Source: an uncultured Candidatus Saccharibacteria bacterium (lineage in GTDB: Bacteria > Patescibacteriota > Minisyncoccia > UBA6257). From it: a DNA stretch of 64,000 bases. A model generated the notes under the pieces. It was given only the letters and a program-made list of their open reading frames with translations, had not been told where the DNA came from and searched no databases. Location of the stretch: contig CAYZJA010000001.1 in assembly GCA_964479005.1 (NCBI GenBank), forward strand, positions 192,001 through 256,000, written 5' to 3'. The translations under genes were made by a program, and so were the position numbers. Shown here in pieces: positions 1 to 64,000 of the stretch. How positions within the stretch are numbered: the stretch's first letter is position 1; every line of letters starts with the position of its first letter.

Positions 1-124
1 TAGGATTATTAAAGAAGAATCATCGGGGGCAGGCGTTAGGAGAATTAAGGCTGTTTTAGAATAGAGTTTGTGGTATAATAAATTACTTTTTTATGGTATA
101 CTTAAAACATAACTTGCAATAAAA

Positions 125-1522
125 ATGGAGAATTCTCAAAAAAGGAAAAGAAAAGTTAAAGATATTTTTTCCCCACACGAATTAAATAATTATTCGTCTG
201 ACGAAAAAAAAGTTGAGGAAAAAGAAATTCCAATTCATTTGACTGATAAATTACAGCAAGAAAGAAAGGTCGAAGACGCTAAAACAGAAAGTGAAGAGAG
301 TATAACAGTCATTACTTCTGGTCTTAAAGAAAAATGGGCGAAAAAGGAAAAGGCAATTAATAAAAAGATAATGATCCTTCTTGGAGTATTTTTTTCTTTG
401 GTTGCCTTTTATTATTTAGGATTTGTATTTTTAGCTAAGGCAGAAATTAATATTATTACCAAGAAGATAGAGATGCCTTTTTCAGGCGTTGTTTTAGTGG
501 ATACAAATGTTTCGACAATAAATTTTAATGAAGCAATAATTCCTGGAAATCCATTTATTTTTAAAGCAGAAGAGACGCAAGAATTTTCAAGTTCTGGACA
601 GGGCAAAGACGAAAGAAAAGCCAAGGGAATAATTACTATATATAATAATTACTCAACTTCTCCTCAGATTTTGGTAGCTACAACCCGTTTTGAAACACCT
701 GATCATAAGATATTTCGCTTAGATTCCCGTATTGTTATTCCAGGAGCTACTACTAAAAATGGAGAACTTGTACGGTCTACGATTGATGTAAAAGTTACTG
801 CAGATAAATCAGGGCCTGATTATAATATAGAGGTTTGTAATTTGCCTGATTGTAAATTTACTATTCCAGGATTTGAAGGAACATCAAAGTTTGATGGCTT
901 TTATGGTATTTCTACTAAAGTGATGGCAGGAGGAGCCCTTGCTTCAGTTCCTTTAGTAACTTCAGAAGATTTAAAAGGGGCAGAAGAAATTATTTTTGAA
1001 AAAGTTATGGATTCTATTAATCAGGATTTAGAAAATAAAATTCCAAAAAAACCAAAAGAATTAAAAGTATTACCAGGAGCAAAAAGCAGTATAAATCTTA
1101 CTAATTTGAGTAGTGATGCCAGTATTGGAGATTATCGTGAAAAGTTTTCAGTTAGTGTTGAAGGTGAAATTAAAGTCATTGCGTTCGATGAAGACAGTAT
1201 TATTGAATACATACAAGGAATTCTCGAAAAAGACAAGGATGAAAATTATCATTATTGCCAAAAGCCAGAATTAGAATATTTAGAATTAAAAACCGACTTC
1301 AGTAAAGGCACGATGAGAATGTCAATTAAAACAAATCAAATTGTGTGCCATAAATTATCTTTGGAGGAAATAAAGCAACTTGTTGTTGGAAAAGACAAAA
1401 AGGAGTTAAATCAGATTTTTGGGGCTAATCCTGGTATAAAGGATGTAGAAGTAAATCTTCGGCCATTGTGGATAAGAAAAGTTCCAAATTCTTTAGACAA
1501 AATTAACCTTTTTATTGACTAA
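125..1522 (+). CDS. hypothetical membrane-anchored protein (basic N-terminus, one predicted TM around residues 82-104, large extracytoplasmic domain)
   Basis: 465-aa ORF with a hydrophobic segment ILLGVFFSLVAFYYLGFVFLA; no recognisable catalytic motif; upstream extended -10 TGgTATAAT at 71-79. Confidence 0.45.
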   Translation: MENSQKRKRKVKDIFSPHELNNYSSDEKKVEEKEIPIHLTDKLQQERKVEDAKTESEESITVITSGLKEKWAKKEKAINKKIMILLGVFFSLVAFYYLGFVFLAKAEINIITKKIEMPFSGVVLVDTNVSTINFNEAIIPGNPFIFKAEETQEFSSSGQGKDERKAKGIITIYNNYSTSPQILVATTRFETPDHKIFRLDSRIVIPGATTKNGELVRSTIDVKVTADKSGPDYNIEVCNLPDCKFTIPGFEGTSKFDGFYGISTKVMAGGALASVPLVTSEDLKGAEEIIFEKVMDSINQDLENKIPKKPKELKVLPGAKSSINLTNLSSDASIGDYREKFSVSVEGEIKVIAFDEDSIIEYIQGILEKDKDENYHYCQKPELEYLELKTDFSKGTMRMSIKTNQIVCHKLSLEEIKQLVVGKDKKELNQIFGANPGIKDVEVNLRPLWIRKVPNSLDKINLFID

Positions 1523-1554
1523 AATTAGTTATTCTGATAAACTAATAACGCTTT

Positions 1555-1776
1555 ATGGTACAGAAAAAAGAAGCTGATCGCAAAGAAGGGATTATAACTG
1601 AATCTTTGCGCAATACAATATTTAGAGTGCGTTTAGATGGAGACGATAAAGAAATTTTAGCTCATTTAGCTGGCAAGCTTCGTCTTCATCACATTAAAAT
1701 TCTTCCAGGTGATAGAGTCGTAGTAGAACTATCACCATATGATTCTAGCCGTGGTCGCATTGTTTATCGGCTGTAA
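1555..1776 (+). CDS. infA: translation initiation factor IF-1
   Basis: 73 aa; [50 protein letters not shown] matches the IF-1 S1-like fold consensus; sits directly upstream of rpmJ/rpsM as in the conserved operon. Confidence 0.85.
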
Positions 1777-1798
1777 ACCGATTTTATTTTTAATATAT

Positions 1799-1912
1799 AT
1801 GAAAGTTAGAGCATCAGTAAAAAAAATTTGTAGAAATTGCAAGATAGTGCGACGAAAAGGTCGTGTATATGTAATTTGTCAAAATCCTAAGCATAAACAA
1901 AGACAAGGCTAA
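1799..1912 (+). CDS. rpmJ: 50S ribosomal protein L36
   Basis: Unlisted 37-aa [40 protein letters not shown] (C-x2-C...C-x4-H zinc ribbon of L36) between infA and rpsM. Confidence 0.85.
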
Positions 1913-2006
1913 AGCTCAGATAATTGTTTTAAAAACACGCTAATCGCTATAGTTTTTCTAAACAATTACCTTCGCTTTAATATTTAATCAAATTAAATAA
2001 ATTAAT

Positions 2007-2399
2007 ATGGTTCGTTTTTTAGGTATAAATATACCAGATGATAAAAATATAAATATTGCCCTTACATACATTTATGGAATAGGGCGTTCTTCATCAGAGA
2101 AGCTTTTAAAAGAAGCTAATATTGATTTTCAAAAAAAGACAAAAGATTTAAGTGTTTCCGAATTAAATTCTTTAAAGGAATTAATAGAAAAAAATAAAAT
2201 AAATACAGAGGGTGATTTAAGAAGAAAAGTTAGATCAAATATAAAACGTCTTATAAATGTTAATTCTTATCGTGGAATAAGGCATACAAAAAAATTACCA
2301 TTAAGGGGGCAAAGGACAAAAACAAATTCTCGTACAGTAAGAGGGAATGTACGAAGGACAGTTGGTTCTGGGAAAAAGAAAGCCCCAACAGCAAAGTAA
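2007..2399 (+). CDS. rpsM: 30S ribosomal protein S13
   Basis: 130 aa; INIALTYIYGIGRSSSEKLL... and a basic C-terminal tail typical of S13. Confidence 0.9.
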   Translation: MVRFLGINIPDDKNINIALTYIYGIGRSSSEKLLKEANIDFQKKTKDLSVSELNSLKELIEKNKINTEGDLRRKVRSNIKRLINVNSYRGIRHTKKLPLRGQRTKTNSRTVRGNVRRTVGSGKKKAPTAK

Positions 2400-2424
2400 G
2401 ATTAATAATTTTTAATTTTGGGAT

Positions 2425-2868
2425 ATGGGCAAAAAGAGAGTTATTACTAAATCTGGAGAAGATATTAGTAAAATAGAAGAAAAAGCATCTTCTATTAAAG
2501 CTAAAGCCTCTTCTAAGAAACACTTAGAAACAGGAAGAATTTATATTCGCGCTTCTTATAATAATACATCTGTATCACTTACTGATCTAAAAGGTGGTCT
2601 TATTGCTTGGTCTTCAGCCGGATCTTTAGGGTTTAAGGGACCTAAGAAGGCAACTCCTTTTGCTGCGTCAAAAGTAGTGTCTGTTCTAATGGAAAAAACA
2701 AAGAAGATTGGATTAAAAACTGTAGAAATTTATGTAAAGGGGATTGGTGGTGGAAGAGAAACAGCAATTCGCTCTTTAGCTAACCATGGGCTTGATATTC
2801 TTTTAATAAAAGATATAACGCCAATGCCCCATAACGGACCACGTCCTCCAAAGGTGAGGAGAGTTTAA
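2425..2868 (+). CDS. rpsK: 30S ribosomal protein S11
   Basis: IYIRASYNNTSVSLTDLKGGLIAWSSAGSLGFKGPKKATPFAA matches S11. Confidence 0.9.
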   Translation: MGKKRVITKSGEDISKIEEKASSIKAKASSKKHLETGRIYIRASYNNTSVSLTDLKGGLIAWSSAGSLGFKGPKKATPFAASKVVSVLMEKTKKIGLKTVEIYVKGIGGGRETAIRSLANHGLDILLIKDITPMPHNGPRPPKVRRV

Positions 2869-2888
2869 GAATTAAAAATTATAATAGT

Positions 2889-3506
2889 ATGTTGGATGAT
2901 AAATGTAAAAAATGTAGGGCAGTTGGGGAGAAACTGTTTTTAAAAGGAGAAAGATGCTTTACTCCCAAATGCGCCTTAATAAGAAGGGGATTTAGGGTTT
3001 TAGGAAAAAGGAGAAGAAGAAAAACGTTAACTTCTTATGGCAAACAGTTATTAGAAAAACAAAAGGTAAAGTTAGCTTATGGAATGAGGGAAAAACAATT
3101 TAGAAGATATTTTAAAATGGCGTTAAAAAAGAAAATTTCTACTCCAGAAGCTTTTGCTCAATTAATAGAAAATCGTTTTGATAATACAGTGTTTCGTTTA
3201 GGATTTACTATTTCCAGAACGATGGCTAGACATTTAGTAAGCCATGGCCATTTTTTCTTAAACGGACGAAAACACAATATTTCTTCTACAATTGTGAAAA
3301 AAGACGATGTTATTTCTATCAGGCCACAGAGTAGCAGCAAAGCGCCTTTTAAAGATATTAAAGAAAGATTAAAAAAATATAGTCCTCCAAAGCATCTTAA
3401 ATTAGATATGAATAAAATGGAAGGAAAAGTTATGGCAGATCCAGATTTAGAAGAATTACAATTGCCTTTTGATTTCACTTCAATTGTAGAATTTTATAGC
3501 AGATAG
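2889..3506 (+). CDS. rpsD: 30S ribosomal protein S4 (zinc-ribbon type)
   Basis: N-terminal CKKC...CFTPKC zinc ribbon; S4 domain NGRKHNISSTIVKKDDVISI. Confidence 0.9.
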   Translation: MLDDKCKKCRAVGEKLFLKGERCFTPKCALIRRGFRVLGKRRRRKTLTSYGKQLLEKQKVKLAYGMREKQFRRYFKMALKKKISTPEAFAQLIENRFDNTVFRLGFTISRTMARHLVSHGHFFLNGRKHNISSTIVKKDDVISIRPQSSSKAPFKDIKERLKKYSPPKHLKLDMNKMEGKVMADPDLEELQLPFDFTSIVEFYSR

Positions 3507-3559
3507 TATTAATTTGATTTAAAATTAAAAACTACAAAATTAAAAATTATATTAATATC

Positions 3560-4486
3560 ATGTTTCATTTACCTTCTTCAATAAAAATCATTGAGCAAGA
3601 AAAAAACTATGGAAAATTTGAAATCGAAGGACTATATCCTGGTTACGGAGTAACTATTGGTAATGCATTAAGGCGAGTTCTCCTTTCTTCCATAGAAGGC
3701 GCGGCAGTAACATCCTTTAAAATTAAAGGGGTTCATCATGAATTTTCTACTATTAATTATATTTCTGATACAGTTTTGGACATAATGCTTAATTTAAAAC
3801 AATTAAGAGTAAAACTGCACAGTAACGAGCCTCAGGTTTTAAAATTAAAGGTTGAAGGCGAAAAAAAGGTATATGCCAAGGACTTTGAATCTAATTCCAT
3901 GGTGGATGTAATGAACCCTGATTTATATATTACAGCCATTACAGATAAAAAAGGCAAAATAGAAATGGAGGTAGTGGTAGAAAAAGGATTAGGTTATTCA
4001 CAGGTAGAAGAACGCAAGGAAGATAAGATACCAATAGGTACTATTGCTGTTGATTCTATTTTTAGTCCGGTTCGAAGGGTTAATTTTCAAGTAGAAAATA
4101 TGAGAGTTAGGGAAAAAACCGATTACAATCGTTTAATTATTTCAATTGAAACAGATGGCTCTGTTTCTCCAAAAGAAGCGCTAAATAAAGCATCTGCGAT
4201 TTTAAAAGATCATTTTATTAATATTGAAGAAAAATTTGTTCCAGAACTTAAAGAAGAAAAAAAGGTTACTTCAAAAAAAGCAGGTAAGGAACCAAAAGAT
4301 ATCCTCATAAAAGATTTAGATTTGGGCTCTCGAACAAAAAAAGCCTTAATAAATAATGGAGTCAAGACTTTAGCTGGCTTATTGAGATATAACGAAGAAA
4401 ATTTATCAACCATGGATGGTTTAGGTAAGAAATCATTGGAAGAAATAAAAGCAATTCTTAAAAATTTAAAGTATACATTAAAGTAA
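3560..4486 (+). CDS. rpoA: DNA-directed RNA polymerase subunit alpha
   Basis: 308 aa; NTD YGKFEIEGLYPGYGVTIGNALRRVLLSSIEGAAV; CTD with LGSRTKKALINNGVKTLAGLL. Confidence 0.9.
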   Translation: MFHLPSSIKIIEQEKNYGKFEIEGLYPGYGVTIGNALRRVLLSSIEGAAVTSFKIKGVHHEFSTINYISDTVLDIMLNLKQLRVKLHSNEPQVLKLKVEGEKKVYAKDFESNSMVDVMNPDLYITAITDKKGKIEMEVVVEKGLGYSQVEERKEDKIPIGTIAVDSIFSPVRRVNFQVENMRVREKTDYNRLIISIETDGSVSPKEALNKASAILKDHFINIEEKFVPELKEEKKVTSKKAGKEPKDILIKDLDLGSRTKKALINNGVKTLAGLLRYNEENLSTMDGLGKKSLEEIKAILKNLKYTLK

Positions 4487-4524
4487 GAACCTGCTCGCTC
4501 TGCTCGCAGAACCTTGTTTCTCAC
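4487..4524 (+). promoter_or_regulatory. conserved intercistronic motif GAACCTGC-N-CAGAACCTTGTTTyTCA immediately after the rpoA stop (second copy after priA at 32711-32740)
   Basis: Near-identical 30-38 nt motifs, TAAGAACCTGC...CAGAACCTTGTTTCTCA versus TAAGAACCTGCTTTACAGAACCTTGTTTTTCA, both fused to a TAA stop and followed by the next cistron (rplQ, def). Confidence 0.4.
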
Positions 4525-4544
4525 TTTGTTCGAAATAAAAATAG

Positions 4545-4931
4545 ATGAAGCATCTAAAGAAAGGGAAAAAATTCCATAGAAAGACAGGCCAACGAAAAGC
4601 TCTTTTAAAAGGTTTAGCTGCCAATTTAATATTACGGGAAAGAATTAAAACCACTCCAGTAAAAGCTAAAGAGACAAGAACTAAAGTAGAGAAATTAATA
4701 ACTATTGCCAAAAAACAAAATTTAATTGCCCTAAGAAAAATTAAAGAAGATTTACCAGAGAAAGCAGCTAATAAATTATATTATGAAATTGCTCCATTGT
4801 ATAAAGATAGAAAAGGCGGATATACCAGAATTATTAAAACCTCAATGAAAAAGGTTAGAGATGCTTCGCCTTTAGTCATATTAGAATTTGTTAAAGAACA
4901 AAAAACAGTAAATACAGTAAATAAAGAATAA
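4545..4931 (+). CDS. rplQ: 50S ribosomal protein L17
   Basis: MKHLKKGKKFHRKTGQRKALLKGLAANLI...GGYTRIIK typical of L17. Confidence 0.9.
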   Translation: MKHLKKGKKFHRKTGQRKALLKGLAANLILRERIKTTPVKAKETRTKVEKLITIAKKQNLIALRKIKEDLPEKAANKLYYEIAPLYKDRKGGYTRIIKTSMKKVRDASPLVILEFVKEQKTVNTVNKE

Positions 4932-5294
4932 ATGGAAAAAGAGAACAAAAATGTTGTTACAATAGATGCCAAAGACAAATCTTTAGGAAGAATGGCGTCC
5001 AGGATTGCTGTTTTGCTTCAAGACAAACATAAGGCTCAATATGCCCCAAATAAAGTTGGTGATACAGTTGTTATAATAGAAAATCTTAGCAAGATAAAAC
5101 CGTTTAAGGAAACAAAATTAAGAACAAAAACTTATTATAAGCATACTGGTTACATAGGCCACTTAAAAGAGACAAAGTTATCTGATATGTGGGAAAAAGA
5201 TCCAGTAAAAGTCCTTAAAATAGCTGTTAGAGGTATGTTGCCTAAAAATAAACTCAGAGATAAAAGACTAAAAAGATTAGAAATAAACTTGTAA
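4932..5294 (+). CDS. rplM: 50S ribosomal protein L13
   Basis: 120 aa; LGRMASRIAVLL...VVIIENLSKI...GMLPKNKL matches L13. Confidence 0.85.
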   Translation: MEKENKNVVTIDAKDKSLGRMASRIAVLLQDKHKAQYAPNKVGDTVVIIENLSKIKPFKETKLRTKTYYKHTGYIGHLKETKLSDMWEKDPVKVLKIAVRGMLPKNKLRDKRLKRLEINL

Positions 5295-5331
5295 CAATTA
5301 ATAAATGATAGGGAATAAATAACAATAAATA

Positions 5332-5859
5332 ATGGATAAAAAGAAAACAGTTAAAAAAACAACATCTGTAAAGAAAGAGACAAAGAAAACGGTGAAGAAA
5401 GAAGCGAAGAGAAAAGTAAAAAAAGAAGTCAAAAAAGCTGTAACAAAAAAGGAAGTCAAGAAGGAAATCAAGAAAAAGTATATTGAAGCTGTTGGTAGAA
5501 GAAAAGAATCTGTAGCTCGTGTAAGGCTTATCAAAGACAAGCCAGGTTTTATTATTAATGAAAAAACAATGGAAGAATATTTTTCTTTGCGGGATTATCA
5601 CAAAAAGATATTAGATCCTTTCAAAACAACTAATTTAGAAAATAGTTTTTTTGTTTCAATAAAAGTAAAAGGAGGTGGAATTACCGGTCAAGCTGAAGCT
5701 ATTAGATTAGGAATTAGCCGTTGTTTAATAAAAATTGATAAGAAATTAAAACCAGCATTAAGAAAAGCGGGATTTTTGACACGTGATGCTCGTATTGTAG
5801 AAAGAAAGAAATATGGTTTGAAAAAGGCTAGAAAGGCTGCACAGTGGTCAAAAAGATAA
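5332..5859 (+). CDS. rpsI: 30S ribosomal protein S9 with a lysine-rich N-terminal extension
   Basis: C-terminal 130 aa matches S9 (GRRKESVARVRL...GGGITGQAEAIRLGISRCL...RDARIVERKKYGLKKARKAAQWSKR); N-terminal 45 aa are VKKE-type repeats. Confidence 0.9.
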   Translation: MDKKKTVKKTTSVKKETKKTVKKEAKRKVKKEVKKAVTKKEVKKEIKKKYIEAVGRRKESVARVRLIKDKPGFIINEKTMEEYFSLRDYHKKILDPFKTTNLENSFFVSIKVKGGGITGQAEAIRLGISRCLIKIDKKLKPALRKAGFLTRDARIVERKKYGLKKARKAAQWSKR

Positions 5860-5895
5860 ATTAACTCTTTACCTTTCTTATTAATTCTTATTAAA

Positions 5896-5925
5896 AAGCA
5901 TCTCTCAATAAGGTGCTTTGTTTCT
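5896..5925 (+). terminator. intrinsic terminator of the ribosomal operon
   Basis: AAGCATC-tctcaataa-GGTGCTT stem (one G-U pair) followed by a TGTTTCTT run. Confidence 0.55.
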
Positions 5926-5953
5926 TGACAAGATGAGATATATTTGTTATATT
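5925..5953 (+). promoter_or_regulatory. sigma70-like promoter (TTGACA-17-TATATT) at the left edge of the inserted island
   Basis: TTGACA at 5925-5930, 17-nt spacer, TATATT at 5948-5953. Confidence 0.55.
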
Positions 5954-6088
5954 AAATACAATAGAACAGTTACTGATATAACCATCGGAAGGTAATAAAA
6001 TTAAATAAATCTTATTTAAAGAAAAACGGGTTTCTACAATTCAAGAAAGTGAGTTAAATGTGAATAATTCTCCTAATCGGGTATAATT

Positions 6089-6316
6089 ATGAATAACAAA
6101 CCCATCATAACTAAGGAGAAAGCACAAAAACTTTCTAAGCTTTTCGATAATCCTACTAATTTTAAACAGGCTTGTATTAAGGTTTTATTAGAAGTACCTG
6201 ATGAAAAACTGGATTTTTACAAAGGGAACTTGACTTTTTCAAAAAATGGTGGTACAATTTTGACGAAAATAGAACAATTTTGCGAACAGAAACAATTTAA
6301 GAGTTTTAAGAATTAA
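6089..6316 (+). CDS. small hypothetical protein, paralogue 1 (75 aa)
   Basis: MNNKPIITKEKAQKLSKLFDNPTNFKQACIKVLLEVPDEKLDFYKGNLTFSKNGG...; about 70% identical to the next ORF; no SD; ATG abuts a TATAAT box. Confidence 0.5.
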   Translation: MNNKPIITKEKAQKLSKLFDNPTNFKQACIKVLLEVPDEKLDFYKGNLTFSKNGGTILTKIEQFCEQKQFKSFKN

Positions 6317-6317
6317 A

Positions 6318-6428
6318 CAATTGAATCATACAATTTAATTAGTTTGCCGAGAAGGTGACGCTAACCGAAGAGGGGCGTCTAGACTATCTCTAAGTTTATT
6401 AGGGGTCGTCTGGACACCCCTTTTTTCA
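6318..6428 (+). repeat. about 110-nt GC-rich structured 3' element, copy 1 of 2 (nested hairpins GGGGCGTC...GACACCCC plus T-run)
   Basis: Near-identical copy at 6662-6772; ends in CCCCTTTTTT (terminator-like). Confidence 0.6.
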
Positions 6429-6653
6429 ATGAATAACAAATTTATTATAAACAAAAGAAAATATCAGGAACTTTCTAAACTCTTTGATAATCCTACTAAT
6501 TTTAAGGAAGCTTGTATAAAACTTCTGTTAGAAATACCAGATAAAAAATTAGATTTTTACAAAGGGAACTTGACTTTTTCAAAAAACGGTGGCATGATTC
6601 TAATGAAAATAGAAGAATTATGTGGGTCAAAACACTTTAATTTTAAAGATTGA
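6429..6653 (+). CDS. small hypothetical protein, paralogue 2 (74 aa)
   Basis: MNNKFIINKRKYQELSKLFDNPTNFKEACIKLLLEIPDKKLDFYKGNLTFSKNGG...; ATG lies 2 nt after the T-run of the preceding hairpin. Confidence 0.5.
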   Translation: MNNKFIINKRKYQELSKLFDNPTNFKEACIKLLLEIPDKKLDFYKGNLTFSKNGGMILMKIEELCGSKHFNFKD

Positions 6654-6661
6654 ACCTACAT

Positions 6662-6772
6662 AGATTAAATCATACAATTTAATTAGTTTGCCGAGAAGGT
6701 GACGCTAACCGAAGAGGGGCGTCTGAACTATCTCTAAGTTTATTAGGGGTCGTCTGGACGCCCCTTTTTTTA
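6662..6772 (+). repeat. about 110-nt structured 3' element, copy 2 (stem GGGGCGTC/GACGCCCC plus T7)
   Basis: Direct repeat of 6318-6428 with a perfect outer stem in this copy. Confidence 0.6.
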
Positions 6773-6938
6773 TTGGAAATTATTGGGAAAAAATATCAAC
6801 TGGATATTGAGAAAAAAATAGTACTTTATAGCACCTTGAAAAATAGCACCTTGAAATAAAAATTTAGTGAAATGAGAGATAAGAAAAAGATAAAAGTATA
6901 AGAAAGAAATGTATTAGAAAGAAAGGAGGTGAAACAAA

Positions 6939-8138
6939 ATGACAAAACGCAAATGGACTAAAGAAGATGACGAATATCTTATCCAACATAGTCCGAAACA
7001 ACGGGGAGATTATGGGAAGTTGGCTATCAAACTTGATAGAACAGTAGAAGCAGTGAGGTATAGGTGTAGAAATCTAAAATTGGAAAATGTCCAAAAGAAT
7101 AGTCAGGCACAGAGAACAGATGTTCCATTAGAAGATAGGATTTACGAATTGCTTTCACATTCCAAAAAACATTCTATTGAGGAGCTAAGTAATACATTTG
7201 ATATTTGTGTAGGAAAGGTTAAAGAAGCATTAGGTGTATTACAGAGCAGACGGATTTTAATAGACGCAATAGATGACAAAATTGTTTTAGGGAATACGAT
7301 TAAACCACCAAAAGCCACTCCAATTCCGATGAAGATTTATCATAATAGGTGGATTAAGTTTGGAGTAATCAGTGATACTCATTTGAACTCCAAATATCAA
7401 AGATTGGATATTTTAAACCACGCTTATAAAATCTTTCAGAAAGAAGGAGTGAAGAATGTTCTACACGCTGGGAATATTATAGATGGTTATGGTAGATTAA
7501 ATCAGTTTGATGTATTTAACATCGGGACAGAAGACCAAATCAACTATTGTATTGAAACCTATCCTTGTAAGCAAGGGATTACTACTCACTTCATTACTGC
7601 TGATGATCACGAGGGATGGATTGTAAGGAGAGAACACATTAACATCGGAGAATTACTTGAACTCAAAGCTAACAAAATGGGTAGAAAAGATTTGAAACAT
7701 TTAGGATATATTGAAAGTGATGTGTTAGTTAAAGTTGGAAGCAAACCTACAAGAATTAGAGTATTCCATCCTGGCGGAGGCACAGCATATTCTCTTTCTT
7801 ATAAACCTCAGAAGATTGTTGAGTCCTTACAGGGTGGAGAAAAACCTGATATATTATTAGTCGGACATTTTCATAAACTCGGACATTTTGAATGGCGGAA
7901 TGTGGAAGTGTTATTGACTGGTTGTATAGAAGACCAAACTCCATTTATGAGAAAGAAACATATTGCTGCTCATCTTGGTTTCTATATTGTGAAAGCCCAT
8001 ATTGCTCCTGACGGTTCTGTCAATAGATTCATTCCAGAAAAGATTAGCTATTACGATAGGAAATATTATACCAGCAGAGCTTGGAAGAAAACTCCTACCA
8101 GTTTTGAAAAACCTATTGAATGGTTTTACAAGTGGTAA
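6939..8138 (+). CDS. Myb/SANT-like HTH + winged-helix + calcineurin-like metallophosphoesterase fusion protein
   Basis: N-terminus W-x2-EDDEYL...G-x-W-x2-IA-x2-L-x-RT-x5-R (Myb-like); phosphoesterase motifs GVISDTHLN, HAGNIIDG, LLVGHFHK; strong SD AAGGAGGTG. Confidence 0.55.
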   Translation: MTKRKWTKEDDEYLIQHSPKQRGDYGKLAIKLDRTVEAVRYRCRNLKLENVQKNSQAQRTDVPLEDRIYELLSHSKKHSIEELSNTFDICVGKVKEALGVLQSRRILIDAIDDKIVLGNTIKPPKATPIPMKIYHNRWIKFGVISDTHLNSKYQRLDILNHAYKIFQKEGVKNVLHAGNIIDGYGRLNQFDVFNIGTEDQINYCIETYPCKQGITTHFITADDHEGWIVRREHINIGELLELKANKMGRKDLKHLGYIESDVLVKVGSKPTRIRVFHPGGGTAYSLSYKPQKIVESLQGGEKPDILLVGHFHKLGHFEWRNVEVLLTGCIEDQTPFMRKKHIAAHLGFYIVKAHIAPDGSVNRFIPEKISYYDRKYYTSRAWKKTPTSFEKPIEWFYKW

Positions 8139-8208
8139 GTATTCGCTCTTAAAACAAAACGGGGTGTCTTAAACACAGACACCCCTAATCTCACAGGAGG
8201 TGATTTTG

Positions 8209-8781
8209 ATGAAAATCTTAATCGATTTGGACGGAACAGTATTTGAGACTTACGACACTTTAGAAGAAAAGTTTGTCCAGAAATTTAATCGCAAAATGAA
8301 CTGGCAGGCGCTGAAAAGCGGCAAGAATCATTACTGGCAAACAGATGGGGGTAAGTGGATAGTCAAGCAATTCAAAGACCCAAACTTTTATTACAATTTA
8401 GAAACTTATCCTGATGCTCCCAAAGTGTTAAGGCAACTTGCCCGAAAACATACAATCATATATTGTACCGCGAGGAGGTTTGGATTAGAAAATGCCACCT
8501 CCTATTCGCTTGGTTATAGAAAACTGCCATTCGGGAAGGTATATTGTATTGGCAGGAGACACATTGCGGGGGTTAAAAAGAGAATTGCCTTAGATGAAAA
8601 AATTGACCTTGCTATTGATGATGAATCAAAAGTGGTAGAAAAACTTTCTGAAGTCTGTCAAGTTTTGATATTTACTCAGAATTATAATAAAGGTTGTAAA
8701 TTCGGTAAGAGAGTAAAATCTTGGAAGGAGGTGCGTCATGAATTACAAGCAAAGAAAAGAAATAATAGAACAAGCAAATAA
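8209..8781 (+). CDS. HAD-superfamily 5'(3')-deoxyribonucleotidase-like protein (NT5C family)
   Basis: MKILIDLDGTV (HAD motif I DxDGT) after SD AGGAGG; phage-type nucleotidase architecture. Confidence 0.55.
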   Translation: MKILIDLDGTVFETYDTLEEKFVQKFNRKMNWQALKSGKNHYWQTDGGKWIVKQFKDPNFYYNLETYPDAPKVLRQLARKHTIIYCTARRFGLENATSYSLGYRKLPFGKVYCIGRRHIAGVKKRIALDEKIDLAIDDESKVVEKLSEVCQVLIFTQNYNKGCKFGKRVKSWKEVRHELQAKKRNNRTSK

Positions 8782-9073
8782 AAGACGTCAATCCTTAATG
8801 CTTAATAAAGGAAAAGAATATTCAAAGGGTAATGCCGATATTAATTATAACTTTAAAGAAGTTGCTGATAGATTAGGCACTCGTCTTGCTGGAACTCCTG
8901 AATATACTTGTTTAGTTTATTTATTCAAACAGATTTTATCAATAGAGAAATGGGCAAGAGATGGAAAGTTAAGTTCAGGGGAAACAATTTTTTCAAGATT
9001 AGATGATGCCAGAAACTACATGGATATTTTAGAAAGTCTGATAAGAGAAAAATCCGATGTACAAGGAAGGTGA
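8738..9073 (+). CDS. hypothetical protein (111 aa)
   Basis: ORF with an SD-like GGAGGTG upstream; overlaps the end of the preceding gene. Confidence 0.35.
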   Translation: MNYKQRKEIIEQANKRRQSLMLNKGKEYSKGNADINYNFKEVADRLGTRLAGTPEYTCLVYLFKQILSIEKWARDGKLSSGETIFSRLDDARNYMDILESLIREKSDVQGR

Positions 9074-9220
9074 TGGTATGGAAATTCAGAATGTTTACTG
9101 TTTGATTAAGATTACTTGTGTTGTGATTATTGTAGTAGGATTTTTCGCAATTGTTCAATTACATCTTAAAAGAGAAAAGCAAAGGATACGGGATTATTAT
9201 AAAAGAGGAGGTGATAAGCG

Positions 9221-10303
9221 ATGAAAAAACTACTCGTAGTATTGATTTGTTTGTTTCTATTAGTTCCAACTGTAATTTCTGCACCAGTTGAAAGATTAAG
9301 TGTAGGAGATTTTACTCGTGCAGTAACGGCTCAGATAGTCTGTAATGTTGATGTGTATAGACGGGATTTAACCTGGTATAAGATTGAGGATGGTCAGGTG
9401 ATCCCTGAATTCAAAGATTTAGATGAAGATGACTGGGCATATCAATGGTTAAAGAAAGGCTGGTTCGTGGTATATGGCGAATGGAATACAGAACCTCGCA
9501 AAGGTAAGATAATGGGTTCTGGTGAAGTATTATATTCCTGGTTATTACCTATGGGGATTAACTTAGAAGGTAAACCTGCTGCAACTTATGTAGGCACAAA
9601 TGCCCATGTGGTAGATGTATTTATGTTAGAAGCCAGTAGGGGTTCAAGAGATAAACCATTAGACCTATATGCCGAGAAGGACACGATGAAGACAATGAAT
9701 ATGCTTAGAACGACTTATAAAGAAGAGGCTAAACCAATAGCCCAGTATTACTTTGATATAGATAACAGTTATATCACTGTAAAGACCGAAGCAGACCAAA
9801 GATTTAGAACTAAAGTTAACATCGTATTGTTTGACATAGCATTAGATTTTGCCTTATTGGAAATGGAAAATGTTTTAGGTCTGCCTTATGTGAGTTTTAG
9901 AGGCACTCCTATACAGGTTGGCGAAACGATTAAAATCTGTGGAGCACCATTAGGATTTGCTTTTAGTAGAGACGAAGGACGAGTAAGTCAAGTTCACTTA
10001 AATCTCGGAACTGATGGAGTGGAAGATTATATTGTATGGGATAACCAAGTGCGTATGGATATTGCTGCTGCACCAGGAAGTTCGGGTAGTGCGATATTTG
10101 ATAAAGATGGCTATATGATTGCCCAATTACACGGAATAATGGTTCACAACGGCAACTATATTCAAGGCGGACAATTAGCAGTAGACCAAGAAGATATAAT
10201 TCGTTTTCTGGTGTTAAATGGTTTTTCGTGGATAGTTCAAAATCCTTATGGAATTTGGGCTAACGCACCATATAATACAGTCCGACCAAAAGTAGGAGAA
10301 TAG
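9221..10303 (+). CDS. secreted trypsin-like (S1/HtrA-type) serine peptidase
   Basis: Signal peptide MKKLLVVLICLFLLVPTVISAP; catalytic-triad-like motifs GTNAHVVD (His), DFALLE (Asp), APGSSGSAIF (Ser). Confidence 0.55.
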   Translation: MKKLLVVLICLFLLVPTVISAPVERLSVGDFTRAVTAQIVCNVDVYRRDLTWYKIEDGQVIPEFKDLDEDDWAYQWLKKGWFVVYGEWNTEPRKGKIMGSGEVLYSWLLPMGINLEGKPAATYVGTNAHVVDVFMLEASRGSRDKPLDLYAEKDTMKTMNMLRTTYKEEAKPIAQYYFDIDNSYITVKTEADQRFRTKVNIVLFDIALDFALLEMENVLGLPYVSFRGTPIQVGETIKICGAPLGFAFSRDEGRVSQVHLNLGTDGVEDYIVWDNQVRMDIAAAPGSSGSAIFDKDGYMIAQLHGIMVHNGNYIQGGQLAVDQEDIIRFLVLNGFSWIVQNPYGIWANAPYNTVRPKVGE

Positions 10304-10536
10304 AAATGAGAATTAACGCAGAGGGGGCTTACCTTGATGGTTTCTAAAAGTCCCCCTCCAGCTGTATGGAGGTGATTAAGATGAGGTGGTTATTACTCAC
10401 ATTTGCAATATCTACTATCATATCTTTTGTAGGATTTGTGAATTGTAAAATGGAAAAGGAGAAAGATTGGTTTATTGCGTTATTGGTTTCTGCAACATTA
10501 GTTGTATTGATGTTTGTTGAATTATCTTAGGGGGAG

Positions 10537-10893
10537 GTGATAGAGATGAAGAAACGAAGAAAAAAGCAAAAAGTTAAGAGAGAAGTTTTAAAGAAAATTG
10601 TTAGAGAGAAAAAGGTTTGTTATTTCTGTGGAACTACCGAGAATATAACCGAGCATCACATAATTTTTAAGTGTTTCATTAAAGGCGGAGAGTTACCAAA
10701 TAACAAGAAAGACATTTGTGATAAGTGCCACAAGCAGTTTCATAAATTAGCAAAACCTGTTGTGGATTTACTCTTATCGGTAATTCAAGGATTACAACCG
10801 AAACCAACTCGGAAAATAGGATTCATAAGAACGAACAACAAAGGAGGCGAAAGAAATGAGAAACATAAAAAGATGTCTATTGTTCTATCCTGA
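10537..10893 (+). CDS. HNH-type zinc-finger nuclease-like protein
   Basis: CYFCG...EHHIIF...CDKCHKQFH (C-x2-C...HH...C-x2-C-H). Confidence 0.5.
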   Translation: MIEMKKRRKKQKVKREVLKKIVREKKVCYFCGTTENITEHHIIFKCFIKGGELPNNKKDICDKCHKQFHKLAKPVVDLLLSVIQGLQPKPTRKIGFIRTNNKGGERNEKHKKMSIVLS

Positions 10894-11080
10894 CATACTG
10901 CCAGCTTTACCTTGTTCTTATCCCGATGAGGATAAATGCGGTAGATATATGAAAATCTATCGTAGAAGTAAGAACAGAAAACAGGCAATAGTTCTTTGCT
11001 CACATCGGGTTAAAGAATTAGGTAGAAAGACTTGTGTCAGAGAACAAATGAAACTCAAAGATTCTACAATTTACAGGTAG
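10856..11080 (+). CDS. Cys-rich mini-protein (74 aa), paralogue of 11436-11630
   Basis: Shared motif PC-x-YPD-x2-KCGR and a later C-x-H/C pair. Confidence 0.35.
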   Translation: MRNIKRCLLFYPDILPALPCSYPDEDKCGRYMKIYRRSKNRKQAIVLCSHRVKELGRKTCVREQMKLKDSTIYR

Positions 11081-11113
11081 AATTCTCAAAGCCATTAGAA
11101 GGAGGGAGAAGAA

Positions 11114-11275
11114 ATGAAAACAAGAATAGTAGTAATTGTAGAAAATGAAATATCTTATTCAGTAAATGATTTTACCAGAATGGAACTCAAAGTTTTCAAG
11201 AAAAGGATTAAGGAACAGATAGAAGAGAAATTGTTAGCAGGTTGGAAAGTGATAAAAATAAAAATTAGGAGGTAA
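11114..11275 (+). CDS. small hypothetical protein (53 aa)
   Basis: ATG 8 nt after GGAGGGAG; MKTRIVVIVENEISYSV... Confidence 0.3.
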   Translation: MKTRIVVIVENEISYSVNDFTRMELKVFKKRIKEQIEEKLLAGWKVIKIKIRR

Positions 11276-11435
11276 GAAGTAATGAGAATAACAAGAGAAG
11301 AGCTCGTAAAACAAGGATGGTCATTTATGAGAAGAATAAGCAGAAATTGCGAAATCTGGACAAGAGAAGAAGGAATGATCCTATGGAATAGAGAAACATT
11401 AAAGGTTTATGTGATATGTTAGGAGGTAAAAAGAA

Positions 11436-11630
11436 ATGAGAGATATTTATCGTTGTCCGATTATGTGGAAACTTTTAAAGAAAGCAACTCCTTGTGCGTA
11501 TCCTGATGTTGAAAAATGTGGAAGAGTTGGTGGCTCTTTCCTTTGTAAATATCGGATAGCTGAAATAGGTAAAAAGAATTGCCTTAAAGAAGTTGCTGAG
11601 TTGAAAGATTTTGCTAAAACTCTCAAATAA
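11436..11630 (+). CDS. Cys-rich mini-protein (64 aa)
   Basis: MRDIYRCPIMWKLLKKATPCAYPDVEKCGRVGGSFLCKYRIAEIGKKNCLKE; SD AGGAGGTAA. Confidence 0.35.
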   Translation: MRDIYRCPIMWKLLKKATPCAYPDVEKCGRVGGSFLCKYRIAEIGKKNCLKEVAELKDFAKTLK

Positions 11631-11794
11631 AAGCCAATGGCAAGAGGGCTATATCTCTTGCCACTCTCTCGGAGGGTATTTGTAGATGTTGTTCAAAATC
11701 ACATAAGTCCCATTTTTCTACAAGTATCTTCCGAGAGGGTAATTTCCTCAAACTAATAAAGGTCTTTAAAAAATAATCATAAATAAATATAAAT

Positions 11795-11995
11795 ATGAAA
11801 TTTTGGAAACCTCTCACAAAATACAGATATAGCAAAGAGAGAAATGAAGTTAAATATCATACTGATTTTATGCTTGATAAAGAAGAAGGATTTGAATTAA
11901 GATTTGCGGACTTTATGTTTAAGGAAAAAGTTCCAAAAGATAAGGTTTGGAAATGTCATCTTGAGCTTGCTGTGGAGGAATTTAATGAAAAATAA
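11795..11995 (+). CDS. hypothetical protein (66 aa)
   Basis: ORF only. Confidence 0.25.
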   Translation: MKFWKPLTKYRYSKERNEVKYHTDFMLDKEEGFELRFADFMFKEKVPKDKVWKCHLELAVEEFNEK

Positions 11996-12103
11996 AACAA
12001 CCAAAAAACATTGTGCGTTACATTATAAATCTAAATAAACTTAGTTATATTATTTTAATAGATTAAAACAATTTTTAAATTTTACGAATTAGAATATGTT
12101 CCA

Positions 12104-12556
12104 ATGTTCCAAATATCCGAAGAAAAATTAAAAAAGATAAGAACGGTAGAAATTGCCATCAATAAGAATTTATTTTTAATTTGTATTGTTATTTCAGTAA
12201 TAACAATGAGTATTTTAGGAATAGAATTTTTTAGCCATAGAATCTTTCCTTCTTCTAAAATAAGTTTTTTTTACATTGGGATTTTGTTGATTTATTCTAT
12301 TCATAAGGAAATGTTGAGATGGGTAGGAGCAAAAAGAATAGAAAGGCAAGGTGAGTGGTTTGTTTATTTTTGGATCGGATTTACTATCATCTTATATGTT
12401 ATTAATTTCTCTACAAAAGGTTATTTTAATTATCCTTTAGGAAATACATCATCGGAATCGCTTAATCAAATTGCCGTTACTACTTTAGAAATCTGCGGCA
12501 TTTTTATTGTTTCTAGATTATCTAAGATGGCAAAGATTATTTTGGAAAAAAGATAA
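12104..12556 (+). CDS. hypothetical integral membrane protein (4 predicted TM)
   Basis: Hydrophobic segments throughout. Confidence 0.4.
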   Translation: MFQISEEKLKKIRTVEIAINKNLFLICIVISVITMSILGIEFFSHRIFPSSKISFFYIGILLIYSIHKEMLRWVGAKRIERQGEWFVYFWIGFTIILYVINFSTKGYFNYPLGNTSSESLNQIAVTTLEICGIFIVSRLSKMAKIILEKR

Positions 12557-12624
12557 TAATAATATTCTAAGATAGAACATTTTTTGTATTTTGAAAATTA
12601 AAAAGAGAGGAGGTGGACAATTTG

Positions 12625-13258
12625 ATGAAATTATTAAGAGTTTTTTTTGTCAGCTTTTGGGAAAGGAATTATAACTTTGGTTCCAATCTTAATTATTTTC
12701 TGGTTACTTGGACTTTTTTTGGGAGAAAATATGATAACTATGCGAGATATCATATTTTCTATTTTAAGGGGATTACTTCCTAGGGGGATGGTAGTGCAAG
12801 AGTGGATGATTGGTTTAGGATTGATTTTAACTATTCTGTTTGTCGGTTTAATTTCTTCATCAATTTTCAAAAGAATCTACGCCTGTACAGGTAGATTAAT
12901 AGGTAAATTAATCCAAAAATCATTAACAGGGAAAATAAAAGAACAATATCAGGATCAGGGTATGGTGATATTTGAGTTTAGGGAAGGAATATGGATTCCA
13001 GGAATTATAGTTGGATATATAGCAGGAAGTGAAAAACTTAAGGGTGGAAAATTTTTGAGAATCTTTATTCCCAATGTACCCATACCTTTAACTGGATTTT
13101 CACCTATTTTTGTGCAAGAAAGCAAAGTGATACATATCGATCTTCCGGTTGATGAGGTACTTAATATGTATATTTCAGCTGGGATATTAGGCCCTAAAAG
13201 ACTCCCAGAAATAGTCAGGGAATTAGAGAAAAGAGAAATAATATCAAAAATAGACTAG
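12625..13258 (+). CDS. DUF502-family membrane protein, interrupted by a +1/-1 frame change in a T8 homopolymer (12641-12648)
   Basis: SD AGGAGGTGG is 9 nt upstream of ATG 12625 (frame 0), which reads MKLLRVFF... The long DUF502 body (P-x-P-x-TG motif FIPNVPIPLTGFSPIFV) is in frame +1 from 12647. One extra T would fuse them into MKLLRVFFLSAFGKG..., a typical DUF502 N-terminus. Confidence 0.55.
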
Positions 13259-13276
13259 TAGAGACTTTTAAAGGCG

Positions 13277-13322
13277 GTCTCAATATTTATCTGAGAACCG
13301 CCCTTTTTTTTGGTATAAGAAA
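13277..13322 (+). terminator. intrinsic terminator after the DUF502 gene
   Basis: GGCGGTCTC...GAGAACCGCC stem followed by T8. Confidence 0.6.
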
Positions 13323-13432
13323 ACTCTAATCTATACCAGGGATGGATTGACTAACAAGATTATTAGTGGTATAATTGGATTACTCTACTTAGTACTCTTG
13401 AAAATTTTAAAAAAAGGAGGAAAAAGAAAAAG

Positions 13433-13675
13433 ATGAAAAGGATATTATTTGAAAAGAACGCTAAAAGAATTACAAAGGCAGTAGCAGAATTTGTTGCAGA
13501 AGAATTTAAGCCTTTGAGGGAAGGGGATAAGATAAAAAAGATAGGAGAGCTGTTAAAGGGTTTTGAAGACACAAAAAAAATAAATGGAAATTTTTTTGTT
13601 GTTCTTCGATTACCTGAAGGGACAGAAGCAGCAATTGACTTACAAGGAAGACTTTATGACTTAAATGAAATTTGA
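13433..13675 (+). CDS. hypothetical protein (80 aa)
   Basis: SD AAGGAGG upstream. Confidence 0.35.
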   Translation: MKRILFEKNAKRITKAVAEFVAEEFKPLREGDKIKKIGELLKGFEDTKKINGNFFVVLRLPEGTEAAIDLQGRLYDLNEI

Positions 13676-13703
13676 TTTTAGGCAATAGGAGGCGAAAAAC
13701 ATA

Positions 13704-13787
13704 ATGACAGTAACTACATTTTCAGAATTCTTGCCCTGGTTTGTAATAATGATCGGAGTGTATTTTTTATCTCTTTGGATAAAATAA
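13704..13787 (+). CDS. small hydrophobic peptide (27 aa, MTVTTFSEFLPWFVIMIGVYFLSLWIK)
   Basis: Unlisted ORF with a perfect SD AGGAGG 7 nt upstream; single TM. Confidence 0.35.
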   Translation: MTVTTFSEFLPWFVIMIGVYFLSLWIK

Positions 13788-13842
13788 GACAACAAAACCG
13801 CTTAGAAGGTTGCATAAGTGTAACTGGACAAGCGGTTTTAAA

Positions 13843-13871
13843 TTGCTATATTCGCTTTTTTGTGATATAAT
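13843..13871 (+). promoter_or_regulatory. promoter of the efflux operon (TTGCTA-17-TGaTATAAT, extended -10)
   Basis: TTGCTA 13843-48; TATAAT 13866-71 preceded by TGa; upstream stem AAACCGCTT/AAGCGGTTT. Confidence 0.5.
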
Positions 13872-13889
13872 TTTAGAACAAAAATACTT

Positions 13890-15461
13890 ATGGATATTCT
13901 CAAAAACATATACAAAGAATTTATTAAAAGGCGGGTTATTGTTATTATCGGCGCTATTATTTTATTAGTAATTTATTTGTTCTTTTTTAGAAATAACAAA
14001 GAACCAGAATATAACTTAGCAATAGCTGAGAGAGGATCTATAAGAGAAGAGGTTTCAGTTACAGGTAAAATAGAAGCTATTGAAAACATAGATTTGTCTT
14101 TTAGGGCTACAGGAAATGTATCCCAAGTTTTAATTGAAACTGGAAGTGAGGTTAAAAAAGGTCAAGTTTTAGCTAGTTTAGAAAATAATGATTTATGGGC
14201 TCAATTAAGACAAGCTAAAGCTAATTTAGAGGCTGAAAAAGCTAAATTAGATGAATTAGAAAAAGGAACCAGACAAGAAACAATTAATATTAAACAGACA
14301 GAGCTTTCTAAAGCCCAACAAGACTTAGATAATTATTATTTGGATATCTTAGATGTCTTAAATGATTCTTATGCTAAAGCTGAAGAAGCTATCAAAATAA
14401 AAATCAAGGATATCTTTTTAGGAGCAGAAGCGGCAAATAGCTATATATTGAATTTTGATACTTGCGTGTCTAATGAGATATCTTCAGATGTTGGATATTC
14501 ACGATTAGTATCTGAGAGGGAGCTTAAAGAATGGAAAAATCAATTATCCATAATTAACATTAATTCTTCCAAAGAGGAATTAAATTTGGCAATAAAGAAT
14601 GCAAAAGAATATACGGTTTCTTTTAAAGATTTTTTTGGAAAATTAAATAATATTTTATTAGCAGATTGTTCTTATAGTAATCCTAACCTTGATGTTTATA
14701 GAATTGATACAAATACTGGTAGAAATCTTATTATTACCGCGATAACTAATATTAATAATTTAGAACAGAGTGTTGCCTCTCAAAAATTATTAGTTGAAAA
14801 AACACAAAACGAATTAGATCTTTTGTTAGCCGGTTCTACAAAAGAACAAATTATTACCCAACAAGCAAAAGTAGAATATGCTGAAGCTGATATAGCTAAT
14901 CGTTATGCGCTAATTGAAAAAACCATTATTCGCGCCCCAATAGATGGTTTTATAGCCAAAAAAGAAATAAAAAAAGGTGAGGTAGTATTGGCAAATGTTT
15001 CAGTAGTTAGTCTTATGGCAGAAAAAGGATTACAGATTAAAACATATGTTCCTGAGGTTGACGTTTCTAAAGTTAAGGTAGGGGATAGAGTTTTGATAAC
15101 TTTAGACGCTTTTCCTCGAAAAGAATTTTTTGGAGAAATAATACATATTGATTCTGCTGAGACGATTGTTGATGGTGTAGTTTATTATAAAGTAAAAAGT
15201 ACAATTGATACTAAAGATACTAATATTAAATCAGGGATGACTGCTGATATTATTATTATCACCGATTCAAAAGAAGATGCTTTGATTATTCCAAGAAGAG
15301 CTGTGATAGAAAAAGAGGGAAAGAGCATGGTAAGAATTCCTGTTAATGGGGATTTTCAAGAAATTGAAGTTGAAACAGGCTTAGTAGGCTCTGATGGAAA
15401 TATTGAAATCATATCTGGATTAAAAGAAGATGATAAAGTAATTACTTTTATCAAAAAATGA
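13890..15461 (+). CDS. HlyD/MacA-family periplasmic adaptor subunit (efflux)
   Basis: N-terminal TM, long coiled-coil, C-terminal beta-barrel/lipoyl-like segments; upstream of the MacB-like ATPase and permease. Confidence 0.7.
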   Translation: MDILKNIYKEFIKRRVIVIIGAIILLVIYLFFFRNNKEPEYNLAIAERGSIREEVSVTGKIEAIENIDLSFRATGNVSQVLIETGSEVKKGQVLASLENNDLWAQLRQAKANLEAEKAKLDELEKGTRQETINIKQTELSKAQQDLDNYYLDILDVLNDSYAKAEEAIKIKIKDIFLGAEAANSYILNFDTCVSNEISSDVGYSRLVSERELKEWKNQLSIININSSKEELNLAIKNAKEYTVSFKDFFGKLNNILLADCSYSNPNLDVYRIDTNTGRNLIITAITNINNLEQSVASQKLLVEKTQNELDLLLAGSTKEQIITQQAKVEYAEADIANRYALIEKTIIRAPIDGFIAKKEIKKGEVVLANVSVVSLMAEKGLQIKTYVPEVDVSKVKVGDRVLITLDAFPRKEFFGEIIHIDSAETIVDGVVYYKVKSTIDTKDTNIKSGMTADIIIITDSKEDALIIPRRAVIEKEGKSMVRIPVNGDFQEIEVETGLVGSDGNIEIISGLKEDDKVITFIKK

Positions 15462-15468
15462 TAACTCT

Positions 15469-16179
15469 ATGATACAAATAGAGAGTCTTAAAAAGATTTA
15501 TCGCAATGATTCTGTTGAAACCCCAGCTCTTCAAGGGGTTTCTTTTAGGATTAAACAAGGAGAATTTGTTTCTATCATGGGACCTTCTGGTTCTGGGAAA
15601 TCAACTTTAATGCATATCATGTGCTTTTTAGACAGACCAAGTTCAGGAATTTGTAAATTTGAAGGAAAGAGTATTGATAGTTTAACTGATGATGAGTTAG
15701 CAAGAATCAGAAATAAAAAAATGGGTTTTGTTTTTCAATCCTATAATCTTTTATCCAGAACTACTGTTTTTGACAACGTGAGATTACCTTTAATTTATAC
15801 TGGTTTTTCTAAACAAAAAGAATATGAGATGACAAAACAGGCCCTTGAGGCAGTTGGTATTTTACATAGGGCTTCTCATTTTCCAAATCAGCTTTCTGGT
15901 GGAGAACAGCAAAAAACAGCAATTGCCCGGGCAATAGTCAATCATCCGTCTGTAATTTTTGCAGATGAACCAACTGGTAATTTAGACAGTAAATCTGGTC
16001 AGCAAATAATGGATATTTTTGAAAAACTTAATAATCAAGGCCATACTGTAATTTTAGTTACGCATGAGAAATATACTGCTGAAATGGCAAAAAGGATTAT
16101 TTCATTAAAAGACGGAAAAGTAATTAAAGATGAATTAGTAAATTCAAGGCATTATGCTAAGGATGGTTTAATTAAATGA
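15469..16179 (+). CDS. ABC transporter ATP-binding protein (MacB/LolD family)
   Basis: Walker A GPSGSGKST, signature LSGGEQQ, Walker B IIFADEPTGNLD. Confidence 0.85.
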   Translation: MIQIESLKKIYRNDSVETPALQGVSFRIKQGEFVSIMGPSGSGKSTLMHIMCFLDRPSSGICKFEGKSIDSLTDDELARIRNKKMGFVFQSYNLLSRTTVFDNVRLPLIYTGFSKQKEYEMTKQALEAVGILHRASHFPNQLSGGEQQKTAIARAIVNHPSVIFADEPTGNLDSKSGQQIMDIFEKLNNQGHTVILVTHEKYTAEMAKRIISLKDGKVIKDELVNSRHYAKDGLIK

Positions 16180-16183
16180 AATT

Positions 16184-17437
16184 ATGAAATTTAATAATTC
16201 TTTTAAAACAGCAATAATAGGATTAAAAACGAATAAAACACGTTCTTTTTTGACTATTTTAGGAATTGTTATTGGAATAGCATCAGTTATTTTAATGATG
16301 TCATTAGGAGATGGAGCTCAGAATTTAATTTTAAGGCAAATTATGTCTATGGGCGCTAATAACATTTATGTTGAACCAGGTGCTTTCACAGGAGGAGGGG
16401 ATATAACACAACAAATGATGGAGGGGATGGAAATTAAAACACTAACCTTTGAAGACATGGAAGCAATTGAAAAAGATCCATTAGTGGAAATGGTTGCTCC
16501 AATAGTTGTTAGTGTTAGCAGAGTAATTTATAAAAATAATGATGAAAAGATTACCTTTTATGGTACTACCCCGGCATATAATAAAATAACAGATGTTCAA
16601 ACTATATTAGGGTCTGATATTACTGATTTTGACGTTCGTAGTATGTCAAAAGTGGTTGTTTTAGGATATAAAATAAAGGAAGATTTATTTGAAGATGAAA
16701 ATCCAATTGGTAAGATTATTAGAATTAAACAAACAAATTTTAGGGTTATTGGTGTTATGGAAGAACAAGGAACGCAGATGTTTCAAAATTTAGATGAATA
16801 TATATATATTCCGATTACTACCGCCCAGAAATTTTTATTAGGCATTAATCACGTGCAGTCTTCCGTGGTTAAAATAGTTAGTCAGGATAAAATTGATGAA
16901 GCTGTAGAAAGCGTTCGTTTAATGTTACGAGAACGGCATAATATATATAATCCAGAGGGCGATTTAGCTAAAGATGATTTTAAAGTGGTGAGCGGGAAAG
17001 AAACTGCAGATATTATGAATACGGTTACAAGTATCCTTACATTACTTTTATCATCTGTAGCCGCTATTGCTTTAATAGTTGGTGGAGTTGGAATTATGAA
17101 TATTATGTTAGTTTCAGTGGCTGAAAGAACAAGGGAGATTGGTTTGAGAAAAGCGGTCGGCGCCCGTAAAAAAGATATTCTTTATCAATTTTTAATTGAA
17201 TCAGTAGTTCTAACTGGTTTAGGCGGAATATTAGGAATTTTATTAGGAGCTATTTTTTCTTATCTTATAAGCATTGCTTTAACTATGGCTTTAGGTATAA
17301 AGTGGGACTTTGTTCTTTCTTTAAGTTCCATAATTCTAGCCTTTGGAGTAGCTACAAGCATTGGTCTTGTTTTTGGAATTTATCCTGCTCGCAAAGCAGC
17401 AAAATTAAGCCCAATTGACGCTTTGAGATACGAATAA
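16184..17437 (+). CDS. ABC transporter permease (FtsX/MacB-type, 4 TM with a large periplasmic domain)
   Basis: MacB periplasmic-domain architecture plus the C-terminal FtsX TM bundle. Confidence 0.8.
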   Translation: MKFNNSFKTAIIGLKTNKTRSFLTILGIVIGIASVILMMSLGDGAQNLILRQIMSMGANNIYVEPGAFTGGGDITQQMMEGMEIKTLTFEDMEAIEKDPLVEMVAPIVVSVSRVIYKNNDEKITFYGTTPAYNKITDVQTILGSDITDFDVRSMSKVVVLGYKIKEDLFEDENPIGKIIRIKQTNFRVIGVMEEQGTQMFQNLDEYIYIPITTAQKFLLGINHVQSSVVKIVSQDKIDEAVESVRLMLRERHNIYNPEGDLAKDDFKVVSGKETADIMNTVTSILTLLLSSVAAIALIVGGVGIMNIMLVSVAERTREIGLRKAVGARKKDILYQFLIESVVLTGLGGILGILLGAIFSYLISIALTMALGIKWDFVLSLSSIILAFGVATSIGLVFGIYPARKAAKLSPIDALRYE

Positions 17438-17439
17438 AT

Positions 17440-18759
17440 TTACAGAGATACTTTGATTATTCCTGAATCAGAAAGATAGAAAATATAGTTTATTGAAGGA
17501 TCGTAGAAAAAGTTATTATTCTTTATATTACTGGCAACAGGCCAGGTTTTATTATTTTTAAGCGCGTAAATATTAAGCAGATTATTATTTAAGAATAGAA
17601 GGTAGTTGTTATCAAGAAACCAGGTAACAGGGACATCAGAAAAAAGTTTTTTAGAAGATTTAATTTCGTTTTCTGGATTATAAATTTCAATTTTATCCTT
17701 TGAATATAACAATATTTCTTTTTTGTTTAAAGAAAAAATGCCGTCAATAACATTTTCACCAATTAATTTTGGCAGATTTTCAAATCCTTTTAAATAATAA
17801 GCTTTTTTTAATCCCTCAATAATTAAAAAGTTGTTTTCACTTTTTTCTTTTCTAATTTTAGCTTTTTCTAAATCTTCAAGAGAAAAACTATACAGAGATG
17901 TTTCTATTTCTTTTTTTGTCTCCAAAGAAATTTTAGCAAAGACTCCATTTTCTTTTATAAAATAGATATAATCGTTATCAAATATAAAAGTGGAGCTTTT
18001 GCCTTCATATATTTTTTCTATAGATTCTGTAAGGAAATTAAAAAGATAAATTGCATCAGTAGTTTTAACAATTATGTCGCCATCATTTTTTAGGTAGAAA
18101 GTAGCCTGGTTTATGGTCAGAGAGGTTTGTTTTTCTTTTAATTCCGCCTGATCCAGCGCTTCTTTAAATGGAGTGTTTAAAGAGATGCCATTTTTAATAA
18201 GGCTTTTTGGTAAAAATACAATTTCCCAGTTATTTTTTTCTGAATGAATTAGAATCTTTTTTGAAGAAAAAACAATATCATATGGTAAAGAAGTGGTTTT
18301 ATGAAAGTATTCTTTTTGTTTCGTGCTTCTATCAAAGATATACCAATCATAATTAGAGGATTTTTTTATGAAAAGAATGCGATTAGAATCTGGGCTTAAA
18401 TAGAAACGTTCGATTTTTTCATTCGTTATAATTCTTTCTTCAGGCCAAGTATTAGGGAATAGATAAATATGATTAAGATTAGTTGTTTTATTGCTTTCAA
18501 TTTTTACTTTATCCTCCAAAAATGAATAATCTGGACAAGAAAAAGATATAGAATGTTCGCCAGGATGTAATCTGATTCTAAAAATACCTTGTTTATTCTG
18601 ATAAGTTTTATTATTAATTTTTAAAGTAGTTTCAGCAGGATAAACCCGAGCTTCTAAAATTCCTTGGGACTCTAAATATCTTTGGAAAGAACGAAAACCA
18701 AAAAATATTCCGATTCCTAAAACTAGGATTACTGACAGAATTGTTAGAATTCTATTCAT
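17440..18759 (-). CDS. membrane-anchored PEGA-domain / beta-propeller-like protein
   Basis: N-terminal TM; PEGA-like ARVYPAETTLKINNKTYQNKQGIFRIRL; repetitive beta-rich C-terminus. Confidence 0.4.
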   Translation of the reverse strand: MNRILTILSVILVLGIGIFFGFRSFQRYLESQGILEARVYPAETTLKINNKTYQNKQGIFRIRLHPGEHSISFSCPDYSFLEDKVKIESNKTTNLNHIYLFPNTWPEERIITNEKIERFYLSPDSNRILFIKKSSNYDWYIFDRSTKQKEYFHKTTSLPYDIVFSSKKILIHSEKNNWEIVFLPKSLIKNGISLNTPFKEALDQAELKEKQTSLTINQATFYLKNDGDIIVKTTDAIYLFNFLTESIEKIYEGKSSTFIFDNDYIYFIKENGVFAKISLETKKEIETSLYSFSLEDLEKAKIRKEKSENNFLIIEGLKKAYYLKGFENLPKLIGENVIDGIFSLNKKEILLYSKDKIEIYNPENEIKSSKKLFSDVPVTWFLDNNYLLFLNNNLLNIYALKNNKTWPVASNIKNNNFFYDPSINYIFYLSDSGIIKVSL

Positions 18760-18876
18760 ATAATTCGTACATATTAATATATTTGTATCATTAAGATTAT
18801 ATATGATTTGAGCTTAAAAAGAAAATATTATACAATAGAAGAGTGATAAAAAATAGAAAAGTACTTAAAAAAATAG

Positions 18877-19977
18877 ATGATTAAACCAAATAAACTTAAT
18901 CGTTTGCTCGTTACTTTTAGCGTACTTCTTTTGGTGTTAGGTTTGATTGCCTTAATAAGCGCTTCTGCTGTAATCGGAGAACAGGAACACGGTGATGTTT
19001 ATCATTTTGTTAAAAGACAATTATTTCTTGGAATATTTTTAGGATTAATTTTTGCTTGGATTGTTTCAAAGATAAATTATCACTCTTTAGCAAAACTGTC
19101 CTTAATTTTATTAATTTCTAATATTCTTTTATTGCTTCTATGTTTTATTCCGGCACTTCAACCAATAGGTTCGTCAGCCAATAGATGGTTAAGAATCGTT
19201 TTTATAAATTTTCAACCCTCTGAATTTATAAAACTAACCTACATTCTTTTTCTTGCCAGTTTATTAAGTCGTTTTTCATTAGATAAAAGGCGAAAAATGC
19301 ATATTACGCCTTTTATTGTTTTTGTATGTTCTTTAGCCATTATTGGTGTTATTATTATAAAGCAGCCAGCCACAGGGACTTTAATTGTTTTAGCTTTATC
19401 TAGTGTAATGGTCTATATTGTTGCAGGTATGAGCGTAACTCAATTTTTGTCTTTAGGATTAATAGGTATTTTGGGACTGGTCTTTATAATAAAAAGAACT
19501 TCTTACCGTTTTGAGAGGATATTATCATTCTTGTCGCCAGGAAGTGACCCATTAGGTAAAGGTTATCATATTATTCAATCTTTAATTGGTATTGGTTCTG
19601 GAGGATTACTTGGTATAGGGTTTGGAAGATCAATACAAAAATTTAATTATTTACCAGAGAGCCATACCGATGCTATTTTTTCTATAATTGCCGAGGAATT
19701 TGGTTTTTTGGGATCTTTAATAATAATTATTCTTTTTATTTTCCTTATATCAATTGGGTTGAAAATAGCCAAAAGAGCGCCAGATAACTTAGGAAAATTT
19801 TTGGCAATAGGTTTAACTTGCAATATTGGTTTTCAGGCATTCATTAATATTGCGGCTATGTGCCAGTTGGTTCCTATGACAGGCATTCCTTTGCCGTTTA
19901 TAAGTTATGGTGGTTCTTCTATGGTAGCAACTTTGATAAGTATTGGAATTTTAAGCAATATAGCAAAACAAACATAA
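18877..19977 (+). CDS. ftsW: SEDS-family cell-division/elongation glycosyltransferase FtsW/RodA
   Basis: 10-TM profile; conserved GSSANRWL, FIKLTYIL, PESHTDAIFS, GLLGIGFG. Confidence 0.8.
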   Translation: MIKPNKLNRLLVTFSVLLLVLGLIALISASAVIGEQEHGDVYHFVKRQLFLGIFLGLIFAWIVSKINYHSLAKLSLILLISNILLLLLCFIPALQPIGSSANRWLRIVFINFQPSEFIKLTYILFLASLLSRFSLDKRRKMHITPFIVFVCSLAIIGVIIIKQPATGTLIVLALSSVMVYIVAGMSVTQFLSLGLIGILGLVFIIKRTSYRFERILSFLSPGSDPLGKGYHIIQSLIGIGSGGLLGIGFGRSIQKFNYLPESHTDAIFSIIAEEFGFLGSLIIIILFIFLISIGLKIAKRAPDNLGKFLAIGLTCNIGFQAFINIAAMCQLVPMTGIPLPFISYGGSSMVATLISIGILSNIAKQT

Positions 19978-19997
19978 TAATTAATTCAAAACCTAAT

Positions 19998-21197
19998 ATG
20001 GATCTTTCATTTTTAAAACCTAAATTTTCTTTTGATAAAACCGTACGCATAGTATTTACTGGCGGTGGCTCTGGTGGGCATACCTTTCCTTTGATTGCTG
20101 TTTATAGAGAGCTTAAAAAAGTAGCTGAGACGCAAAAAGTTTCTTTAGAAATTATATATATAGGACCTAATGATTTTACTCTTCCATACATTTTAAAAGA
20201 GCAGGGGATAAAGATAAGAACAATTACAACCGGAAAATTCATGGGTTCATTTAATCTTATTAAAAGTATTTTTGGATTTTTTAAAACCATAGGAGGTATT
20301 TTCCAATCTCTTTATTATGTTTATATTTCAATGCCTGATGTTATTTTTTCTAAAGGGGGATACGGTTCTTTCCCGGTAGTCTTTTGGGGAATTCTTTTCT
20401 TTATTCCTACTTATACGCATGAAAGCGACGCTGTTCCTGGTTTAGTTAATCATATTATAGGAAGATTTTGCCAAAAAGTTTTTGTATCTTTTGATTACAC
20501 AAAAAGATATTTTTCACCAAAAAAAACATTGTTAACGGGAAATCCTATACGATTAGATTTGTTTGATGAAACATTAGATAAAGAAAATACTAAAAAATTA
20601 TTAAAATTAGATATAGAAAAGCCGGTTGTAACAATAATTGGCGGATCGCAAGGTTCTCGCCATATTAATGATTTTATTTTAGATATTCTTCCGAAAATTA
20701 TTAAAGATGTAGAAATAATTCATCAAACAGGCAAAACAAATTATAAAGAGGTAGCAAGAGAAGCTGATATTGTTTTTCAGGAAATCATAGGGGATAAGGG
20801 GCAACAAAAATATTATCATTTTTTGCCATTTTTTGAAGAAACAACAATACCAAGCATTTTTTCTTTAAAAGAAGTATTTGCTGCTAGTGATTTAATTATA
20901 GCTCGCGCTGGAAGTGGCTTAATTTTTGAAATTGCCGCAAGTGGAAAGCCCTCAATTCTTATACCCTTACCATGGGCGAGTCGTGGCCATCAAAAGAAAA
21001 ATGCCTATGAGTATGCTAAAAATGGAGCAGCTATTGTTGTTGAAGAAGGGAATTTAAAACCGAATGTATTCTCAGGTTTAATTCTTCAGATTATTTCTGA
21101 TAAAAAAAAGAATGAAAAAATGAGTGAAGCAGCCCTTGAGTTTTCTAAACCAAAGGCAGCGTACAATATAGCGCAACATCTACTTCAAAATATATAA
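19998..21197 (+). CDS. murG: undecaprenyldiphospho-muramoylpentapeptide beta-N-acetylglucosaminyltransferase
   Basis: VFTGGGSGGHTFPLIAV N-terminal motif; C-terminal GSGLIFEIAASGKPSILIP; the true start is probably the internal ATG at 19998 rather than the ORF-track start. Confidence 0.85.
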   Translation: MDLSFLKPKFSFDKTVRIVFTGGGSGGHTFPLIAVYRELKKVAETQKVSLEIIYIGPNDFTLPYILKEQGIKIRTITTGKFMGSFNLIKSIFGFFKTIGGIFQSLYYVYISMPDVIFSKGGYGSFPVVFWGILFFIPTYTHESDAVPGLVNHIIGRFCQKVFVSFDYTKRYFSPKKTLLTGNPIRLDLFDETLDKENTKKLLKLDIEKPVVTIIGGSQGSRHINDFILDILPKIIKDVEIIHQTGKTNYKEVAREADIVFQEIIGDKGQQKYYHFLPFFEETTIPSIFSLKEVFAASDLIIARAGSGLIFEIAASGKPSILIPLPWASRGHQKKNAYEYAKNGAAIVVEEGNLKPNVFSGLILQIISDKKKNEKMSEAALEFSKPKAAYNIAQHLLQNI

Positions 21198-21231
21198 GGT
21201 ATAGAGTATACTGTATACAAAGTGCATATTT

Positions 21232-22731
21232 ATGGATGATCCTAAAACCCCACAATCATTATTCGGGCCTAGGGTCAGGTTAGCCCCTAGCCCCACTGGT
21301 CTATTTCATTTAGGCACTGCCAGAACAGGTTTATTTAATTATTTATTTGCCCGTAAAGCAGGCGGAAAATTTATTTTAAGAATAGAAGATACTGATAAAG
21401 AGAGATCAAAAAAAGAATACGAGGATAATATACTTGAAGGATTAAAATCTTTAGGAATTGAATGGGATGAAGGCCCTGACATTGGCGGATTTCTTGGTCC
21501 GTATCGCCAAAGTGAAAGATTGGAAATTTATGAAAAATACCTTCGTCAATTATTAAAAGAAAAAAAAGCTTATTATTGTTTTTGTTCTCCAGAGGAAATT
21601 GAGGCGCAAAGAGAGGAAATGATTGCTCGTGGCGTTCCACCTAAGTATTCAGGTAAATGCCGCGATTTATCAGAAAGCGCAGCAAAAACCTATTTAGCTG
21701 AAGACAAGCCAGCTGTTATAAGGATAAAAATGCCTAATAAGGTAATTAAATTTGAAGATATTATTCGTGGAGAAGTACAATTTGATTTGAGCTTAATAGG
21801 CGATATAGTGATAGCTAAAAGCTTTAAAGATCCTTTATACAATTTTGCTGTGGTTATAGACGATTATTTAATGAAAATAACGCACGTAATTCGCGGGGAA
21901 GACCATATTTCCAATACACCTAAGCAAATGACCGTTCAAGAAGCATTAGACCTTCCTAGACCCAATTATGCGCATTTACCGATGATTTTAGGGTCTGATA
22001 GGTCTAAATTAAGTAAAAGACATGGGGCTATGGCTTTAACAGAGTATAGAAAAATGGGTTATTTACCTGAGGCTTTGGTTAATTTTTTAGCGTTTTTAGG
22101 GTGGCACCCAATAGGGAATCAGGAAATATTAAATTTAGAAGAGTTAATTGATAAATTTGATTTAGAACGTGTTCAAAAAGGAGGCGCTATTTTTAATATA
22201 AGAAAATTAGATTGGTTTAATGCTCAGTATTTTAAAAGAATGTCTTCAGACGAATTAATGAATAGGGTAGTGGATTATATTAAAAATTTTTCATCTACTC
22301 CACAAATAATCAAAGAATATGATATTGATTATATAAAAAAAGTTATTGATATAGAAGTTCCAAGAATGAATAAGTTGAGCGATTTAATAGATTTATCAGA
22401 TTTCTTTTTCAAAAAGAAGATCGAATATTCAAAAGAACTTTTAAAATGGAAAGATATGACTGACATAGAACTAGCAAAATCACTGCAAGATTCTTTAAAC
22501 ATTTTGGAAAAAATAAAAGAAAGTGAATTTAATAGAGTTAATCTGCAAATAAAATTTTATAATTTTATAGATGAAAATCCAAATTATACAGGGAATAAAG
22601 GTAAACTACTTTGGCCTTTAAGAGTTGCCTTATCTGGAAAAAAGGCTTCACCAGGTCCATTTGAAATAGCTGAGGTTTTGGAAAGAGAGAGAAGTATTGA
22701 GAGGGTGAAACAAGCTTTAAAAAATTATTAA
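21232..22731 (+). CDS. gltX: glutamate--tRNA ligase
   Basis: PSPTGLFHLGTART (HIGH region), KLSKR (KMSKS). Confidence 0.9.
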   Translation: MDDPKTPQSLFGPRVRLAPSPTGLFHLGTARTGLFNYLFARKAGGKFILRIEDTDKERSKKEYEDNILEGLKSLGIEWDEGPDIGGFLGPYRQSERLEIYEKYLRQLLKEKKAYYCFCSPEEIEAQREEMIARGVPPKYSGKCRDLSESAAKTYLAEDKPAVIRIKMPNKVIKFEDIIRGEVQFDLSLIGDIVIAKSFKDPLYNFAVVIDDYLMKITHVIRGEDHISNTPKQMTVQEALDLPRPNYAHLPMILGSDRSKLSKRHGAMALTEYRKMGYLPEALVNFLAFLGWHPIGNQEILNLEELIDKFDLERVQKGGAIFNIRKLDWFNAQYFKRMSSDELMNRVVDYIKNFSSTPQIIKEYDIDYIKKVIDIEVPRMNKLSDLIDLSDFFFKKKIEYSKELLKWKDMTDIELAKSLQDSLNILEKIKESEFNRVNLQIKFYNFIDENPNYTGNKGKLLWPLRVALSGKKASPGPFEIAEVLERERSIERVKQALKNY

Positions 22732-22739
22732 TTAAAATT

Positions 22740-22934
22740 ATGGATAATATAGATCAACTAATTGCGCAGGCTTCACAAATTTTTACTAAAGTTCTTTATG
22801 AGATAACTCATCTCACAGATCAGGTTTTTATATCTGGAATATTAGGACATTTATGGGCGTTTTTAAAAACAATAATCCAATTTATTATTCTAGCATTAGA
22901 AGCATTAGTTAGAATTTTAAAGTTTTTCGTTTAA
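22740..22934 (+). CDS. hypothetical small hydrophobic protein (64 aa)
   Basis: ORF only. Confidence 0.25.
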   Translation: MDNIDQLIAQASQIFTKVLYEITHLTDQVFISGILGHLWAFLKTIIQFIILALEALVRILKFFV

Positions 22935-22993
22935 CAAATAACAATAAAACAATTTAGCAATTTAGCAATATACTGAATTTGGGGGGAGTACTC

Positions 22994-23021
22994 TTGACAA
23001 GTCATCTAAGATGGCTATAAT
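22994..23021 (+). promoter_or_regulatory. promoter of the recombinase gene (TTGACA-16-TATAAT), with an AATTTAGC x2 direct repeat upstream and a GTTCGC-N14-GCGAAC inverted repeat in the leader
   Basis: TTGACA 22994-99, TATAAT 23016-21; tandem CAATTTAGCAATTTAGC at 22958-22975; inverted repeat at 23035-23063. Confidence 0.5.
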
Positions 23022-23109
23022 TAAAGTATAATAAGGTTCGCATAATTATAGTTAAGCGAACATCTAATATAGCTTATAATAGCCTATTATACATTGTCAC
23101 GTTAATAAC

Positions 23110-24066
23110 ATGAAAAAGAACCAAAAACCAATCCCCTGTCATTTATCTGATTTTTTAGATTGGTTAGATATTGAAAAAGGTTTATCTTCTAAATCCCAGG
23201 AAAATTATAATAGATTTTTAAAAAAATTTTTAGATTGGTTAAAATCAAATAATTTAGAGGGTTTAAAGCCTCATGAATTAACTACTGATCATGTTTGGAA
23301 ATATCGGGTTTTCCTCTCGCGCCGATATCTTCCTAAAACGAAAACACCCCTTAAAAAAACAACTCAAAATTATTATTTAATAGCTTTAAGGTCCTTTTTG
23401 AATTATTTTGCTGATAGAGATATTTTGTCTTTACCATCTGAAAAGATAAAATTAGCTAAAGATAGAGATGAAAAACAAGTTAGTTTTTTAAATTTAGAGC
23501 AATTAGAGAAATTATTTTCAGCTCCTGACACTTCTAAAAAGCAAGAATTGCGGGACAGAGCTATTTTAGAGGTTTTATTCTCTACTGGTATGAGGATAGC
23601 AGAATTAGTTTCATTAAACCGGGATCAAATTAAAATAAATCCTGGAATAAAAGAATTAGAAGTTGGGATTATTGGCAAAGGGAAAAAACTACGAACTGTT
23701 TATTTCTCTGAAAGAGCTCTATCTTGGTTATCTAAATACTTTAAAACCCGAAATGATGATGAAAAAGCGTTATTTATCAATTATAGAAGCAGGAAAGGAG
23801 CGCCACGGAGATTAACTCCACGTTCAATTGAAAAAAATATGAAAAAATATGTGATTATGTCAGGGGTTCCAATAACAACTACTCCTCACGCCATGCGCCA
23901 TACTTTTTCGACAGATCTTTTAAATCAAGGCGTGGATTTAAAAATACTCCAGGAATTTCTTGGCCACAAAAGCATTGCCGCTACACAAATTTACGCGCAT
24001 GTTACGAGTAAAAAACTTCGTGAGGTACATCGGAAATTTCACAGTGGCCGTAAATTAAAAACATAA
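23110..24066 (+). CDS. tyrosine site-specific recombinase (XerC/XerD / phage integrase family)
   Basis: N-terminal SAM-like domain; catalytic region HAMRHTFSTDLL...LGHKSIAATQIYAHV (R-H-R-Y signature). Confidence 0.8.
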   Translation: MKKNQKPIPCHLSDFLDWLDIEKGLSSKSQENYNRFLKKFLDWLKSNNLEGLKPHELTTDHVWKYRVFLSRRYLPKTKTPLKKTTQNYYLIALRSFLNYFADRDILSLPSEKIKLAKDRDEKQVSFLNLEQLEKLFSAPDTSKKQELRDRAILEVLFSTGMRIAELVSLNRDQIKINPGIKELEVGIIGKGKKLRTVYFSERALSWLSKYFKTRNDDEKALFINYRSRKGAPRRLTPRSIEKNMKKYVIMSGVPITTTPHAMRHTFSTDLLNQGVDLKILQEFLGHKSIAATQIYAHVTSKKLREVHRKFHSGRKLKT

Positions 24067-24085
24067 GTAAAATAAATAAAATAAG

Positions 24086-24113
24086 GTAGAGGTTTGTTCC
24101 CCTACCTTATAAA
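24086..24113. terminator. bidirectional stem-loop between the convergent recombinase and small-gene operon
   Basis: AAGGTAGAGG-tttgtt-CCCCTACCTT. Confidence 0.5.
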
Positions 24114-24129
24114 TTCAGCTTCTATGTTT

Positions 24130-24336
24130 CTACATTTTATTTTCAATCAATCTTAGAATTCTTTTCCATTTCTCAAAATTCTTATTAATAACTTTTGAAA
24201 TTTTTTTCCAATCTTCAGGGGATGGCTCACGTATGCCCTTTTTTGGTTCCCCTAAAAAGATTTCCCCTGTTTTTGTATCACAAACAATATCATCTCCATT
24301 TTCTAATTTACCTATTTCTTCCCAATTAGCCATCAT
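24130..24336 (-). CDS. hypothetical small protein (68 aa)
   Basis: 11-nt overlap with the upstream gene suggests translational coupling. Confidence 0.35.
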   Translation of the reverse strand: MMANWEEIGKLENGDDIVCDTKTGEIFLGEPKKGIREPSPEDWKKISKVINKNFEKWKRILRLIENKM

Positions 24337-24649
24337 TTTTCACCTCTTCGATAATTTTATCAATCTTTAATCTATCATTAGGTACAAGATCTTTCATTTT
24401 GAGACCGAAAACCTCATTAATTACGCGAGTAAGGATGTTTTCTAGATTTTCATTTACTTTTTCCTCTAATTCTTTTATTTGTCTCAGTAGGCCGTCAATC
24501 TCGATGTCTTTATGGATGTTTTTAGCTTCCAGCTCAGACCATAGATTCTCAAAATAAGATTTAATGGCTATGTCTAGCAGGTCTTTTTGGGTATCTGATA
24601 GATAGTTACAATTCCAAATAAAATCAATAAGTTTTTCCCTGAGAGTCAT
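24326..24649 (-). CDS. hypothetical acidic coiled-coil protein (107 aa)
   Basis: ORF; operon with its neighbours. Confidence 0.35.
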   Translation of the reverse strand: MTLREKLIDFIWNCNYLSDTQKDLLDIAIKSYFENLWSELEAKNIHKDIEIDGLLRQIKELEEKVNENLENILTRVINEVFGLKMKDLVPNDRLKIDKIIEEVKNDG

Positions 24650-24701
24650 TTATTCACTCCTCCTTTTTTTATTTATTTCAGATTTTTGAATCTCAATCTA
24701 T

Positions 24702-24899
24702 CTAATAAATTTGTGTCTTTTCTTTATGTATACCATCAAGAATTGCTTTTATTCGCGGTTCTGATTTTTTATTGATGTACTTCCCTTGGTCTTTTATTTC
24801 TTTTTTGCTCATTTTCTTACCTTTTCCTCTTGTCCGCGGTCTTTTTAGAATATCAGCCGGACTAGAGCACAATGTTATTTGCTCTGATATTTTTGCCAT
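24702..24899 (-). CDS. hypothetical small basic protein (65 aa)
   Basis: Lys/Arg-rich; first gene of a three-gene minus-strand operon. Confidence 0.35.
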   Translation of the reverse strand: MAKISEQITLCSSPADILKRPRTRGKGKKMSKKEIKDQGKYINKKSEPRIKAILDGIHKEKTQIY

Positions 24900-25121
24900 T
24901 ACAATCCCCTCCTTCTATATATTTTTTATATTTTTATTATTATTCAGTTTTCAATCTGCAAGCTACACAGTCATGTAGCCTTATTATATCAATAATCATT
25001 AGACCTGTCAACCCAGCACTACCTATACATAGGTGCGTGGGGTATATGAAATTGAATAAATAAATGCTAATATAACTAACATTGCCCATTATTATTTGTT
25101 AATTGTTATTTGTTAATTTTT

Positions 25122-26303
25122 ATGAGAATAAGTTATTCCAGTTTAGAGAATTTTAAACAGTGTCCTCTAAAATATAAGTTTTCTAATATAGATAAAATAA
25201 AAGAGCCTAAAAGCAAAGAGGCTATTTTTGGCACTTATATTCATAAAGTTCTGAAATGGTTTTATCAAAAAGATCCACACTTCCCTACTCTTGATGCTTT
25301 ATTAAAGTATTATCGTGATTATTGGCCTAGAAAAACAGAAGGATTTGAATGGAAAGATCCTGAAGAAGAAAAATCTTATTTCAAAGAGGGGTTAAGAATA
25401 TTAGAAGAATTTTATAAGAAAAATATTCCACATAAAACATCTATTTTGGATTTAGAAACAAGGTTTGAAGTTGTTATTGATGAAAATCCTAATAAACCAA
25501 ATGGCAAGCATATTTTAACAGGCGTAATAGATAGAATAGATAAATTACCAGATGATACAATTGAAATAATTGATTATAAAACAGGAAAAAGAATGCCTTC
25601 TCAAAAAGCTTTAGATAAAAATGATCAACTTTCTCTTTACGCTATTGGATTAAAAAGCCGTTGGCCAAGAACTAAAATTGAAGATTTACGCCTAAGCTTA
25701 TATTTTCTTAAGTTCAATGAAAGAATAAATACCAAAAGAACAGAAAAAGACTTGGAAGAAGCAAAAGATAAAATAATAAATTTAATTCATCGAATAGAAA
25801 AAAGCGATTTTGAACCTCATTCTTCAGCATTATGTGGTTGGTGCGGTTATCGTAATATTTGTCCAATTTGGCGGCATTTTTATGAAGACGAGGAAAGCAA
25901 TCATTTAAATGATATAGATATTAAAGAAAAAATAGATAAATACTTTGTTTTAAAAAAAGAAAAAGAAAAATTAGAACAAGAATTATTAGAATTAAAGAAT
26001 TTAATTGATGTTTATTGTCATCAAAAAGGATTAAAGCGCGTATTTGGTGAAAATGGTTATTTTAGCCATACTGTTTATAACAAAGTTTCTTATGATATTC
26101 CTAAATTAAAAGAAATTTTAGAGCCATTGGAAAAATGGGAAGATATTATTGAAATTAATGCTAAAAAATTAAAAAAGGTTTTAAAAGAGATACCTGCTGA
26201 TTTGAGGGAAAAAATAAAAGAAACAGAAAAAATAGAAGAAAAATTTAAATACTTATCCACCAACCATATAAGCAAAAAAGAAATCAAAGAGCAACTGCCT
26301 TAG
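25122..26303 (+). CDS. PD-(D/E)XK nuclease family protein with a Cas4/AddB-like 4Fe-4S cysteine cluster
   Basis: N-terminal ISYSSLENFKQCPLKYKF; D...ExK core GVIDRIDKLPDDTIEIIDYKTGK; C-terminal CGWCGYRNIC. ATG at 25122 is preferred over TTG at 25110. Confidence 0.65.
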   Translation: MRISYSSLENFKQCPLKYKFSNIDKIKEPKSKEAIFGTYIHKVLKWFYQKDPHFPTLDALLKYYRDYWPRKTEGFEWKDPEEEKSYFKEGLRILEEFYKKNIPHKTSILDLETRFEVVIDENPNKPNGKHILTGVIDRIDKLPDDTIEIIDYKTGKRMPSQKALDKNDQLSLYAIGLKSRWPRTKIEDLRLSLYFLKFNERINTKRTEKDLEEAKDKIINLIHRIEKSDFEPHSSALCGWCGYRNICPIWRHFYEDEESNHLNDIDIKEKIDKYFVLKKEKEKLEQELLELKNLIDVYCHQKGLKRVFGENGYFSHTVYNKVSYDIPKLKEILEPLEKWEDIIEINAKKLKKVLKEIPADLREKIKETEKIEEKFKYLSTNHISKKEIKEQLP

Positions 26304-26668
26304 TTGCATCTAGTATTATAAATATATCCCCTATTTTCAGCTTCTTGTTGGGTTTTAAAATAGATTCGATTTTCTTCTTTTAATGAATTAGACAAACTAC
26401 AATCTACTGGATAATAATATTTTCCTCTGGAACTGGCTACAAATGAAAATTCTTTAGCTGTTATTGTAGTTTTATCTATTATAGGTTCATCAATGCTTGT
26501 TATTAATTCTTTTTCTATAATGATCGGTGGACGGGAGATAATATCAGCTCCAATAATAATACCAAGGGAAAAAGATAAAGTTATACTTAAAAATCCAAGG
26601 CTGAACAGCCAAAAATTCTTTTTGACAAATAGAACAAATTTTGTTAGAATTTTCAAACAGTGGGGCAT
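26300..26668 (-). CDS. membrane-anchored protein with a C-terminal Y-x4-C...RIYF...EA-x2-GY...C motif
   Basis: N-terminal TM; C-terminus GKYYYPVDCSLSNSLKEENRIYFKTQQEAENRGYIYNTRC. Confidence 0.4.
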   Translation of the reverse strand: MPHCLKILTKFVLFVKKNFWLFSLGFLSITLSFSLGIIIGADIISRPPIIIEKELITSIDEPIIDKTTITAKEFSFVASSRGKYYYPVDCSLSNSLKEENRIYFKTQQEAENRGYIYNTRCN

Positions 26669-26688
26669 AAAAATTTTAATTTTTAAAT

Positions 26689-26979
26689 ATGGCGCATGTT
26701 AAATCGGGTGGTTCAACAAAATTAGGAAGAGATTCAAGATCTAAAAGATTAGGAGTTAAAAGATTTGATGGTCAGATAGTAAAATCTGGCAATGTTTTAA
26801 TTAGGCAAAGAGGAACTAAGTGGCATCCTGGATTAAACACTAAGTTAGGTTGCGATGATACTATTTACGCTCTTATCAATGGAATAGTAAAATTTTCTAA
26901 TAGAAGAAAAAGAACTTTTACAGGCAAAACAAAAAGAATTAGTTTAGTAAATGTCATTCCTTCTGCTCAGAAACAATAG
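26689..26979 (+). CDS. rpmA: 50S ribosomal protein L27 (with a C-terminal basic extension)
   Basis: [48 protein letters not shown]. Confidence 0.9.
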
Positions 26980-27418
26980 CTTTAATTCTTACCTTCAAGG
27001 AGGTTTCTATTTTAGGATATAGAATTAGACGCACATCATAAAGTCCCTCTTTTTTGAGGGGTTTTTTTAATTCAATTTGGTTTTCTAATAAATGAATGCC
27101 TTGGGATTCTAATTCTTCAATAATTCTTTTGCTATTTACAGAGCTATAAGCTTCTTTTCCTTTTTCAGGGAATTTAAGCGGAATTTCTAAAATAATCTTT
27201 TTAAGACGGGTGGCTAGTTTAAGAGCTTGCTCTTTTTGTTTTTTATCAGTTTTTATCTTCTGTTCTTTTTTTTCTGAAACCTTTTTGATAATATCTGAGT
27301 CAGCTCTTTGGGCAATTTTTTGGGGAAAAAGATAATTTATAGCATAACCATCTGCTACATTTTTAATTTCTCCTTTATTGCCTAAACTTTGGACATCTTT
27401 TAAAAGATAAATTTTCAT
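26954..27418 (-). CDS. rplI: 50S ribosomal protein L9
   Basis: [36 protein letters not shown]. Confidence 0.85.
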
Positions 27419-27426
27419 AGGGATTA

Positions 27427-28686
27427 TTAATTAGTGGTTAGTAATTTTTGTAATTCTGCTATAGCTGTTTGTAATTGTTTGTCTTTTTCTAAATCTATTT
27501 TAGAAAAAGTGCCAAATTCTTCCTCGTTTTTAACTTCAATATCAGGAATAAGGCCATTATCTTCAATAATAGTTTCATTGGGGGTCAGCCATCGTGATAT
27601 AGTGATTTTAACGCTATTATTATCTTTTAAGGAAACTAATTCTTGTACAGATCCTTTGCCAAAGGTTTTCTCCCCAATTAATTTAACTCCCCTATTATCT
27701 CTTAAAGCGCCAGCTAATATTTCTGAAGCTGAAGCTGTGCCTTCGTTTATTAGAATAACTGTAGGAATCTCTTTAAGTAATGCTTGCCCAATTCTTACCC
27801 GAAAAATTTTTATTTCATCATTGCCAAAATCTTCTTTAAGAATAATATCTCCTTTTTCTAAGAACCAACCACTAATATTAACGACTGATTCTAAATATCC
27901 GCCTGGATTATTTCTAAGATCTATAATTAGTCCCTGTGGCCTGGTAAAAGCTATTTCCAAAGCTGTTTTATAGAAATTAAGGGTAAGAGGCTGGTTAAAA
28001 TTATAAATTTTCAGATAAGCAATATTATTATCTATTTTTTCCCATTTTACTGAAGGAATAGAAATCTTTTTTCTAATTAATTCTATCTTCTTTGTTTCAT
28101 CCCAGCTTGATCGATAAATAGTTAATATTACTTTTGTTCCTTCTGGCCCTCGTATTAGTTTAGCAGCTTCAAACGGAGATAAATCAATTGTTTCAGTTTC
28201 ATCTATTTTAATAATTTTATCGTTTGCCCTCAATCCAGCTTTTTCTGCCGGAGTATCTGAAAGAGGCGCTATGACTATCAAAAATCCATCGCGTCTTCCA
28301 ATTTCCATTCCTACACCATAGAATTCTCCGGATAATTCCTGAGAAAGATTCTCTGTTTGCTCAGAATCCAAAAATTCTGAATAAGGGTCTTTTAATGCGT
28401 TTATTATACCTCTGGTAGCGCCTAAGATTATTTTTTGGGCATCTAAATCATTTCTACCAACATATTTTTCTAAAATAACTTTCCATGTATCCCAAAAAAT
28501 ACTCATGTCAGTTTCTGTGATTTCCGCAGGTTTTTCTTTATTGATAATTTTTTCAAAAGGAGAAGGTAAATTAGCTTTCCAACCCCAATTTGCGCCTTGA
28601 GAAAAACCAAAAACCCATGCGCCTGCGAGGCAAATTATAATTAAAATTACTAAACAAGTTTTTCTATAATTGTTATTCTTTTTCAT
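27427..28686 (-). CDS. ctpA: S41-family carboxy-terminal processing peptidase
   Basis: N-terminal TM, PDZ segment, S41 catalytic region [13 protein letters not shown]...KGSVQ. Confidence 0.8.
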
Positions 28687-30073
28687 AACTTTTCAATAAA
28701 TTAATAAATTTAGGGGGCATATTCGCTATTTTCCCTGGACCAGCAAAAAGGAAAACATCACCATCTTTTTGAAATTTGAAAAGATTTTTCAAAAAAGATG
28801 ATTCATTTTTTACAAGATGTAATTTATTTTTACTTAGGGTTTTTGTTTTTAATATCTCTTTATATATTTTTTCGCTGTTAATCCTTTTAATAGGTTTTTC
28901 ATTAGATGAATCTAGTGGTAAAAGAAATAAAATGTCACAATTCTTTATTGCTCGAGCAAAGTCTTTATACAGAAGAAAAATCCGAGAATAACGATGAGGC
29001 TCTAAAATGAATATAATTCTTCTTTTTGGAAAAACAATTCTTGCCATTCTTAAAGTACCTTTTATTTCAGTAGGATGATGCGCATAATCATCAACTATTG
29101 CAATTTCTTTATTATATAGGATGGAAAATCTTCTTTTTATACCAGTAAAGGTTTTTAAATATTGCAAGGCATCTTTTAAAGGAACATTGAGAATTTGTGA
29201 AGCAGAAATAGCGCCTAAAGCATTATAGATATTTTCTTTTCCAGGCAAAGAGAGTTCTAATCTTCCTTGAAATTTATTATTTATGAATAAATCCGAAAAA
29301 GTTTTTATTCCTTTATAATCAATATTTTTGACAAAAAGATCGGCTTTATTGTCTATCCCAAAAGTTAAAGATTTTCTTTTCTTTTGTTTTGCTATTTTTC
29401 TTAAAAAAGAATCATCATTATTTAAAACAATAAATCCAGACTGATTATTTTGAGAAAAATCTTCAAAAGCTTTTTTCAATAAAGAAAATTGTCCTTTGTA
29501 AGGACCATTAATATCTAAATGATCCTTATCAACATTAGTAATTACACAAAGAAAAAACGGAGTTTTTAAAAACGATTTATCGTGCTCATCTGTTTCCAAA
29601 ACAGAATATTCTCCTATCCCCCATTTACTTCCCAATGGATATGTTTTATTTTTAGCCCCTAAATAAACCGTTGGTTTTAATTTTGCTTTTTCTAAAATAT
29701 GGGCAATCATTGCTACAGTAGTACTTTTTCCATGAGTTCCTGCAATGCTAATAATCTTTTTTTCAGTCAGAATATCCATCAGAAAATCAAAACGATTCGA
29801 TAAAGGAACATTCATCTTTTGGGCTGTTTTAAGCTCAATGTTATTGACAGGAATTGCAGAAGAATAAATTACAATTTCTGCTTTTTTTATATTATCAGCC
29901 TTATGACCAATATATATCTTTGCTCCTTTTTTTTCTAAAATTCTTCTTGCTGCAAAATCATTTTTATCAGAGCCTGATAATGAATATCCTTTTTCTAATA
30001 AGAGATTGGCTAAAGCGGTCATTCCTACTCCTCCAATGCCGATTAAATGAATTTGCTTTTTCTTTATAGCCAT
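28673..30073 (-). CDS. murC: UDP-N-acetylmuramate--L-alanine ligase
   Basis: IHLIGIGGVGMTALANLL, GTHGKSTT (Mur ligase P-loop). Confidence 0.85.
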   Translation of the reverse strand: MAIKKKQIHLIGIGGVGMTALANLLLEKGYSLSGSDKNDFAARRILEKKGAKIYIGHKADNIKKAEIVIYSSAIPVNNIELKTAQKMNVPLSNRFDFLMDILTEKKIISIAGTHGKSTTVAMIAHILEKAKLKPTVYLGAKNKTYPLGSKWGIGEYSVLETDEHDKSFLKTPFFLCVITNVDKDHLDINGPYKGQFSLLKKAFEDFSQNNQSGFIVLNNDDSFLRKIAKQKKRKSLTFGIDNKADLFVKNIDYKGIKTFSDLFINNKFQGRLELSLPGKENIYNALGAISASQILNVPLKDALQYLKTFTGIKRRFSILYNKEIAIVDDYAHHPTEIKGTLRMARIVFPKRRIIFILEPHRYSRIFLLYKDFARAIKNCDILFLLPLDSSNEKPIKRINSEKIYKEILKTKTLSKNKLHLVKNESSFLKNLFKFQKDGDVFLFAGPGKIANMPPKFINLLKSYEKE

Positions 30074-30084
30074 TTAGTAATTAT

Positions 30085-30112
30085 ATAGTTTAAACACTGT
30101 TTTTGTCAATTT
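30085..30112 (-). promoter_or_regulatory. candidate murC promoter (minus strand TTGACA-16-TATATAAT)
   Basis: Reverse complement of 30085-30112 reads TTGACAAAAACAGTGTTTAAACTATATAAT. Confidence 0.45.
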
Positions 30113-30114
30113 TA

Positions 30115-30185
30115 CCCCCACATCATAATGAGCACCGAGTGCTTTGCACTAACTAAACAGAGTATGTGCTCGTTTGGTGTGGGGG
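30115..30185. other. 71-nt GC-rich nested palindromic element (CCCCCACA...TGTGGGGG enclosing GAGCAC...GTGCTC and GTGC-ttt-GCAC); candidate structured RNA or operator
   Basis: Three nested inverted repeats in an otherwise AT-rich divergent intergenic region between murC and thpR. Confidence 0.4.
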
Positions 30186-30232
30186 TTTAACAGCTGGAAA
30201 TTACAGTAAAAATAAGATAAAATACAAGGTAT

Positions 30233-30790
30233 ATGGGACATCGTATATTTATTGCTTCACATTTACCAAATGATGTTAAGAAAATCTTTTTAGATTATCA
30301 ACAAAAGAAACTCCACAATTTTGGTTTTCGGCTTATACCTGAGCAGGCCTTACATTTAACATTGGTCTTTATTGGATATGTTAGTAATGATAATATATTG
30401 AAAATTAATAAAGCTTGTCAAAATATTGCTTCCTTGTTCTTTCCAATAGAGGTTAAATTAAATAAAATAACTTATGGTCCAAATCCACACTCCCCTCGCC
30501 TAATTTGGGCAGAAGGCGAAATTTCAAAGAATTTAGACAAACTTCATAAAGCATTAGAAAATGAATTAATGGACCAGGGAATAAATTTTAAAATAGAAAA
30601 TCGTTTATTCAAACCCCATGTTACTTTAGCGCGCTTCCAAAATGAAACAAAACCACCACGTCTATCAGAACTGGAAGAAAAAATTAATAAATCTTTTGTA
30701 ATTAATTCCATATCTATTATAGAGAGCGAATTAAGTCGTTCAGGACCACAATATACGGATTTAGCCACATATACATTAAATTTTAAATAA
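30233..30790 (+). CDS. thpR: RNA 2',3'-cyclic phosphodiesterase / 2'-5' RNA ligase (2H phosphoesterase, LigT/ThpR)
   Basis: Two H-x-T-x motifs: HLTLVFIG and HVTLARF. Confidence 0.75.
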   Translation: MGHRIFIASHLPNDVKKIFLDYQQKKLHNFGFRLIPEQALHLTLVFIGYVSNDNILKINKACQNIASLFFPIEVKLNKITYGPNPHSPRLIWAEGEISKNLDKLHKALENELMDQGINFKIENRLFKPHVTLARFQNETKPPRLSELEEKINKSFVINSISIIESELSRSGPQYTDLATYTLNFK

Positions 30791-31626
30791 TGTTTATTAT
30801 TAACGTAATTCCATTGACTAATATTCCAAGGCCTCAACCACAAATTTTTTCTTATTTTTATAAGTCGGATTTAATAAAAGGATCTATTGTTGAAATACCT
30901 TTAAGACGCAGGAATGTAATGGCAATAGTGTTGAATTCAGCGTCTGTGTCTTCAAAAAAAGCAACCTTAAAAAAGGCTGATTTTGTTTTAAAACCAATAA
31001 ATAAAGTTATCTCTTCAAGGCAGATAGTTCCACCATTATTTTTTTCTTTAGCAGATTTTATCTCTCGTTATTATTTTTATCCAATTTCGTTGTGTTTGAA
31101 AATTATTTTACCACGTCGCATGAAATCTTTAATAAATTATGTAGAAAAACTAGAAAAAGATTTTCCAAAATATTTTGATCCATCAGTTTCAAAGACAAAA
31201 AAAGATAAAATAGAAAAAATAGGTTCCTACAATTTTTCTGATGTTATTAAAAAAATAAAGGCAAATCTTAAAAACAAAAAACAGGTGTTAATTCTCGTTC
31301 CAACTATTTTCTATCAAAATTATTATTTTACTAAATTATCATCTAAAATCTCTATACCAATTTTTATTTCCTCAAATGATTTAAAAATTAAAGAATTTAA
31401 TTCTTTATGGACAAAAATTAATTCTCAGGAAGCGCAATTAATTATAGGACGGCGTTCTTCTCTGTTTCTGCCATGGCAAAATTTAGGACTTATAATTGTA
31501 GTGGATGGAAGCAATAATTCTTATAAATCGTGGAATCAAAAACCTTATTATAACGCCGCTTTTCTTATTAACTATTTAGCTTTGTATTATAATACTTCAA
31601 TTATTTACTATAATGCCTGTTATTAA
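30790..31626 (+). CDS. priA: primosomal protein N' (PriA) N-terminal part: 3'BD/WH plus a degenerate helicase lobe 1
   Basis: Aligns to E. coli PriA up to motif II, but Walker A GSGKT is replaced by GSYNF and DEEH by VDGS; QVLILVP and LIIGRRSSLFLP are conserved. Confidence 0.6.
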   Translation: MFIINVIPLTNIPRPQPQIFSYFYKSDLIKGSIVEIPLRRRNVMAIVLNSASVSSKKATLKKADFVLKPINKVISSRQIVPPLFFSLADFISRYYFYPISLCLKIILPRRMKSLINYVEKLEKDFPKYFDPSVSKTKKDKIEKIGSYNFSDVIKKIKANLKNKKQVLILVPTIFYQNYYFTKLSSKISIPIFISSNDLKIKEFNSLWTKINSQEAQLIIGRRSSLFLPWQNLGLIIVVDGSNNSYKSWNQKPYYNAAFLINYLALYYNTSIIYYNACY

Positions 31627-32710
31627 AATTATTGATCTAAAAAAGGTTAGAAAAGAGAAAAAACTATTTCAGGCTATTTCTCCTGATGCTTTTATTGAAA
31701 TTCAAAAAGCCCTAAAAAAAAGAAAAAGGATTATTATTTTTATTAACAGAAGGGGGTTAGCAACAAGCATTATATGCCAGGAATGTGGTTTTGTATTTAA
31801 ATGCCCAAATTGTGATATCCCCTTGGGGTTTCATAATAAATCTAAGCTTATTTGTCATCATTGTAATTATAATGTTTCTATACCACCAGTTTGTCCTTCT
31901 TGCAGGGGCTATAAGCTTAAAGCTTTGGGAATTGGTATTGAGAGAATTGCTGAAGAAATTAAAAAATTTATTATTCCAACGCCTATTTTTATGTTAATCG
32001 AAGGGGAAACTTCTGATGAACAAAAATCAGATATTTTCGATAAATTTAATCGAGGAGATATTAAAATATTAATAGGGACTGAAGCTCTTTTAAACCCTCA
32101 ATTAAAAGCTGCCCATTTAGTAATAGTGGCTTCTGTTGATCCTGCGCTTTTCTTACCAGATTATTATAGCGAGGAAAGAGTGTTTTTAAACCTTTTAAAA
32201 CTAAAAGCTTTGTCTAAAGAAAGATTAATAATACAGACATTAATTCCTGAGAATAAATTATTCCAATATCTTATAAAAAACGAAGGAAAAAAATTTCTAC
32301 AAGAAGAAAAAAGATGGCGAAAAGATTATCTTTGGCCTCCCTATGTTCAATTAATAAAATTGACACTTTCTGACAAAGATCAAAAAAAGGGGGTGAAAGA
32401 AGCTGAAGAAACAAAAAGAAATTTAGAGCAAGCCATAAATAAGTTAATTCCAGAAAACCATCAAAAAGATTTTATTATTTTAGGACCTGCGCAAGCCTTT
32501 GTTTTTAAAGAAAAAAGCTTTTATAAATGGAATATTTTGGTAAAATATAAGTACTTTGAAAGTAAAATTAAAGAAGAGATTAACTCTTTGTTAGGACTCA
32601 ATTTACTTTCACCTGTTTTAACTAAAAAAGAATTAATGCTCAGAAATAAAATTTTAAAATACGTTCCTTTAAACTGGAAAATTGATGTTGATCCAATAAA
32701 TATATTGTAA
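31613..32710 (+). CDS. priA: PriA C-terminal part: Cys-rich zinc-binding region, helicase lobe 2 and CTD; separate frame with a 14-nt overlap
   Basis: IIIFINRRGLAT, CQECGFVFKCPNCD...CHHCNY...CPSC (CRR zinc fingers), ILIGTEALL; motif VI is degenerate (KLKALSKERL). Confidence 0.65.
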   Translation: MPVIKIIDLKKVRKEKKLFQAISPDAFIEIQKALKKRKRIIIFINRRGLATSIICQECGFVFKCPNCDIPLGFHNKSKLICHHCNYNVSIPPVCPSCRGYKLKALGIGIERIAEEIKKFIIPTPIFMLIEGETSDEQKSDIFDKFNRGDIKILIGTEALLNPQLKAAHLVIVASVDPALFLPDYYSEERVFLNLLKLKALSKERLIIQTLIPENKLFQYLIKNEGKKFLQEEKRWRKDYLWPPYVQLIKLTLSDKDQKKGVKEAEETKRNLEQAINKLIPENHQKDFIILGPAQAFVFKEKSFYKWNILVKYKYFESKIKEEINSLLGLNLLSPVLTKKELMLRNKILKYVPLNWKIDVDPINIL

Positions 32711-32753
32711 GAACCTGCTTTACAGAACCTTGTTTTTCATTTCATTCAAAATA

Positions 32754-33224
32754 ATGGAAATACTTACTGGAGAAAATAATAAAACCTTAAGACAAAAAAG
32801 CCTTCCTGTGAAGCATATTAACACAAATGTGCGTAGTTTGATTGAACAGATGAAAGATGTGGTAAGACAAAATAATGGAGTAGGATTAGCGGCAATTCAG
32901 ATAGGAGAACCTACTCGCATTATTATTTGTGAAATAGACGATAAGTTTTATACTTTTATTAATCCTGAAATCATAAAGTTTTTTCCAGAAACTTCAGTAA
33001 TGGAAGAAGGCTGTTTAAGCTTGCCAAATATTTATGGTGAGGTAGAAAGACCAAAAAAAATATCTCTAAAAGCCATTAATTTTGACGGCAAAAAGATAAA
33101 AATGAAAGCTTTTGGTTTATTAGCGAGAGTAATTCAACATGAATTAGATCATCTTGATGGTGTGCTCTTTATTGATAAAGCAAAAAATATAACAAAACAA
33201 ATACGAAAAACAGCAGCTCTATAA
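32754..33224 (+). CDS. def: peptide deformylase
   Basis: GVGLAAIQIG, EGCLSLP, HELDHLDG. Confidence 0.85.
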   Translation: MEILTGENNKTLRQKSLPVKHINTNVRSLIEQMKDVVRQNNGVGLAAIQIGEPTRIIICEIDDKFYTFINPEIIKFFPETSVMEEGCLSLPNIYGEVERPKKISLKAINFDGKKIKMKAFGLLARVIQHELDHLDGVLFIDKAKNITKQIRKTAAL

Positions 33225-33228
33225 AATT

Positions 33229-34167
33229 ATGCGCTTTATATTCTTTGGTTCATCTAAATTTGCAGAAATAATACTTAATAAACTTCTTAAATCTGATATG
33301 AAGCCAGTTTTAGTAGTAACTACTCCACCCAAACCAAAAGGGAGGAAAAAAATTCTTTCCCCTACCCCTGTTTATAATTTAGCTAAACAAAATAATATCC
33401 CTGTACTTACACCAGAAAAATTAGAAGACGAAGAGTTTTTATCAACTTTTAAAGATTATAATCCGGACTTAGTGATTCTTACTGCTTATGGAAAGATTAT
33501 TCCTTCAAAATTGCTATCAATTCCCAAAAAAGGAGTTCTGAATCTTCATCCGTCCCTCCTCCCCAAATGGCGCGGAGCTACTCCTATTCAATCAACTATT
33601 TTAGCAGGTGATAATGAAACAGGCGTTACCTTATTTTTAATGGATGAAGAAATAGATCACGGACCAATAATACAAGATGCAAAATACAAGATACAAGATA
33701 CAAGAATCATTTATCCGGAGTTAAGTAAAGAATTGGCAGAATTAGGAGTAGATCTTATAATCAAAACTGTACCACTGTGGTTTGAAGGAAAAATTAAACC
33801 AATGCCGCAAAATCATTCTTTAACAAGTTATTGCCATAAAATTTTACCTAAAGATGAAAAAATAAATTGGGAAAAATCATCTATAGAAATAGATAGAAAA
33901 GTAAGAGCTTTAAATCCTAAACCAGGCGTTTTTACCATAGCGAATGATATAATTATCAAGATAGTTAAAGGTTATCCAATAGATGATCCAACTCTTTATA
34001 CTGATAAGCCAGTGGGTTCTATTTTTCAATTTCAAGATAAATTGGCAGTTAAATGTGGCAAAGGGATTTATATCATTGAAGAATTAAAACCAGCAGGAAA
34101 AAACACGATGAATAGCGAAAGTTTCTTAAGGGGTAATAAATGGATATTAGAGATTAAATTATTATAA
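33229..34167 (+). CDS. fmt: methionyl-tRNA formyltransferase
   Basis: MRFIFFGSS...; formyltransferase core NLHPSLLPKWRGATPIQ. Confidence 0.85.
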   Translation: MRFIFFGSSKFAEIILNKLLKSDMKPVLVVTTPPKPKGRKKILSPTPVYNLAKQNNIPVLTPEKLEDEEFLSTFKDYNPDLVILTAYGKIIPSKLLSIPKKGVLNLHPSLLPKWRGATPIQSTILAGDNETGVTLFLMDEEIDHGPIIQDAKYKIQDTRIIYPELSKELAELGVDLIIKTVPLWFEGKIKPMPQNHSLTSYCHKILPKDEKINWEKSSIEIDRKVRALNPKPGVFTIANDIIIKIVKGYPIDDPTLYTDKPVGSIFQFQDKLAVKCGKGIYIIEELKPAGKNTMNSESFLRGNKWILEIKLL

Positions 34168-35189
34168 TGCTTTTATTCTTTAAAAAATATGGTCATATAA
34201 TTTTAAGCCTTTTTTTGCTTATTATTTTTGGGTTTTTTGTCAGTAATGGGCTAATAGAAAAAAAATATTTGACTTCATCGTTAATCCAACCAAATGCGGA
34301 AATAATTATTGATTCCTTTGATAAATCAAATTTAGAGCATTTAAATATTGAAATTCCGCAACATATTAATCTAACTAATTTTTATAGAACATATGGACAG
34401 AGAATGTTAGGTAATGAAAATATAAAAATAATCAGCAGAGAGGAATGGGGCGCTGATAATCGTTATTCTGATCCTCAATTCATAGAAGATTTCTGTCAGA
34501 AAAATTATTGCTATGAAGATAGATATAATCCTGAAGATACGTTTTCTGAAAAAGAATATTGGAGATCTCTTGAATTATTAATTAATTACAACCAAAATTT
34601 TAAATCATACGATAATTTTTTTCTCCAGAGCCTAAAAAAAGAAAATGGTTTTGTCTATTATTATCTGCCGGTAGAGGAAATTGTTGTTCATCATACTGCC
34701 GGAAAATTTACTACAAATTTTGAAGAATCAAAAAAAGAATTGCGAAAAATTCATCTTATGACAGCTGCTCAAAGAAAATGGAGGGATATTGGATATCATT
34801 ATTTAATAGATGGTAATGGCAGGATTTACGAAGGAAGTTTGGGAGGAAAATATTCAGTCGGAATTCATGCTTATGGGCATAACAAAGGAACAGTGTCTAT
34901 TTCTTTAATGGGTGATTTTCGCCCTGACCATGATAAATTAACTAAGGCAATGGAAAAAGCCTTTATTAATCTTGTTGAATATTTGATTACTGAATATGAA
35001 TTAGATATTAACCAAGAAGAATTTTATCTTCGAAAGCCAAACTTATCTGGTCGGGAAATGAACAAAAATATCATAAAAGGACATATGGAATTGGATATTA
35101 GAGAAGAACCGACAGAATGTCCTGGAATAGACCCAGAATATCTCAGAGGATTAATCTATCCTTCTTTAAAAACTTCTGCGCTATATTGA
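34167..35189 (+). CDS. membrane-anchored N-acetylmuramoyl-L-alanine amidase (Amidase_2/PGRP domain)
   Basis: VVHHTAG, GYHYLIDGNGRIYEG, IKGHMEL...CPG. Confidence 0.7.
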   Translation: MLLFFKKYGHIILSLFLLIIFGFFVSNGLIEKKYLTSSLIQPNAEIIIDSFDKSNLEHLNIEIPQHINLTNFYRTYGQRMLGNENIKIISREEWGADNRYSDPQFIEDFCQKNYCYEDRYNPEDTFSEKEYWRSLELLINYNQNFKSYDNFFLQSLKKENGFVYYYLPVEEIVVHHTAGKFTTNFEESKKELRKIHLMTAAQRKWRDIGYHYLIDGNGRIYEGSLGGKYSVGIHAYGHNKGTVSISLMGDFRPDHDKLTKAMEKAFINLVEYLITEYELDINQEEFYLRKPNLSGREMNKNIIKGHMELDIREEPTECPGIDPEYLRGLIYPSLKTSALY

Positions 35190-35737
35190 TAAACTTCCAA
35201 GTTCATCTTTTTCCATTCATTTTTATCTAATCCTGCTTTTTCGCATAAATGAGAAATAAACAATTCAGCAGAAGTTAAATCTTCCCAGACCTGCGGTAAA
35301 AAGGTGGCTTGATAACCTCCTTTTTTTATTAATAAACCTGGCTTGTATTTATCTAAATATTTAAGAAAAGAATCTGAACTGGTAAAATCTGGGAGTTTTT
35401 TTAATTCTGATAAAACAGAAATTTCTATTTTTATATCATTTAATTCATCATTTTTTAAAGGCGTAAAGCGAGCATCAAGCAAAGCGCTTGCCAAACAATT
35501 ATCAATTACGCTTTGATAAATTGGTTTTTTACTTTCTAGATCGCCTATGCAACCTCTTAATTTATCATTTTTCCATAAGGTGACGAAAGTTCCACTTTTT
35601 TCTTTTAAAGTTTGCGGCAAATCATCTTCATTAATTTGAAGAATTCCTTCGTCTTGAAAGTATTTTTGCATAGCCCTTCTGACTAATTTTAAAAAGTATT
35701 TTTTATGTTCTTTATTCATAATATGCAATACTCGCAT
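35156..35737 (-). CDS. AMMECR1-domain protein (AmmeMemoRadiSam system protein A)
   Basis: LRGCIGDLES conserved cysteine motif; co-operonic with the MEMO1-like and radical SAM genes. Confidence 0.75.
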   Translation of the reverse strand: MRVLHIMNKEHKKYFLKLVRRAMQKYFQDEGILQINEDDLPQTLKEKSGTFVTLWKNDKLRGCIGDLESKKPIYQSVIDNCLASALLDARFTPLKNDELNDIKIEISVLSELKKLPDFTSSDSFLKYLDKYKPGLLIKKGGYQATFLPQVWEDLTSAELFISHLCEKAGLDKNEWKKMNLEVYQYSAEVFKEG

Positions 35738-36503
35738 ATCCTACAACTTGGTTTTTATCCCCACTAGTTTCTCCGGAATTCATAGCGCATAAGAGTTTAG
35801 GTTTCCATTGTTTTTTATCCGCAATATTTAATAAAATCTCAATTGATGTTTTTCCACAAGCATTACCATATTCATTAAATCGCTCAATATCATTTGCTAA
35901 TATCGCGTCAATTGTTACTTTGTCTATCATCTTTGCTTCATTATATGGTAAATAATGGCTTAAGTCAGAGCTAATCAAAAAAAGAGTTTTCTCGTCATAA
36001 ATTGATAACAAGATATCGCTAACTTTTCTATAATCAACAATATTGCCAGTTAATAAAGGAAAAATCTGAGAATCGTCTAAAACTGTTTGTAAAAATGGCA
36101 ACTGAACTTCTAATGAATGTTCTGGCTGATGAATTTCAGATGATTCAATAATTTCTTTTTTGTTTTTAAGTTTTGGAAAATCGTCTTTTGATAATATTTC
36201 TATCTTTCCTAATGGTGTTTGCCAATATTCTTTAGCGCAAGAAATAAGATTATCAAATGAAAAATGATGGCTAGGTCCCAAGAGAAAAATCTTTTCATAT
36301 GAACAATTTTCTATAAGTTTAAAAGCGTATGCGGCTATTGGACCAGAATATACATATCCTGCATGAGGAACAATAAGGGCTTTGACTGACAACTGATGTT
36401 TTTCTACTGTCGCATTATCCAAAAAACCCTTGATTTGTTGTTTTAAAATATCAGGATCATCAGGATAAAAACTACCAGATACAGTTGGATGTCTTAATTC
36501 CAT
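35712..36503 (-). CDS. MEMO1-family protein (AmmeMemoRadiSam system protein B)
   Basis: GSFYPDD, VPHAGYVYSG, GPSHH. Confidence 0.75.
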   Translation of the reverse strand: MELRHPTVSGSFYPDDPDILKQQIKGFLDNATVEKHQLSVKALIVPHAGYVYSGPIAAYAFKLIENCSYEKIFLLGPSHHFSFDNLISCAKEYWQTPLGKIEILSKDDFPKLKNKKEIIESSEIHQPEHSLEVQLPFLQTVLDDSQIFPLLTGNIVDYRKVSDILLSIYDEKTLFLISSDLSHYLPYNEAKMIDKVTIDAILANDIERFNEYGNACGKTSIEILLNIADKKQWKPKLLCAMNSGETSGDKNQVVGYASIAYYE

Positions 36504-37531
36504 ATTCCTTTTATTTTTGTATTACATTTTGGGCATTTCTCGTTTTTCAAATTATTTTCTAAGACTTCCATACCCCATCGTTCTATGATAAGTGAATTAC
36601 ATTTTGGGCAATAAGTACTTTCATAATCAGAATTTGGTATATTTCCAGTATAAATATATCGTAATCCAGCTTTTTTACCGATTTCACAAGCATTAATTAA
36701 AATTTCTTGGGATGTGGGCGCTTGAGTAAGCATTTTATAGCATGGATAAAAAGCAGAAATATGCCATGGCAAGTCTTTGGAAATTCCTACCAGAAATTTT
36801 GCTATTTGTTTTAGTTCTTTTGTGGAATCATTAAATCCAGGAATTACTAAAGTAGTAACTTCTATCCAAATTCCCATTTTCCAGATTTTTTTAATATTCT
36901 CTTTAACTGGCTCTAATCGTCCCTTACAAGTTTTTCGATAAAACTTTTCTGAAAAACTTTTTAAATCTATGTTAATTGCGTCAAGATAAGGCGCGATAAA
37001 ATTAAGGGTTTTTTCTGTCATAAAACCATTAGAAACCCATATATTTTTAATCCCCTCTTTTTTTGCTAATCTCATTGTATCTAAAGCGTATTCTGCCCAA
37101 ATAGTAGGTTCATTATACGTATAAGCTATAATGGGAATATTGTTTTCTTTGCAATAATTTACTATTTTTTCTGGTCCCCATTCTTCTCCATAATGTTTTA
37201 TGCCCTGAATTTTGTCAAAAGGTTTTGGGGCTTGAGAAATTTCCCAGTTTTGACAAAAATCACAATCAAAATTGCATCCTAAAGTTCCTAAAGAAAAAGC
37301 TTTCTGGCTTGGTAAAAAATGAAAAAGAGGCTTTTTTTCTATGGGATCAATATTTACACTTATAGCTTTCCCGTAAACTAAAAGATAAAGGTCGCCATTT
37401 ATATTTTGACGCACCCCACAAATTCCAATTCTTTTATTGTTAATGAGGCACTGGTTATGACAAGCCAGACATTGAACTTTATTATCCTTTAATTTTTCAT
37501 AAAGAATCGCCTTTTTCATATTTTTATACAT
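36494..37531 (-). CDS. AmmeMemoRadiSam system radical SAM enzyme
   Basis: CNFDCDFCQNW (C-x3-C-x2-C); N-terminal CLACHNQC and C-terminal CPKC...CPKC extra cysteine pairs. Confidence 0.8.
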   Translation of the reverse strand: MYKNMKKAILYEKLKDNKVQCLACHNQCLINNKRIGICGVRQNINGDLYLLVYGKAISVNIDPIEKKPLFHFLPSQKAFSLGTLGCNFDCDFCQNWEISQAPKPFDKIQGIKHYGEEWGPEKIVNYCKENNIPIIAYTYNEPTIWAEYALDTMRLAKKEGIKNIWVSNGFMTEKTLNFIAPYLDAINIDLKSFSEKFYRKTCKGRLEPVKENIKKIWKMGIWIEVTTLVIPGFNDSTKELKQIAKFLVGISKDLPWHISAFYPCYKMLTQAPTSQEILINACEIGKKAGLRYIYTGNIPNSDYESTYCPKCNSLIIERWGMEVLENNLKNEKCPKCNTKIKGIWN

Positions 37532-37662
37532 TATACCAAAAATTTGAAAAATATTCCTACTATTGATAAATAACCAATAATCTGGTATAATCTAAACACA
37601 TAAAATGGTTCCTTTACAATCTTAATTTTAAAATTCTAATTAATTTTTAGGAGGTAGAATAA

Positions 37663-38004
37663 ATGTATTTATTGGATTTATTTAGAAAAAAGATTTTTCC
37701 TTTTTCTTCTATTTTCTCAAATTCTAGAGAAATAGAAAACAAGTACATAGTTTGTTTCTATCCAGAGACAATACAAAATCTCATGAGAATTAAATGGCTT
37801 TTAGAAAGATCTAAACCAGAAAGTAAAAAATGCTCCGAGAATAATAATGAATCCACGGCAGAACTTTTTAGAAAAGTTGTAGGTGTTGCATATACTATTC
37901 TATTTTATTCATCTAATGGATGCAAGGTAATAATAGAAAAAAGAAAGAAGAAGAATTCGAAAATTTGCTGGCGTAAATACTTCTCTATCTTAAAAAATAA
38001 TTAA
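37663..38004 (+). CDS. hypothetical protein (113 aa)
   Basis: SD AGGAGG upstream. Confidence 0.3.
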   Translation: MYLLDLFRKKIFPFSSIFSNSREIENKYIVCFYPETIQNLMRIKWLLERSKPESKKCSENNNESTAELFRKVVGVAYTILFYSSNGCKVIIEKRKKKNSKICWRKYFSILKNN

Positions 38005-38040
38005 TAAGAAATAAATTTTACTTAGATTAGAAGTTTAAAA

Positions 38041-38075
38041 GGGCACTTTAGTTGCCCTTTTTCATTTTTTTATTT
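38041..38075. terminator. intrinsic terminator GGGCA-ctttagt-TGCCC plus T-run
   Basis: AAAAGGGCACTTTAGTTGCCCTTTTTCATTTTTTT. Confidence 0.6.
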
Positions 38076-38171
38076 TAATCTTTTTTACTTTTTTTACTTT
38101 TCGAATTCTAAACGAAGACGGCGTCCGATAAGCTGTTTTATGAGGCTTAAACTGTCTCGCCCAATTTTTCA

Positions 38172-38666
38172 TTAATTCTTTATCCGTTTATTCCAATAGG
38201 CTCGAATTATTTTTCTTGTTCCATTATAAGTCCAATGATGAATCACGGGAAAATTATGATAAGCCCAAATACTTACGGCTTTTTCATAGCCAATATAAAA
38301 TCCAATATGATAATGTTTTTCGCGTTTTTTTACCTGTTTATCAGCAAGTAATTTTCTTTCCCAAATTAAAACACTGCCTTTAGGCATCTTAGGGGAAGTA
38401 GAAATTTTTTCCCAACCTGATTTTTTTAAATCTTTTTCTGTGCCATTTACAGTAAGATGAAGACCTTCAATAAGATCAAAAAGCTTTAAAATAGAGCTGG
38501 CAAAAAAAGCGCATGAAGCTAAGCCATTATGAACAATATCCTTTCTTTTTCCGTTTACCAAAGCATAATAATTACTCCAAATTACTGATCCGCAAGAATT
38601 CTCTACTATCGCTAAATAGGTATCTTTCAAAAGTGTTTTTACTGAAAGTTTTTTAGTTTTAGACAT
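38172..38666 (-). CDS. NlpC/P60-like (papain-fold Cys-His-His) putative peptidoglycan hydrolase
   Basis: Candidate catalytic Cys in NGLASCAFFASSIL; His in HIGFYIG and AYHN. Confidence 0.4.
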   Translation of the reverse strand: MSKTKKLSVKTLLKDTYLAIVENSCGSVIWSNYYALVNGKRKDIVHNGLASCAFFASSILKLFDLIEGLHLTVNGTEKDLKKSGWEKISTSPKMPKGSVLIWERKLLADKQVKKREKHYHIGFYIGYEKAVSIWAYHNFPVIHHWTYNGTRKIIRAYWNKRIKN

Positions 38667-38692
38667 GATTTTAATCTATTATATTGTATTTA

Positions 38693-39235
38693 TTATATCA
38701 TAGAAAATTCACACCCGCAGTATCTTTGACGATAAAGGTGATATTTTTTGGAAAGTTTTAAGCCAAGCCCGTATGCTTTATTAAAATCTATATCAAACCT
38801 TTTATATTTAATTTTATATTTATTTGCTAAAGATTTGCCATATTTATTAATAAATTCTGTATTTTTAAAGCGATTTACGTTTAAAGTAGTAGTAAATTCA
38901 TCAAAATTATTTTTTTTGGCAAATTTAACGGTTTCTTCCAAACGAAAACGAAAACAACTTAGACACCTTTCGCTGTTTTCTGAATAAAATTCAGGCAATT
39001 GAGGCAATGATTTTTTAACATAATCTAACCACTTACTGTGTTCATATCCTCCTATAATCAATTTTAACCTATAAATTTCAGATATTTTTTCCACATCTTT
39101 TAATCTTTTTTCATATTCTCCTTGAGGATAAATATTAGGATTATAAAAATACAAAGTAATATCTTTTACTTTTTCTCTTAATAAATATTCAATTATTGGC
39201 AATGCGCACACAGCGCAACAAGTATGAAGAAGCAT
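38693..39235 (-). CDS. queH: epoxyqueuosine reductase QueH (DUF208)
   Basis: MLLHTCCAVCA N-terminal motif and C-terminal CGCEFS; adjacent to tgt/queA. Confidence 0.7.
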   Translation of the reverse strand: MLLHTCCAVCALPIIEYLLREKVKDITLYFYNPNIYPQGEYEKRLKDVEKISEIYRLKLIIGGYEHSKWLDYVKKSLPQLPEFYSENSERCLSCFRFRLEETVKFAKKNNFDEFTTTLNVNRFKNTEFINKYGKSLANKYKIKYKRFDIDFNKAYGLGLKLSKKYHLYRQRYCGCEFSMI

Positions 39236-39359
39236 AAAATCAAATTAACAATTAACACAGAACAATTAATAATTAATTAAGCAATAATAAGGCGAGAAGA
39301 TGTTGTTGAAAAAACGATAACGATTAGCGTGTTTTTGAGATAATATCTTCTCGCCTTTA

Positions 39360-40481
39360 CTATCTATTTGCCATCCGTAATGTTTCTATTAGTCTCATCA
39401 TAAATCTTAAATTATGAATACTTGCTAAACGCAAATAAAGAGACTCTTTAACTGAATATAAGTGATGAAGGTAGGCTCTGGAAAAATTTTGACAAGTATA
39501 ACAATCACAGTTTTTATCAATAGGATTGTTATCATTCTCAAAGCGGTTGTTAGATATTCTTAAACATCCTTTTTCAAATTCTGACTCAAAACTATAGAGA
39601 GAACCATGCCGAGCTGTTCTTGTTGGTGCAACACAATCAAACATATCAACTCCCCTTTTTACAACTTCGATTATATCATAAGGTGAAGCGCCTAATCCCA
39701 TAGTATAGCGAGGTTTATTTTCTGGTAAAAAATCCTGCAAATAATCTAAAATCTCTAATGTTTTTGGCATATTATAACCAATTGTTTCTCCACCTAATGC
39801 GATTCCATCAAAAGGAAGACTGGTAATAAACTTGGTTGATTCTTTTCTTAAATCTTCAAAAATTCCTCCTTGAATAATTCCGAAAATCAAAGGCGGTTTT
39901 TGTCCTAAGCTTATACATTTTTTACTAAGTTCTTGATGTTTTTTTAATGACCTTTCTGCCCAGCGATGAGTTCTTTCCATTGATTTTTTCGCGTATTCTT
40001 TGTTATCAGAATCAGGACTGCATTCATCAAAAGCCATAATAATATCACAACCTAATTTATGTTGAATTTCTATTGATTTTTCAGGTGTAATTAGATGTTT
40101 TGACCCGTCAATTGGGGATGAAAATTCTACACCATTTTCACTGATTTTAGCTAACTTCTGCCCTTCTTTTGCTCTATTTTTAGCAAAGCTCCATACTTGA
40201 AACCCTCCAGAATCGCTCAGAATAGGCCCAGACCAGCCCATAAATCGATGAATGCCTCCTTGAGCATTAATTAGATCTTCCCCTGGCTGTAAGTGTAAAT
40301 GAAGCGTATTAACCAAGAGTATCTCTATACCAATTTTACTTAAATCATCAGGCCCAACTGCTTTAACAGTTGCTTGAGTTCCAGGCGGCATAAAAATTGG
40401 TGTTTTTACAATATCATGATTTGTTGATATTTCGCCCAAACGAGCTCTATCAACCTTAGATTTTTTAATAATTTTAAACAT
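39360..40481 (-). CDS. tgt: queuine tRNA-ribosyltransferase
   Basis: FMPPGTQATVK, DSGGFQV, zinc site CDCYTCQ...H. Confidence 0.85.
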   Translation of the reverse strand: MFKIIKKSKVDRARLGEISTNHDIVKTPIFMPPGTQATVKAVGPDDLSKIGIEILLVNTLHLHLQPGEDLINAQGGIHRFMGWSGPILSDSGGFQVWSFAKNRAKEGQKLAKISENGVEFSSPIDGSKHLITPEKSIEIQHKLGCDIIMAFDECSPDSDNKEYAKKSMERTHRWAERSLKKHQELSKKCISLGQKPPLIFGIIQGGIFEDLRKESTKFITSLPFDGIALGGETIGYNMPKTLEILDYLQDFLPENKPRYTMGLGASPYDIIEVVKRGVDMFDCVAPTRTARHGSLYSFESEFEKGCLRISNNRFENDNNPIDKNCDCYTCQNFSRAYLHHLYSVKESLYLRLASIHNLRFMMRLIETLRMANR

Positions 40482-40483
40482 AA

Positions 40484-41569
40484 TTATACGATAAACATTG
40501 CGTCTCCAAACGAGAAGAATCTATATTTTTTTACAATAGCTTCTTGATAAACTTTTAAAATTAAATCTCTATCAGCAACCACGTTAAACGTGGTATCAGT
40601 CGCGTTAAACGCGACAAAAGCGGAAACCAACATTAATAAAGTGGACTTAGGAAGGTGAAAATTCGTAATCAAAGAGTCAACAAACTTAAATTTATATCCA
40701 GGATAAATAAATAAATTTGTTTGATCTCGTTTCGGTTTTAATTCTAAGCTTTCATCTACACAACTTTCTAAAACACGAGCTGCAGTAGTTCCAACAGCAA
40801 TAATCCTCTTGCCCTCTGATTTTGACTTATTAAGTATTTTAGCAGTATCTTTAGAAAGTTCAAAAAATTCAGAATGCATTTGATGTTTTGTAATGTCTTG
40901 CGATTTTACTGATAAAAAAGTTCCCAATCCTATATGTAAAGTAATAAATTGCATATCAATCCCCTTTTCTTCAATTTTTTTTAAAAGGTTTTTTGTAAAA
41001 TGAAACCCTGCAGTAGGAGCGGCAATTGAGCCTTCTTTTTCTGCATAAATTGTTTGATACTCTAAAAATGATCTTTCAGTAGGCTCGGTAATATAAGGCG
41101 GTAAGGGAAATTGCCCTAAAGATAAAGCCTCCTGTTTTAAATCCTCACCTTCCATATTAAAACATATGATTCTTTCATAATTTAAAACCTCTTTTATCTC
41201 CCCCTTTAATAATTTACTAAATTCAATAATTTGCCCTTGTTTTAATTGAGGTTTCCCAATAATTACCCATCGTTTAGGCCATGAGATAAAATCAAAAATT
41301 TCTTTATTCTCAGGCCGAATAAGAAGAATTTCCGCTTTTCCATGGCTTGGAATTTTCTTTCCATATAAACGTGCTGGTACTACTTTACTATTATTAAATA
41401 CTAAAACATCATTATCAGACAAATAATCTAATATCTCATAGAATTTTCTATGTTCTATTTTTTTACTTTTTCTATCTAATATTAAAAGACGCGAGTGATC
41501 TCGCGGCTCTATTGGTTCCTGAGCAATAAGCTCTTTTGGTAAATGATAATCAAAAAGCGAAATATCCAT
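40484..41569 (-). CDS. queA: S-adenosylmethionine:tRNA ribosyltransferase-isomerase
   Basis: MDISLFDYHLPKELIAQEPIEPRDHSRLLIL. Confidence 0.85.
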   Translation of the reverse strand: MDISLFDYHLPKELIAQEPIEPRDHSRLLILDRKSKKIEHRKFYEILDYLSDNDVLVFNNSKVVPARLYGKKIPSHGKAEILLIRPENKEIFDFISWPKRWVIIGKPQLKQGQIIEFSKLLKGEIKEVLNYERIICFNMEGEDLKQEALSLGQFPLPPYITEPTERSFLEYQTIYAEKEGSIAAPTAGFHFTKNLLKKIEEKGIDMQFITLHIGLGTFLSVKSQDITKHQMHSEFFELSKDTAKILNKSKSEGKRIIAVGTTAARVLESCVDESLELKPKRDQTNLFIYPGYKFKFVDSLITNFHLPKSTLLMLVSAFVAFNATDTTFNVVADRDLILKVYQEAIVKKYRFFSFGDAMFIV

Positions 41570-41575
41570 AAAAAA

Positions 41576-42118
41576 TCACTCTTTACAACAATCCATTATA
41601 CTTTTAATAATACCGCCTAATTTGTCAAAAACATTAAATTTTTTCCCTTTTGCTATTTCAATATTATTAGTTTCTTCCTCATTTCGTTGTCTAATATCCT
41701 TTACATCTATCAAATTTAAATTTAATCCCCAAAATATATCCCAAAGCGCATAAGCCTTATCAAATAAATCTCTTGCCTCTTTTTCTTCTTTGTTTCCCAG
41801 TTTTTTAGTTCCTACTTCCATTAGCCGCATACTTGCAGATAATAGATGCTTTGAAATACACCAAATTTCTCCATCAGGATTTTTAACAATCTTTGCTAAT
41901 AGCTCTTTTCGAGAATCCCTTGTTTTATTAAGCAAGTCTAAATACTTTTTGTCTTTGGTTTTTTCATAAGTAAAAAAGAAATGTTCTTCCATGGAAATTA
42001 AATTCATAACAGCAATACCTAAATCTTCCTTAGATGATAAATCCAAAGCATTCCCTTCTTCTTTTAATTTCTTTATTTTATTAAATAAGTCTGCGACTTT
42101 TTGTTCTTCAATATTCAT
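41576..42118 (-). CDS. hypothetical protein (180 aa)
   Basis: ORF only. Confidence 0.3.
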   Translation of the reverse strand: MNIEEQKVADLFNKIKKLKEEGNALDLSSKEDLGIAVMNLISMEEHFFFTYEKTKDKKYLDLLNKTRDSRKELLAKIVKNPDGEIWCISKHLLSASMRLMEVGTKKLGNKEEKEARDLFDKAYALWDIFWGLNLNLIDVKDIRQRNEEETNNIEIAKGKKFNVFDKLGGIIKSIMDCCKE

Positions 42119-42143
42119 AATTTTTAATAATTAAATGCTTTAA

Positions 42144-42578
42144 TCAACACATTGCTTCTATAATCATACTCACAATAATTAAACCAATAATCGGGATGAT
42201 GACCTTTTGATAATAAAAATAAACCTTTTTATTGTGTTTATCGATTACAAAAAGATTTGCTTTATCTACGAGAAAAAGAGTTAATGCTCCCAAAACTGAA
42301 CCACAAATTATACGAGGAAGTCCACAAATATTACAAACAGGATCTTGGGTTAAAGTTTTTAAAATTGGCAAAAATGACAAAAGATATGTTGCTATAAAAA
42401 TAACCCAAAAACTATATGGAAAACTTTTACCTTTTTTGCTTAAAAATATATTAAATTGGATTGAAAAAGATAAAATAAGCGCTCCAATCCATAATCCTAA
42501 AGTTATATCATCTATACCAAGCCAGCGAGAAATTCCTAATCCACTAGCGATACCTATGGCACATATTGGTCCACACAT
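42144..42578 (-). CDS. Cys-rich integral membrane protein (possible thiol-disulfide oxidoreductase, DsbB/VKOR-like?)
   Basis: 4 TM; cysteine pairs MCGPIC and CNICGLPRIICG; adjacent to trxB. Confidence 0.3.
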   Translation of the reverse strand: MCGPICAIGIASGLGISRWLGIDDITLGLWIGALILSFSIQFNIFLSKKGKSFPYSFWVIFIATYLLSFLPILKTLTQDPVCNICGLPRIICGSVLGALTLFLVDKANLFVIDKHNKKVYFYYQKVIIPIIGLIIVSMIIEAMC

Positions 42579-42636
42579 ACTACTATAATTTTTAATTTAC
42601 AATTTTTAATTTTAAAACCCTAAAGAGTATTTTATA

Positions 42637-43560
42637 TCATTTTTGCAGTTTTCTCAACCATTTATCAGCATCCAAAAGAGCCATTGCGCCCAAACCAGCA
42701 GCAGTAATTGCTTGTTTATACTTAGTATCGCAAACATCTCCTGCGGCAAATATCCCATCAACAGAAGTTTTTGTATTCTCCTTTACTTTGATATAACTAT
42801 TATTATCTAAATCAAGCTGATTTTGGAAAATATCAGTTGATGGTTTATAACCAATTGATACAAATAATCCATCTAATTCTAAAAATCTTTTTTCTTTTGT
42901 ATTTACATCCTTTATATAAACTCCTTCTAAAGAATCTTTTCCTTTAATTTCTGAAATAACAGTATTCCAAATAAATTCTATTTTTGGATTATTAAAAACT
43001 TCCTCTTGCAATTTTTTAGACGCCCTTGATTCATTTCTACGATGAATAATAAAAAGTTTTTTTGCATATTTAGTTAAAACAATAGCATTTTCCATAGCGC
43101 TATCGCCTCCTCCTACAACACCTACGATTTTATCTTTAAAGAAAAAACCATCACATACAGCGCAAGCAGAAACACCATGGCTAATTAATTCTTGCTCATT
43201 TTTTAAACCAAGCCATTTAGTAGAAGCTCCAGTAGCTACAATTACAGCTTTTGCCAAATATTCTTCATTGTCTGTTTTTATAACAAAAGGCTTTTTTTGA
43301 AAATCTACAGAAACCACATTCTTTTCTATCATTTCTACACCAAATTTTTTAACTTGTTCAATTATTTTTTTAATAAGTTCTGGGCCTGTCATTTTTTCAG
43401 GAAAACCGGGAAAATCATCAATTTGTTCGCTAAGCATTAATTGCCCTCCCAAAGGTAAACCAGTGAATAATAATGTTTTGAGTTTTGCTCTGCCAGCGTA
43501 AATTCCTGCTGTTAAACCAGCTGGACCACTGCCAATAATGATAATATCTTTAATATCCAT
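42637..43560 (-). CDS. trxB: thioredoxin-disulfide reductase
   Basis: GSGPAGLTAGIYAGRA (FAD), CAVCDG redox centre, GGGDSA (NADPH). Confidence 0.85.
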   Translation of the reverse strand: MDIKDIIIIGSGPAGLTAGIYAGRAKLKTLLFTGLPLGGQLMLSEQIDDFPGFPEKMTGPELIKKIIEQVKKFGVEMIEKNVVSVDFQKKPFVIKTDNEEYLAKAVIVATGASTKWLGLKNEQELISHGVSACAVCDGFFFKDKIVGVVGGGDSAMENAIVLTKYAKKLFIIHRRNESRASKKLQEEVFNNPKIEFIWNTVISEIKGKDSLEGVYIKDVNTKEKRFLELDGLFVSIGYKPSTDIFQNQLDLDNNSYIKVKENTKTSVDGIFAAGDVCDTKYKQAITAAGLGAMALLDADKWLRKLQK

Positions 43561-43604
43561 AATTCTTTTATTTTAGCACTTTTAAGCTAAAAATAACAAC
43601 TTTT

Positions 43605-43633
43605 CGCTTCGCCACGTCAAACGTGGCTTCGCT
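43605..43633. repeat. palindromic 29-nt motif CGCTTCG-CCACGTCAAACGTGG-CTTCGCT (copy A)
   Basis: Perfect inverted repeat CCACGT-caa-ACGTGG flanked by direct GCTTCG; reverse-complement copy at 53478-53510. Confidence 0.6.
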
Positions 43634-43674
43634 CAAGAACGTTGTTTTCTCATTTTATTCGAAAATAAAAGAAA

Positions 43675-43702
43675 AACAGGTATCAAAGACACCTGTTTTT
43701 CT
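43675..43702. terminator. orphan intrinsic terminator hairpin between the divergent trxB and murD
   Basis: AACAGGT-atcaaagac-ACCTGTT plus TTTTT; neither flanking gene is transcribed toward it. Confidence 0.5.
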
Positions 43703-43741
43703 GGTGATCCCCTCCTGCAAGCAGGAAGGGAAGCCCCACCG

Positions 43742-43769
43742 TTGACGACCTTGCGATCGTCAGCATAAT
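43742..43769 (+). promoter_or_regulatory. candidate murD promoter TTGACG-16-CATAAT
   Basis: TTGACG 43742-47, CATAAT 43764-69. Confidence 0.45.
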
Positions 43770-43850
43770 TATAACAAATAAAAAAGCAAAAATCAACCCC
43801 AGCATGAAAATTGGCAATAGAAATTTTTGAATGTTAAAATAACTATTATG

Positions 43851-45284
43851 CAAGAAATCAATAAATTTATTAAAGACAAAAAAGTACTAGTAGTAGGATT
43901 AGGAATATTGGGCGGAGGCGTATCTACTTGCTTATGGCTTTTAAAACACAAGGCTAAACTTACTATTACGGATTTAAAACAGAAAAAGGATTTAGAAAAG
44001 TCGCTGAAAAGATTAAAGAGATATTCTGCTAAAATAAAATTAGTACTAGGCAAACATAATAAAAATGATTTTAGTGACAATGATATTATGGTTATAAACC
44101 AAAGCGTGCCAATAAGAAATAATCCGTATCTTAAAATTGCTAATCGAGCAAATAAATTAATAGAAAATGAAATGAGTTTATTCTTTAAATTTAATAAGAA
44201 TCCAGTTGTAGCAATAACTGGCAGTTGGGGAAAAACCACAACGACTAATTGGGTAGGTCATCTTTTGCGCGGAAAATATAATGATGTTGTTGCTGGTGGA
44301 AATACGCCAGATAATCCAGTTCTTTCATTCTTAGATAAATTAAAAGCCGATAACCCAATAGTTTTAGAACTGCCCAGTTATTCATTAGAATTAGTAAAAC
44401 TAAAATACAAAGCGCCCAAAATAGCCATCATCACTAATTTATATAGAGATCATTTAGATCGCCATGGTACTATAAAAAATTATGCCAAGGCAAAATCTCG
44501 TATTTTTCAAAATCAAAAAGATACTGATTATTTAATTCTAAGTTATAACAACAAATGGACTAAATTCTTTCTTTCTTTAAAGCCGCAAAGCCAAGTCTAT
44601 TTTATTTCGCATAATCCCCTGCCTAAAAGTAAGAATGGAATTTTTTACAAAAAAGATAAAATTTATTATCAGAAATATCAAAAGAAAAGATTAATATTCA
44701 ACGCAAGTAAATTTGCAAAGTATTGGGGAGAACATAATGTAGACAATTTAATGACTGCTATATTAGCTTCTAAGTTATTCGGTTTAACTTTTGCTCAAAT
44801 TAAAAAACAAATTGTCTCATTACCTGAAATCAAATTTCGCCAAGAAATAATTTTTCAAAACAAAAAACTGCTTGTTATTAATGATAGTAGCGCTACATCG
44901 CCAGACGCTACTATTGCCGCTCTAAAAAGATTTAAGCAACGTAAAAATAGCAATTTTGTTCTAATCACCGGAGGAACAGATAAAGATTTAGAATATAATG
45001 AATTAGCTAAAGAGATAAAAAGGACTATGCTTCCTAAAAATTTAGTTATTCTTAATGGTTCGGCAAGTAAAAAATTAGTAAAAGCATTAAATAAAATAAA
45101 ATACTCTAATCAATACTTCGTTTTTGAATCTTTAAAAGAGTGTTTTTATTATAGTCTCTATCAGAGAAAACAAAAGAAAAGAAACATCATTCTCTTTTCT
45201 CCTGCCGCAGCAAGTTTTGAAAAGTTTAAAAACGAATTTGACCGTGCTGAACAATTTAACAAATTAATCAAAAGATTAAAATAA
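43851..45284 (+). CDS. murD: UDP-N-acetylmuramoylalanine--D-glutamate ligase
   Basis: VVGLGILGGGVS (Rossmann), GSWGKTTTT (P-loop); the start may be ATG 43827 or 43851. Confidence 0.8.
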   Translation, partial: QEINKFIKDKKVLVVGLGILGGGVSTCLWLLKHKAKLTITDLKQKKDLEKSLKRLKRYSAKIKLVLGKHNKNDFSDNDIMVINQSVPIRNNPYLKIANRANKLIENEMSLFFKFNKNPVVAITGSWGKTTTTNWVGHLLRGKYNDVVAGGNTPDNPVLSFLDKLKADNPIVLELPSYSLELVKLKYKAPKIAIITNLYRDHLDRHGTIKNYAKAKSRIFQNQKDTDYLILSYNNKWTKFFLSLKPQSQVYFISHNPLPKSKNGIFYKKDKIYYQKYQKKRLIFNASKFAKYWGEHNVDNLMTAILASKLFGLTFAQIKKQIVSLPEIKFRQEIIFQNKKLLVINDSSATSPDATIAALKRFKQRKNSNFVLITGGTDKDLEYNELAKEIKRTMLPKNLVILNGSASKKLVKALNKIKYSNQYFVFESLKECFYYSLYQRKQKKRNIILFSPAAASFEKFKNEFDRAEQFNKLIKRLK

Positions 45285-45293
45285 TAAAAAATA

Positions 45294-45322
45294 AAAGGGA
45301 GGTTGGTTCCTCCCTTTTTTTA
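45294..45322. terminator. bidirectional intrinsic terminator GGGAGG-ttggtt-CCTCCC plus T7
   Basis: AAAAGGGAGGTTGGTTCCTCCCTTTTTTT. Confidence 0.65.
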
Positions 45323-45337
45323 ATTTGTTTCAACTCT

Positions 45338-45502
45338 TTAACTAAAGTTTGCGATTAGATTTGCAAAAAATATTATAGTGCAGACAACAACACAAAAAAT
45401 AAAGTATTGTTGAAAGAGATCTTCATGTCTTGGAAGTAGTACCAATATAATACCTATTGCCGCCATTGCTAAACATGTTATTTCTATAATATTCACAATC
45501 AT
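45338..45502 (-). CDS. small hydrophobic peptide (54 aa, 2 TM)
   Basis: Unlisted ORF MIVNIIEITCLAMAAIGIILVLLPRHEDLFQQYFIFCVVVCTIIFFANLIANFS; SD GGCGGTG. Confidence 0.4.
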   Translation of the reverse strand: MIVNIIEITCLAMAAIGIILVLLPRHEDLFQQYFIFCVVVCTIIFFANLIANFS

Positions 45503-45509
45503 CACCGCC

Positions 45510-45635
45510 TTATTTCCTTTTATTATTAAATAATCTTAAAAGAAGTGGAACGATTATAAATATTCCAATCGCATAGCAAGACATCCTAAACACAGCTTCA
45601 CCAGAAGTTAATTCTCCCATATCTTTCACCTCCAT
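45510..45635 (-). CDS. small hydrophobic peptide (41 aa, 1 TM)
   Basis: MEVKDMGELTSGEAVFRMSCYAIGIFIIVPLLLRLFNNKRK; its start overlaps the stop of the upstream peptide by 10 nt. Confidence 0.35.
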   Translation of the reverse strand: MEVKDMGELTSGEAVFRMSCYAIGIFIIVPLLLRLFNNKRK

Positions 45636-45727
45636 CTAATCTTCGCCCCGCCTGCAAGTAATGTCATTATAATAAAAAGTACTATCTTTTTTATTCCTAT
45701 CCAAACCACATTAAAAATCTTTTTCAT
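45626..45727 (-). CDS. small hydrophobic peptide (33 aa, 1 TM)
   Basis: MKKIFNVVWIGIKKIVLFIIMTLLAGGAKIRWR with a strong SD GAAAGGAGG. Confidence 0.4.
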   Translation of the reverse strand: MKKIFNVVWIGIKKIVLFIIMTLLAGGAKIRWR

Positions 45728-45768
45728 TTTCAGTCCTCCTTTCAGATTTTTCTATTTTCTCCTTTTTT

Positions 45769-46026
45769 CTACCATTTTGTCCACCTTTTTTTAATCAATC
45801 CAAACATTCCAATAATCAATCCCGAAATAAGTAAAGTTATAAAAACTTTTAGGCTAGTGGCAAAAAAGAATAATATAAAGATTGTAATTAATACAATTAA
45901 TATAATTTCGTTGCTTTTTACTCTTTTTTGATCTGCCACTATATCCATTACTGATTTACTTCTCAATTTATTCTTATCGCCTAAGTCGCTAAATGAAATT
46001 AAATTTTGCCATTTTATTCTTTTCAT
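45769..46026 (-). CDS. small membrane protein (85 aa, 2 TM)
   Basis: ORF; hydrophobic core IILIVLITIFILFFFATSLKVFITLLISGLIIGMFGLI. Confidence 0.45.
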   Translation of the reverse strand: MKRIKWQNLISFSDLGDKNKLRSKSVMDIVADQKRVKSNEIILIVLITIFILFFFATSLKVFITLLISGLIIGMFGLIKKRWTKW

Positions 46027-46032
46027 TTCTTC

Positions 46033-46392
46033 TCACTCTCCTTTTTTCTTTATTTTTATTTTTTCATCAATAGCTTTTCTTAAATGAGGTCTTATTATTT
46101 TATAGACATTATCCAAATCTAAACTATCAATTTTCACTATTTTTATATTGGAACAAAATTGTAGCGAAAATAAGTCTTTTACCTCTAACCAACCAGATGT
46201 CCTGGGACCATTTCTTGGTCCAAGCTCTTCTGTTTTACCCCTTTTACGATAAAGATAAGAAATTAAATCACAATTAAACAAATATGGAATCTGGCTATCT
46301 GTGTCAAGCTCAATTACAATAAGATTACAGACCATGCGCTTTCCATTCAATTTTCCATTGAATCGAATTACCCAATAAAATTTCATCATTTC
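46033..46392 (-). CDS. hypothetical soluble protein (about 119 aa), first gene of the small-peptide operon
   Basis: The ATG after SD GAAGGAG gives MMKFYWVIRFNGKLNGKR...; the ORF track extends it to 46425. Confidence 0.4.
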   Translation of the reverse strand, partial: EMMKFYWVIRFNGKLNGKRMVCNLIVIELDTDSQIPYLFNCDLISYLYRKRGKTEELGPRNGPRTSGWLEVKDLFSLQFCSNIKIVKIDSLDLDNVYKIIRPHLRKAIDEKIKIKKKGE

Positions 46393-46448
46393 TTTCTCCT
46401 TCTTTTTTTTATTTTTAATTGTCAAAGGACTGACGTTCTACCATCCTA

Positions 46449-46477
46449 ATTATATAACATTATATAATTTAAGTCAA
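46449..46477 (-). promoter_or_regulatory. minus-strand promoter TTGACT-17-TATAAT for the small-peptide operon
   Basis: Reverse complement: TTGACTtaaattatataatgttaTATAAT. Confidence 0.5.
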
Positions 46478-46546
46478 TATTATATGAAACCATAAAAAAT
46501 GGCCAAATAATGACCATTTTTTAATATTTTATATCTCTAATAAAAT

Positions 46547-46810
46547 CTACGCGCTTGCTTTTTCAATAATAGCATCAGGTTCTTCAATTATTGTACCAAA
46601 GTCATCTTTTTTTGTTTCAACTATTTCACCGTCTAAATCAATTTTAGCAATATCATGATCATCAAATTCAATTCCTTTGTCTTCCATCCATGCTTTAAAT
46701 TCTTCATCATCTGGCTCGCCACCACTATGCTCTAACCATTCTTTCTTTGTTATTTTTGGAATCCCTTTTTTTTCGGGATTAGGAGTTGGAATATTTTCAA
46801 TACTACCCAT
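46547..46810 (-). CDS. hypothetical acidic protein (87 aa)
   Basis: ORF only. Confidence 0.3.
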   Translation of the reverse strand: MGSIENIPTPNPEKKGIPKITKKEWLEHSGGEPDDEEFKAWMEDKGIEFDDHDIAKIDLDGEIVETKKDDFGTIIEEPDAIIEKASA

Positions 46811-46891
46811 ATTTTTATTATTAATTAATCATTGTTAACAAGAACATACATCGACCATTAAAATTATATAAAAATCATATCATAATATACC

Positions 46892-47443
46892 TTAATGGTC
46901 AATATGAAAGTTGCCTTTATTTTGTTGCGCTTTCCCATATCCTTTTGATATAAATCGTACTCTTTTTTCTCTAATATCTATTATTTGATATTTAAAATAA
47001 AACCCTATTCCTCCTATTGTCTCACAATAAATCTTTAAAATTCCCCCGTTTAGTTCCTTTGGATTTTCTATTTCATCATTAGGTTTTTTTACAATTTCTA
47101 TAGACAATTCCTCTTGTAAACCAATCTGATGATTTTGATATTTTACGATTTTAAAATTATCGCTCTCAATATATGTATTTAAAGCAACATCATTACCTTC
47201 ATTACGAATCTGTAAAAAATAATCAGAATCAGCAATTAAATAACCATTCTCTTTAATCTTTTCTTGTTTATTCTTGGAGTATTCTTTTATACTTTTAATA
47301 TCTAAAATTAAGACGGGTTCTCGCCTTTTGTTTTTAATAAAACGAATTGATAATAAAGAAATAATAATTGGCGCCATAAATTGTATGAATTGTACTAATC
47401 CAGGATTTTGGCTAAACCAATCTTTAATTCCCTCAATATACAT
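46892..47443 (-). CDS. hypothetical membrane-anchored protein (183 aa)
   Basis: N-terminal TM. Confidence 0.3.
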   Translation of the reverse strand: MYIEGIKDWFSQNPGLVQFIQFMAPIIISLLSIRFIKNKRREPVLILDIKSIKEYSKNKQEKIKENGYLIADSDYFLQIRNEGNDVALNTYIESDNFKIVKYQNHQIGLQEELSIEIVKKPNDEIENPKELNGGILKIYCETIGGIGFYFKYQIIDIREKRVRFISKGYGKAQQNKGNFHIDH

Positions 47444-47594
47444 AATATATTCTTTATTCTAATTATATACTGTATTTTATCAAAAAAAATGCTGTCGCCT
47501 TTCGAAATTAGATAGCAAGCTATTTAATATCTCTAGACAACAGCATCCCCATTATAGCAAATCAAAATAATTTGTCAAGCCCTACCCCAATTTT

Positions 47595-48350
47595 TTAATC
47601 AAGTTCTATTCCTATTGGACAATGGTCTGAATAAATAACTTTATTGAGAATGAAACTTTTCTTAATTTTTGGAATTATCATTTTTGAAACAAAAACATAA
47701 TCTAACCGCCAGCCAAGATTTCTTTCTTTTGCATTGAATCTATATGGCCACCAAGTATAATTTTCTCCTTTTTTATTGAATTTTCTAAATGTATCAATAA
47801 ACCCTAATTCAATTATTCTATCTATTTGCCTTCTTTCTTCTAAAGTGAACATTATATTATTTTTATTATCTTCCGGTCTGGCTAAATCAATTTCCTTATG
47901 AGCTATATTAAAATCACCAATTAATATAATGTTTTTATCTTGAATCTTTTTCAAATAATTAATGAGACGATTATAAGTTTTTAATTTGTAAGCAAGATTC
48001 CTTTTATCGTGCGCTCCGTGTGGAAAGTAAAGATTAATTAAAGTAAAACCAGGATATTTAAGCCTTAAAATCCTTCCTTCTTGGTCAAATCTTTTTAATC
48101 CTAATTTATACTCAATTCTTAATGGTTTCTTCTTAGTATAAACAGCTGCACCACTATATCCTTTTCTTTCTGCAAAATTAAAATAAGAATAATATCCTTC
48201 TGGTTTAATCAATTCTTCTGGTATTTGTCCTTTTTGTGCTTTTATTTCCTGTAGACATAATATATCTGGATTGGTTTTTCTCATCCATTTGAAAAAATTC
48301 TTTCTATATACCGCCCTTATTCCATTAACATTCCATGAAATAATCTTCAT
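47595..48350 (-). CDS. xth: exodeoxyribonuclease III (AP endonuclease, EEP family)
   Basis: MKIISWNVNGIRA, LCLQE, GDFNIAH, SDHCPI. Confidence 0.85.
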   Translation of the reverse strand: MKIISWNVNGIRAVYRKNFFKWMRKTNPDILCLQEIKAQKGQIPEELIKPEGYYSYFNFAERKGYSGAAVYTKKKPLRIEYKLGLKRFDQEGRILRLKYPGFTLINLYFPHGAHDKRNLAYKLKTYNRLINYLKKIQDKNIILIGDFNIAHKEIDLARPEDNKNNIMFTLEERRQIDRIIELGFIDTFRKFNKKGENYTWWPYRFNAKERNLGWRLDYVFVSKMIIPKIKKSFILNKVIYSDHCPIGIELD

Positions 48351-48435
48351 ATTCTAATTCTACCCCTTTAACAGGCTCAGGGCAAACAAAAAATCGCCTC
48401 TTTCACCATTTTAAAAGTATTCCAATAAATTTAAA

Positions 48436-48462
48436 ACCCCGGTTTTAAACCAACCGGGGCTC
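48436..48462 (-). terminator. intrinsic terminator CCCCGGTT...AACCGGGG for the 48504-49109 gene
   Basis: 8-bp GC stem followed on the minus strand by TTTTAAATTTATT. Confidence 0.55.
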
Positions 48463-48503
48463 TTAAAATACTTTGATGAATATACAATTAGTTTGTATAT
48501 TCT

Positions 48504-49109
48504 TTAGGGAAGATAATATGGCATAGAAGCAAAGCCGAAGAAGAAAACAAGACCAATGATAATACATGCTAACACACCTACGCAAACAATAATATCTTCT
48601 TTATTGTCGTAATGAAAGTTTATTTCTCCTAAACCTTCACCCCAGGACCAACCTTCAATCCAGTACCTCCTATTTCCTTCTCTGTATTCATACAAATCAC
48701 TGTAAATAATCACTCCAAGTCCGCTAACAACAGCCGAGTATATTTTACTCAAGGAATAGTATCTATCTGTTTTAAGAAACTTGGATTCCTTTTTTCTAAG
48801 TTCAAAAAACGTATAAATAGTTCCTTCTGGTACCAATTCTAAAAATTGCTCCAAGCTGTCACACAGCACTGCATAATTTCCAAGAATACCAGCTTTTATT
48901 TCTTCTGAAAATTCCCCTTCTACACTATCAAACATATTCTCTATATTCACTTCTACCGCTCCATGAATTTTTTCTGACTTGAACATAATCTCTACATCTT
49001 TACTAAAGTGAATCAGAAAAACCACAGACCAAATTACAAAAATGCCTACTACAACTAAACTAATTATCATCCAGCATTTCAATCCTTTATTCTTCTTTCG
49101 ATTACTCAT
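48504..49109 (-). CDS. hypothetical membrane protein (201 aa; N- and C-terminal TM)
   Basis: ORF; SD AAGGGAGGAAG; preceded by the R1 leader module. Confidence 0.4.
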   Translation of the reverse strand: MSNRKKNKGLKCWMIISLVVVGIFVIWSVVFLIHFSKDVEIMFKSEKIHGAVEVNIENMFDSVEGEFSEEIKAGILGNYAVLCDSLEQFLELVPEGTIYTFFELRKKESKFLKTDRYYSLSKIYSAVVSGLGVIIYSDLYEYREGNRRYWIEGWSWGEGLGEINFHYDNKEDIIVCVGVLACIIIGLVFFFGFASMPYYLP

Positions 49110-49128
49110 TTTTCTTCCTCCCTTTTAA

Positions 49129-49340
49129 ATTTTTTTATTTTATATTATTAAACTATTTACTATATAACTAACTACTAATAATTTATAATAATCAGTTATA
49201 TAGTAAATAGTAAAAATATTGTTTTTCAAAGAACTAAAAATATCCTATTACAGGATATCATAAGTATAACATATTTTATATTGTTAGTCAATATATAATT
49301 TAGCTGGGGCTATGGAACGATGTTGGAACTTATTTCATAG
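49129..49340 (-). promoter_or_regulatory. R1 promoter-leader module: GTTCCA direct repeats, TTGACT-17-TATACT, operator palindrome ATATCCTATTACAGGATAT, perfect 18-bp inverted repeat in the leader
   Basis: About 80% identical to R2 (50262-50460); -35 at 49286-91, -10 at 49263-68, palindrome 49240-58, stem arms 49152-69 and 49194-211. Confidence 0.6.
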
Positions 49341-49345
49341 AAAAA

Positions 49346-49702
49346 TCACAATTTTAATTCTGAAATTATTGTTCTTCCAGATTCTTCTTTCTTTTTAAAA
49401 ATTAAGAATTTGGGACTAATCTTCAAATTTGGATCATTTGATGTCTCGGGTTTTAAAAACTCTGCTATTCCCTGAATTTGGAGTGTACCTTCTCTTGTTT
49501 GATCATCTATGACTAAAGAAACTGTTTGATTATTTAACAGATTTTTAAACTTTAATGAATCAGGGTTAGTTGAAATATATATATTAAAATCATCATCAAC
49601 TATATAATTAACTGTTGCTGCCCAGGGTCTATCTTCATAAGAAGTAGCCAACACACAATGCTTATGTTCTTTTAACCATTTTTTAATAAGTTCCTTTTCC
49701 AT
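49346..49702 (-). CDS. pyridoxamine 5'-phosphate oxidase-like FMN-binding split-barrel protein
   Basis: KWLKEHKHCVLATSYEDRPWAATVNY typical of the PNPOx-like / general stress protein 26 family. Confidence 0.6.
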   Translation of the reverse strand: MEKELIKKWLKEHKHCVLATSYEDRPWAATVNYIVDDDFNIYISTNPDSLKFKNLLNNQTVSLVIDDQTREGTLQIQGIAEFLKPETSNDPNLKISPKFLIFKKKEESGRTIISELKL

Positions 49703-49790
49703 TGTTCATATTTTACCAAAAAATCGCCTCTTTGACTATTTTAATTTAGCTACCCCTATGAAACGATATTGGAACCCATTTCATTAAATA

Positions 49791-49830
49791 AAATGGAGGC
49801 TGAAGAAATCTTATTTCTTTGCCTCCATTT
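49791..49830 (-). terminator. intrinsic terminator AAATGGAGGC...GCCTCCATTT
   Basis: 10-bp stem; on the minus strand followed by TTTATTTAAT. Confidence 0.55.
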
Positions 49831-49837
49831 AAAAAAA

Positions 49838-50242
49838 TTATTCCTCTATTACTTTTTTTATCATTTGTGCTTCAATCTCATTAGCTATAGCCGATACTAT
49901 AAGTGCAAACGTGAGCATTCCGTTTGCAATAGTACCAGTAACATCATGAAAGAACAAATAATTTCCCATGGCCACCCAGAAAAGAGCTACTGTAAACATT
50001 TCTTTGATAAAAATACCCCTCCTTATTCCACCCTTTGTGATGCTCCCGTAGATAATCCGAAGCATTGTTTTACTTGGGTTTCCCTTATGAGTAGGTACTT
50101 CTAGAGCTAAAAATATAGCTACTGCAGGACAAAAGAGAATTCCTGGATTGCGTGTTGCCCAAATCAACAATATCAGAAATGAAACTATTGAAAGCACAAC
50201 TCCTATTGCGTGAAGTACAGATATATATACTGGTCTATTCAT
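49838..50242 (-). CDS. hypothetical membrane protein (about 134 aa, 4 TM)
   Basis: The ATG (M4 of the ORF-track protein) sits 8 nt after SD AGGAGG; preceded by the R2 module. Confidence 0.4.
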   Translation of the reverse strand: MNRPVYISVLHAIGVVLSIVSFLILLIWATRNPGILFCPAVAIFLALEVPTHKGNPSKTMLRIIYGSITKGGIRRGIFIKEMFTVALFWVAMGNYLFFHDVTGTIANGMLTFALIVSAIANEIEAQMIKKVIEE

Positions 50243-50261
50243 TTTTTCCACCTCCTTTCAA

Positions 50262-50460
50262 ATTTTAATTAATATTAAACTACCTGTTATATAACTGACC
50301 ACTAATAATGTAATGACCAGTTATATAACAAGTAGTAAGTATATTGTTTTTCAAACAACTAAAAATATCCTATTACAGGATATTATAAATATAACATATT
50401 CTATGTTAGGAGTCAATACATAGCTGGTCCTATGGAACGATGTTGGAACCTATTTGGCTC
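50262..50460 (-). promoter_or_regulatory. R2 promoter-leader module (paralogue of R1): GTTCCA repeats, TTGACT-17-TATATT, the same operator palindrome, 18-bp stem with compensatory changes
   Basis: -35 at 50411-16, -10 at 50388-93, palindrome 50365-83, stem arms 50280-97 and 50318-35. Confidence 0.6.
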
Positions 50461-50543
50461 TCCTTCATTGAATACGCTTATAACTTTAGATTGATGAACT
50501 ATAGTAAAAGATTTATTTCTATTTGATAATTTAAATTTGAAAA

Positions 50544-50990
50544 TTATGGAAATATCCAATTGAGCAATTTGGTTTCTATCTTTTCCCGTAGCACAATGTT
50601 TTGAATTTTACCTATCAGCGAATTTTGAGAAAAAATGCATCCGTCAATCCTGGTTGCCTGACAAATAATTGCTCTCATCGGCTGTCTATAAATCTCCTTT
50701 GGATGTAAAAATTGATAATCGGATAATTTTATTATTTCATTTACTTTATCCTCGTAAAGCTTAGTTTTAGATAAGGGAATAGCAAATGCCATACTCTGAG
50801 ACCAAAAAGATTGATCCAGCCAAAGTATAATCGGTCTTGGTTTACCAATAACATTGCTCACTGTGTTATTTTGTCCGCAATAAGGACAAGAATAATTTGT
50901 AATAGAAAAATCCCTGCAACAGCGCGGATTAGAACATTTAATTGTTTCCGGAAATCTAGATATATAAATAATATCCCATTTGTGAAACAT
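50544..50990 (-). CDS. MazF/PemK-like toxin-fold protein with a 4-Cys zinc-ribbon insertion
   Basis: WDIIYISRFPE...[CSNPRCC...CPYC]...GKPRPIILW...AFAIPLSKT follows the MazF/PemK consensus, with a C-x4-CC...C-x2-C insert after strand 1. Confidence 0.5.
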   Translation of the reverse strand: MFHKWDIIYISRFPETIKCSNPRCCRDFSITNYSCPYCGQNNTVSNVIGKPRPIILWLDQSFWSQSMAFAIPLSKTKLYEDKVNEIIKLSDYQFLHPKEIYRQPMRAIICQATRIDGCIFSQNSLIGKIQNIVLREKIETKLLNWIFP

Positions 50991-50993
50991 ATT

Positions 50994-51521
50994 TTAAAAT
51001 GGCAAATCTTCTTTTTCTTCCGGCTCTGATTCCGTTTTTTTTGCAACATCCAAAATATCGTCCCTTTTTGATTCTTGAACAATTGGAAGTTTATAAACTA
51101 TATCAAGCAAATTTTGAAGACTAAGATTACCAAATGAATCAACGACTTCATCAATTATTAATAATTTTTCAGGGCCGAGCGATTTTAATAACTGTTCTTT
51201 TATAGAAACTTCCTTTTTTAAATAATATCTGGTATAGGATTTAGTTTCCTTTCTAGTTAAAGGAAACTTCTTTATTTCAATATACCCAATGTTAGAAAGA
51301 TGATTAGTATAATTGTCTAATTCTACTGTAAACGGGCCGTGTAAATATTTTTTGTATTCCATCACGGTAATTTTTTCTTTTAATCTCCGCATTGCTAAAA
51401 TATCACTCAAAAAAAGTAATTTTTGAAGATGGGTTTTACCGAGAATACCATCTAATCTTGAAATCAAATAAAAAACCACTGCGAGAGTATCTTTATCTAA
51501 CTTAGCTTCGCTTTTGACCAT
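50994..51521 (-). CDS. Panacea-domain (DUF4065, SocA-like) putative antitoxin
   Basis: HLQKLLFLSDILAMRRLKEKITVMEYKKYLHGPFTVEL matches the Panacea core; 4 nt upstream of the MazF-like gene. Confidence 0.55.
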   Translation of the reverse strand: MVKSEAKLDKDTLAVVFYLISRLDGILGKTHLQKLLFLSDILAMRRLKEKITVMEYKKYLHGPFTVELDNYTNHLSNIGYIEIKKFPLTRKETKSYTRYYLKKEVSIKEQLLKSLGPEKLLIIDEVVDSFGNLSLQNLLDIVYKLPIVQESKRDDILDVAKKTESEPEEKEDLPF

Positions 51522-51603
51522 AATATTGAACTTTCTTTATTTTAAGTATAGCCTAAAAAGAAAGTCAAGTAAACAAACCAGTAATAACTTTTCTTTCATA
51601 GAT

Positions 51604-51915
51604 TTATTTATTTTGCTCTTTCTTCGCTGAATTAAAAATATTAGCTTCTATCTTTTTCATTATTCTTCCGCCAATAGATATATAAACGATAAAGGCTAAA
51701 ACAATTGTTGTGATTCCAGCTATCCAAGAAAAAATAAAAAACGTAGTAATAATTAATATAATCCCTAAGATAATAAGGGAATTATTCCAAATCAAAACAT
51801 TTGGTTTTTTAGATAGAATCTTCTTGGACCAAGTATTATTAACAGTAATATAGGCAATAATCAATATTGATCCTAACAATAGTAAATAAAAGATATTTCC
51901 AAAAAATTCAAACAT
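51604..51915 (-). CDS. hypothetical membrane protein (103 aa, 3 TM)
   Basis: ORF only. Confidence 0.35.
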   Translation of the reverse strand: MFEFFGNIFYLLLLGSILIIAYITVNNTWSKKILSKKPNVLIWNNSLIILGIILIITTFFIFSWIAGITTIVLAFIVYISIGGRIMKKIEANIFNSAKKEQNK

Positions 51916-52023
51916 AGATTTATTTTAACTTCTTTCGCCACGCCTAGTACCCATTGTTTATTCTACCAAAAAATCGCCTCTTTGGCGATTTCGATGTATC
52001 TCGGTCCCTCGATAAAAAAACTA

Positions 52024-52062
52024 GACGGCTGGGGGACTAGGATTCGAACCACTCGGGTCGTC
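52024..52062 (-). other. decayed tRNA 3'-end fragment (T-arm GGTTCGAATCC plus acceptor-like TCCCCCA), possible att remnant
   Basis: The plus-strand text tggggga-ctagg-ATTCGAA-cc parallels the T-arm and acceptor layout of the intact tRNA at 52732-52821, but the T-stem 3' arm is mismatched and no 5' half exists. Confidence 0.45.
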
Positions 52063-52082
52063 CTATTGTCCCAACAATATCC

Positions 52083-52676
52083 TCATAATAGATAATCTGG
52101 AATAGGATAATCTTTAAATTCATTTAAAAGTAATTTTCCAAAAATCAATCTTGAAAATGCCTCTGCTTCCACTTTTGCTCCAGTTAAGGCATTATGGGGC
52201 CTTGGTTCATCAGGTAATCCTATATAATTTAAAATTTTATCTGAATTTAGATCTGTTTTATTATCTTTTATTGGAGGTTTGAGCCCTCTTTTAAGATAAT
52301 GGGTGTAGCATAAAGAATGTAAATCAATGGTCCTATAACTAAGAGTCCATTCAATTCCATATTTTTGCATAGAAGATTTAAGAAAATCTCTATCAAATGA
52401 TGGATTTTCGCCAGCCATTGTTTTGTCTTTAATATCTTCTGCCCATTTAAGAAAATCCTTTATTATTTCTTCTAAATTTCTTTTATTAGGATCTATAATT
52501 TCTGCGTTCGAAAAACCATTAATTTTTAATGCTTCTTCTGTCACTTCTGCGCCATCCCAAATTTTGCATTCTTGATAAAATTGATTTTCTGGATTAAAAA
52601 AATCTACAGCTCCAATGCTTACGATTGAATTTTTGTAAGGATCCAGTCCAGTTGTTTCAGTATCAACTACTATCAT
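52083..52676 (-). CDS. DnaQ-like DEDDh 3'-5' exonuclease
   Basis: MIVVDTETTGLDP (Exo I), later H-x4-D motif region. Confidence 0.7.
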   Translation of the reverse strand: MIVVDTETTGLDPYKNSIVSIGAVDFFNPENQFYQECKIWDGAEVTEEALKINGFSNAEIIDPNKRNLEEIIKDFLKWAEDIKDKTMAGENPSFDRDFLKSSMQKYGIEWTLSYRTIDLHSLCYTHYLKRGLKPPIKDNKTDLNSDKILNYIGLPDEPRPHNALTGAKVEAEAFSRLIFGKLLLNEFKDYPIPDYLL

Positions 52677-52729
52677 ATGTTTTTATTATTTTTAAAATAT
52701 GATTCAAAATTAACATTTTTTGCTTATTT

Positions 52730-52821
<92 letters not shown>

Positions 52822-52876
52822 ATATTTACCTACCCAAATTTTATAACAAAAACTTGGGTAGATAAATTACTAGTCT

Positions 52877-53266
52877 TTAAATTTTAATCTTGCTAGCGTA
52901 TTTTCCTAAAACAGGTAATTCTTTTGTTTTGTCTCCTAAAACATTAATAATACCCACAATAGATAATATTATCCATAACAAGCTAGCTAAAGGAGCAATA
53001 ATCCAACCAAGAAAAGGAATTGCAGCGACAAAAGCTGTTATTACTTCAGCAATAAAAAGGACTAATCCTTGTTTAGCGTGAAAGAAAACAAATTCGTCAT
53101 CTTTCTTTGTTAAAAGAGGGATAAGGCATAAAACTCCAATATAGCTTAAAATAGCTATTAATTTATTATCCTCAGCTTTTTTAGGAGCTTGTTCTGGTGT
53201 TTCTGGGGTAGATGTTTGTTCTGGGGCTTGTTCTTCTAAAGGTTCTTTTTGAATATCTTCGTCCAT
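52877..53266 (-). CDS. DUF4870-like small membrane protein with an acidic N-terminal tail
   Basis: LIAILSYIGVLCLIPLLTKKDDEFVFFHAKQGLVLF. Confidence 0.5.
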   Translation of the reverse strand: MDEDIQKEPLEEQAPEQTSTPETPEQAPKKAEDNKLIAILSYIGVLCLIPLLTKKDDEFVFFHAKQGLVLFIAEVITAFVAAIPFLGWIIAPLASLLWIILSIVGIINVLGDKTKELPVLGKYASKIKI

Positions 53267-53395
53267 AATTTTAATTAATTTTGTTAAATTTTTTATTTCG
53301 ACCTCATAAACATTTTAGCAAATTTTTCTTATTTTGTCATTAATATTAATTAAATAACAAATAATAACTAACAATTAAAAATATAAAATTTCTCA

Positions 53396-53592
53396 AGAAG
53401 CAAGTATTTGCTCCTGAACGACATTAGTGGAAGCAGAGATACAAACAAATGAAACGAATGATAGGGAAAGCCGAAACTGGAGCGGAGCCACGTTTGACGT
53501 GGCGGAGCGGAATTTCGGAAGGCTTCCAGAGCGAGTGAATATTGTTTGTCTCTGCTGGAATGCAGGAGAGAAGGGGGAAATACTTGCTTCTA
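53396..53592. ncRNA. candidate roughly 197-nt rod-like structured RNA (6S-like architecture), strand undetermined
   Basis: Perfect 13-bp closing helix GAAGCAAGTATTT/AAATACTTGCTTC (53397-409 and 53578-590); further long-range pairs CTCCTG/CAGGAG and GCAGAGATACAAACAAAT/ATATTGTTTGTCTCTGC; apical hairpin carries the CCACGTTTGACGTGG motif; unusually GC-rich; 323-nt intergenic. Confidence 0.45.
53478..53510. repeat. palindromic motif copy B (reverse complement CCGCTCCG-CCACGTCAAACGTGG-CTCCGCTCC)
   Basis: Same core and flank pattern as 43605-43633, inverted orientation, at the apex of the rod-like structure. Confidence 0.6.
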
Positions 53593-54474
53593 CACATCCA
53601 TTTGTCTCAAAGCCTTTACCCTTTCTTCTATAAGAGGATGAGTCATCCAAAGCTTGCTTACTGCTTTTTTTCTAAAAGGATTAGAAATAAAAAGATGGCT
53701 TGTCGCATTTGAAGCAACTCGTAAAGGATTTGGATCCTGAGAAATTTTCTCTAATGCACGTGCTAATCCTTCTGGATAGCGAGTTAAAAGCGCTCCTGAA
53801 GCATCAGCTAAGAACTCCCTTTTTCTTGATATGGCTAGTTTGAGTAAAGTAGCTGCTAAAGGCGCTATAATAGCGGCTACGATGCCAATTACCAGCATAA
53901 TAAGACCTAAATTACCTTTACTATCTCTATTTCTTCTTCCCCAAAACAAAGACCTGAAAAGCCAATCTGATAATAAAGCAATCATACCAACCAAAACCAC
54001 AACTACTGAGGATAAAAGAATATCACGATTGCCAATATGAGCTAATTCATGAGCAATAACTCCTTCTAATTCAGATTTTTCCAATTTATCTAATAATCCT
54101 TGCGTGACACAAACAACCCCGTGTTTAGCATCTCTCCCAGTGGCAAATGCATTAGGAGAAATATCATCAATAATATAAATCTTCGGCATTGGCAATCCAG
54201 CTGTAATAGAAAGATTTTCCACTATCCTGTATAATTCTGGATTATCCTCTTTTTTTATTGGTTTTGATTTAGTTAAAGCAAGAATAATTTTATCAGAATG
54301 CCAATAACTGGAAAAACTCCAAAATACACTAAAAATAACAGCAATATATAAAATCAACAACGATTCAAAAATATAACTAAAAACCCATCCTAAGGCAATA
54401 ATTAATATCAAAAAAACCGTGATTAAAAACCACGTTTTCCGAATATTAGAATCGACTTGTGTGTAAAGAGTCAC
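53590..54474 (-). CDS. htpX: zinc metalloprotease HtpX (M48)
   Basis: HELAHIGN (HExxH), 4 TM. Confidence 0.85.
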   Translation of the reverse strand: MTLYTQVDSNIRKTWFLITVFLILIIALGWVFSYIFESLLILYIAVIFSVFWSFSSYWHSDKIILALTKSKPIKKEDNPELYRIVENLSITAGLPMPKIYIIDDISPNAFATGRDAKHGVVCVTQGLLDKLEKSELEGVIAHELAHIGNRDILLSSVVVVLVGMIALLSDWLFRSLFWGRRNRDSKGNLGLIMLVIGIVAAIIAPLAATLLKLAISRKREFLADASGALLTRYPEGLARALEKISQDPNPLRVASNATSHLFISNPFRKKAVSKLWMTHPLIEERVKALRQMDV

Positions 54475-54493
54475 AAATTAGTAGCGCAGCAAT

Positions 54494-55039
54494 TTAAAAT
54501 TTGACCTTTACTGCTTTGCGTTCTTCAGCTTCAGTAATTTCAAATAATGGCTCCGCTTTAAAGCTAAAAAGTTGAGCAAGCATATTTCTTGGAAAAACTT
54601 TTATGGCAATATTGTAATCCCGTACATTAGAATTATAGAATCGGCGAGAAGCTTGAATTTTATCTTCTGTGTCTACTAATTCTTTTTGTAATTCAATAAA
54701 GCTCTGATTAGCTTTTAATTCCGGATAATTCTCAGCAACAGCAAAAAGGGTTTTTAATGTTTGAGTAAATTGATTTTCCGCTTTTATCTTTTCTTCGCCA
54801 TCAGGAGTACCCATAGCTCGCGTTCGTGCTTGAGTTACCTTTTCAAACACTTCTTTCTCATGAGCCATATATCCTTTTACCGCTTCAATCAAATTAGGAA
54901 CTAAATCATAACGACGTTTTAATTGAACATCAATATCTGCCCAAGCTTCTTTTACCCGTTGGCTTTTTCTAATAAGAGAATTGTAAGCTAAAACAACGAA
55001 CAAAGCGATTACGATTAAAGCGAACCAAAATATACTCAT
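54494..55039 (-). CDS. lemA: LemA-family membrane protein
   Basis: N-terminal TM plus a conserved LemA helical domain; typical htpX partner. Confidence 0.8.
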   Translation of the reverse strand: MSIFWFALIVIALFVVLAYNSLIRKSQRVKEAWADIDVQLKRRYDLVPNLIEAVKGYMAHEKEVFEKVTQARTRAMGTPDGEEKIKAENQFTQTLKTLFAVAENYPELKANQSFIELQKELVDTEDKIQASRRFYNSNVRDYNIAIKVFPRNMLAQLFSFKAEPLFEITEAEERKAVKVKF

Positions 55040-55058
55040 GTTTTTAATTTTTAATTTT

Positions 55059-56705
<1,647 letters not shown>

Positions 56706-56716
56706 TTATTTGTTTT

Positions 56717-57004
56717 TTACTCAATAATGGCGAGCACATCATCTTCACGAATAACAAGATATTCTTTTTCATCTACTTTCACTTCATTAGGTGTATATTT
56801 AGTAAATAGAACTTTATCCCCTACTTTTACATTCAAAGAAATTAATTTTCCTTGATCAGTTGTTTTTCCAGGACCAATAGCAATTACTTTCCCCATCATT
56901 GGTTTTTCTTCAGATGAAGCAGGAATAAAAATACCACTCTTGGTAGTTTTTTCTTCATTAAAAGTTTCTACAAAAATATGATCAGATAACGGTTTTATAT
57001 TCAT
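56717..57004 (-). CDS. groS: co-chaperonin GroES
   Basis: MNIKPLSDHIFVE...; the internal ATG (57004) is preferred over the ORF-track start. Confidence 0.9.
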   Translation of the reverse strand: MNIKPLSDHIFVETFNEEKTTKSGIFIPASSEEKPMMGKVIAIGPGKTTDQGKLISLNVKVGDKVLFTKYTPNEVKVDEKEYLVIREDDVLAIIE

Positions 57005-57027
57005 TGTTATTTTTTTAATCTTTTTAA

Positions 57028-57054
57028 TTGGCAATCCCCGACTTTAATTGCTAA
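57028..57054 (-). promoter_or_regulatory. CIRCE-like inverted repeat TTAGCAAT-N11-ATTGCCAA in the groES leader, downstream of TTGACA-16-TAAAAT (57061-57088)
   Basis: Arms at 57047-54 and 57028-35; resembles HrcA CIRCE TTAGCACTC-N9-GAGTGCTAA but shortened and divergent. Confidence 0.4.
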
Positions 57055-57074
57055 TCTTATATTTTACTTAAAAA

Positions 57075-58136
57075 TTATTTTTTGTCAATTTCTTCTTGCC
57101 TTGGTTTTTCTATTTCTAATGGCTCTGCCCCAATTTTTTTCCCTGAAACCTTATAAACATCTTTGTCTATCTTGCCAAACTCTTTATAAGCAGAATTGTA
57201 CATATTTACTGTAGTACCTAAATGATTGCCCATTTTTTGCATATAGGTCTCATAACTAGTTAAATGACGAGCTAAATTTTCTACTCCTTTTTTAATTTCT
57301 TTAGCAGACTCCTCTATTTGTAAAGCTCTTAATCCTTGAAGAACAGTCTGTAAATACGCCAAAAAAGAAGTTGGCGAAACAATAATTACTTTCTTCTGTC
57401 CCATGGCATATTCTACTAAATCACGGGTATTGGCTTTTACAGTACCAATTTTGTTAATTAACAAATCATAATAAATCGCTTCGGATGGAATAAACATAAA
57501 AGCAAATTCCATTGTTCCCTCTTCTGGCTTTATATATTTAGCTGTTTCATCAATTCTGCTTTTTAAATCATTTTTAAAAATTTCTTCCAATTTCTTTTTT
57601 TCATTCTTATCGTTTGTCTCCAATATCCGATTATAATTTTCCAAACTAAACTTGGAGTCAATAGGAATAATTTTATCTTTAATGAATATTACAGCGTCAA
57701 CCTTTGTACCATCTTTAAATTCATATTGCGTCTGATAACTTCCTGGAGGAAGAACGTTTTTTAGCACTGTCTCTAGATAATACTCCCCTAATACCCCTCT
57801 TTGTTTTGGATTTTTTAAAATATCCTGAAGATTTTTAAGCTGGTCAGCAAAATTAACTACCTGTTTATTTGTTTCGTCTAATTTTGTTAATTTTTCAGTT
57901 ACCTCCCTAATAATTTTAGCGCTTTCTCCAAATTGATTACGAATTACATTAGGAATTTCTCCAAGTTTAGCATCAAGTGTGCGCGTAATTTCTTGTATTT
58001 GATTCTGTAATAAAAGAAACGATTGATTGTCATCTTTTTTGGCTTTTTCTTTCTTTATTACAAAAACATAAAAAATACCAGCTAAAAAAATACCTGCTAA
58101 TACTCCTAATAAAATATAAAGATATAAAAAGTTCAT
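57075..58136 (-). CDS. rmuC: DNA recombination protein RmuC
   Basis: N-terminal TM, coiled-coil, conserved C-terminal RmuC region. Confidence 0.65.
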   Translation of the reverse strand: MNFLYLYILLGVLAGIFLAGIFYVFVIKKEKAKKDDNQSFLLLQNQIQEITRTLDAKLGEIPNVIRNQFGESAKIIREVTEKLTKLDETNKQVVNFADQLKNLQDILKNPKQRGVLGEYYLETVLKNVLPPGSYQTQYEFKDGTKVDAVIFIKDKIIPIDSKFSLENYNRILETNDKNEKKKLEEIFKNDLKSRIDETAKYIKPEEGTMEFAFMFIPSEAIYYDLLINKIGTVKANTRDLVEYAMGQKKVIIVSPTSFLAYLQTVLQGLRALQIEESAKEIKKGVENLARHLTSYETYMQKMGNHLGTTVNMYNSAYKEFGKIDKDVYKVSGKKIGAEPLEIEKPRQEEIDKK

Positions 58137-58852
58137 TATATTTCTGCTTGTGTTTGTGCTTGTATTTGTATTTCTTTAGATTTCTTTAATTCCAAATAAA
58201 TTAGATATAAGAACATGATACCAAACGGCATATAGAAAAGCTGAAAAACAGAACCTAATAAATTATTAACCGAGTCTAAAATAAAAAATATAAGACTAAA
58301 AACAATATTTAGTGAGATTAATCTACCAAATACTTTCCACCAATTACCTTCTACTAATTTCCAACTATGTTTTAATGCTTTCATGCCCCTTTTCCCTTCA
58401 ACAATAAAAATATAAGAATAAAGGGTTAAATAGGTTCCCACTATAATACCTGGAATAACGAAAAAAAGACTGGATAAAACAACAAAAAAACCTACTAATA
58501 TTACAAGCCAAAGATACTGGCCAAATTTTTTCCAGGCCTCCTGAAAAATCTCTTTTAATTTAGTTCCAACAGGTTTTACTGTCAATATTATAAAGGTAAG
58601 TCCGATAAATATTGTCCACAATACTATAGCTGAGAACATTCCAATAACTAATGGTGAGAAAAATAAAGCTTTCGCAGTTTCTGTAGCAGCGACGTCTTTT
58701 AATTTCAAAACCGAAAACATCATACTTCCTCCTAAGGACACTCCAAGAATTGTCATTACGACTCCAGAGATAAGCAAGATAAGTAAAATTGGTATTATCT
58801 TTTGCTTATAAACTCCAAAACTTTCTTTTATTAACGTAGTAAAATTTTTCAT
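58136..58852 (-). CDS. hypothetical integral membrane protein (6 TM)
   Basis: ORF only. Confidence 0.35.
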   Translation of the reverse strand: MKNFTTLIKESFGVYKQKIIPILLILLISGVVMTILGVSLGGSMMFSVLKLKDVAATETAKALFFSPLVIGMFSAIVLWTIFIGLTFIILTVKPVGTKLKEIFQEAWKKFGQYLWLVILVGFFVVLSSLFFVIPGIIVGTYLTLYSYIFIVEGKRGMKALKHSWKLVEGNWWKVFGRLISLNIVFSLIFFILDSVNNLLGSVFQLFYMPFGIMFLYLIYLELKKSKEIQIQAQTQAEI

Positions 58853-58931
58853 TATTTTATTATTTTTAATCTTTTTTGTATTCTCTTGACCTTGTTTAGA
58901 GAATAATTACTAATTACTTATTATAACAAAA

Positions 58932-60674
58932 TTATGATTCATTTTGAAGAGCAGATTGTAATTCCCAAAATTCCCTATATACTCCATTCGGTTTTTTAAT
59001 TAGCTCTTCGTGTTTTCCCATTTCAACTATTCTCCCTTTTTTCAAAACCAAAATCTTATCTGCATTTTTAATAGTACTAAGACGATGAGCAATAATAAAA
59101 CATGTTCTATCTTTCATTAAATTATTTAATCCTCCCTGAATCAACTTTTCTGAAACTGAATCTAAAGCTGATGTAGCCTCATCTAAAATTAAAATTTTTG
59201 GATTTCTCAACAAAGCCCTAGCAATAGCTACTCTTTGTTTTTGACCAGTGGAAAGTTTAATCCCTCTTTCCCCTACTAGTTGATTATATTTTCCAGGAAA
59301 TTTTTCTATAAACTCTGACGCATTAGCTATTTCTGCAGCTTTTTTAATTTCTTCATCAGTAGCATTAAATTTACCATAACGAATATTCTGTTTAATAGTA
59401 TTATTAAATAAAACCACTTCTTGAGGAACAATTGATATCTGGCTACGTAAACTCTTTAATTTTATCTTTTTAATATTTACTCCGTTAATAAAAATCCCGC
59501 CCCGTCGAGGTAGATAGAATCGCTCTATTAAATCAATCAAGGTAGTCTTTCCTACCCCACTCTCACCAACAAGGGCAATCTTTTCTCCATCCTTAGCCTC
59601 AAACGAAATGTCTTTTAATATTGGCGTGGTTTTTTTGTAATAAAAATCAACATTACGAAATTCTACATTTCCTTTGATATCTAAATCTTTAGCTCCAAAA
59701 AAATCTTTCTCCTCCCCTATTTTATAGTAACCTATAGCCCTCCGAAAAGCAGTTAAAGATGTACGCAATTGACGGTATTGAGATGCAAGCCTATTAAGAG
59801 GCCTTGAAAGAAGTGAAATATACCCTATAAACATTACTAATTTACCTGGTGATAATTGTCCATTTCTTAACATTATTATTCCTAATCCTAAAACAGAACT
59901 AAAACTTAATACATTAATAACTTTTTGCCAAAAACCCATTCTAATCCAAATAGAACGCCAGTTTTTATCAATACGACCAGCTGAATTAAACCTTCTCGTA
60001 TTATCCTTCCTTTCTAAGTCTTCACTGGTATTTGATTTAATTGTATGAGCATTAACTATTGAATCATATAAATAACCATACGCTCGTTCATAAGCTTGAT
60101 GAACTGATATTTGAGCTTTAATAATCTTTTTTGTATAAGCAATGGTTACTATGATGAAAATTACCATAGCAACTAATAAAATTGTACTTAACCGCCATTC
60201 TGCCCAGAAAAGAATTGATAGAGCAAGAAAAAAGGAAATGATAGTAGGGGCAAAAGAAAACAAAACATTCTCAATTAAGTTGTAAAGGCTTGAAACACCT
60301 CTGTTAATTTTCCGTAAAACCTTTCCTGTCTTTTGTTCTTTATGAAAAGAGATTGGTAAATTAATAATGTAAGCATAAAGATCAGTAGTCAAATAATTAG
60401 CTAAATCAACAGTGATTTCATAGCTATTTTTTGTACTATACCTTTCTAAAACATTTGCTATTAAATTAATGCCTGTCCAAAGAAAAATTAATTGTATTAT
60501 AAAAACAAGTGAAGAATTAGGATCAATTGCCAAGTCAACCAAACTTCCATAAATATAAGGAACAATTGTAATTAAAATACTTGATATTAAGATAGCAAAA
60601 ATTCCCCAATAAAATTTTGAAGGATGTTTTATTCGGCTTAAAATAAATTTTAAATCCTGTTTAATTTGAGTCAT
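58932..60674 (-). CDS. ABC exporter, fused permease/ATPase (MsbA-like, type I exporter)
   Basis: 6 TM; Walker A GESGVGKTT, signature LSTGQKQR, Walker B ILILDEATSALD. Confidence 0.8.
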   Translation of the reverse strand: MTQIKQDLKFILSRIKHPSKFYWGIFAILISSILITIVPYIYGSLVDLAIDPNSSLVFIIQLIFLWTGINLIANVLERYSTKNSYEITVDLANYLTTDLYAYIINLPISFHKEQKTGKVLRKINRGVSSLYNLIENVLFSFAPTIISFFLALSILFWAEWRLSTILLVAMVIFIIVTIAYTKKIIKAQISVHQAYERAYGYLYDSIVNAHTIKSNTSEDLERKDNTRRFNSAGRIDKNWRSIWIRMGFWQKVINVLSFSSVLGLGIIMLRNGQLSPGKLVMFIGYISLLSRPLNRLASQYRQLRTSLTAFRRAIGYYKIGEEKDFFGAKDLDIKGNVEFRNVDFYYKKTTPILKDISFEAKDGEKIALVGESGVGKTTLIDLIERFYLPRRGGIFINGVNIKKIKLKSLRSQISIVPQEVVLFNNTIKQNIRYGKFNATDEEIKKAAEIANASEFIEKFPGKYNQLVGERGIKLSTGQKQRVAIARALLRNPKILILDEATSALDSVSEKLIQGGLNNLMKDRTCFIIAHRLSTIKNADKILVLKKGRIVEMGKHEELIKKPNGVYREFWELQSALQNES

Positions 60675-60680
60675 TAAAAA

Positions 60681-61808
60681 TTACTCCTCGATTTCCTTTT
60701 GCAGTTTTTCCAAAAGTTCTTTTGCCTGCGCAGAAACTTTCTTAGGAGTCCTAATCCTTATTTTAACATATAAATCCCCTTGGCCTGGAGCGTCAAAATG
60801 TTTAACCCCGTTTCCTCTGATACGAAAGATTTCTCCAGATTCTGTTCCAGAAGGAATTTTTAAAAGAATCTTTTTCTCTCTATCTTTTAATGAACTAAGA
60901 ATTTTTACCTCTTTTTTAGTTCCAAGCACTGCCTCGGTAAAACTTATGTACAAAGTCGTATGCAAATCATCGCCCTTTCTTTCAAATGCCAAGTGTCGCC
61001 TAATTATTATTCTAATGTATAAATCCCCGCTTAATCCATCCAATATCCCAACTTCCCCTTCTTTTCTTATCCTGATTGTTTCTCCATCTCTTATTCCAAC
61101 AGGAATATCCACTTTGATCTCTTTGTTGCCATAATAACGGCCATCACCTCCGCAAGTTTTACATGGCTTTTCTGGAATTTTTCCTCTTCCTTTACATTTT
61201 GGGCATTCAATTATTTGAGTAAACTCTCCTAAAAAGGTCCTGCGTAATTCTCTAATCACCCCTTCTCCTTTACAATTTGAACATTCTTTTAACTTGGAAT
61301 TTGGTTCATATCCTTTGCCATTACAATGTTCGCAAACAAGATAAGTTTTAAAGGAAATATCCTGTCTTGCTCCAAAAGCCGCTTCTTCTAAATCTATTTC
61401 TAGATTAACCTCAATGTCTCTCCCCTTATTTTGATATGCGCTTTTCCTTTTTCTTGTAGAAGTAGCTGCTTCTTTGAAAAAATCAGAAAAAATGTCCCCA
61501 ATATCAAAGTTTCCAGAAAAACCAAATGGCGATTGGGATCCGCCTTCTTGCCATTCAAATCCGGGAAATCCCTGTTGAAATCCAGCTCCTGCTCCCTCAA
61601 ATACACGGCCAAATTTATCATACTGGGTTCTTTTCTCTTTATTAGATAAAACCTGATATGCTTCGTTTATCTCTTTAAATTTTTCTGAACTACCTCCTTT
61701 ATCTGGATGATGCTTATGAGCTAATTTATAAAAAGCTTTTTTGATTTCTTCTGGAGAAGCTGAGCGCGAAACACCTAAAATATCATAATAATCTTTCATA
61801 TTTATCAA
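60681..61808 (-). CDS. dnaJ: molecular chaperone DnaJ
   Basis: J domain [12 protein letters not shown]...HPDK, G/F region, four CxxCxGxG repeats. Confidence 0.9.
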
Positions 61809-62776
61809 CTAATAATAATTTCTTGTTTTTCTACTCCAATACGTTTAATTTTTAAGTATTTAAGAGATAAAAGAATTTGAAGAAAAATCCAACTAACTGC
61901 AATTAAAATAATAGAGAATATAATATTAAAAAATCTTAAGAAACTTATCATAAATAAAAATACCAAAGCGCCAACTCCAATTTTTAATAAAGGAGAAAAA
62001 GTTTGCCAACGGGATTTTAATACTTCTATTATCAAAGACGACAATTTTTCCTTACCAGAGACAGGATATTTTAAAAATTCAGAAAGCTTTGATTTCGTTT
62101 GTTGTAAAAGAGGTTGATTAACTATTGAATTAAAAACTCCTAAATCTGGCGTTTGTTGTTCAATATATTTTCCTAAGATATCATCAATTGTTCCAGATAG
62201 CTGTAAATTAGAAAAAGGTTGTATAGCTCCTGCTTGAGAAAACATAGAATCCAAAGCTTTAGTTCCTTCTTGTTCTATTAATGTCGTATTTTTCTGAAAA
62301 TAAGCCAAACTAGATAAAGATATTACCAAAACTAAAAGAATATAAAAAGAACTTTTACCAACTATACGCATCCATTGAAGATTTATTAAGGAGTTATATT
62401 CAGTTTTTATTCTTATTCTTGATAATAAAAAGAGGACAAAAATACCTCCCCAAATAAGCCAGATAATTTTACCAAATTGATGGCTAAGAAATAATGGAAT
62501 GAATGCGCTTGCGCTAATAATTAAATTCCAAAACAGAAAATCTTTAATCGGAAGTATTAAAAAGAATATTGGAAGTATACCTAACCCCATAATCCAAAAA
62601 ACACAAAATCCAATTAAATTAGCGTTGCTAACCCCTTGTAATAATCCAATAAAAAAAAGAGACCCTAAAGCAAAACAAGCTACAATTAAAATACCTATGA
62701 TAGAATTTTTAAAGAAAATTGTTCTATCTTGATAAGCTAATTTGTAACTGTTTAAAAAATTAGGGTTCTTAGCCAT
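61805..62776 (-). CDS. hypothetical polytopic membrane protein inserted between dnaK and dnaJ
   Basis: About 8 TM; 4-nt ATGA overlap with dnaJ. Confidence 0.4.
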
Positions 62777-62811
62777 TGAAATTAAAATTTTCTTGCTTCA
62801 ATCATACCATA

Positions 62812-64000
62812 TCATTGTTTCTCCTCAAAATCAGCATCTTTAGCATCTTTATCTTCCTTATCATCCTTGTCATTCTTATCTGTTTCTTTTTCTTCTGATT
62901 TAGTTTTTTCCTCTTCTTGCTTTTGTTGTTGGTAAAGATGAGTTCCTACTTCTTGTAATGATTGCGACAATTCTTCGGTTTTTGTCTTTATAACATCAAA
63001 GTCATCATTTTTCAGCACTTCTTTTAATTCTTTGGCTTTATCTTCTATTTTAGCTTTTAAATCTGCTGGAACTTTTTTACCTGCGTCTTTTAAGGTTTTT
63101 TCTGTAGTATAAACCAATGATTCTGCATTATTTCTTATTTCAATATTTCCCTTTTTCTTTTCATCTTCTTCTCTATGTAATTCTGCTTCTTTTTTTAGTT
63201 TTTCTACTTCTTCTTTTGACAAACCTGAAGATCCCTCAATGTGAATGGATTGCTCTTTTCCAGTAGCTTTATCTTTAGCAGTAACATTTAAAATACCATT
63301 AGCATCAATATCAAAAGTTACTTCAATTTGAGGAATACCGCGAGGAGCAGGAGGAATGCCATCTAATATAAATCGCCCAAGAGATTTGTTATCAGCAGAC
63401 ATTGGTCTTTCTCCTTGAAGCACGTGGATTTCTACTGATGTTTGATTTTCTGCTGCAGTGGAAAATATCTGGCTTTTAGCAACCGGAACAGTAGTATTTT
63501 TGGAAATTAAAACAGTATTCACTCCACCCAACGTTTCTATGCCCAAAGAAAGAGGAGTAACATCTAAAAGTAAAACGTCCTTCATTTCGCCACCTATAAT
63601 GCCGGCTTGAACAGCTGCCCCAATTGCAACTACTTCATCTGGATTAATTTCTTTATTTGGTTCTTTGTCAAATAATTTTTTCACTTCTTCTTGAATTTTA
63701 GGCATTCTTGTTTGCCCACCAACTAAAACTATCTCTTCTATATCAGAAACCTTCAGTTTACACTCTTTCATCGTTTTTTTAGTTAAATCAATTGATTTTT
63801 TAATATAATCATCAACTAATTCTTCTAATTTGGAACGGCTTAGACTATAAGAGAGGTGCTTTGGACCAGAAACGCCAGAAGTGATAAACGGCAAGTTAAT
63901 TTCCACTTGCATTGTTGAAGATAATTCTTTCTTTGCTTTTTCAGCCGCTTCTTTAATTCTTTGTAAAGCCAAAGGGTCTTTATGTAAATCTATATTTTCA
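62812..64000 (-). CDS. dnaK: molecular chaperone DnaK (C-terminal part; gene continues beyond the window end)
   Basis: [32 protein letters not shown], acidic C-terminal tail. Confidence 0.9.

Follow-up and report, generated by a model that had tools for sequence, protein, structure and literature searches.

A probable non-autonomous phage early-gene module in a hypervariable hotspot beside the ribosomal protein operon of a Paceibacterota genome

Introduction

Defective or cryptic prophage remnants exist in bacterial genomes, the degraded lambdoid remnants of Escherichia coli K-12 being one example, and integration hotspots and defence islands flanked by core genes are a known concept of comparative genomics. 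Genomic islands and prophages have already been reported in groundwater Patescibacteria/Paceibacteria with very small genomes; the prophages among them are of the high-quality, complete type and average about 44 kb (PMC12455944).

The locus analysed here lies behind the ribosomal protein operon in the window, i.e. the whole 64-kb stretch of DNA under study. Like the cryptic remnants, it consists of a short stretch of non-structural phage genes between core genes, and it is compositionally distinct, intact, not self-mobile and strain-variable. Unlike them, it has no integrase or att remnant and no tRNA target, covers only about 6 kb, resides in a CPR host whose genome probably exceeds its 552-kb contig by little, and has been swapped in a sister lineage for a divergent version, which differs from the simple decay of a single insertion. 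With the groundwater elements it shares the phylum-level host group and the horizontally acquired DNA; however, it is a 6-kb module without structural genes, in a hotspot beside the ribosomal operon. As in known hotspots, strain-dependent cargo (ThsB-TIR, nucleases, phage genes) is found between core genes, but the cargo in the window matches no known defence system. Phage satellites (PICI, P4-like, PLE) are likewise small, phage-related and free of structural genes, whereas the present island also goes without integrase, replication and helper-hijacking genes.

Results

The locus was compared with L093, the closest genome in GTDB, and with about 17 Paceibacterota relatives from metagenomes, which form one well-sampled clade in which gain was told from loss by parsimony and phage homology rather than by a dated phylogeny. 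They share 60-99% identity with the window in their housekeeping proteins and keep the order infA-...-rpsI followed by a 523-aa periplasmic adaptor, an ABC ATPase and a MacB-type permease. In most of them the interval from rpsI to the 523-aa gene is 0.6-0.9 kb long and holds no block gene (573-883 bp in L173, L176-L178 and L185-L190), compared with 8,033 bp here. The break points fall at about 5.88-5.93 kb and at 13,346, positions that are only 30-38 nt apart in L185/L186. Patchy presence between conserved flanks, with at least 12 syntenic relatives lacking the block, is the pattern of a genomic island. The first-pass annotation had proposed a compositionally distinct, phage-like insertion behind the ribosomal operon; this proposal withstood the synteny comparison and is supported by it together with the phage homologues described below.

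Other relatives carry different genes at the same place: a ThsB-type TIR gene (ThsB_TIR) in L174, DUF2779 and DUF2130 in L175, PD-(D/E)XK-like genes in L198, a PRTase in L093, L179 and L197, and an XRE HTH gene in L183. The rpsI-MacB interval is a hypervariable, multi-cargo accessory-gene hotspot. Its multi-cargo character had escaped the first-pass annotation, and no earlier description of the hotspot was found in the literature searched. The island is present in every contig of the same strain, and no empty-site variant was found among them.

The order observed at the left end is the rpsI terminator hairpin, a promoter and then the plus-strand block (Table 1). The terminator aligns with those of island-free relatives and is the host side of the junction. 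The promoter, reported earlier directly after the terminator, is indeed there and ranks among the two best sites of an 8.2-kb scan; empty-site homology fades at or after its -35 box. Homology picks up again at 13346, beside the right-junction promoter, which drives an 80-aa gene and the MacB-type operon, and the indel relative to island-free relatives spans about 5.92 kb to 13,345. The earlier placement of the block end at about 12 kb holds for the phage-like part (near 12.02 kb) and fails for the indel, whose extent to 13.35 kb had been missed. The genes from 6089 to 11995 all lie on the plus strand as stated, but they number 14 ORFs rather than about 12. Bridging contigs from at least five independent samples span both junctions with 100% identity.

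Table 1. Features of the rpsI-MacB interval (positions in the window)
Feature	Position	Strand	Basis or remark
rpsI intrinsic terminator hairpin	5895..5919	+	terminator scan; fold dG -9.2, z -4
Left-junction sigma-70-like promoter, TTGACA-17-TATATT, TG before -10	5925..5953	+	score 11/12
g01, 75-aa near-ORFan, tandem copy 1	6089..6316	+	dN/dS 0.08 vs g02
112-nt structured non-coding element, copy 1	6317..6428	+	dG -44, z -5.95
g02, 74-aa paralogue of g01, tandem copy 2	6429..6653	+	sequence comparison with g01
112-nt structured element, copy 2	6661..6772	+	dG -41.7, z -4.6
Operator/promoter-like stretch upstream of the 399-aa gene	6821..6875	+	tandem ATAGCACCTTGAAA at 6828, 6843
g03, 399 aa, N-terminal HTH/winged-helix domains and predicted metallophosphoesterase	6939..8138	+	Pfam, PHROG
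g04, NT5C-type 5'(3')-deoxyribonucleotidase, DLDGT motif	8209..8781	+	Pfam NT5C E 1.6e-14
g05, 111-aa phage protein, phrog_6802	8738..9073	+	PHROG E 1.6e-7
g06, 55-aa single-pass membrane protein	9057..9224	+	ORF list; hydrophobic stretch by inspection
g07, 360-aa trypsin-like serine protease, N-terminal signal peptide	9221..10303	+	Trypsin_2 E 2.9e-13
g08, ~49-aa membrane mini-protein, SD-led ATG 10381	10381..10530	+	ORF list
g09, HNH endonuclease, CxxC...HH...CxxCH	10546..10893	+	PHROG HNH E 2e-7
g10, 74-aa Cys-rich protein	10856..11080	+	paralogue of g13, 38% identity
g11, 53-aa protein	11114..11275	+	44% identity to L203/L180
g12, 46-aa protein	11282..11422	+	44-47% identity to L007-L009, L207-L208 ORFs
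g13, 64-aa Cys-rich protein	11436..11630	+	paralogy with g10
Two-hairpin non-coding element	11638..11740	+	whole element dG -51.5, z -8
g14, 66-aa putative ORF, coding status uncertain	11795..11995	+	no SD, no homologues
Resident accessory segment within the indel	12021..13311	+	81% nt identity to L180/L203 from 12021
150-aa membrane ORFan	12104-12556	+	within resident segment
203-aa membrane ORFan	12647-13258	+	within resident segment
Terminator closing the resident segment	13270-13311	+	fold
Right-junction host promoter, TTGACT-17-TATAAT	13347..13375	+	score 11/12

Composition sets the block apart, although less strongly than the 38-40% GC first given for it: the value is 33.9% for 5860-12100 and 35.5% for the core (6939-11630) against 30.4% in the rest of the window, and 38-39% is reached in single 500-nt windows only. 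The GC and k-mer scan nevertheless bears out the block as an outlier, its core being the highest-GC 4.7-kb stretch of the window and having the most deviant tetranucleotide profile (z 3.3-3.9); GC3 is 0.29 in the island and 0.21 in the host. Strong Shine-Dalgarno (SD) sites, also noted at first reading, precede 10 of the 14 block genes but only 4 of the 58 other ORFs in the window. Such deviant composition and signal usage are again those of a genomic island. On the phage contigs L007 and L009 an SD-led regime begins exactly at the homologue of the 399-aa gene, with SD sites at none of 13 genes upstream and at 8 of 11 from that gene onward.

The block opens with the tandemly duplicated small genes that had been recognised before. 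g01 and g02 share 78% nucleotide identity with a dS of ~1.7 and are rare: of 1.84 billion cluster representatives, only 4 match g01. Each is followed by a copy of the 112-nt element, and these copies are 95% identical to one another, i.e. more conserved than the adjoining genes. Copy 1 is laid out as two small hairpins and then a ~27-bp hairpin with a U-run, and its minus strand folds much more poorly (dG -30). Inside g01 lies a promoter-like block, TTGACT-17-TACAAT (6230-6258, score 10/12), which is retained in L203 although L203 has no g01 ORF. A JGI contig variant (L001) lacks 6382-6657, a difference of 276 nt in the tandem-repeat region, and hence lacks g02. Rfam covariance models gave nothing above the gathering threshold in the whole window (best sub-threshold E 0.4), and neither the 112-nt elements nor the two-hairpin element belongs to a known Rfam family. 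Further downstream, the operator-like stretch is identical at 54 of 55 nt to positions 3496-3550 of L203, despite differing downstream genes, and DNA homology to phage contig L007 begins at 6840 (76% nucleotide identity over 6840-8139).

The enzymatic functions named in the first-pass annotation (metallophosphatase, NT5C, serine protease and HNH) were recovered, while the Myb-like HTH of g03 gave a weak match only (E 0.008). The phosphoesterase domain of g03 scores 29.8 bits with Metallophos_2 (Pfam cut-off 27). The protein has 614 homologues, and residues D146, H148, N179, D222-D223-H224-E225, H277, H310 and H312 are invariant. An AF2 model (pLDDT 81) retrieved MJ0936, PolD DP1 and Mre11 with Foldseek (E about 1e-7). 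Judged by the DxH, GD/N..D, GNHE-like, H and GHxH motifs and the beta-sandwich fold, the motif set is intact and g03 is predicted to be a calcineurin-like metallophosphoesterase. g04 starts at an SD-led ATG (8209; GTG 8200 in the ORF list) and is 69% identical to its L203 counterpart and 39-47% identical to phage-contig proteins. By inspection, g07 has a signal peptide (MKKLLVVLICLFLLVPTVISAP) and a GSSGS motif; 58 homologues were found. g08 is 55% identical to its L203/L180 counterpart. g09 scores 24.2 bits with Pfam HNH_5, under the cut-off of 27.5, and is 47% identical to proteins of the phage contigs L007-L009.

At the right end, the Cys-rich mini-proteins mentioned at first reading correspond to the paralogous pair g10 and g13; g10 is also 35% identical to an 84-aa protein of L203, and L180 has a second copy related to g11 elsewhere. 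The hairpin (TGGCAAGAG/CTCTTGCCA, 11638-11663) and inverted repeat (CTCTCGGA/TCCGAGAG, 11666/11730) described at the block end are both present. The former is a 9-bp hairpin, and the 8-bp repeat forms the core part of a longer stem of 24 bp (11663-11740; loop of 30 nt). L203 has a two-hairpin element of the same layout, in which the 3' arm is conserved and one base pair shows a compensatory change from G-C to A-U. The 150-aa and 203-aa genes belong to a family of 5 clusters only and are absent from island-free relatives; their dS of 0.46-0.48, equal to the host background, indicates that these membrane ORFans are vertically inherited.

L203 and L180 carry a related collinear module at the same locus, with genes only 33-69% identical to those of the window. 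Its first gene in L203 belongs to a different metallophosphoesterase family and stands behind the same 55-nt regulatory stretch. Relative to L203, host genes and the 150-aa/203-aa genes have dS values of 0.37-0.48, while NT5C reaches 1.56 and the protease exceeds 2; all block ORFs are intact, with dN/dS well below 1. Since dS is saturated between modules at the same site, the locus does not look like a conserved host one, and the comparison suggests that modules were repeatedly acquired or replaced here and not passed down vertically.

Protein searches with the 399-aa and 360-aa sequences found homologues on phage-like contigs for both. The 399-aa family is encoded on 315 IMG/VR contigs, and at 20 viral loci its neighbours include primase, RNR, UvsX, endonuclease VII, endolysin and tape-measure genes. 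The closest g03 homologues (72-80% identity) lie on phage-like contigs next to endonuclease VII, endolysin-like, DNA methylase, replisome-organiser and DnaB-like genes (contexts checked for P0003, P0002 and P0005). g05 and NT5C are 84% and 47% identical, respectively, to genes of the phage-like contig L205, and protease homologues are found on phage-like contigs of 46-49 kb with DnaB, endolysin and tail-fibre-like genes (L200-L202). Partial collinearity with phage contigs extends from the 399-aa gene through NT5C and HNH to a g12-like gene, a likeness to phage genomes that prophages also show; the comparison phage-like contigs are short pieces of 5-24 kb in which no capsid or terminase gene was identified, and their viral label rests on gene content and on the IMG/VR membership of more distant relatives. 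For g01/g02, g06, g10, g13 and g14 no phage homologue was found in the data searched.

No block ORF matches an integrase or transposase in Pfam or PHROG, in agreement with the first reading, and no replication initiator was found in the block. The nearest tyrosine recombinase (23110-24066) is of the XerC/D type and occupies the same place downstream of gltX in L180 and L203. The search for direct repeats at the block ends came out negative, the -35 motif TTGAC being all that they have in common. The mobility genes, tRNA target and flanking repeats of a genomic island are missing at the locus (the only tRNA in the window is at 52.7 kb), as are the integrase/excisionase and att sites of a prophage; capsid, terminase, tail and lysis genes have no PHROG or Pfam match in 5860-13350. 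Lacking an integrase, a structural gene and att repeats, the block counts as a non-autonomous module of phage early genes and not as a prophage.

Three other classes were considered and rejected. A phage satellite (PICI, P4 or PLE) would have an integrase, a primase/helicase replication module and helper-interference genes, none of which was seen. For known anti-phage defence systems, PADLOC returned only weak protease-domain matches (E at least 2.6e-4). An integron cassette array came into question because plus-strand ORFs precede long imperfect hairpins; inspection found no GTTRRRY/RYYYAAC pair flanking the hairpins at 6317-6428 or 11638-11740, and there is no integrase.

Discussion

Taken together, we consider with good confidence that the block is a non-autonomous genomic island, namely an SD-led early or nucleotide-metabolism phage module in a hypervariable hotspot; all functional statements on it are drawn from domain content. 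As part of this explanation, we propose that the source phage infects the present Paceibacterota lineage. The module would have entered, and later been replaced, by recombination with phage DNA and not through an integrase of its own, possibly anchored on the left by the 55-nt ATAGCACCTTGAAA region and on the right by the two-hairpin element with the 150-aa/203-aa segment. Rightward transcription could be driven from 5925 (junction promoter), 6230 (promoter inside g01) and about 6836 (operator-like region), and strong SD sites would allow efficient translation in a host that mostly does without them. The metallophosphoesterase, dNMP 5'-nucleotidase and HNH nuclease would act on nucleic acids or nucleotide pools, with a predicted secreted protease as the fourth enzyme type. 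The most likely role would be phage-type nucleotide-pool remodelling, kept as a superinfection-exclusion or regulatory remnant or for salvage functions of use to a biosynthetically limited symbiont.

The same genes could instead form an anti-phage defence or superinfection-exclusion islet acting by nucleotide degradation or depletion (NT5C, metallophosphoesterase, HNH) or by proteolysis, a reading that agrees with a phage origin but claims more about function. The ThsB-type TIR of L174 and nuclease-type cargo of L175 and L198 in the same hotspot, the intact ORFs at low dN/dS and a weak similarity of the protease to LmuA and RT-protease profiles are in its favour; it is nonetheless distinctly improbable, as there is no significant system-level PADLOC match (best E 2.6e-4, protease domain only) and no recognisable sensor/effector architecture, and the closest homologues are ordinary genes within phage genomes. 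Very doubtful is an active small mobile element using an external recombinase, be it a phage satellite or DNA mobilised by host XerC/D or a helper phage. Such an element would fit the precisely occupied site, the divergent version at the same site in the sister lineage, the varying copy number of the g01/g02 unit between assemblies and the conserved structured elements (6317-6772, 11638-11740), which could be recombination or packaging sites. However, no integrase, primase/replicase, capsid-redirecting or packaging gene and no flanking repeats are present, the island occurs in all same-strain contigs, and the cumulative GC skew runs monotonically through the locus, which is therefore not a dif/terminus site.

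The block might also have belonged to the ancestral host, been lost by most relatives and been picked up from CPR hosts by phages. In favour are the known capture of host metabolic genes by phages and the 150-aa/203-aa genes, which both carrier lineages share at host-like divergence. We regard this origin as very unlikely: the 399-aa family occurs widely on viral contigs of very different GC and hosts, block genes of the two carriers have diverged much more quickly than the host background, composition and SD usage are unlike those of the host, and at least 12 relatives go without the block while others have unrelated cargo at the site. A chimeric join of a phage contig to a host contig, conceivable for a metagenome-assembled source and in view of the 276-nt difference in L001, is effectively refuted by contigs from several independent samples and assemblers, all at 100% identity: L003 and L211 cross the left junction, L002 and L212 the right one, and L001/L210 and L211 both.

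The phage-derived module is a real yet ordinary kind of genomic island, with ~6 kb of phage genes, and its main use is that it ties a group of uncultured phages to a CPR (Paceibacterota) host. A bolder joint reading, an integrase-free landing pad combined with tandem-unit RNAs and two phage translation regimes, is unlikely as a whole. In its terms, SD-led early modules of CPR phages may be repeatedly swapped between conserved non-coding anchors, which may be the 55-nt ATAGCACCTTGAAA operator region (98% identical in two islands with differing genes) and the two-hairpin element; each tandem unit may yield a ~160-nt 3' UTR-derived RNA from the 6230-6258 promoter that regulates phage or host genes. 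Host genes are almost never SD-led, and the host's phages appear to have A-rich leaders devoid of SD sites before late genes, and strong SD sites in this module. If true, two-regime initiation would be a new handle on phage takeover of CPR translation.

Insertion between conserved flanks

We fetched loci around homologues of rpsI from a genome collection and around homologues of the 523-aa periplasmic adaptor from metagenomes. In the window the island is preceded by infA, rpsM, rpsK, rpsD, rpoA, rplQ, rplM and rpsI, and followed by an 80-aa gene, the adaptor gene, an ABC ATPase, a MacB-type permease, ftsW, murG and gltX. Both flanks are kept in this order in about 17 relatives, whose housekeeping proteins share 60-99% identity with those of the window, and the block genes are absent from all of these syntenic loci but L180 and L203, in keeping with the phage-like insertion that the first-pass annotation, a model's note on the sequence alone, had claimed. 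The distance from rpsI to the adaptor gene is 573-883 bp in L173, L176, L177, L178 and L185-L190, 1.3-2.6 kb in L181, L093, L182, L183, L179 and L174, 3.9 kb in L198, 5.1 kb in L175, 7.4 kb in L203 and 8.0 kb in the window. Unrelated cargo occupies this hotspot in several relatives (see the table), and that of L174, L175 and L198 is defence-like.

Nucleotide homology to island-free relatives ends just behind the stop codon of rpsI and its terminator, dwindling across the -35 box, and restarts at a TTGACT-17-TATAAT promoter. In L185 and L186 the two break points are 30-38 nt apart, so that, compared with the empty site, the window has gained ~7.4 kb between the rpsI terminator and the next operon's promoter. 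The search for direct repeats at the island ends, proposed as a check in the first-pass annotation, yielded no att-type repeat, only AT-rich chance pairs and the shared -35 TTGAC. A search for an empty-site allele of the same strain found none.

The window (30.8% GC over 64 kb) is 100% identical to a 551,616-bp JGI metagenome contig, Ga0309839_1000001, and to several shorter contigs from other samples. The nearest genome in a species-level collection is a 'Candidatus Paceibacterota' MAG (rpsI 80% identical), which identifies the organism as a CPR/Patescibacteria bacterium. A 276-nt piece of the window, comprising the second small gene and parts of the repeat, is missing from the 551-kb contig (L001/L210), while both small-gene copies are present in L003, L211 and the window; since the deletion is out of register with the repeat, either the population truly varies here or the assembly has collapsed.

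Positions of the features discussed, in the window and in related loci
Sequence	Feature	Position (nt unless marked)
Window	Ribosomal protein S9 (rpsI)	5332-5859
Window	Block as first delimited	5860-12100
Window	Left break of homology	5860-5881
Window	rpsI terminator hairpin	5895-5919
Window	TTGACA-17-TATATT promoter-like site	5925-5953
Window	Phage-like part of the island	~5.93-12.0 kb
Window	TTGACT-17-TACAAT with TG extension	6230-6258
Window	Piece missing from L001/L210	6382-6657
Window	Operator-like stretch	6821-6875
Window	Nucleotide match to the P0003 contig	6840-8139
Window	GC-rich island core	6939-11630
Window	Five most deviant tetranucleotide windows	7.0-12.0 kb
Window	Segment with two membrane ORFans	~12.02-13.31 kb
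Window	Right break, homology restarts	13,346
L007	Genes compared for Shine-Dalgarno sites	253-9727
L009	Genes compared for Shine-Dalgarno sites	105-4228
L174	Cargo: ThsB-type TIR protein (E 2.8e-23), membrane protein, aspartyl protease	7612-9086
L175	Cargo: DUF2779 (Cas4-like), DUF2130	5218-8375
L198	Cargo: PD-(D/E)XK / TnsA-like small proteins	370-3725
L183	Cargo: XRE regulator	
L182	Cargo: Cys-rich protein	
L093, L179, L197	Cargo: phosphoribosyltransferase	
L180	Second cluster of small phage-like ORFs (minus strand)	13903-14706

Composition and gene content of the block

The promoter claimed for the block is found directly behind the rpsI terminator hairpin; it scores 11/12 and is among the two best promoter-like sites in an 8.2-kb scan, which shows no overall enrichment (38 sites vs 31 ± 5 expected from shuffles). 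All genes lie on the + strand as described, although we count 14 and not about 12. The GC content of 38-40% given in the first-pass annotation was overstated, 38-39% being reached in single 500-nt windows only, but the contrast is real, at 33.9% for the block as first delimited and 35.5% for its core vs 30.4% elsewhere. The core is the highest-GC 4.7-kb stretch of the window, the five most deviant 3-kb windows of a tetranucleotide scan (z 3.3-3.9) all overlie the block, and mean GC3 is 0.29 in the island vs 0.21 in host genes. Strong GGAGG Shine-Dalgarno (SD) sites, also reported at first reading, precede 10 of the 14 island genes vs 4 of the 58 other ORFs of the window.

Pfam calls Metallophos_2, NT5C and Trypsin_2 domains in the block, and PHROGs calls HNH and, for the 111-aa protein g05, phrog_6802; the earlier domain assignments (metallophosphatase, NT5C, protease, HNH) are thereby upheld, the Myb/HTH one by a weak signal. 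The tandem small genes (g01/g02) and the Cys-rich pair (g10/g13) are indeed real paralogues, and Pfam and PHROGs detect no integrase in the block, as had been stated. The terminal hairpin and inverted repeat exist too, the 8-bp repeat being the core of a 24-bp stem.

The 399-aa protein (g03) combines N-terminal helical HTH/winged-helix domains with a metallophosphoesterase domain, and all metal-binding motifs are invariant among 24 homologues. A PDB sequence search with this family gave insignificant matches only. Foldseek neighbours of its AF2 model (pLDDT 81) are the MJ0936 phosphodiesterase, the PolD DP1 exonuclease, Vps29, Mre11 and GpdQ, with E-values of ~1e-7 at 11-17% sequence identity. 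These are generic metallophosphoesterase neighbours; our best guess is a putative DNA-associated nuclease or phosphodiesterase. On inspection of the translations, g04 carries the DxDxT motif of NT5C nucleotidases, the 360-aa protease g07 a Sec-type signal peptide and a GSSGS serine motif, and g09 the pattern CxxC...HH...CxxCH. Altogether, the island genes are a typical phage nucleotide-metabolism and early-gene set.

Relatives on phage-like contigs

The phage affinity proposed for the block is borne out by database searches. The 399-aa family has 614 matches, mostly on 20-100-kb contigs, and 315 viral contigs of IMG/VR encode a relative, whose neighbours in 20 IMG/VR loci include primase, ribonucleotide reductase, a UvsX-like recombinase, endonuclease VII, DNA polymerase, endolysin and tape-measure genes. 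The protease family has 58 matches, some on 46-49-kb phage-like contigs that carry DnaB, HNH, a DNA-polymerase exonuclease subunit, endolysin and a tail-fibre-like protein. The gene for P0003 (79% identical to the 399-aa protein) is preceded by genes for endonuclease VII and an endolysin-like PG-binding protein and followed by NT5C (39% identical to g04), HNH (47%) and a g12-like ORF (47%), a partial match to the island order; its contig shares 76% nucleotide identity with the window over a stretch that includes 99 nt upstream of the gene. P0002 (80%) adjoins a DNA methylase and a replisome-organiser-like gene, with a gene 84% identical to g05 and an NT5C (47%) downstream, and P0005 (72%) adjoins a DnaB/RecA-like ATPase. 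Related phage-like contigs have a host-like GC of 30-33%, so the modest GC excess of the island is a property of these genes and does not indicate a distant donor.

No capsid or terminase gene was seen on the closest comparison contigs, which are fragments. Searched one by one against IMG/VR, the protease and the 111-aa protein had no close viral relatives, and among the GenBank phages of INPHARED the 399-aa protein has a single distant match (Halorubrum virus, 31% identity) and the protease none. Inteins are typical of essential phage replication and nucleotide-metabolism genes; one 399-aa homologue, P0078 (630 aa), has Hint/intein domains inserted in its metallophosphoesterase. The protease homologues P0163 and P0169 lie on contigs binned as DPANN archaea (Micrarchaeaceae, Nanopusillaceae). 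That of P0163 (L202; GCA_038871735.1, 48.7 kb, 64% GC) is virus-like, with many small ORFs and tail-fibre-like and DnaC-like genes, and could be a virus that either was mis-binned or infects DPANN archaea.

A second version of the island

In one lineage the site is occupied by another version of the island, complete in L203 and cut by the contig end in L180. In L203 it opens with a 260-aa metallophosphoesterase from another family, followed in order by NT5C (69%), a MazZ-like dGTP_diPhyd_N protein, a Trypsin_2 protease (33%), HNH (39%), a Cys-rich protein (35%), g11-like (44%) and g08-like (55%) genes, a further NT5C (41%) and, last, the membrane proteins of 150 aa (85%) and 203 aa (78%). The first-position metallophosphoesterases of the two versions are not alignable, and g05 has no detectable relation to the MazZ-like gene in the equivalent position.

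Synonymous divergence between the window and L203 splits the indel in two, which makes it composite: dS is 0.37 for rpoA, 0.38 for the ABC ATPase, 0.45 for the adaptor, and 0.46 and 0.48 for the 150-aa and 203-aa genes, but 1.56 for NT5C and >2 for the protease. The segment with the two membrane ORFans, whose family forms 5 clusters among 5.8 billion proteins, has thus been inherited vertically since the two lineages split, and the phage-like part appears to have been gained independently, or else exchanged through recombination with different phages. The right limit of ~12.1 kb set at first reading is thereby restored as the end of the phage module. In all comparisons dN/dS is 0.08-0.28, which is consistent with functional genes.

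In the L180/L203 lineage a second cluster of small phage-like ORFs lies ~10 kb downstream of the island, behind a XerC/D-like gene in L180. It includes a g11 homologue (53% amino-acid, 72% nucleotide identity), of which we found no counterpart in the window.

Non-coding elements and translation signals

A 112-nt element stands behind each tandem small gene. Its two copies are 95% identical, and synonymous substitution between the genes is saturated (dS ~1.7, dN/dS 0.08). It folds into two small hairpins and a G-U-rich hairpin of ~27 bp followed by a U-run (dG -44, z -5.95), better than the opposite strand (-30), which argues for a role as + strand RNA, if only as a strong terminator. Within g01/g02 a perfectly conserved 46-nt block, retained in L203 where the ORF is absent, contains TTGACT-17-TACAAT with a TG extension and is probably a real promoter; from it we would infer an RNA of ~160 nt ending at the 112-nt element in the window. 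The operator-like stretch, with two tandem ATAGCACCTTGAAA repeats, is the same in L203 at 54 of 55 nt, though different genes follow it. The two-hairpin element after g13 (dG -51.5, z -8) has the same layout in L203, with a conserved 3' arm and one compensatory change (G-C to A-U), each non-coding element being known from two sequences only, which makes covariation statistics impossible.

The structured elements match no Rfam family at gathering or permissive thresholds, and exact IMG/VR searches gave no match to the core of the 112-nt element or to the tandem operator. A 17-mer of the conserved hairpin arm had 6 matches, which are unrelated chance hits on contigs without island genes, four of them at 50-56% GC. 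The first 35 residues of g01 match P0185 (1166 aa) at six repeated stretches, and the g01/g02 fold may be the repeat unit of a larger protein family.

In the phage-like contigs L007 and L009 none of the 13 genes upstream of the 399-aa homologue is SD-led; their ATG codons follow a common A-rich leader, about AAACAAAAACTAACTAAATAAA. From the homologue onward, 8 of 11 genes have SD sites. This looks like one phage with two translation-initiation regimes. As a lead rather than a finding, host and phage late genes would be SD-less with A-rich leaders, and the phage module ancestral to the island SD-led.

Origin of the island

The block is best explained as a non-autonomous, phage-derived island within a hotspot flanked by core genes. 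It would have been acquired, and later remodelled, by recombination with phage DNA, and would be transcribed rightward from sigma-70-like promoters and translated via its strong SD sites. The insertion mechanism itself can only be inferred, because there is no integrase and no att repeat beyond the -35 TTGAC, and no empty-site allele of the same strain was found. An assembly chimera is effectively excluded, as contigs from several independent samples bridge one or both island junctions. A defence or exclusion islet would be compatible with phage origin but claims more about function; we consider it unlikely, PADLOC having matched the island to no defence system. Lower still we rate a helper-dependent mobile element and, last, ancestral host DNA lost in the relatives. 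By the tests applied, the island is neither an intact prophage nor a satellite, an integron array or any known defence system. An integron-cassette reading was dropped for want of both attC core sites and IntI, and a Xer-dependent (IMEX) reading because a dif-like context is absent and GC skew is monotonic.

To our knowledge, very little has been established about the phages of CPR/Patescibacteria or the uptake of foreign DNA by such tiny genomes. Bacterial genomes are well known to contain both cryptic prophage remnants and hotspots with varied cargo, and hotspot-borne phage-derived islands are common in bacteria. Several features are mildly unusual, as leads rather than findings: integration machinery is lacking, the module has been swapped behind a conserved regulatory stretch of 55 nt, the structured RNA elements are strongly conserved, and translation signals are dichotomous. 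Through its sequence, the island directly ties a Paceibacterota host lineage to uncultured phage contigs of the L007, L205 and L207 types, with which its common genes share up to 80-84% amino-acid identity. It also marks a concrete hypervariable hotspot beside the ribosomal-protein operon that can be tracked across strains, and exposes a sharp contrast between SD-led and SD-less genes among host genes, phage late genes and the island module. Genomic islands and prophages, the latter averaging ~44 kb, have been reported in groundwater Paceibacteria (PMC12455944). Phage-derived hotspot islands being already reported in the phylum, the island does not overturn current views.

Ribosomal protein S9, encoded next to the island, has a lysine/glutamate-rich N-terminal extension that differs in length among close relatives, for a total of 153-196 aa (rpsI of the window, L093, L174, L175 and L183).

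Follow-up and report, generated by a model that had tools for sequence, protein, structure and literature searches.

The best reading of two tandem units at positions 6089-6772 of the window (the whole 64,000-nt stretch of DNA analysed here) is a phage-derived, moron-like module in which a small protein gene would be closed by its own RNA element. This element is predicted to act as a Rho-independent terminator that is probably leaky or conditional through a conserved 5' domain, P1-P2, and the reading as a whole is given a probability of about 0.55. As judged from the searches reported below, the conserved RNA of about 80 nt is a new motif and the small protein (60-75 aa) is a new family, the two having so far always been found paired.

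The duplicated unit and its small genes

The two units lie head to tail (6089-6428 and 6429-6772), each consisting of an ORF of 74-75 aa and a G+C-rich element. The tandem duplication of a small gene and a structured element, as proposed in a sequence-only reading of this DNA, is borne out by direct repeats and alignment. The coding parts (6089-6300 and 6429-6640) form a direct repeat of 78% identity with a 340-nt spacing and the 3' parts (6320-6431 and 6664-6775) one of 95% identity with a 344-nt spacing. According to the repeat alignment, the left border of the duplicated unit coincides exactly with the ATG, leaving the candidate promoter outside. The features of the region, all on the + strand, are as follows.

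5925-5953, +: best promoter-like site before unit 1, outside the duplicated unit (TTGACA-17-TATATT with TG, 11/12; ties for the top score in 1-20000)
6089-6316, +: small gene copy 1, 75 aa, without Shine-Dalgarno sequence (ORF list; dN/dS against copy 2)
6320-6345, +: 3'-UTR flank, one difference from 6664-6689, conserved only between the two copies and not in L013, L014 or L018
6346-6356, +: hairpin P1 of element 1, GCC-GAGAA-GGT (GCCGA..AGG.GAC block invariant in five lineages; 3/3 pairs kept, G-C changing to G-U)
6357-6379, +: helix P2 of element 1, GACGCT..CC-GAAGA-GG GGCGTC (5' domain folds alike in four lineages when taken by itself; 8/8 pairs 100% paired, 2 compensatory changes)
6372-6420, +: long hairpin of element 1, 22 pair positions, loop GTTTA at 6394-6398 (MFE folds; cross-lineage pairing)
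6421-6426, +: U-tract of element 1, T6, then CA and the ATG of copy 2 (sequence; U-tract in all lineages)
6429-6653, +: small gene copy 2, 74 aa, without its own promoter or a Shine-Dalgarno sequence (ORF list; pairwise alignment; dN/dS)
6690-6723, +: P1 and P2 of element 2, identical to those of element 1 (alignment)
6716-6764, +: long hairpin of element 2 (folds; alignment)
6765-6771, +: U-tract of element 2, T7 (sequence)
6828-6856, +: tandem ATAGCACCTTGAAA motif before the 399-aa gene (repeat family D3)
6939-8138, +: downstream gene, 399 aa, Myb/HTH-like N-terminus and metallophosphoesterase domain, strong Shine-Dalgarno sequence (domain searches)

The ORFs of 74-75 aa had been described as about 70% identical; the measured identity of the two proteins is 76%, and they are one in-frame codon indel apart. 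Comparison of the coding sequences yields a pS of 0.68, a dS of about 1.8 (saturated), a dN of 0.14 and a dN/dS of 0.078, and all 12 family-invariant residues are retained in both copies. Both small ORFs are genuine genes under purifying selection, and the duplication is old because the synonymous sites are saturated. A contig that is 100% identical over 6.2 kb (L001) has lost copy 2 through a 276-nt deletion of 6382-6657, and copy 2 is therefore dispensable in the short term. A minus-strand ORF of 39 aa across element 1 was discarded, its counterpart over element 2 being missing.

The small proteins match no usable family in Pfam, PHROG or NCBIfam. A comparison with anti-defence or transcription-factor families had been suggested: PADLOC, which covers anti-phage defence and toxin-antitoxin systems, returned zero matches for four family members, and only a marginal likeness to AbrB_C was seen. 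Residues 32-65 or so share 35% identity over 34 residues with the AbrB C-terminal domain (PF18277; PDB 2mjg), with the common pattern EV.D..L.....G.L..SK.G...I...I, at marginal scores (E = 0.07 versus PDB; Pfam E = 0.038 for one of six members; hhalign probability of 29%). Unlike AbrB, the small protein has no N-terminal DNA-binding domain. Its AlphaFold model is weak (pLDDT 68) and has no structural matches, no RNA-binding motif is recognisable in the sequence, and arginine is absent from copy 1 and occurs once in copy 2.

Relatives of the protein are rare. Searched exhaustively with a profile, 1.84 billion representative proteins yielded only two from outside the window; one more came from a word-indexed search covering 5.8 billion proteins, and lineage L018 from a DNA-pattern scan of metagenomes. 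Three further metagenomic lineages, at 32-39% identity, were found in this way. Scans for the element and for the protein were both empty in IMG/VR and in the GTDB genomes, a collection lacking the window's own genome, and the unit has only chance-level matches among INPHARED phage records. One metagenome match (L017) was rejected as a G+C-rich false positive.

A conserved RNA element tied to one gene family

The 81-nt cores of the two elements (6346-6426 and 6690-6770) differ at 3 positions, and the 112-nt stretches at 6. The G+C content of the core is 52% as compared with 31% for the window, and the description of nearly identical, G+C-rich 3' elements ending in CCCC and a T-run was accurate. 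The long hairpin of element 1 contains 6 G·U pairs, leaves C6376 and A6416 unpaired and is about 13 kcal/mol more stable on the sense strand than as its reverse complement. The pair mismatched there is restored in element 2 (C6720-G6760), where A6726 and C6754 are unpaired. In element 1, the 3' strand of P2 (6372-6379) doubles as the 5' base of the long hairpin. The family consensus consists of P1 (GCC-GARRA-GGY), the 8-bp helix P2 and a hairpin of 20-22 bp with 3-7 G·U pairs, followed by U5-7. The same eight nucleotides (GGGGYGUC) take part in P2 and in the base of the long hairpin, which makes the two helices mutually exclusive; both are kept in every lineage. ARAGORN calls no tRNA or tmRNA at the element, and a pseudoknot joining the P1 loop to the UCUC of the hairpin arm was set aside, covariation being absent by eye. 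Elsewhere in the window, at 8161-8185, the 8-bp clamp recurs in a third hairpin, which lies between two co-directional genes and has no U-tract on the + strand.

In every lineage a homologous element is located 5-36 nt 3' of the stop codon of the small gene; the variable distance from stop codon to P1 (5 to 36 nt) led to the rejection of ribosome-dependent attenuation via the stop codon. Between lineages, the identity of the element amounts to 0.60-0.73, that of coding DNA to 0.52-0.63 and that of third codon positions to 0.28-0.45, and the element exceeds coding DNA, and third codon positions by far, in 13 of the 14 between-lineage comparisons. The most invariant part is the block GCCGARRAGGYGACRYU, outside the terminator stem, and CCC(C) directly followed by T5-T7 is present in 6/6 aligned elements, representing all lineages. 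The RNA had been suspected to be under stronger constraint than the protein, and this holds both between lineages and in the window, where 3 differences in 81 core positions stand against the dS of about 1.8 and dN of 0.14 of the genes. Gene conversion could contribute to the near-identity of the two elements in the window; it cannot explain the conservation between lineages, since separate lineages cannot exchange sequence by local gene conversion.

The linkage of element and gene is equally strict. Pieces of 34 nt and 26 nt of the element occur in two copies only in the 64 kb, with an expectation of 0, and a covariance model applied to the window and 23 related loci found the element only behind members of the small-gene family. 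Generic terminators of this kind after unrelated genes, the observation that would have spoken against a dedicated element, were not encountered in that set. No Rfam family (release 15) matches the element at gathering thresholds; with E up to 10, a few low-scoring unrelated families touch it, all far below gathering, and the elements of three other lineages have zero matches with E up to 5.

Folding of the elements, a check proposed at the outset, revealed stable structures, with values of -44 kcal/mol (z = -6.9) and -41.7 kcal/mol (z = -5.4) for the element folds and ranges of -37 to -44 kcal/mol and z of -4.1 to -6.9 for the window elements overall. Across lineages, 92% of the cells of the long hairpin are paired and 7 pairs are altered on both sides; when the partner columns are shifted, pairing falls to 42-50%. 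Pairing in P1-P2 is complete (100%), two changes being compensatory and two one-sided, and the 5' domain alone adopts the same fold in four lineages. The P2 covariation consists of two double changes in an alignment of six elements from only four or five independent lineages, the observed score being reached by 27 of 500 shuffles. The structure is specific to one strand: the sense hairpin is more stable than its reverse complement by 12-16 kcal/mol across lineages, and covariance-model scores of 78-97 bits for the sense strand compare with 20-35 bits for the antisense strand. The terminator conformer is favoured over the P2 conformer by 10-13 kcal/mol. For this reason P2 may never matter, and part of its pairing could be a by-product because its 5' strand resembles the 3' arm of the terminator.

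Transcription and proposed working

The second ATG (6429) stands two nucleotides (CA) past the T-run of element 1, a TATAAT (6082-6087) lies one base ahead of the first ATG (6089), and both ATGs lack a Shine-Dalgarno sequence, the neighbouring genes having AAAGGAGGTGA or AGGAGGTGA. These details had been read correctly, but the leaderless translation deduced from them is not supported: the TATAAT has no matching -35, the hexamer is too near the ATG, and the second ATG is without any -10, the region before it being the terminator stem. With standard -10 spacing, a TATAAT one base before the ATG would place the transcript start inside the ORF. The missing Shine-Dalgarno sequence is not evidence for a leaderless mRNA because it is a trait of the whole small-gene family.

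The promoter-like site at 5925-5953, 135 nt upstream of the first ATG, is only a candidate, such matches occurring at chance density in this A+T-rich window; the 5' UTR at 5958-6100 has no unusual structure (z = +0.8). The candidate promoters are all located upstream of element 1 and unit 2 has none of its own; in L013 and L018, the small gene begins 0-7 nt past the upstream gene. An internal promoter, TTGACT-17-TACAAT at 6230-6258, was rejected: it belongs to a 35-nt stretch identical in both copies and is not conserved in other lineages.

Three functions had been offered for the element, namely terminator, processing site and sRNA. Terminator is the predicted identity that is best supported, by a stable stem-loop with an adjoining 3' U-tract, in sense orientation after a stop codon, and by a G+C-rich stem followed by U5-7 in every lineage; the other two are less supported. 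During transcription P1-P2 could form first, and the 3' arm of the terminator would then have to displace it, P2 sequestering the eight nucleotides (GGGGYGUC) of the terminator stem base. As P2 would form first and shares this base, we infer that termination is leaky or conditional. Read-through would increase with a factor that holds P1-P2, perhaps the small protein itself, and the conserved P1-P2 block is a candidate binding site. The whole unit, from ATG to U-tract minus the promoter, was duplicated long ago. Since the duplicated unit is promoterless, copy 2 should be expressible only by read-through of element 1, which on that account is probably leaky or conditional; the need for read-through arises because copy 2 is under purifying selection and the candidate promoters all precede element 1. 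In the phage relatives, the terminator would close an operon ending in cell-wall-hydrolase-type genes and insulate the next operon (phosphoesterase, nucleotidase, HNH).

It is possible, if somewhat improbable, that the element is a plain strong terminator only, with a conservation resulting from co-inheritance and gene conversion between tandem copies and with P1-P2 incidental or serving 3'-end protection. The canonical hairpin and U-tract, the 10-13 kcal/mol in favour of the terminator fold, the weak P2 statistics and the local recombination evident from the 276-nt deletion in L001 are all consistent with such a terminator. However, the primary sequence of the element is better kept than coding DNA in comparisons of lineages with 32-39% protein identity, beyond the reach of gene conversion, its most invariant block (GCCGARRAGGYGACRYU) is not in the terminator stem, and the promoterless copy 2 behind element 1 is nevertheless under purifying selection.

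A more far-reaching form of conditional termination, which we consider tentative and rather doubtful, is that the small protein and the RNA constitute a self-contained antitermination switch. The protein, perhaps as an oligomer via its AbrB_C-like domain, would bind the purine-pentaloop hairpins of P1-P2 and hold the antiterminator. Such a switch would set how much transcription continues from the lysis-end operon to the one after it and, in a lysogen-like island, the read-through from copy 1 to copy 2 and beyond. If true, it would be a new antitermination system unrelated to N/nut, Q/qut and put, in phages of small-genome, A+T-rich bacteria.

The element is unlikely to be an sRNA that acts in trans on phage or host transcripts, whether released from the 3' UTR by cleavage or transcribed from a promoter of its own immediately before P1, in which case it would be about 85 nt long and end at the terminator. 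A 3' UTR better conserved than its CDS is a classic mark of 3'-UTR-derived sRNAs, of which DapZ and CpxQ are enterobacterial examples. The element shares this mark, its conservation including the terminator, and is stable with a terminator of its own; TACAAT -10-like boxes with a weak -35 are found at 6306-6334 and 6650-6678, in a flank identical in both copies. The promoter matches are nonetheless 9/12 only, at chance density, the box is not position-conserved in L013, L014 and L018, and, unlike in 3'-UTR sRNAs, most of the conserved bases belong to helices, so that little is left single-stranded to serve as a seed.

Still less probable is an RNase III-type processing or stabilising site that separates the small-gene mRNAs in the manner of the T7 early-gene hairpins. 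The imperfect stem, far longer than that of a usual terminator and placed between tandem small genes, would suit such a site, as would the hairpin at 8161-8185, which carries the same clamp between co-directional genes and is devoid of a + strand U-tract. The U-tract of the element is however invariant in all lineages, although needless for a pure processing site, and the conserved P1-P2 block is left unexplained. Finally, a DNA recombination site in a mobile cassette, comparable to integron attC or phage att, is very improbable despite the tandem array of promoterless ORFs and inverted repeats and the gain or loss of gene and hairpin at the same junction in related contigs: the pairing needs 3-7 G·U pairs and loses much of its strength on the opposite strand, a U-tract is present, the deletion in L001 ends at a 3-nt microhomology and not at element borders, and integron-cassette hallmarks (R''/R' core sites, bottom-strand hairpin, adjacent integrase) are missing, with no GTTRRRY / RYYYAAC core sites at the unit borders and no integron-type integrase beside the units, the sole tyrosine recombinase being located 16 kb off among housekeeping genes.

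Phage-like context and known systems

A phage-like island of about 6 kb adjoins rpsI and the ribosomal-protein operon, and the tandem units occupy its left edge. The downstream 399-aa protein has more than 600 homologues, on phage-like contigs, and one distant archaeal-virus match in INPHARED. The tandem ATAGCACCTTGAAA motif also precedes the homologous gene in L018 and L005/L008 and may be either the start of the downstream transcription unit or an operator. In the relatives, the neighbours comprise transglycosylase-like ORFs (read by eye) followed by RNase H-like, HNH and phosphoesterase genes. The gene and element module is present upstream of the 399-aa homologue in the window and in L018 and missing in L009, L010 and L020-L025. 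The best reading of the module is that of a putative moron-like accessory gene of phage origin, ending in an intrinsic terminator of its own.

Phage morons are independent accessory transcription units of lambdoid and other phages (PMC3594210). Like them, the module combines a small accessory gene with what appears to be its own factor-independent terminator, is variably present between the same neighbours, lies at an operon junction and is retained in an integrated phage-like island. Unlike in morons, terminator and gene have been inherited together across deep divergence, and the element surpasses the gene in conservation and carries a conserved non-terminator domain; in addition, the gene of the relatives and copy 2 are without their own promoter, unit 1 having the candidate at 5925-5953. 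The G+C-rich stem base followed by U5-7, on the sense strand and downstream of the stop codon, corresponds to intrinsic terminators in general. The stem of 20-22 bp does not (5-11 bp are reported for the other terminator-like sites in the window), nor does the conservation of the primary sequence and its tie to a single gene family.

As in attenuators and riboswitch platforms, two exclusive helices (P2 and the terminator base) share a strand and the 5' helix is transcribed first. In contrast to these systems, the element is located 3' of its partner gene and not in a 5' leader, and has no recognisable aptamer, leader peptide, known binding protein or Rfam match. The boxB pentaloops of phages are of the types GAAGA, GAAAA and GACAA. 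The P1 loop of the element, GAGAA or GAAGA, is a boxB-like, all-purine G...A pentaloop, and three of four lineages have GAAGA, GACAA or GACGA as their P2 loop, L018 having UACAAAU instead. The proximity of a small phage protein gene to a boxB-like loop recalls lambda N/nut, but boxA-like sequence is absent by eye, the P1 stem has only 3-5 bp, the protein has no arginine-rich motif unlike lambda N, and the site is directly against one terminator and not far upstream as in nut; the module does not display the N/nut-type combination of boxA, boxB and an arginine-rich protein.

A new protein family and an RNA motif always occurring together are thereby described from uncultivated phage-like elements, one copy pair having been fixed in a small-genome bacterium. 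The better conservation of the RNA than of the protein makes a case for an RNA selected in its own right. The promoterless second copy right behind a presumed terminator constitutes a rare natural test and implies that this terminator is not absolute. Were P1-P2 a binding site, the element would be a termination switch, compact and portable, from organisms with almost uncharacterised gene regulation. Otherwise, it would still be an example of a gene-specific terminator, and of the gain, duplication and loss of a gene with its hairpin at one phage hot spot. A comparison of L005 with L008 reveals a gain of this kind, where a different small gene and a duplicated long hairpin were acquired together at the same junction.

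The duplicated small genes

The module described here is a conserved gene-RNA pair of phage origin that has been tandemly duplicated. As the sequence-only reading had reported, two units composed of a small gene and a structured element lie head to tail:

Unit 1, 6089-6428: 75-aa ORF (copy 1, 6089-6316) followed by the structured element (element 1)
Unit 2, 6429-6772: 74-aa ORF (copy 2, 6429-6653) followed by the second copy of the element (element 2)

Between the coding parts, DNA identity is 78% and protein identity 76%, and a single in-frame codon indel separates them; the protein figure of about 70% proposed earlier is replaced by 76%. The 3' parts display 6 differences in 112 nt, of which 3 fall in an 81-nt core. 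Homology between the copies begins exactly at the ATG and ends at the T-run, and the duplicated unit is thus an ORF plus element devoid of upstream promoter. Searches with pieces of the element detect just these two copies in the 64 kb, none being expected by chance, and its G+C content is 52% versus 31% for the window.

Comparison of the two copies yields a pS of 0.68 (dS about 1.8, saturated), a dN of 0.14 and a dN/dS of 0.078, with 27 of the 50 differences located at third codon positions. All 12 residues invariant in the wider family are retained in both copies. Since the pairwise ratio is not near the value of 0.5 expected if one copy had decayed, purifying selection is indicated on both. 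By these sequence measures, both ORFs are genuine genes and their duplication is old. The 81-nt non-coding core is 96% identical against this saturated synonymous background, and a non-coding stretch of that age should be unrecognisable if it were free of constraint. Two segments within the gene, 6196-6215 and 6212-6246 (20 and 35 nt), show no difference between the copies, even at synonymous sites. The second one carries a promoter-like TTGACT-17-TACAAT (6230-6258), which was rejected as it is not conserved in other lineages.

The small proteins gave no family, defence-system or fold matches. The AlphaFold model predicts a helix-helix-strand-strand-strand arrangement with a weak pLDDT of 68. 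One lead alone emerged: residues ~32-65 of copy 1 marginally resemble the C-terminal domain of Bacillus AbrB, as seen in a PDB search (E = 0.07), with Pfam AbrB_C (E = 0.038, one family member) and with hhalign (35% identity over 34 residues, probability 29%). This AbrB domain is described in one account as essential for DNA-binding activity (PMC4022651), from which nothing follows yet for the small protein.

Structure and distribution of the element

The element can be divided as follows, the coordinates being those of the first copy (add 344 for the second):

P1, first small 5' hairpin, 6346-6356: GCC-GAGAA-GGT, or GCC-GAAGA-GGC in two other lineages
P2, second small 5' hairpin, 6357-6379: GACGCU, 2-nt bulge, CC, five-base purine-rich loop, GG, GGCGUC; eight pairs
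Long hairpin, 6372-6420: stem of 22 pair positions, loop GTTTA
U-tract, 6421-6426: T6

In an alignment of six sequences, pairing in the long hairpin reaches 92%, with changes on both sides in seven pairs, and pairing falls to 42-50% when the 3' partners are slid by 1-3 columns. Each long hairpin contains 3-7 G·U pairs, its reverse complement folds 12-16 kcal/mol less well, and the scores of R1, a covariance model derived from six elements, are 78-97 bits for the sense strand versus 20-35 bits for the antisense strand; the structure therefore belongs to the sense transcript rather than being a DNA palindrome. Every lineage has CCC(C) with T5-T7 directly behind it. Pairing of P1 and P2 reaches 100% in four lineages, where two pairs have changed in a compensatory manner (G-C to A-U and C-G to U-A) and two on one side only; given the few sequences and the 27 of 500 shuffles that equal it, this covariation is suggestive rather than significant. 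Folded alone, the 5' domain adopts the identical P1 and P2 structure in all four lineages. The full element folds into P1 and the long hairpin, 10-13 kcal/mol more stable than the conformer in which P2 is enforced. Exactly the same eight nucleotides, GGGGYGUC (6372-6379), make up both the 3' strand of P2 and the base of the long hairpin's 5' arm, so formation of one helix excludes the other. The most plausible reading of the RNA is that of a gene-specific intrinsic terminator whose 5' domain is antiterminator-like.

A third hairpin, GGGGTGTC-TTAAACACA-GACACCCC (8161-8185), lies between the genes for a 399-aa protein and an NT5C-type nucleotidase. It shares the 8-bp clamp of the elements, a pattern found nowhere else in the 64 kb (0 expected), and is preceded by an A-tract with no U-tract on the + strand, making it terminator-like only on the - strand.

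A word-indexed search of 5.8 billion proteins returned nothing beyond the two copies themselves. An exhaustive HMMER search of 1.84 billion representatives with a two-copy profile retrieved the outside relatives P0123 (E = 1.5e-5) and P0124 (E = 8.9e-5), and profile searching added P0125. On the contigs encoding these proteins (L013, L014/L015 and L016), sequence clearly homologous to the window element is located 5-23 nt past the stop codon. A metagenome scan with a degenerate DNA pattern derived from the shared bases revealed two more true loci, L018 (a new lineage, 42-kb contig) and L019 (L013 lineage). No relatives were found in IMG/VR, GTDB genomes or INPHARED phages. The family is rare, with four or five lineages known.

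The window proteins are 32-39% identical to those of other lineages. Between lineages, identity amounts to 60-73% for the elements, 52-63% for coding DNA and 28-45% for third codon positions, and the element is, as judged from these alignments, the best-conserved part of the module. The earlier proposal that the RNA is under stronger constraint than the protein is borne out by these figures and, as the conservation is seen between separate genomes, gene conversion between tandem copies cannot be its cause there. Matches of R1 in the window and 23 related phage-like loci are restricted to positions behind members of this gene family, which argues against a generic terminator also following unrelated genes. 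Rfam contained no similar family, even at permissive thresholds and with the other lineages included. The RNA motif and the protein family are both new, although of known kinds.

Transcription and possible read-through

The best promoter match, TTGACA-17-TATATT with TG (5925-5953, 11/12), lies outside the repeat; the overall density of promoter-like sites in the window is at chance level. Leaderless translation, suggested earlier from the TATAAT abutting the first ATG, is not sustained: the promoter scan gives this TATAAT no -35 partner, a transcript initiated from it would begin inside the ORF since it ends one base before the ATG, and the second ATG is preceded by a terminator stem. The missing Shine-Dalgarno is common to all lineages of the small gene; neighbouring genes display a strong AGGAGGTGA-type one, with AAAGGAGGTGA ahead of both the 399-aa gene (6939-8138, + strand, next downstream) and its L018 homologue.

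As all candidate promoters are located upstream of element 1, copy 2 would be transcribed only through this element. A selected gene reachable only in this way suggests that the terminator is leaky or conditional, for which the competing P1-P2 domain would provide an obvious means. Element 1, unlike element 2, carries a C·A mismatch five pairs above the U-tract, which fits a leaky or conditional terminator and proves nothing. The read-through argument is tempered by L001, a 551-kb contig that matches the window at 100% identity over 6.2 kb except for a clean 276-nt deletion (6382-6657; L001 3250-3300), by which the 3' half of element 1 is lost together with the entire copy 2. The deletion endpoints are two CTA triplets; such a 3-nt microhomology is unlike an assembler repeat collapse, and the deletion therefore looks real, recent and natural. 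Copy 2 is thus dispensable in the short term. The element probably functions as a terminator and conditional read-through is a tentative proposal; the combined reading is given a probability of 0.55.

The junction with a phage-like island

Upstream of the units lie rpsD, rpoA, rplQ, rplM and rpsI, followed by a short terminator-like hairpin (5895-5919). Encoded downstream are:

399-aa protein, Myb/HTH-like N-terminus and metallophosphoesterase domain
NT5C-type nucleotidase
phrog_6802 protein
trypsin-like peptidase
HNH endonuclease
many tiny ORFs

Housekeeping genes occupy the sequence from ~13.9 kb on (HlyD/MacB-type transporter, FtsW, MurG, GltX, Xer-like recombinase). The units thus lie at the left end of a ~6-kb phage-like island (about 6000-12000) between rpsI and the HlyD/MacB transporter operon. 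Structural genes are missing from this island (capsid, tail and terminase genes are all absent), and no integrase adjoins it. Low G+C, genes for ribosomal proteins and cell-wall synthesis, and a contig of 551 kb suggest that the DNA comes from a small-genome bacterium.

More than 600 homologues of the 399-aa protein are encoded on short contigs, next to phage-type genes (peptidoglycan-binding protein, HNH, DnaB-like ATPase, methylase). In most relatives of this gene the module is missing, which makes it an accessory unit located where operons meet. Where relatives do carry it, its 5' neighbours are ORFs resembling transglycosylases (domain names not scanned) and the downstream genes are of replication/nucleotide-metabolism type (RNase H-like, phosphoesterase, HNH). 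At the same junction, contig L005 (2350-2890) contains an unrelated 74-aa gene bracketed by a different long hairpin present in two copies, both beginning TAGCACCTTAAACTAATAGTTCTTTT, and its sister contig L008 (1700-1830) has one such hairpin with the gene absent. From these arrangements, gene-plus-hairpin units have evidently been gained and lost upstream of the 399-aa homologue, as morons likewise are.

The motif (A/T)AGCACCTT(G/A)AA occurs in tandem at 6828-6856 and also ahead of the phosphoesterase gene in distant relatives (L018 ~577-593; L005 ~2352, 2765 and 2913). A role as phage promoter or operator is possible; elsewhere in the window the motif shows no enrichment (5 matches versus 4.2 expected, one mismatch allowed). 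Two small ORFs of the island, 10856-11080 (74 aa, PCSYPDEDKCGRY...) and 11436-11630 (64 aa, PCAYPDVEKCGRV...), look paralogous and may represent a second duplicated small gene.

Follow-up and report, generated by a model that had tools for sequence, protein, structure and literature searches.

A reproducible T8 frame break at the start of a predicted DUF502-family membrane protein gene in sediment Patescibacteria

When the start signal of a gene and the body of its coding sequence stand in two different reading frames, is the break an error of assembly, a switch, a site of recoding or a lesion? This question is raised by one locus in the window, i.e. the whole 64-kb stretch of DNA analysed here. 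The original prediction described a run of eight thymines (T8) at 12641-12648, an ATG at 12625 opening frame 0, and the body of a DUF502 membrane protein in the +1 frame from 12647; direct reading bears out the run, the ATG and the frame of the body. The ATG opens MKLLRVFFVSFWERN..., a frame of 52 codons closed by TAG 12781-12783, and the body extends from TTG 12647 to 13258 (203 aa), in the +1 frame relative to the Shine-Dalgarno-led start. A Shine-Dalgarno sequence, AGGAGGTGG, does precede ATG 12625, with a spacer of 8 nt and not of 9 as had been claimed. Because the body frame is shut upstream by TAA 12635-12637, the TTG made up of the final two Ts of the run and the next G is the sole possible start there. 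The features of the locus are these:

12608-12616, + strand: Shine-Dalgarno sequence AGGAGGTGG (direct reading; kept at every orthologue locus)
12620-12621, + strand: junction of a 21-nt (7-codon) deletion relative to orthologues (DNA alignment and regular-expression read-out)
12622-12783, + strand: Shine-Dalgarno-led frame-0 ORF, a 52-53 aa out-of-frame peptide (M)MKLLRVFFVSFWERN...GITS
12641-12648, + strand: T8 homopolymer, the frame-break site (direct reading)
12647-13258, + strand: body ORF from TTG 12647, 203 codons, predicted divergent DUF502-family membrane protein
13270-13311, + strand: terminator-like hairpin, then a further T8 run (fold -15.2 kcal/mol, z = -3.2)

The hairpin has the look of a terminator that would end the transcription unit of the DUF502-like gene. 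It is left uncalled by the consensus terminator scan, its loop appearing to be above the 3-8 nt limit of that scan; over the window, the promoter and terminator consensus scan gave 12 promoter-like sites versus 9.9 expected and called no terminators. Synteny is conserved on both flanks, with an ORF for a 150-aa membrane protein upstream and genes for a membrane-fusion protein and a MacB-type ABC transporter downstream; in the window lineage an 80-aa ORF comes next after the body ORF. The frame-0 stop, TAG 12781-12783, abuts GGGG and then ATG 12788, which is Met48 of the body frame. Termination followed by re-initiation at this ATG, yielding a product without the first membrane helix, would be a speculative further outcome. 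There is no need to assume an alternative genetic code: table 11 gives clean translations of the body and of every neighbouring gene, and the host lineage is Paceibacterota-like, outside the groups that reassign TGA. Its GroEL places the host in Patescibacteria / Paceibacterota, the best match, in one MAG (CAZUBI01), being 96% identical and the following ones belonging to MAGs of Paceibacterota, Parcubacteria and Minisyncoccia.

The length of the T run determines which frames are joined. It had been proposed that a ninth T would connect the start to the body, which is arithmetically wrong, as test translation of the T9 form gives MKLLRVFFCQLLGKEL*, i.e. a stop. The start frame is joined to the body by T7, which reads MKLLRVFLSAFGKG, and also by T10, which yields the very peptide that the original prediction had written out, MKLLRVFFLSAFGKG. 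At the protein level the possible products would carry distinct signatures: MKLLRVFLSAFGK marks the rescued frame, MSAFGK... a restart at the TTG, and VFFVSFWER frame 0.

The ancestral arrangement is revealed by orthologues. A search of 5.8 billion proteins yielded only three other clusters of close relatives, at 66-78% identity. In each of the seven orthologue proteins that they contain, ...MKLLRVF-LSAFGKG... is continuous in one frame, and T7 (GTT TTT TTG, encoding V-F-L) is present at every orthologue locus fetched (L005-L009, four separate records). The proposal that the true N-terminus lies upstream in the other frame, split from the body by the T run, is thereby upheld, and the converse expectation, orthologues that also begin at the downstream TTG, is contradicted by their start further upstream at GTG. 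The orthologue loci carry 21 extra bases between the shared Shine-Dalgarno sequence and the ATG. Their DNA reads GGAGGTG-GACAAA-GTG AAA AAG CTA AAT GCT GCT TTG ATG..., compared with GGAGGTG-GACAAT-TTG ATG... in the window, and the junction region is GGAGGTGGACAAAGTGAAAAAGCTAAATGCTGCTTTGATG in orthologues versus GGAGGTGGACAATTTGATG in the window, the exact place of the junction (12620-12621) being uncertain by about 1 nt in the alignment with orthologue DNA. Since the orthologue product begins with a GTG placed 6 nt past GGAGGTG (MKKLNAALMKLLRVFLS...), GTG was the ancestral start. Orthologues with T7 and 21 more bases imply that the window lineage underwent both a 7-codon deletion and a T7-to-T8 insertion. 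The 21-nt deletion took out the ancestral GTG together with the codons for KKLNAA(L) and, being in frame, left TTG 12622 at the exact old spacing behind GGAGGTG; the insertion sits 16-19 nt beyond it.

Two further observations concern these orthologues. The database call for P0003 is a 210-aa product from an internal ATG (MELLGVFL...). Its DNA (L005 5964-6003, L006 2833-2872) carries GGAGGTG and, after 6 nt, a GTG 8 codons upstream of the called ATG, so the real P0003 product is probably 218 aa long. Similarity of the window gene to its relatives is also uneven: residues 1-57 are 91% identical to P0004/P0008 and 54-61% to the P0002/P0003 group; for residues 58-210 the values are 85-86% to the P0002/P0003 group and only 60-62% to P0004/P0008. 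The DUF502-like gene is thus a mosaic, a pattern which suggests intragenic recombination between lineages.

The start signal itself deserves attention. GGAGGTG occurs in 13 copies in the window versus 1.7 expected, a 7.6-fold over-representation, and at nine of the 13 copies an ORF starts 4-7 nt beyond it. TTG 12622 lies 6 nt and ATG 12625 9 nt past GGAGGTG, the former distance being that of other Shine-Dalgarno-led genes in the window. The copy at 12609 is the only one with a stub ORF of 52-53 codons beside a long ORF in another frame. The number and placement of the Shine-Dalgarno copies, the frame-0 start, and the orthologues that read from that start into the body are, taken together, beyond chance. 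The conserved signal at 12608-12616 thus loads ribosomes into frame 0. No comparable signal is found before TTG 12647, where the preceding AAGAG and Ts are ancestral codons for L-R-V-F. Even so, the majority of genes in the window have no Shine-Dalgarno sequence, including rpoA, those for ribosomal proteins S4 and S9, ftsW, gltX and groEL, and a start at TTG 12647 therefore stays conceivable.

The surroundings of the locus are a distinct region of the window. Positions 5600-13750 (+ strand) form an island of strongly Shine-Dalgarno-led genes with eight of the 13 GGAGGTG copies, and AGGAGG is present upstream of small ORFs at 10856, 11114, 11282, 11436, 13433 and 13704. The GC fraction is 0.35 at 8-12 kb and about 0.30 elsewhere in the window. 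The orthologous region of L005 contains an HNH endonuclease gene, two NT5C genes and a dGTP_diPhyd_N gene, and this gene content hints that the island could have come from a phage or another mobile element. Two of its ORFs, 10856-11080 (74 aa) and 11436-11630 (64 aa), both on the + strand, encode Cys-rich products which by eye resemble paralogues (C..PC.YPD..KCGR....C...I.E.GKK.C); both have AGGAGG upstream and neither has a family assignment.

The label DUF502, given to the body in the original prediction, fails in direct comparison and is recovered when profiles are compared. Direct Pfam and NCBIfam scans of the body ORF returned nothing significant (Pfam: no match at E <= 0.01), and its score against Pfam PF04367, 12.6 bits (E = 0.13, residues 97-155 only), is below the gathering threshold of 23.8 bits. 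The nearest relatives in the sub-family behave similarly, with no match to PF04367 for P0009 and P0010, 25.9 bits for P0011 and 21.1 bits for P0012. A profile of seven close sequences, run against 1.84 billion representatives, retrieved 394 proteins at E <= 1e-3, and six more distant profile matches that were tested scored 101-117 bits on PF04367, i.e. they are bona fide DUF502 proteins. Alignment of the close-sequence profile with verified DUF502 proteins by hhalign gave 99.6% probability (E = 2.7e-24) over 184 columns, N-terminal helix included. By these sequence comparisons the predicted protein is a divergent Patescibacteria branch of DUF502.

In common with PF04367 it is about 200-230 aa long, has a short and basic tail at the N-terminus, F-x-x-G-h-h-x-h-h-P within its first membrane helix and another hydrophobic helix after that, and carries the motif P-x-x-P-x-P-x-x-G in its C-terminal domain; it departs from that family in its score under the Pfam threshold and in the replaced Asn of the latter motif. 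The window motif FIPNVPIPLTGF, compared with P-T-T-P-N-P-T-S-G of DUF502, keeps three Pro and the Gly and has Ile for Asn; with IPNVPIPLTGF in place of IPTTPNPTSGF, the Asn that is invariant in the verified DUF502 alignment is thus lost. At the other end, the N-terminal motif FGKGIITLVP aligns with YFxTGLLxxLP in the hhalign comparison. The tail ahead of the F-x-x-G motif has a median length of 15 residues among the 117 family representatives whose alignment reaches the motif, only two of which, both probably truncated, have tails shorter than 4 residues. The tails inspected mostly place Arg or Lys directly ahead of the motif. A product started at TTG 12647 would have 3 residues (M-S-A), none basic, before F-x-x-G and the first transmembrane segment (TM1).

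Is the T8 run real? The same T8 is found in six separate assemblies: two are of JGI metagenomes (3300028837, where the contig has 551,616 bp, and 3300005782), and four are Logan assemblies of the SRA runs SRR3085416, SRR3085435, SRR3091719 and SRR3095939. All four Logan contigs match the window at 100% across their full length, up to 8.4 kb (8,448 bases), and both JGI stretches (about 1.2 kb each) recur letter for letter in the window, T8 included. PMC9301287 lists three of these SRA runs as metagenomes of Baltic Sea sediment, with depths of 0.75-3 m beneath the sea floor. Thus T8 together with 100% identity in all six assemblies points to a single clone and excludes an assembly error, and the uniform T8 that the original prediction had looked for in reads is seen at the level of assemblies. 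T8 is the true majority state of one clonal population, repeatedly sampled in sediments. A protein scan of metagenome contigs returned solely the NCBI orthologue contig SDBT01000295.1 and no copy of the window lineage, and a scan of genome contigs with alignment, limited to two N-terminal patterns, confirmed no locus.

The context of the run was surveyed as well. In its 64 kb the window contains 10 T8 runs, 11 A8 runs and 92 runs of 7, with other T8 runs nearby at 12265-12272 and 13304-13311, and at least a dozen A8 or T8 runs lie within the coordinates of intact long ORFs. Runs of A5, A6, A7 and A8 number 300, 121, 42 and 11, a drop of about 3-4 fold per extra base, and A/T runs of 9 or more are absent from the window. 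The stop at 8, a modest deficit, would be consistent with selection against runs of at least 9 (cf. PMC1088944). A hairpin able to stimulate slippage or frameshifting was looked for near T8, and none was found: the RNA fold of 12585-12700 has z = 0.10, and 102 of 200 shuffled sequences fold at least equally well. Elsewhere in the window, PriA is seemingly split between two + strand ORFs, 30790-31626 (278 aa), with the PriA 3'-DNA-binding domain, and 31613-32710 (365 aa), with a Cys-rich region and the C-terminal domain. These overlap by 14 nt in different frames; their junction is without a homopolymer, and no helicase-core Pfam match was obtained for the pair at the thresholds used.

These data bear on the three explanations put forward originally, an indel of sequencing or assembly, a phase-variable switch and a +1 frameshift, and none of them is favoured. 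That a homopolymer artefact explains the break is extremely improbable: indel errors are commonest at homopolymers and the window comes from a metagenome assembly, but six assemblies from different samples and pipelines all have T8 and are otherwise 100% identical to the window, and its other A8 and T8 runs fall within the coordinates of intact ORFs. A phase-variable locus, alternating between T7 (ON) and T8 (OFF) by slipped-strand mispairing and caught here in the OFF state, is very unlikely. Its attraction is that a tract this early in a membrane protein (within codons 1-8) is in the classical position, that 5' A/T tracts of about 7 are documented sites of inactivation and reversion (PMC2831843), and that both states exist across lineages, T7 in orthologues and T8 in the window. 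Against this, no length variation is seen within either group, as all six assemblies of the lineage are T8 and all orthologue lineages T7. A T7 allele with this body is absent from a collection of 15 billion proteins, where cluster 1 consists of two members, both of 203 aa. Runs of T7 and T8 being commonplace in the genome, the tract is not specially long, and T7 is the plain outcome of AT-rich codons for V-F-L.

Recoding of biological relevance, in which slippage of RNA polymerase (U8 to U7) or a +1 or -2 ribosomal slip provides enough full-length protein, seems quite improbable too. The shortest tract on which the RNA polymerase of E. coli slips productively has 7 Ts, and at T8 about 10% of reporter expression was recovered through deletion of a single base (PMC6260861). 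The window tract exceeds this E. coli minimum and falls short of the 9 nt from which selection can be seen in many genomes, runs of 8 seeming productive in some bacteria (PMC1088944). The loss of one U would restore the orthologue sequence exactly, U8 would by sequence reading permit perfect re-pairing of tRNA-Phe after a +1 or -2 shift, and the lack of A/T runs of 9 or more would fit selection against slippery runs. A ribosomal slip on GUU UUU UUU G is thus sterically possible, here without a stimulator, and there is a small chance that polymerase slippage (U8 to U7) keeps the T8 allele functional. On the other side, the break is conserved nowhere beyond one clone, T7 being present at all orthologue loci and the seven proteins in frame, and no stimulatory hairpin is present upstream or downstream. 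Moreover, with at least a dozen runs of 8 inside intact long ORFs, slippage at 8 cannot be very efficient here. The lack of a T7 allele of this body, of RNA structure and of conservation of the break together indicate that the locus is neither programmed recoding nor visibly phase-variable. A different reading accepts the insertion as real and has the gene fully functional from TTG 12647, with only a short, weakly constrained N-terminal tail lost; we hold it to be doubtful. It accords with the intact 203-codon ORF and a branch dN/dS of about 0.46, with the normality of initiation without a Shine-Dalgarno sequence in most window genes, with a tail that varies among orthologues and was shortened beforehand by the 21-nt deletion, and with the 203-aa product given by the JGI, NCBI and Logan gene callers alike. 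It is opposed by the ribosomes loaded at the Shine-Dalgarno sequence, which would run over TTG 12647 and through 45 codons of the body out of frame, by the weakness of TTG as a start codon, with AAGAG and six Ts upstream being merely ancestral codons, and by the tail of 3 non-basic residues before TM1 where the family median is 15 (n = 117).

We consider it rather probable that the break is a real, fixed, non-programmed and lineage-specific T7-to-T8 insertion which has left a crippled or leaky allele. Replication slippage would have added one T to the ancestral T7 (GTT TTT TTG, V-F-L) at codons 6-8, and the insertion would have become fixed in one clonal Patescibacteria (Paceibacterota) population of sediments. 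The 21-nt loss in the same lineage would have put TTG 12622 and ATG 12625 behind an unchanged strong Shine-Dalgarno sequence. Most ribosomes would then begin in frame 0, cross T8 and stop at TAG 12781 after 52-53 codons, probably also occluding TTG 12647 on their way; as initiation in frame 0 ends at this stop, the allele would be crippled, i.e. a young pseudogene or a strong hypomorph. Full loss may be mitigated by two leaks. RNA polymerase may omit one U on the T8 template, restoring the ancestral MKLLRVFLSAFGKG, and weak internal initiation may take place at TTG 12647, giving a product nearly without an N-terminal tail; such an internal start is plausible where starts lacking a Shine-Dalgarno sequence are the norm.

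Several observations speak against such a crippled state. In a genome of 30% GC, the body has kept an intact ORF across 203 codons. All pairwise comparisons give a dN/dS of 0.25-0.35. On the window branch there are 15 nonsynonymous and 9 synonymous changes, mostly conservative; their ratio amounts to about 0.46 of that expected under neutrality (p = 0.055) and is similar to other branches. With this ratio there is no sign of decay: the insertion is very young, or selection still acts on the gene, and T8 sequences that do not differ from one another cannot tell the two apart. Constraint is weakest in the N-terminal tail, seven codons of which the lineage had already lost. In the first 15 codons of L005 and L007, all six nucleotide differences, counted by eye, alter the amino acid.

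Genes are often inactivated at short A/T tracts close to their 5' end; in inlA, such a tract leaves a product of 8 aa (PMC2831843). The 5' poly(A) of Listeria monocytogenes inlA (Orsi et al. 2010, PMC2831843) is alike in being an A/T homopolymer in the early codons of a gene for a cell-envelope protein, where a one-base indel results in a very short out-of-frame peptide and the change is strain-specific and reversible in principle. Unlike the window lineage, which shows one state and belongs to an uncultured Patescibacteria bacterium, inlA varies in length between strains and its high switching frequency was measured. In reduced, AT-rich genomes, a frameshift in a homopolymer either is an initial step in the erosion of the gene or is put right by slippage (PMC3017870). 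The slippage-rescued genes of Blochmannia and Buchnera (PMC3017870 and work cited there) share with our case a small AT-rich genome, a single poly-A/T indel in an otherwise intact gene, no faster evolution and the same ambiguity between a recent erosion step and slippage correction. Their tracts are usually 9-12 nt long, whereas that of the window has 8 nt, and some of them are conserved between populations or species, whereas the window frameshift belongs to one clone. The programmed slippage genes (Shigella mxiE T9, Thermus dnaX A9, IS elements; Baranov et al. 2005, PMC1088944) likewise have two overlapping frames that meet at an A/T run and a product set by the tract length in mRNA. In contrast to the window site, which is absent from every orthologue, theirs are conserved and usually at least 9 nt long, and the window would need one U lost (or two gained) where the usual case is one gained. 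The break is an ordinary strain-level mutation and no new kind of system.

For annotation, the consequence is that the 203-aa product from TTG given in databases should be flagged as frameshifted, the ancestral start lying upstream and now out of frame; the reference form is that of the T7 orthologues, 217-218 aa from GTG. The locus shows, cleanly and reproducibly, a homopolymer indel that has become fixed in a clonal population of subsurface Patescibacteria. Should slippage rescue be true, the phenomenon known from endosymbionts as 'impaired and rescued by polymerase infidelity' would extend to the candidate phyla radiation, with a tract of only 8 nt, and a gene frameshifted yet expressed would exist in free-living or episymbiotic Patescibacteria of deep, slow-growing sediment populations. 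Transcripts carrying U7 would then be a gauge of the tolerance of such tiny genomes to slippery tracts.

Follow-up and report, generated by a model that had tools for sequence, protein, structure and literature searches.

A gene for a tyrosine recombinase, three small genes and a gene for a Cas4-like nuclease lie side by side in the DNA analysed here, a stretch of 64,000 bp that we call the window. The question is whether they form a small integrative or defence module, towards which the original prediction leaned, or whether the recombinase is the chromosomal Xer of its host. Our sequence comparisons favour the second answer, with a probability that we put at about 0.75: the region would be the chromosome-dimer-resolution module of a Paceibacterota chromosome, from the candidate phyla radiation, consisting of the chromosomal Xer (23110–24066) and a dif site (23035–23062). 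Rather than a mobile or defence island, it is most likely a housekeeping system that untangles chromosome dimers and lies beside strain-variable small genes. The recombinase side of the region is laid out as follows:

22951–22966, plus strand: AATTTAGC in two tandem copies, an octamer repeat in a region that cannot be aligned in relatives
22994–23021, plus strand: xer promoter of the sigma-70 type, TTGACA-16-TATAAT, a perfect 12/12 match whose spacer is an imperfect palindrome
23035–23062, plus strand: dif-like 28-mer, GGTTCGCATAA-TTATAG-TTAAGCGAACA, intergenic, with 11-bp arms and a 6-bp centre
23110–24066, plus strand: xer, 318 aa, a tyrosine recombinase of the Xer type whose domains are Phage_integrase and SAM-like
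24081–24110, no strand assigned: terminator-like hairpin (12-bp stem, T-run on the minus strand) that separates xer from the small-gene operon convergent with it

The xer product contains the motifs that bear the catalytic residues (TGMRIAE, GKGKKLR, HAMRHTF, LGHKSI and QIYAHV), and its domains, NCBIfam matches, structure match and motifs together place it in the Xer group of R-K-H-R-H-Y-type recombinases. The best NCBIfam models are XerC, XerD and XerA; the protein scores 219.5 bits on the XerC model TIGR02224 (curated cut-off 335.15) and 213.9 bits on the XerD model TIGR02225 (curated cut-off 329.6), and it stays below the curated cut-offs of XerC, XerD, XerA and XerS alike. Its top solved relative is XerD (1a0p, E = 7e-37). 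No other tyrosine recombinase is encoded in the 64-kb window. An integron was considered and rejected: TIGR02249 gives 82 bits vs 265, and the small genes stand downstream of xer in convergent orientation, with no repeated sites between them. The gene has its own promoter, as originally predicted, and the −35 and −10 hexamers are kept in nine relatives that share the window's gene arrangement. The tandem octamer noted upstream of xer is also present, although it is absent from relatives and therefore probably functionless.

The inverted repeat GTTCGC-N14-GCGAAC (23036–23061), which had been flagged in the xer leader as a possible att core or autoregulatory site, exists, is conserved in relatives and forms the core of the dif-like 28-mer; it is probably the target of the recombinase, that is, dif. 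Of the promoters and repeats noted in the region, only this repeat, the xer promoter and that of the small-gene operon stand out from chance by being conserved in relatives. Twenty-two of the 28 positions are palindromic, and the 11-6-11 layout is that of a Xer site. The position-weight-matrix score of the site is 37.8, whereas shuffled windows reach 16.1 at most. It is present as a single copy in the window and in each related locus; a second dif-like site was found neither in the window nor in 80 metagenomic loci. The left arm, GGTTCGCATAA, is identical at 11 of 11 positions to the XerC arm of the dif of Erwinia carotovora (Pectobacterium), as listed in PMC2731167, and at 10 of 11 to the E. 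coli arm. Another match to the E. coli arm, at 29077, was discarded as chance because it is internal to murC and lacks a partner arm.

The dif-like site lies at the left edge of a zone, 23–41 kb, in which strand composition switches sign. The cumulative GC skew reaches its maximum at 27 kb, where genes converge, and a codon-position-3 model gives a replication-linked switch at 29–41 kb. The best change point of the codon-position-3 signal falls at 33–41 kb, 10–16 kb off the site, and the model fits significantly less well with a change at 23 kb. For published dif sites, the distance to the skew shift is within about 1.4% of genome length and does not exceed 3% (PMC3025954); on its contig of 551,616 bp the dif-like site is 4–16 kb from the switch, within the published range of up to 3%. 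GGGGA and GGGGAG, motifs of the kind that orients FtsK, flip polarity at 22–24 kb, a result that carries the bias of the motif choice. An unbiased train-and-test analysis placed the flip at 23–24 kb for hexamers and at 35 kb for heptamers, with gene orientation confounding the signal.

Comparison with relatives ties the site to the gene. In 12 genome loci, among them the ones with an inverted xer, the dif-like site immediately precedes this gene, and 68 of 80 metagenomic matches to the site precede xer; in five more the contig ends just past the site. The left arm is almost invariant among relatives and the right arm is variable. Moreover, Xer allele and site type switch together, both between L016 and L017 and in L005 and L013. 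The nucleases of L016 and L017 are 95% identical and the flanking DNA 85–90%, whereas Xer is only 52% identical and the sites differ; homology restarts precisely at the outer edge of the dif-like site. One junction of the proposed cassette replacement falls exactly at dif. Between L005 and the window the flanking genes are 84–86% identical and Xer 61%, and the site of L005 is of the same type as that of L013. A sister site, ACGTCGCACAA-TATATC-TTTTGCGACGT, forms an island of invariance at the syntenic place in six genomes, none of which has a recombinase within about 10 kb of it. The core of the sister site has six exact matches on viral contigs, a tailed phage and Zot-encoding inovirus-like contigs among them. 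One tailed-phage contig (L076) bears a site of the window type with a different centre; the matches on phage contigs are mostly of the sister type. As a separate observation, a fossil of the xer that was displaced persists in L017.

If the system works like XerS/difSL, XerH/difH and XerA/dif, the 11-bp arms would be occupied by a pair of Xer protomers. The two dif copies of a dimeric chromosome would then come into synapsis, and strand exchange across the 6-bp centre would resolve the dimer. The site begins 14 nt past the −10 hexamer of xer, which would place it inside the xer leader; Xer bound there should hinder transcription of its own gene and may thus exert negative autoregulation. The gene and the site behave as a single cassette that can be exchanged while its position on the chromosome stays fixed. 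We consider it possible, though rather doubtful, that in Paceibacterota this cassette has repeatedly been swapped for divergent alleles at a fixed place in the terminus, that tailed and filamentous phages of these bacteria integrate by dif mimicry, and that the same traffic creates the small-gene island, including its three orphans.

A palindrome at this distance from the −10 hexamer could also be merely a regulatory element of xer, an operator or a leader-RNA hairpin, with the true dif elsewhere, and its arms do co-vary in several relatives. We regard this as unlikely. L006, L007 and L014 no longer have an intact stem but retain the invariant left arm, and the broken hairpin of L006 and L007 favours a protein-bound DNA site over an RNA stem; Rfam found no RNA family at 22–27 kb and only one tRNA in the whole window. 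In addition, the sister site has been conserved where no xer adjoins it and is found on phage contigs, and both the 11-6-11 architecture and an arm identical to a known XerC arm suit a recombination site.

The region might instead be an integrated mobile element or its remnant, in which the recombinase is an integrase, the palindrome is attL and the small genes are cargo. The order of site, recombinase and variable cargo does resemble an attL-int-cargo layout, the xer-site unit has been replaced horizontally, the same kind of site occurs on phage contigs, and gene content beside xer varies among strains. We nevertheless judge such an element improbable. The recombinase occupies a conserved chromosomal position, constant across very divergent genomes and not patchy in its presence, and the protein is Xer-like rather than phage-integrase-like. 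Flanking direct repeats of the att kind, which the original prediction proposed to look for, are lacking in the window and in 80 related loci, as is a second att- or dif-like site. The sister site keeps its syntenic place with no recombinase nearby, and two single-protein scans found no relatives of the small proteins on viral contigs. An inverted repeat at 22931–22953 and 25094–25116 was tried as a pair of element ends and rejected, since it is unconserved in relatives and expected by chance in AT-rich DNA.

Between xer and the nuclease gene lie the small-gene operon and a divergent intergenic region:

24130–24336, minus strand: 68-aa protein of family B, last gene of the operon, predicted to form four strands followed by a long helix
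24326–24649, minus strand: 107-aa all-helical protein of family D, middle gene
24702–24899, minus strand: 65-aa Lys/Arg-rich protein of family E, first gene
24962–24979, minus strand: GCTACA-N6-TGTAGC, a partly conserved palindrome located where the operon transcript is predicted to begin
25011–24983, minus strand: operon promoter, perfect TTGACA-17-TGnTATAAT with an extended −10, conserved in relatives
25021–25034, no strand assigned: palindrome ACCTATACATAGGT, inside a strain-specific insertion of about 32 bp, not conserved
25088–25123, plus strand: tandem repeat with a 14-bp period and 2.6 copies (Tandem Repeats Finder), reaching the ATG of the nuclease

The sizes of the three small genes and their convergence with xer had been described correctly; the 107-aa gene overlaps only that of 68 aa, by 11 nt, and a gap of 52 nt separates it from the 65-aa gene. 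The operon does diverge from the nuclease gene, across 222 bp instead of 210 bp. Some of the detail reported for this interval needs correction: the palindrome CTACACAGTCATGTAG exists at 24963–24978, 5 bp from the position given (24958–24973), the 16-mer palindrome CACCTATACATAGGTG does not occur and ACCTATACATAGGT stands in its stead, and the two copies of the tandem 12-mer are separated by a 2-bp spacer. Apart from the window, only L096 and L123 have the tandem repeat at 25088–25123.

The three small genes are near-orphans. A search with the 68-aa protein returned three clusters in 5.8 billion, and the protein has relatives at the same place in L005, L119, L139 and L168; its AlphaFold2 model (pLDDT 88) gave no Foldseek match in the PDB with E < 1. 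For the 107-aa protein, likewise with three clusters, an exhaustive profile search of 1.84 billion yielded six representatives, and relatives stand at the same place in L056/L057, L119, L123 and L097; the predicted structure, with a pLDDT of 68, is too uncertain for a structure search. The database search with the 65-aa protein returned its own cluster only, and members of family E sit in the xer-nuclease gap of most close relatives. None of the three proteins has a match above curated cut-offs in Pfam, NCBIfam, PHROG or PADLOC, no toxin/antitoxin pair was recognised among them, and two single-protein scans detected no relatives on viral contigs. The families form a mosaic that differs among strains whose Xer proteins are at least 92% identical, and L001, with a Xer 94% identical to that of the window, has no match to any of the three, which speaks against an integrative or defence module. 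Judging from sequence, the three genes make up an accessory operon with a strong promoter and a content that varies from strain to strain, and the gap that they occupy between xer and the nuclease gene is prone to recombination; we found no evidence for a link between them and Xer.

Beyond the gap, the next gene is:

25122–26303, plus strand: PD-(D/E)XK nuclease of 393 aa, starting at the ATG at 25122, with a C-terminal DUF7376

The protein scores 132.9 bits on PDDEXK_1 (PF12705; Pfam gathering score 22). Both the D...ExK motif and the C...CxxCx5C cluster ascribed to it are present, the former in GVIDRID and EIIDYK and the latter as a Cas4/AddB-type iron-sulfur cluster (Cys14...Cys238-x2-Cys241-x5-Cys247). 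The gene order murG-gltX-p64-xer-(gap)-nuclease-L27-L9-ctp-murC is syntenic in many relatives, which marks xer and the Cas4-like nuclease gene as core genes. The nuclease keeps its syntenic position in 36 Patescibacteria loci, at identities down to about 40%; every identifiable neighbour is a housekeeping gene. It is probably a separate conserved housekeeping gene with a role in DNA-end processing.

An anti-phage defence or toxin-antitoxin island made up of the nuclease and the small genes is very improbable: the nuclease gives weak PADLOC matches to models of Cas4, DruK and an Argonaute-associated nuclease, the small-gene content varies among strains as it does in defence islands, and one relative has a MazE/AbrB-like gene in the gap, but the nuclease belongs to the core genes, being syntenic in 36 genomes, and its score on the Cas4 model TIGR00372 is 41.1 bits (cut-off 65), the window contains no CRISPR or other array and no cas1 or cas2, the defence-system models (PADLOC) detect nothing beyond a generic Cas4 nuclease fold, and the small proteins have no significant match in Pfam, NCBIfam, PHROG or PADLOC. 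The integrative or defence module of the original prediction is not supported. Two observations had been named beforehand as counting against it, relatives with the recombinase at a conserved position but without the neighbouring genes and a widely conserved nuclease, and both were made.

Among known systems, XerS/difSL of lactococci and streptococci also has a site that adjoins its own recombinase gene, with near-palindromic arms, and it lies in the terminus region (PMC5357621, PMC2731167), as the module of the window may do. The window protein, however, scores 123 bits on NF003462 (cut-off 267), and difSL is an atypical 31-bp site while that of the window has 28 bp and a 6-bp centre. The XerH/difH system of Helicobacter and Campylobacter would share the single recombinase and the site near its gene, but XerH is a weak relative (5jjv, E = 1.5e-12) and the site sequences are unrelated. 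In archaeal XerA/dif, one recombinase likewise acts on a 28-bp site that is highly palindromic, and xerA and dif form a module in some species; XerA gives a strong NCBIfam match to the window protein (186.7 bits) and a good solved-structure match, although the score is below the cut-off of 220 and the host is bacterial. With the proteobacterial XerCD/dif of E. coli and Pectobacterium the window shares the 11-6-11 layout, a left arm identical to a XerC arm and XerD as the closest solved relative. In contrast to XerCD/dif, a single recombinase is seen in the 64-kb window, and the right arm, TTAAGCGAACA, mirrors the left and does not resemble the conserved XerD arm, TTATGTTAAAT, with which it agrees at 6 of 11 positions. 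Nor is the site G+C-depleted: its G+C content is 36%, against about 30% for the window and genome, which differs from the low G+C described for proteobacterial sites (Carnoy and Roten).

The dif-like cores on phage-like contigs, including Zot-encoding ones, recall XerL/dif and LME-1 of Legionella and the CTX-type elements that exploit the host Xer, and suggest that mobile elements mimic dif. Unlike in those cases, we found no integrated element between two sites, tailed-phage contigs are also involved, and the phage data concern mostly the sister type of site. We found no papers on Xer or dif in candidate phyla radiation bacteria in the literature searched; a Xer/dif system with a single recombinase is of a known kind and is apparently undescribed for this phylum.

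How candidate phyla radiation bacteria, which are uncultivated or difficult to grow, maintain their chromosomes is little understood. The analysis removes a false lead, in that the Cas4-like nuclease and the recombinase are read as housekeeping genes and not as a defence or mobile island. Once defined, the dif site would serve as a precise marker of the replication terminus for checks of genome assemblies and as a handle on temperate phages and other elements that exploit Xer in this phylum, and xer with its dif would be a compact recombinase-site pair that can be tested in E. coli.

The open reading frames originally predicted in this region, comprising a tyrosine recombinase gene (xer), three small genes and a nuclease gene, were confirmed as described, and the nuclease start was set at the ATG at 25122. 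The window has a G+C content of ~30% and also carries the housekeeping genes murG, gltX, L27, L9, ctp, murC, murD, groEL, dnaJ and tgt. The features of the recombinase region are as follows.

22994–23021, plus strand: perfect sigma-70 consensus promoter, ahead of xer
23035–23062: 28-bp dif-like palindrome (the site), upstream of xer
23110–24066, plus strand: xer (ORF call)
24081–24110: hairpin with a 12-bp stem, between the convergent xer and small-gene units
24130–24336, minus strand: small gene 3, family B (ORF call)
24326–24649, minus strand: small gene 2, family D (ORF call)
24702–24899, minus strand: small gene 1, family E (ORF call)
25011–24983, minus strand: perfect sigma-70 consensus promoter with extended -10, ahead of the small genes
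25122 (true ATG) to 26303, plus strand: PD-(D/E)XK nuclease (ORF and domain search)

The recombinase is of the Xer type, with the catalytic motifs present. The inverted repeat GTTCGC-N14-GCGAAC that had been noted in the xer leader forms the core of GGTTCGCATAA-TTATAG-TTAAGCGAACA (23035–23062), a dif-like site with an 11-6-11 architecture in which 22 of 28 positions are palindromic. Its left arm matches the XerC arm of Erwinia carotovora dif at every base and the E. coli arm at all but one (arm table in PMC2731167). The site is unique in the window; a scoring matrix derived from 12 related sites gave 37.8 at this position, compared to 9.3 for the next best position in the window and a maximum of 16.1 in shuffled windows. 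It is also linked to the recombinase: wherever a relative retains xer at this position, the site immediately precedes the gene, also in loci where the two are inverted as a unit. Scanning metagenomes for the site gave 80 loci. In 68 of these, an xer gene of the same orientation begins no more than 250 bp downstream, and in another five the contig stops right after the site; of the rest, five are chance matches in unrelated genomes and two are unclassified. The left arm, TTCGCATAA, is nearly invariant while the right arm varies, and at two related loci (L006 and L007) the arms can no longer pair, which argues against the repeat acting as an RNA stem.

Among the metagenomic loci, 15 of 56 complete contigs end within 200 bp of the site, compared to 7.6 expected (p ~0.007), suggesting that differences between populations at dif cause assemblies to break at this point. 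By eye, the divergent Xer type of L020, L021 and L034 (~36% identical to that of the window) is preceded by a distinct 11-6-11 palindrome, ATTGAGTATAA-TATCCC-TAACACTCAAT. Five loci with inverted xer (L016, L017, L019, L034 and L021) carry a G+C-rich hairpin ~25 bp upstream of the site, followed by a T-run. The hairpin loop, TGTGGATAA, is the reverse complement of the DnaA-box consensus TTATCCACA; the element may be a terminator, an attenuator or a DnaA site.

Recombinase and site vary together. The nucleases of L016 and L017 are 95% identical and their flanking DNA is 85–90% identical, whereas identity between their Xer proteins is only 52% and they carry different sites; DNA homology restarts precisely at the outer boundary of the site. 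Similarly, the flanking genes of L005 are 84–86% identical to those of the window and its Xer only 61%; this Xer is nearest to that of L013, which has the same site type. Downstream of xer in L017, an ORF (7848–8465, minus strand) ends in YGEKTHKQFHPLKK, the C-terminal sequence of a third Xer type (that of L020), and looks like the fossil of a displaced xer allele. In L168, too, xer is followed by a homologous ORF of ~190 aa. Cassette swapping of xer together with its site, as these comparisons may indicate, is one of the more novel leads and is unproven.

The original prediction also considered that the neighborhood might be a small integrative or defense module, a reading that the comparison with relatives does not support. 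Of the 49 related genome loci retrieved with the nuclease, 36 belong to Patescibacteria. The gene order murG-gltX-p64-xer-[gap]-nuclease-p122-L27-L9-ctp-murC is kept in close relatives, and in more distant ones xer is inverted or missing from this position. None of the three small proteins had a match in any of the 49 loci; L001 encodes an Xer and a nuclease 94% and 90% identical to those of the window, yet no match to any small protein. This is the pattern that the original prediction had named as counting against a module: the recombinase and nuclease belong to the core gene set, and the small genes are its variable neighbors. The nuclease combines a PDDEXK_1 domain, bearing an AddB/Cas4-type four-cysteine cluster, with a C-terminal DUF7376. 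It scores under the Cas4 cut-off, has no solved-structure relative detectable by sequence and is syntenic across the group; we interpret it as a nuclease with a housekeeping role at DNA ends. Six loci from Riflebacteria and Ozemobacter (L041, L042, L043, L045, L047 and L048) contain three to five nuclease-related segments head to tail on one strand, which could be tandem paralogues or a single multi-domain protein.

The promoter of the small-gene operon is very strong and is conserved in relatives, and all three products of the operon are near-orphans. As read from the sequence, each small gene has a good ribosome-binding site of the strong GGAGG type (24900–24915, 24650–24670 and 24337–24350), and none is recognizable ahead of xer (23095–23109) or the nuclease (25108–25121). 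In relatives the gap between xer and the nuclease spans ~0.5 to 2.6 kb and contains members of a few small-gene families, labeled A to E, in varying combinations, along with a DUF218 protein, a ~250-aa protein, a membrane protein, a MazE/AbrB-like protein and zinc-ribbon proteins; the window carries E, D and B, in order from the promoter. Combinations vary even between strains with Xer proteins at least 92% identical. Domain-library searches and structure prediction and comparison assigned no function to the small proteins, and no link of the small genes to Xer was found.

Some details of the promoter regions differ from the original prediction. One of its palindromes is real but was placed 5 bp off; the 16-mer CACCTATACATAGGTG is absent, and the real palindrome is ACCTATACATAGGT at 25021–25034. 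The tandem 12-mer has a period of 14 bp. The ACCTATACATAGGT palindrome is borne by a ~32-bp insertion (25012–25043) in the window; L096 and L123 instead have, immediately before the nuclease, a hairpin element rich in G+C (...cgcaatgacag). The divergent promoter region seems to accumulate small insertions. The spacer of the xer promoter (23000–23015) is itself a palindrome with compensatory changes among relatives in an alignment of the region upstream of xer (AGCCAT..ATGGCT, AACGCATT..AATGCGTT and AACGCCTT..AAGGCGTT), is missing from L013 and L014, and may be a second protein-binding site. Elsewhere in the window, a 340-bp unit (1.9 copies, 84% matches, 6129–6770) occupies a long non-coding stretch between an ORF end at 5859 and an ORF start at 6939.

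The site probably lies in the terminus region. Plus-strand GC skew is positive to ~23 kb and negative past ~27 kb, and its cumulative maximum at 27 kb coincides with gene convergence. A codon-position-3 model, which separates gene strand from replichore, found a significant switch (log-likelihood gain 15.5) with an optimum at 33–41 kb and a worse fit at 23 kb; the oligomer polarity signal is confounded by gene orientation. From the skew and the codon-position-3 results, therefore, the window holds a strand-composition switch, and the data place the site 4–16 kb from it, short of exact coincidence. This distance amounts to no more than 3% of the source contig (551,616 bp) and falls inside the published range for dif (PMC3025954). 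The motif GGGGAG(A/T)A (22983–22990) lies ~50 bp upstream of the site and is conserved in both gene arrangements in the upstream alignment. GGGGAG points toward the site in 14 of its 15 window occurrences, some of them within genes but on the non-coding strand, a behavior resembling FtsK-orienting motifs but with statistics confounded by gene orientation.

A related palindrome, ACGTCGCACAA-TATATC-TTTTGCGACGT, occurs in six Yonathbacteria- and Nomurabacteria-like genomes. It forms an invariant island at the syntenic position, following gltX and an M23 peptidase gene, with no recombinase within ~10 kb. The 24-base core of this sister site has six exact matches among viral contigs, compared to ~0.05 expected by chance by our estimate. 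Among them are L087, a tailed-phage contig that has terminase and portal genes, and two Zot-encoding, inovirus-like contigs (L085 and L088). The host syntenic genes are missing from all six, and in four the core is no more than 350 bp from a contig end. The window-type site has a single phage example, AGTTCGCATAA-TTGACA-TTAAGCGAATT, in non-coding DNA of the tailed-phage contig L076. A site that stands without a nearby recombinase and recurs on phage contigs is what would be expected of a recombination site copied by mobile elements, as by CTX-type phages and by LME-1 of Legionella (PMC5357621, PMC9765430). Mimicry of dif by phages is a second, likewise unproven, lead suggested by these matches. 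A 3,030-bp contig of 29% G+C (L124) has a perfectly symmetric site, AGTTCGCATAA-TTCCCA-TTAAGCGAACT (2204–2231 of the oriented copy), that is intergenic among small membrane-protein genes, without xer or host syntenic genes; it may be a small mobile element.

A literature search found no description of a Xer/dif system for this phylum. The region is best read as such a module, with a site that is dif-like, recombinase-linked and co-varying with Xer. Xer would bind both arms, probably as the sole recombinase, because the site is symmetric and its linkage to the recombinase gene is typical of XerS, XerH and some XerA systems (PMC5357621). Bound at a site that starts 14 nt past the -10 hexamer, Xer would repress its own gene, and at this site it would resolve chromosome dimers.
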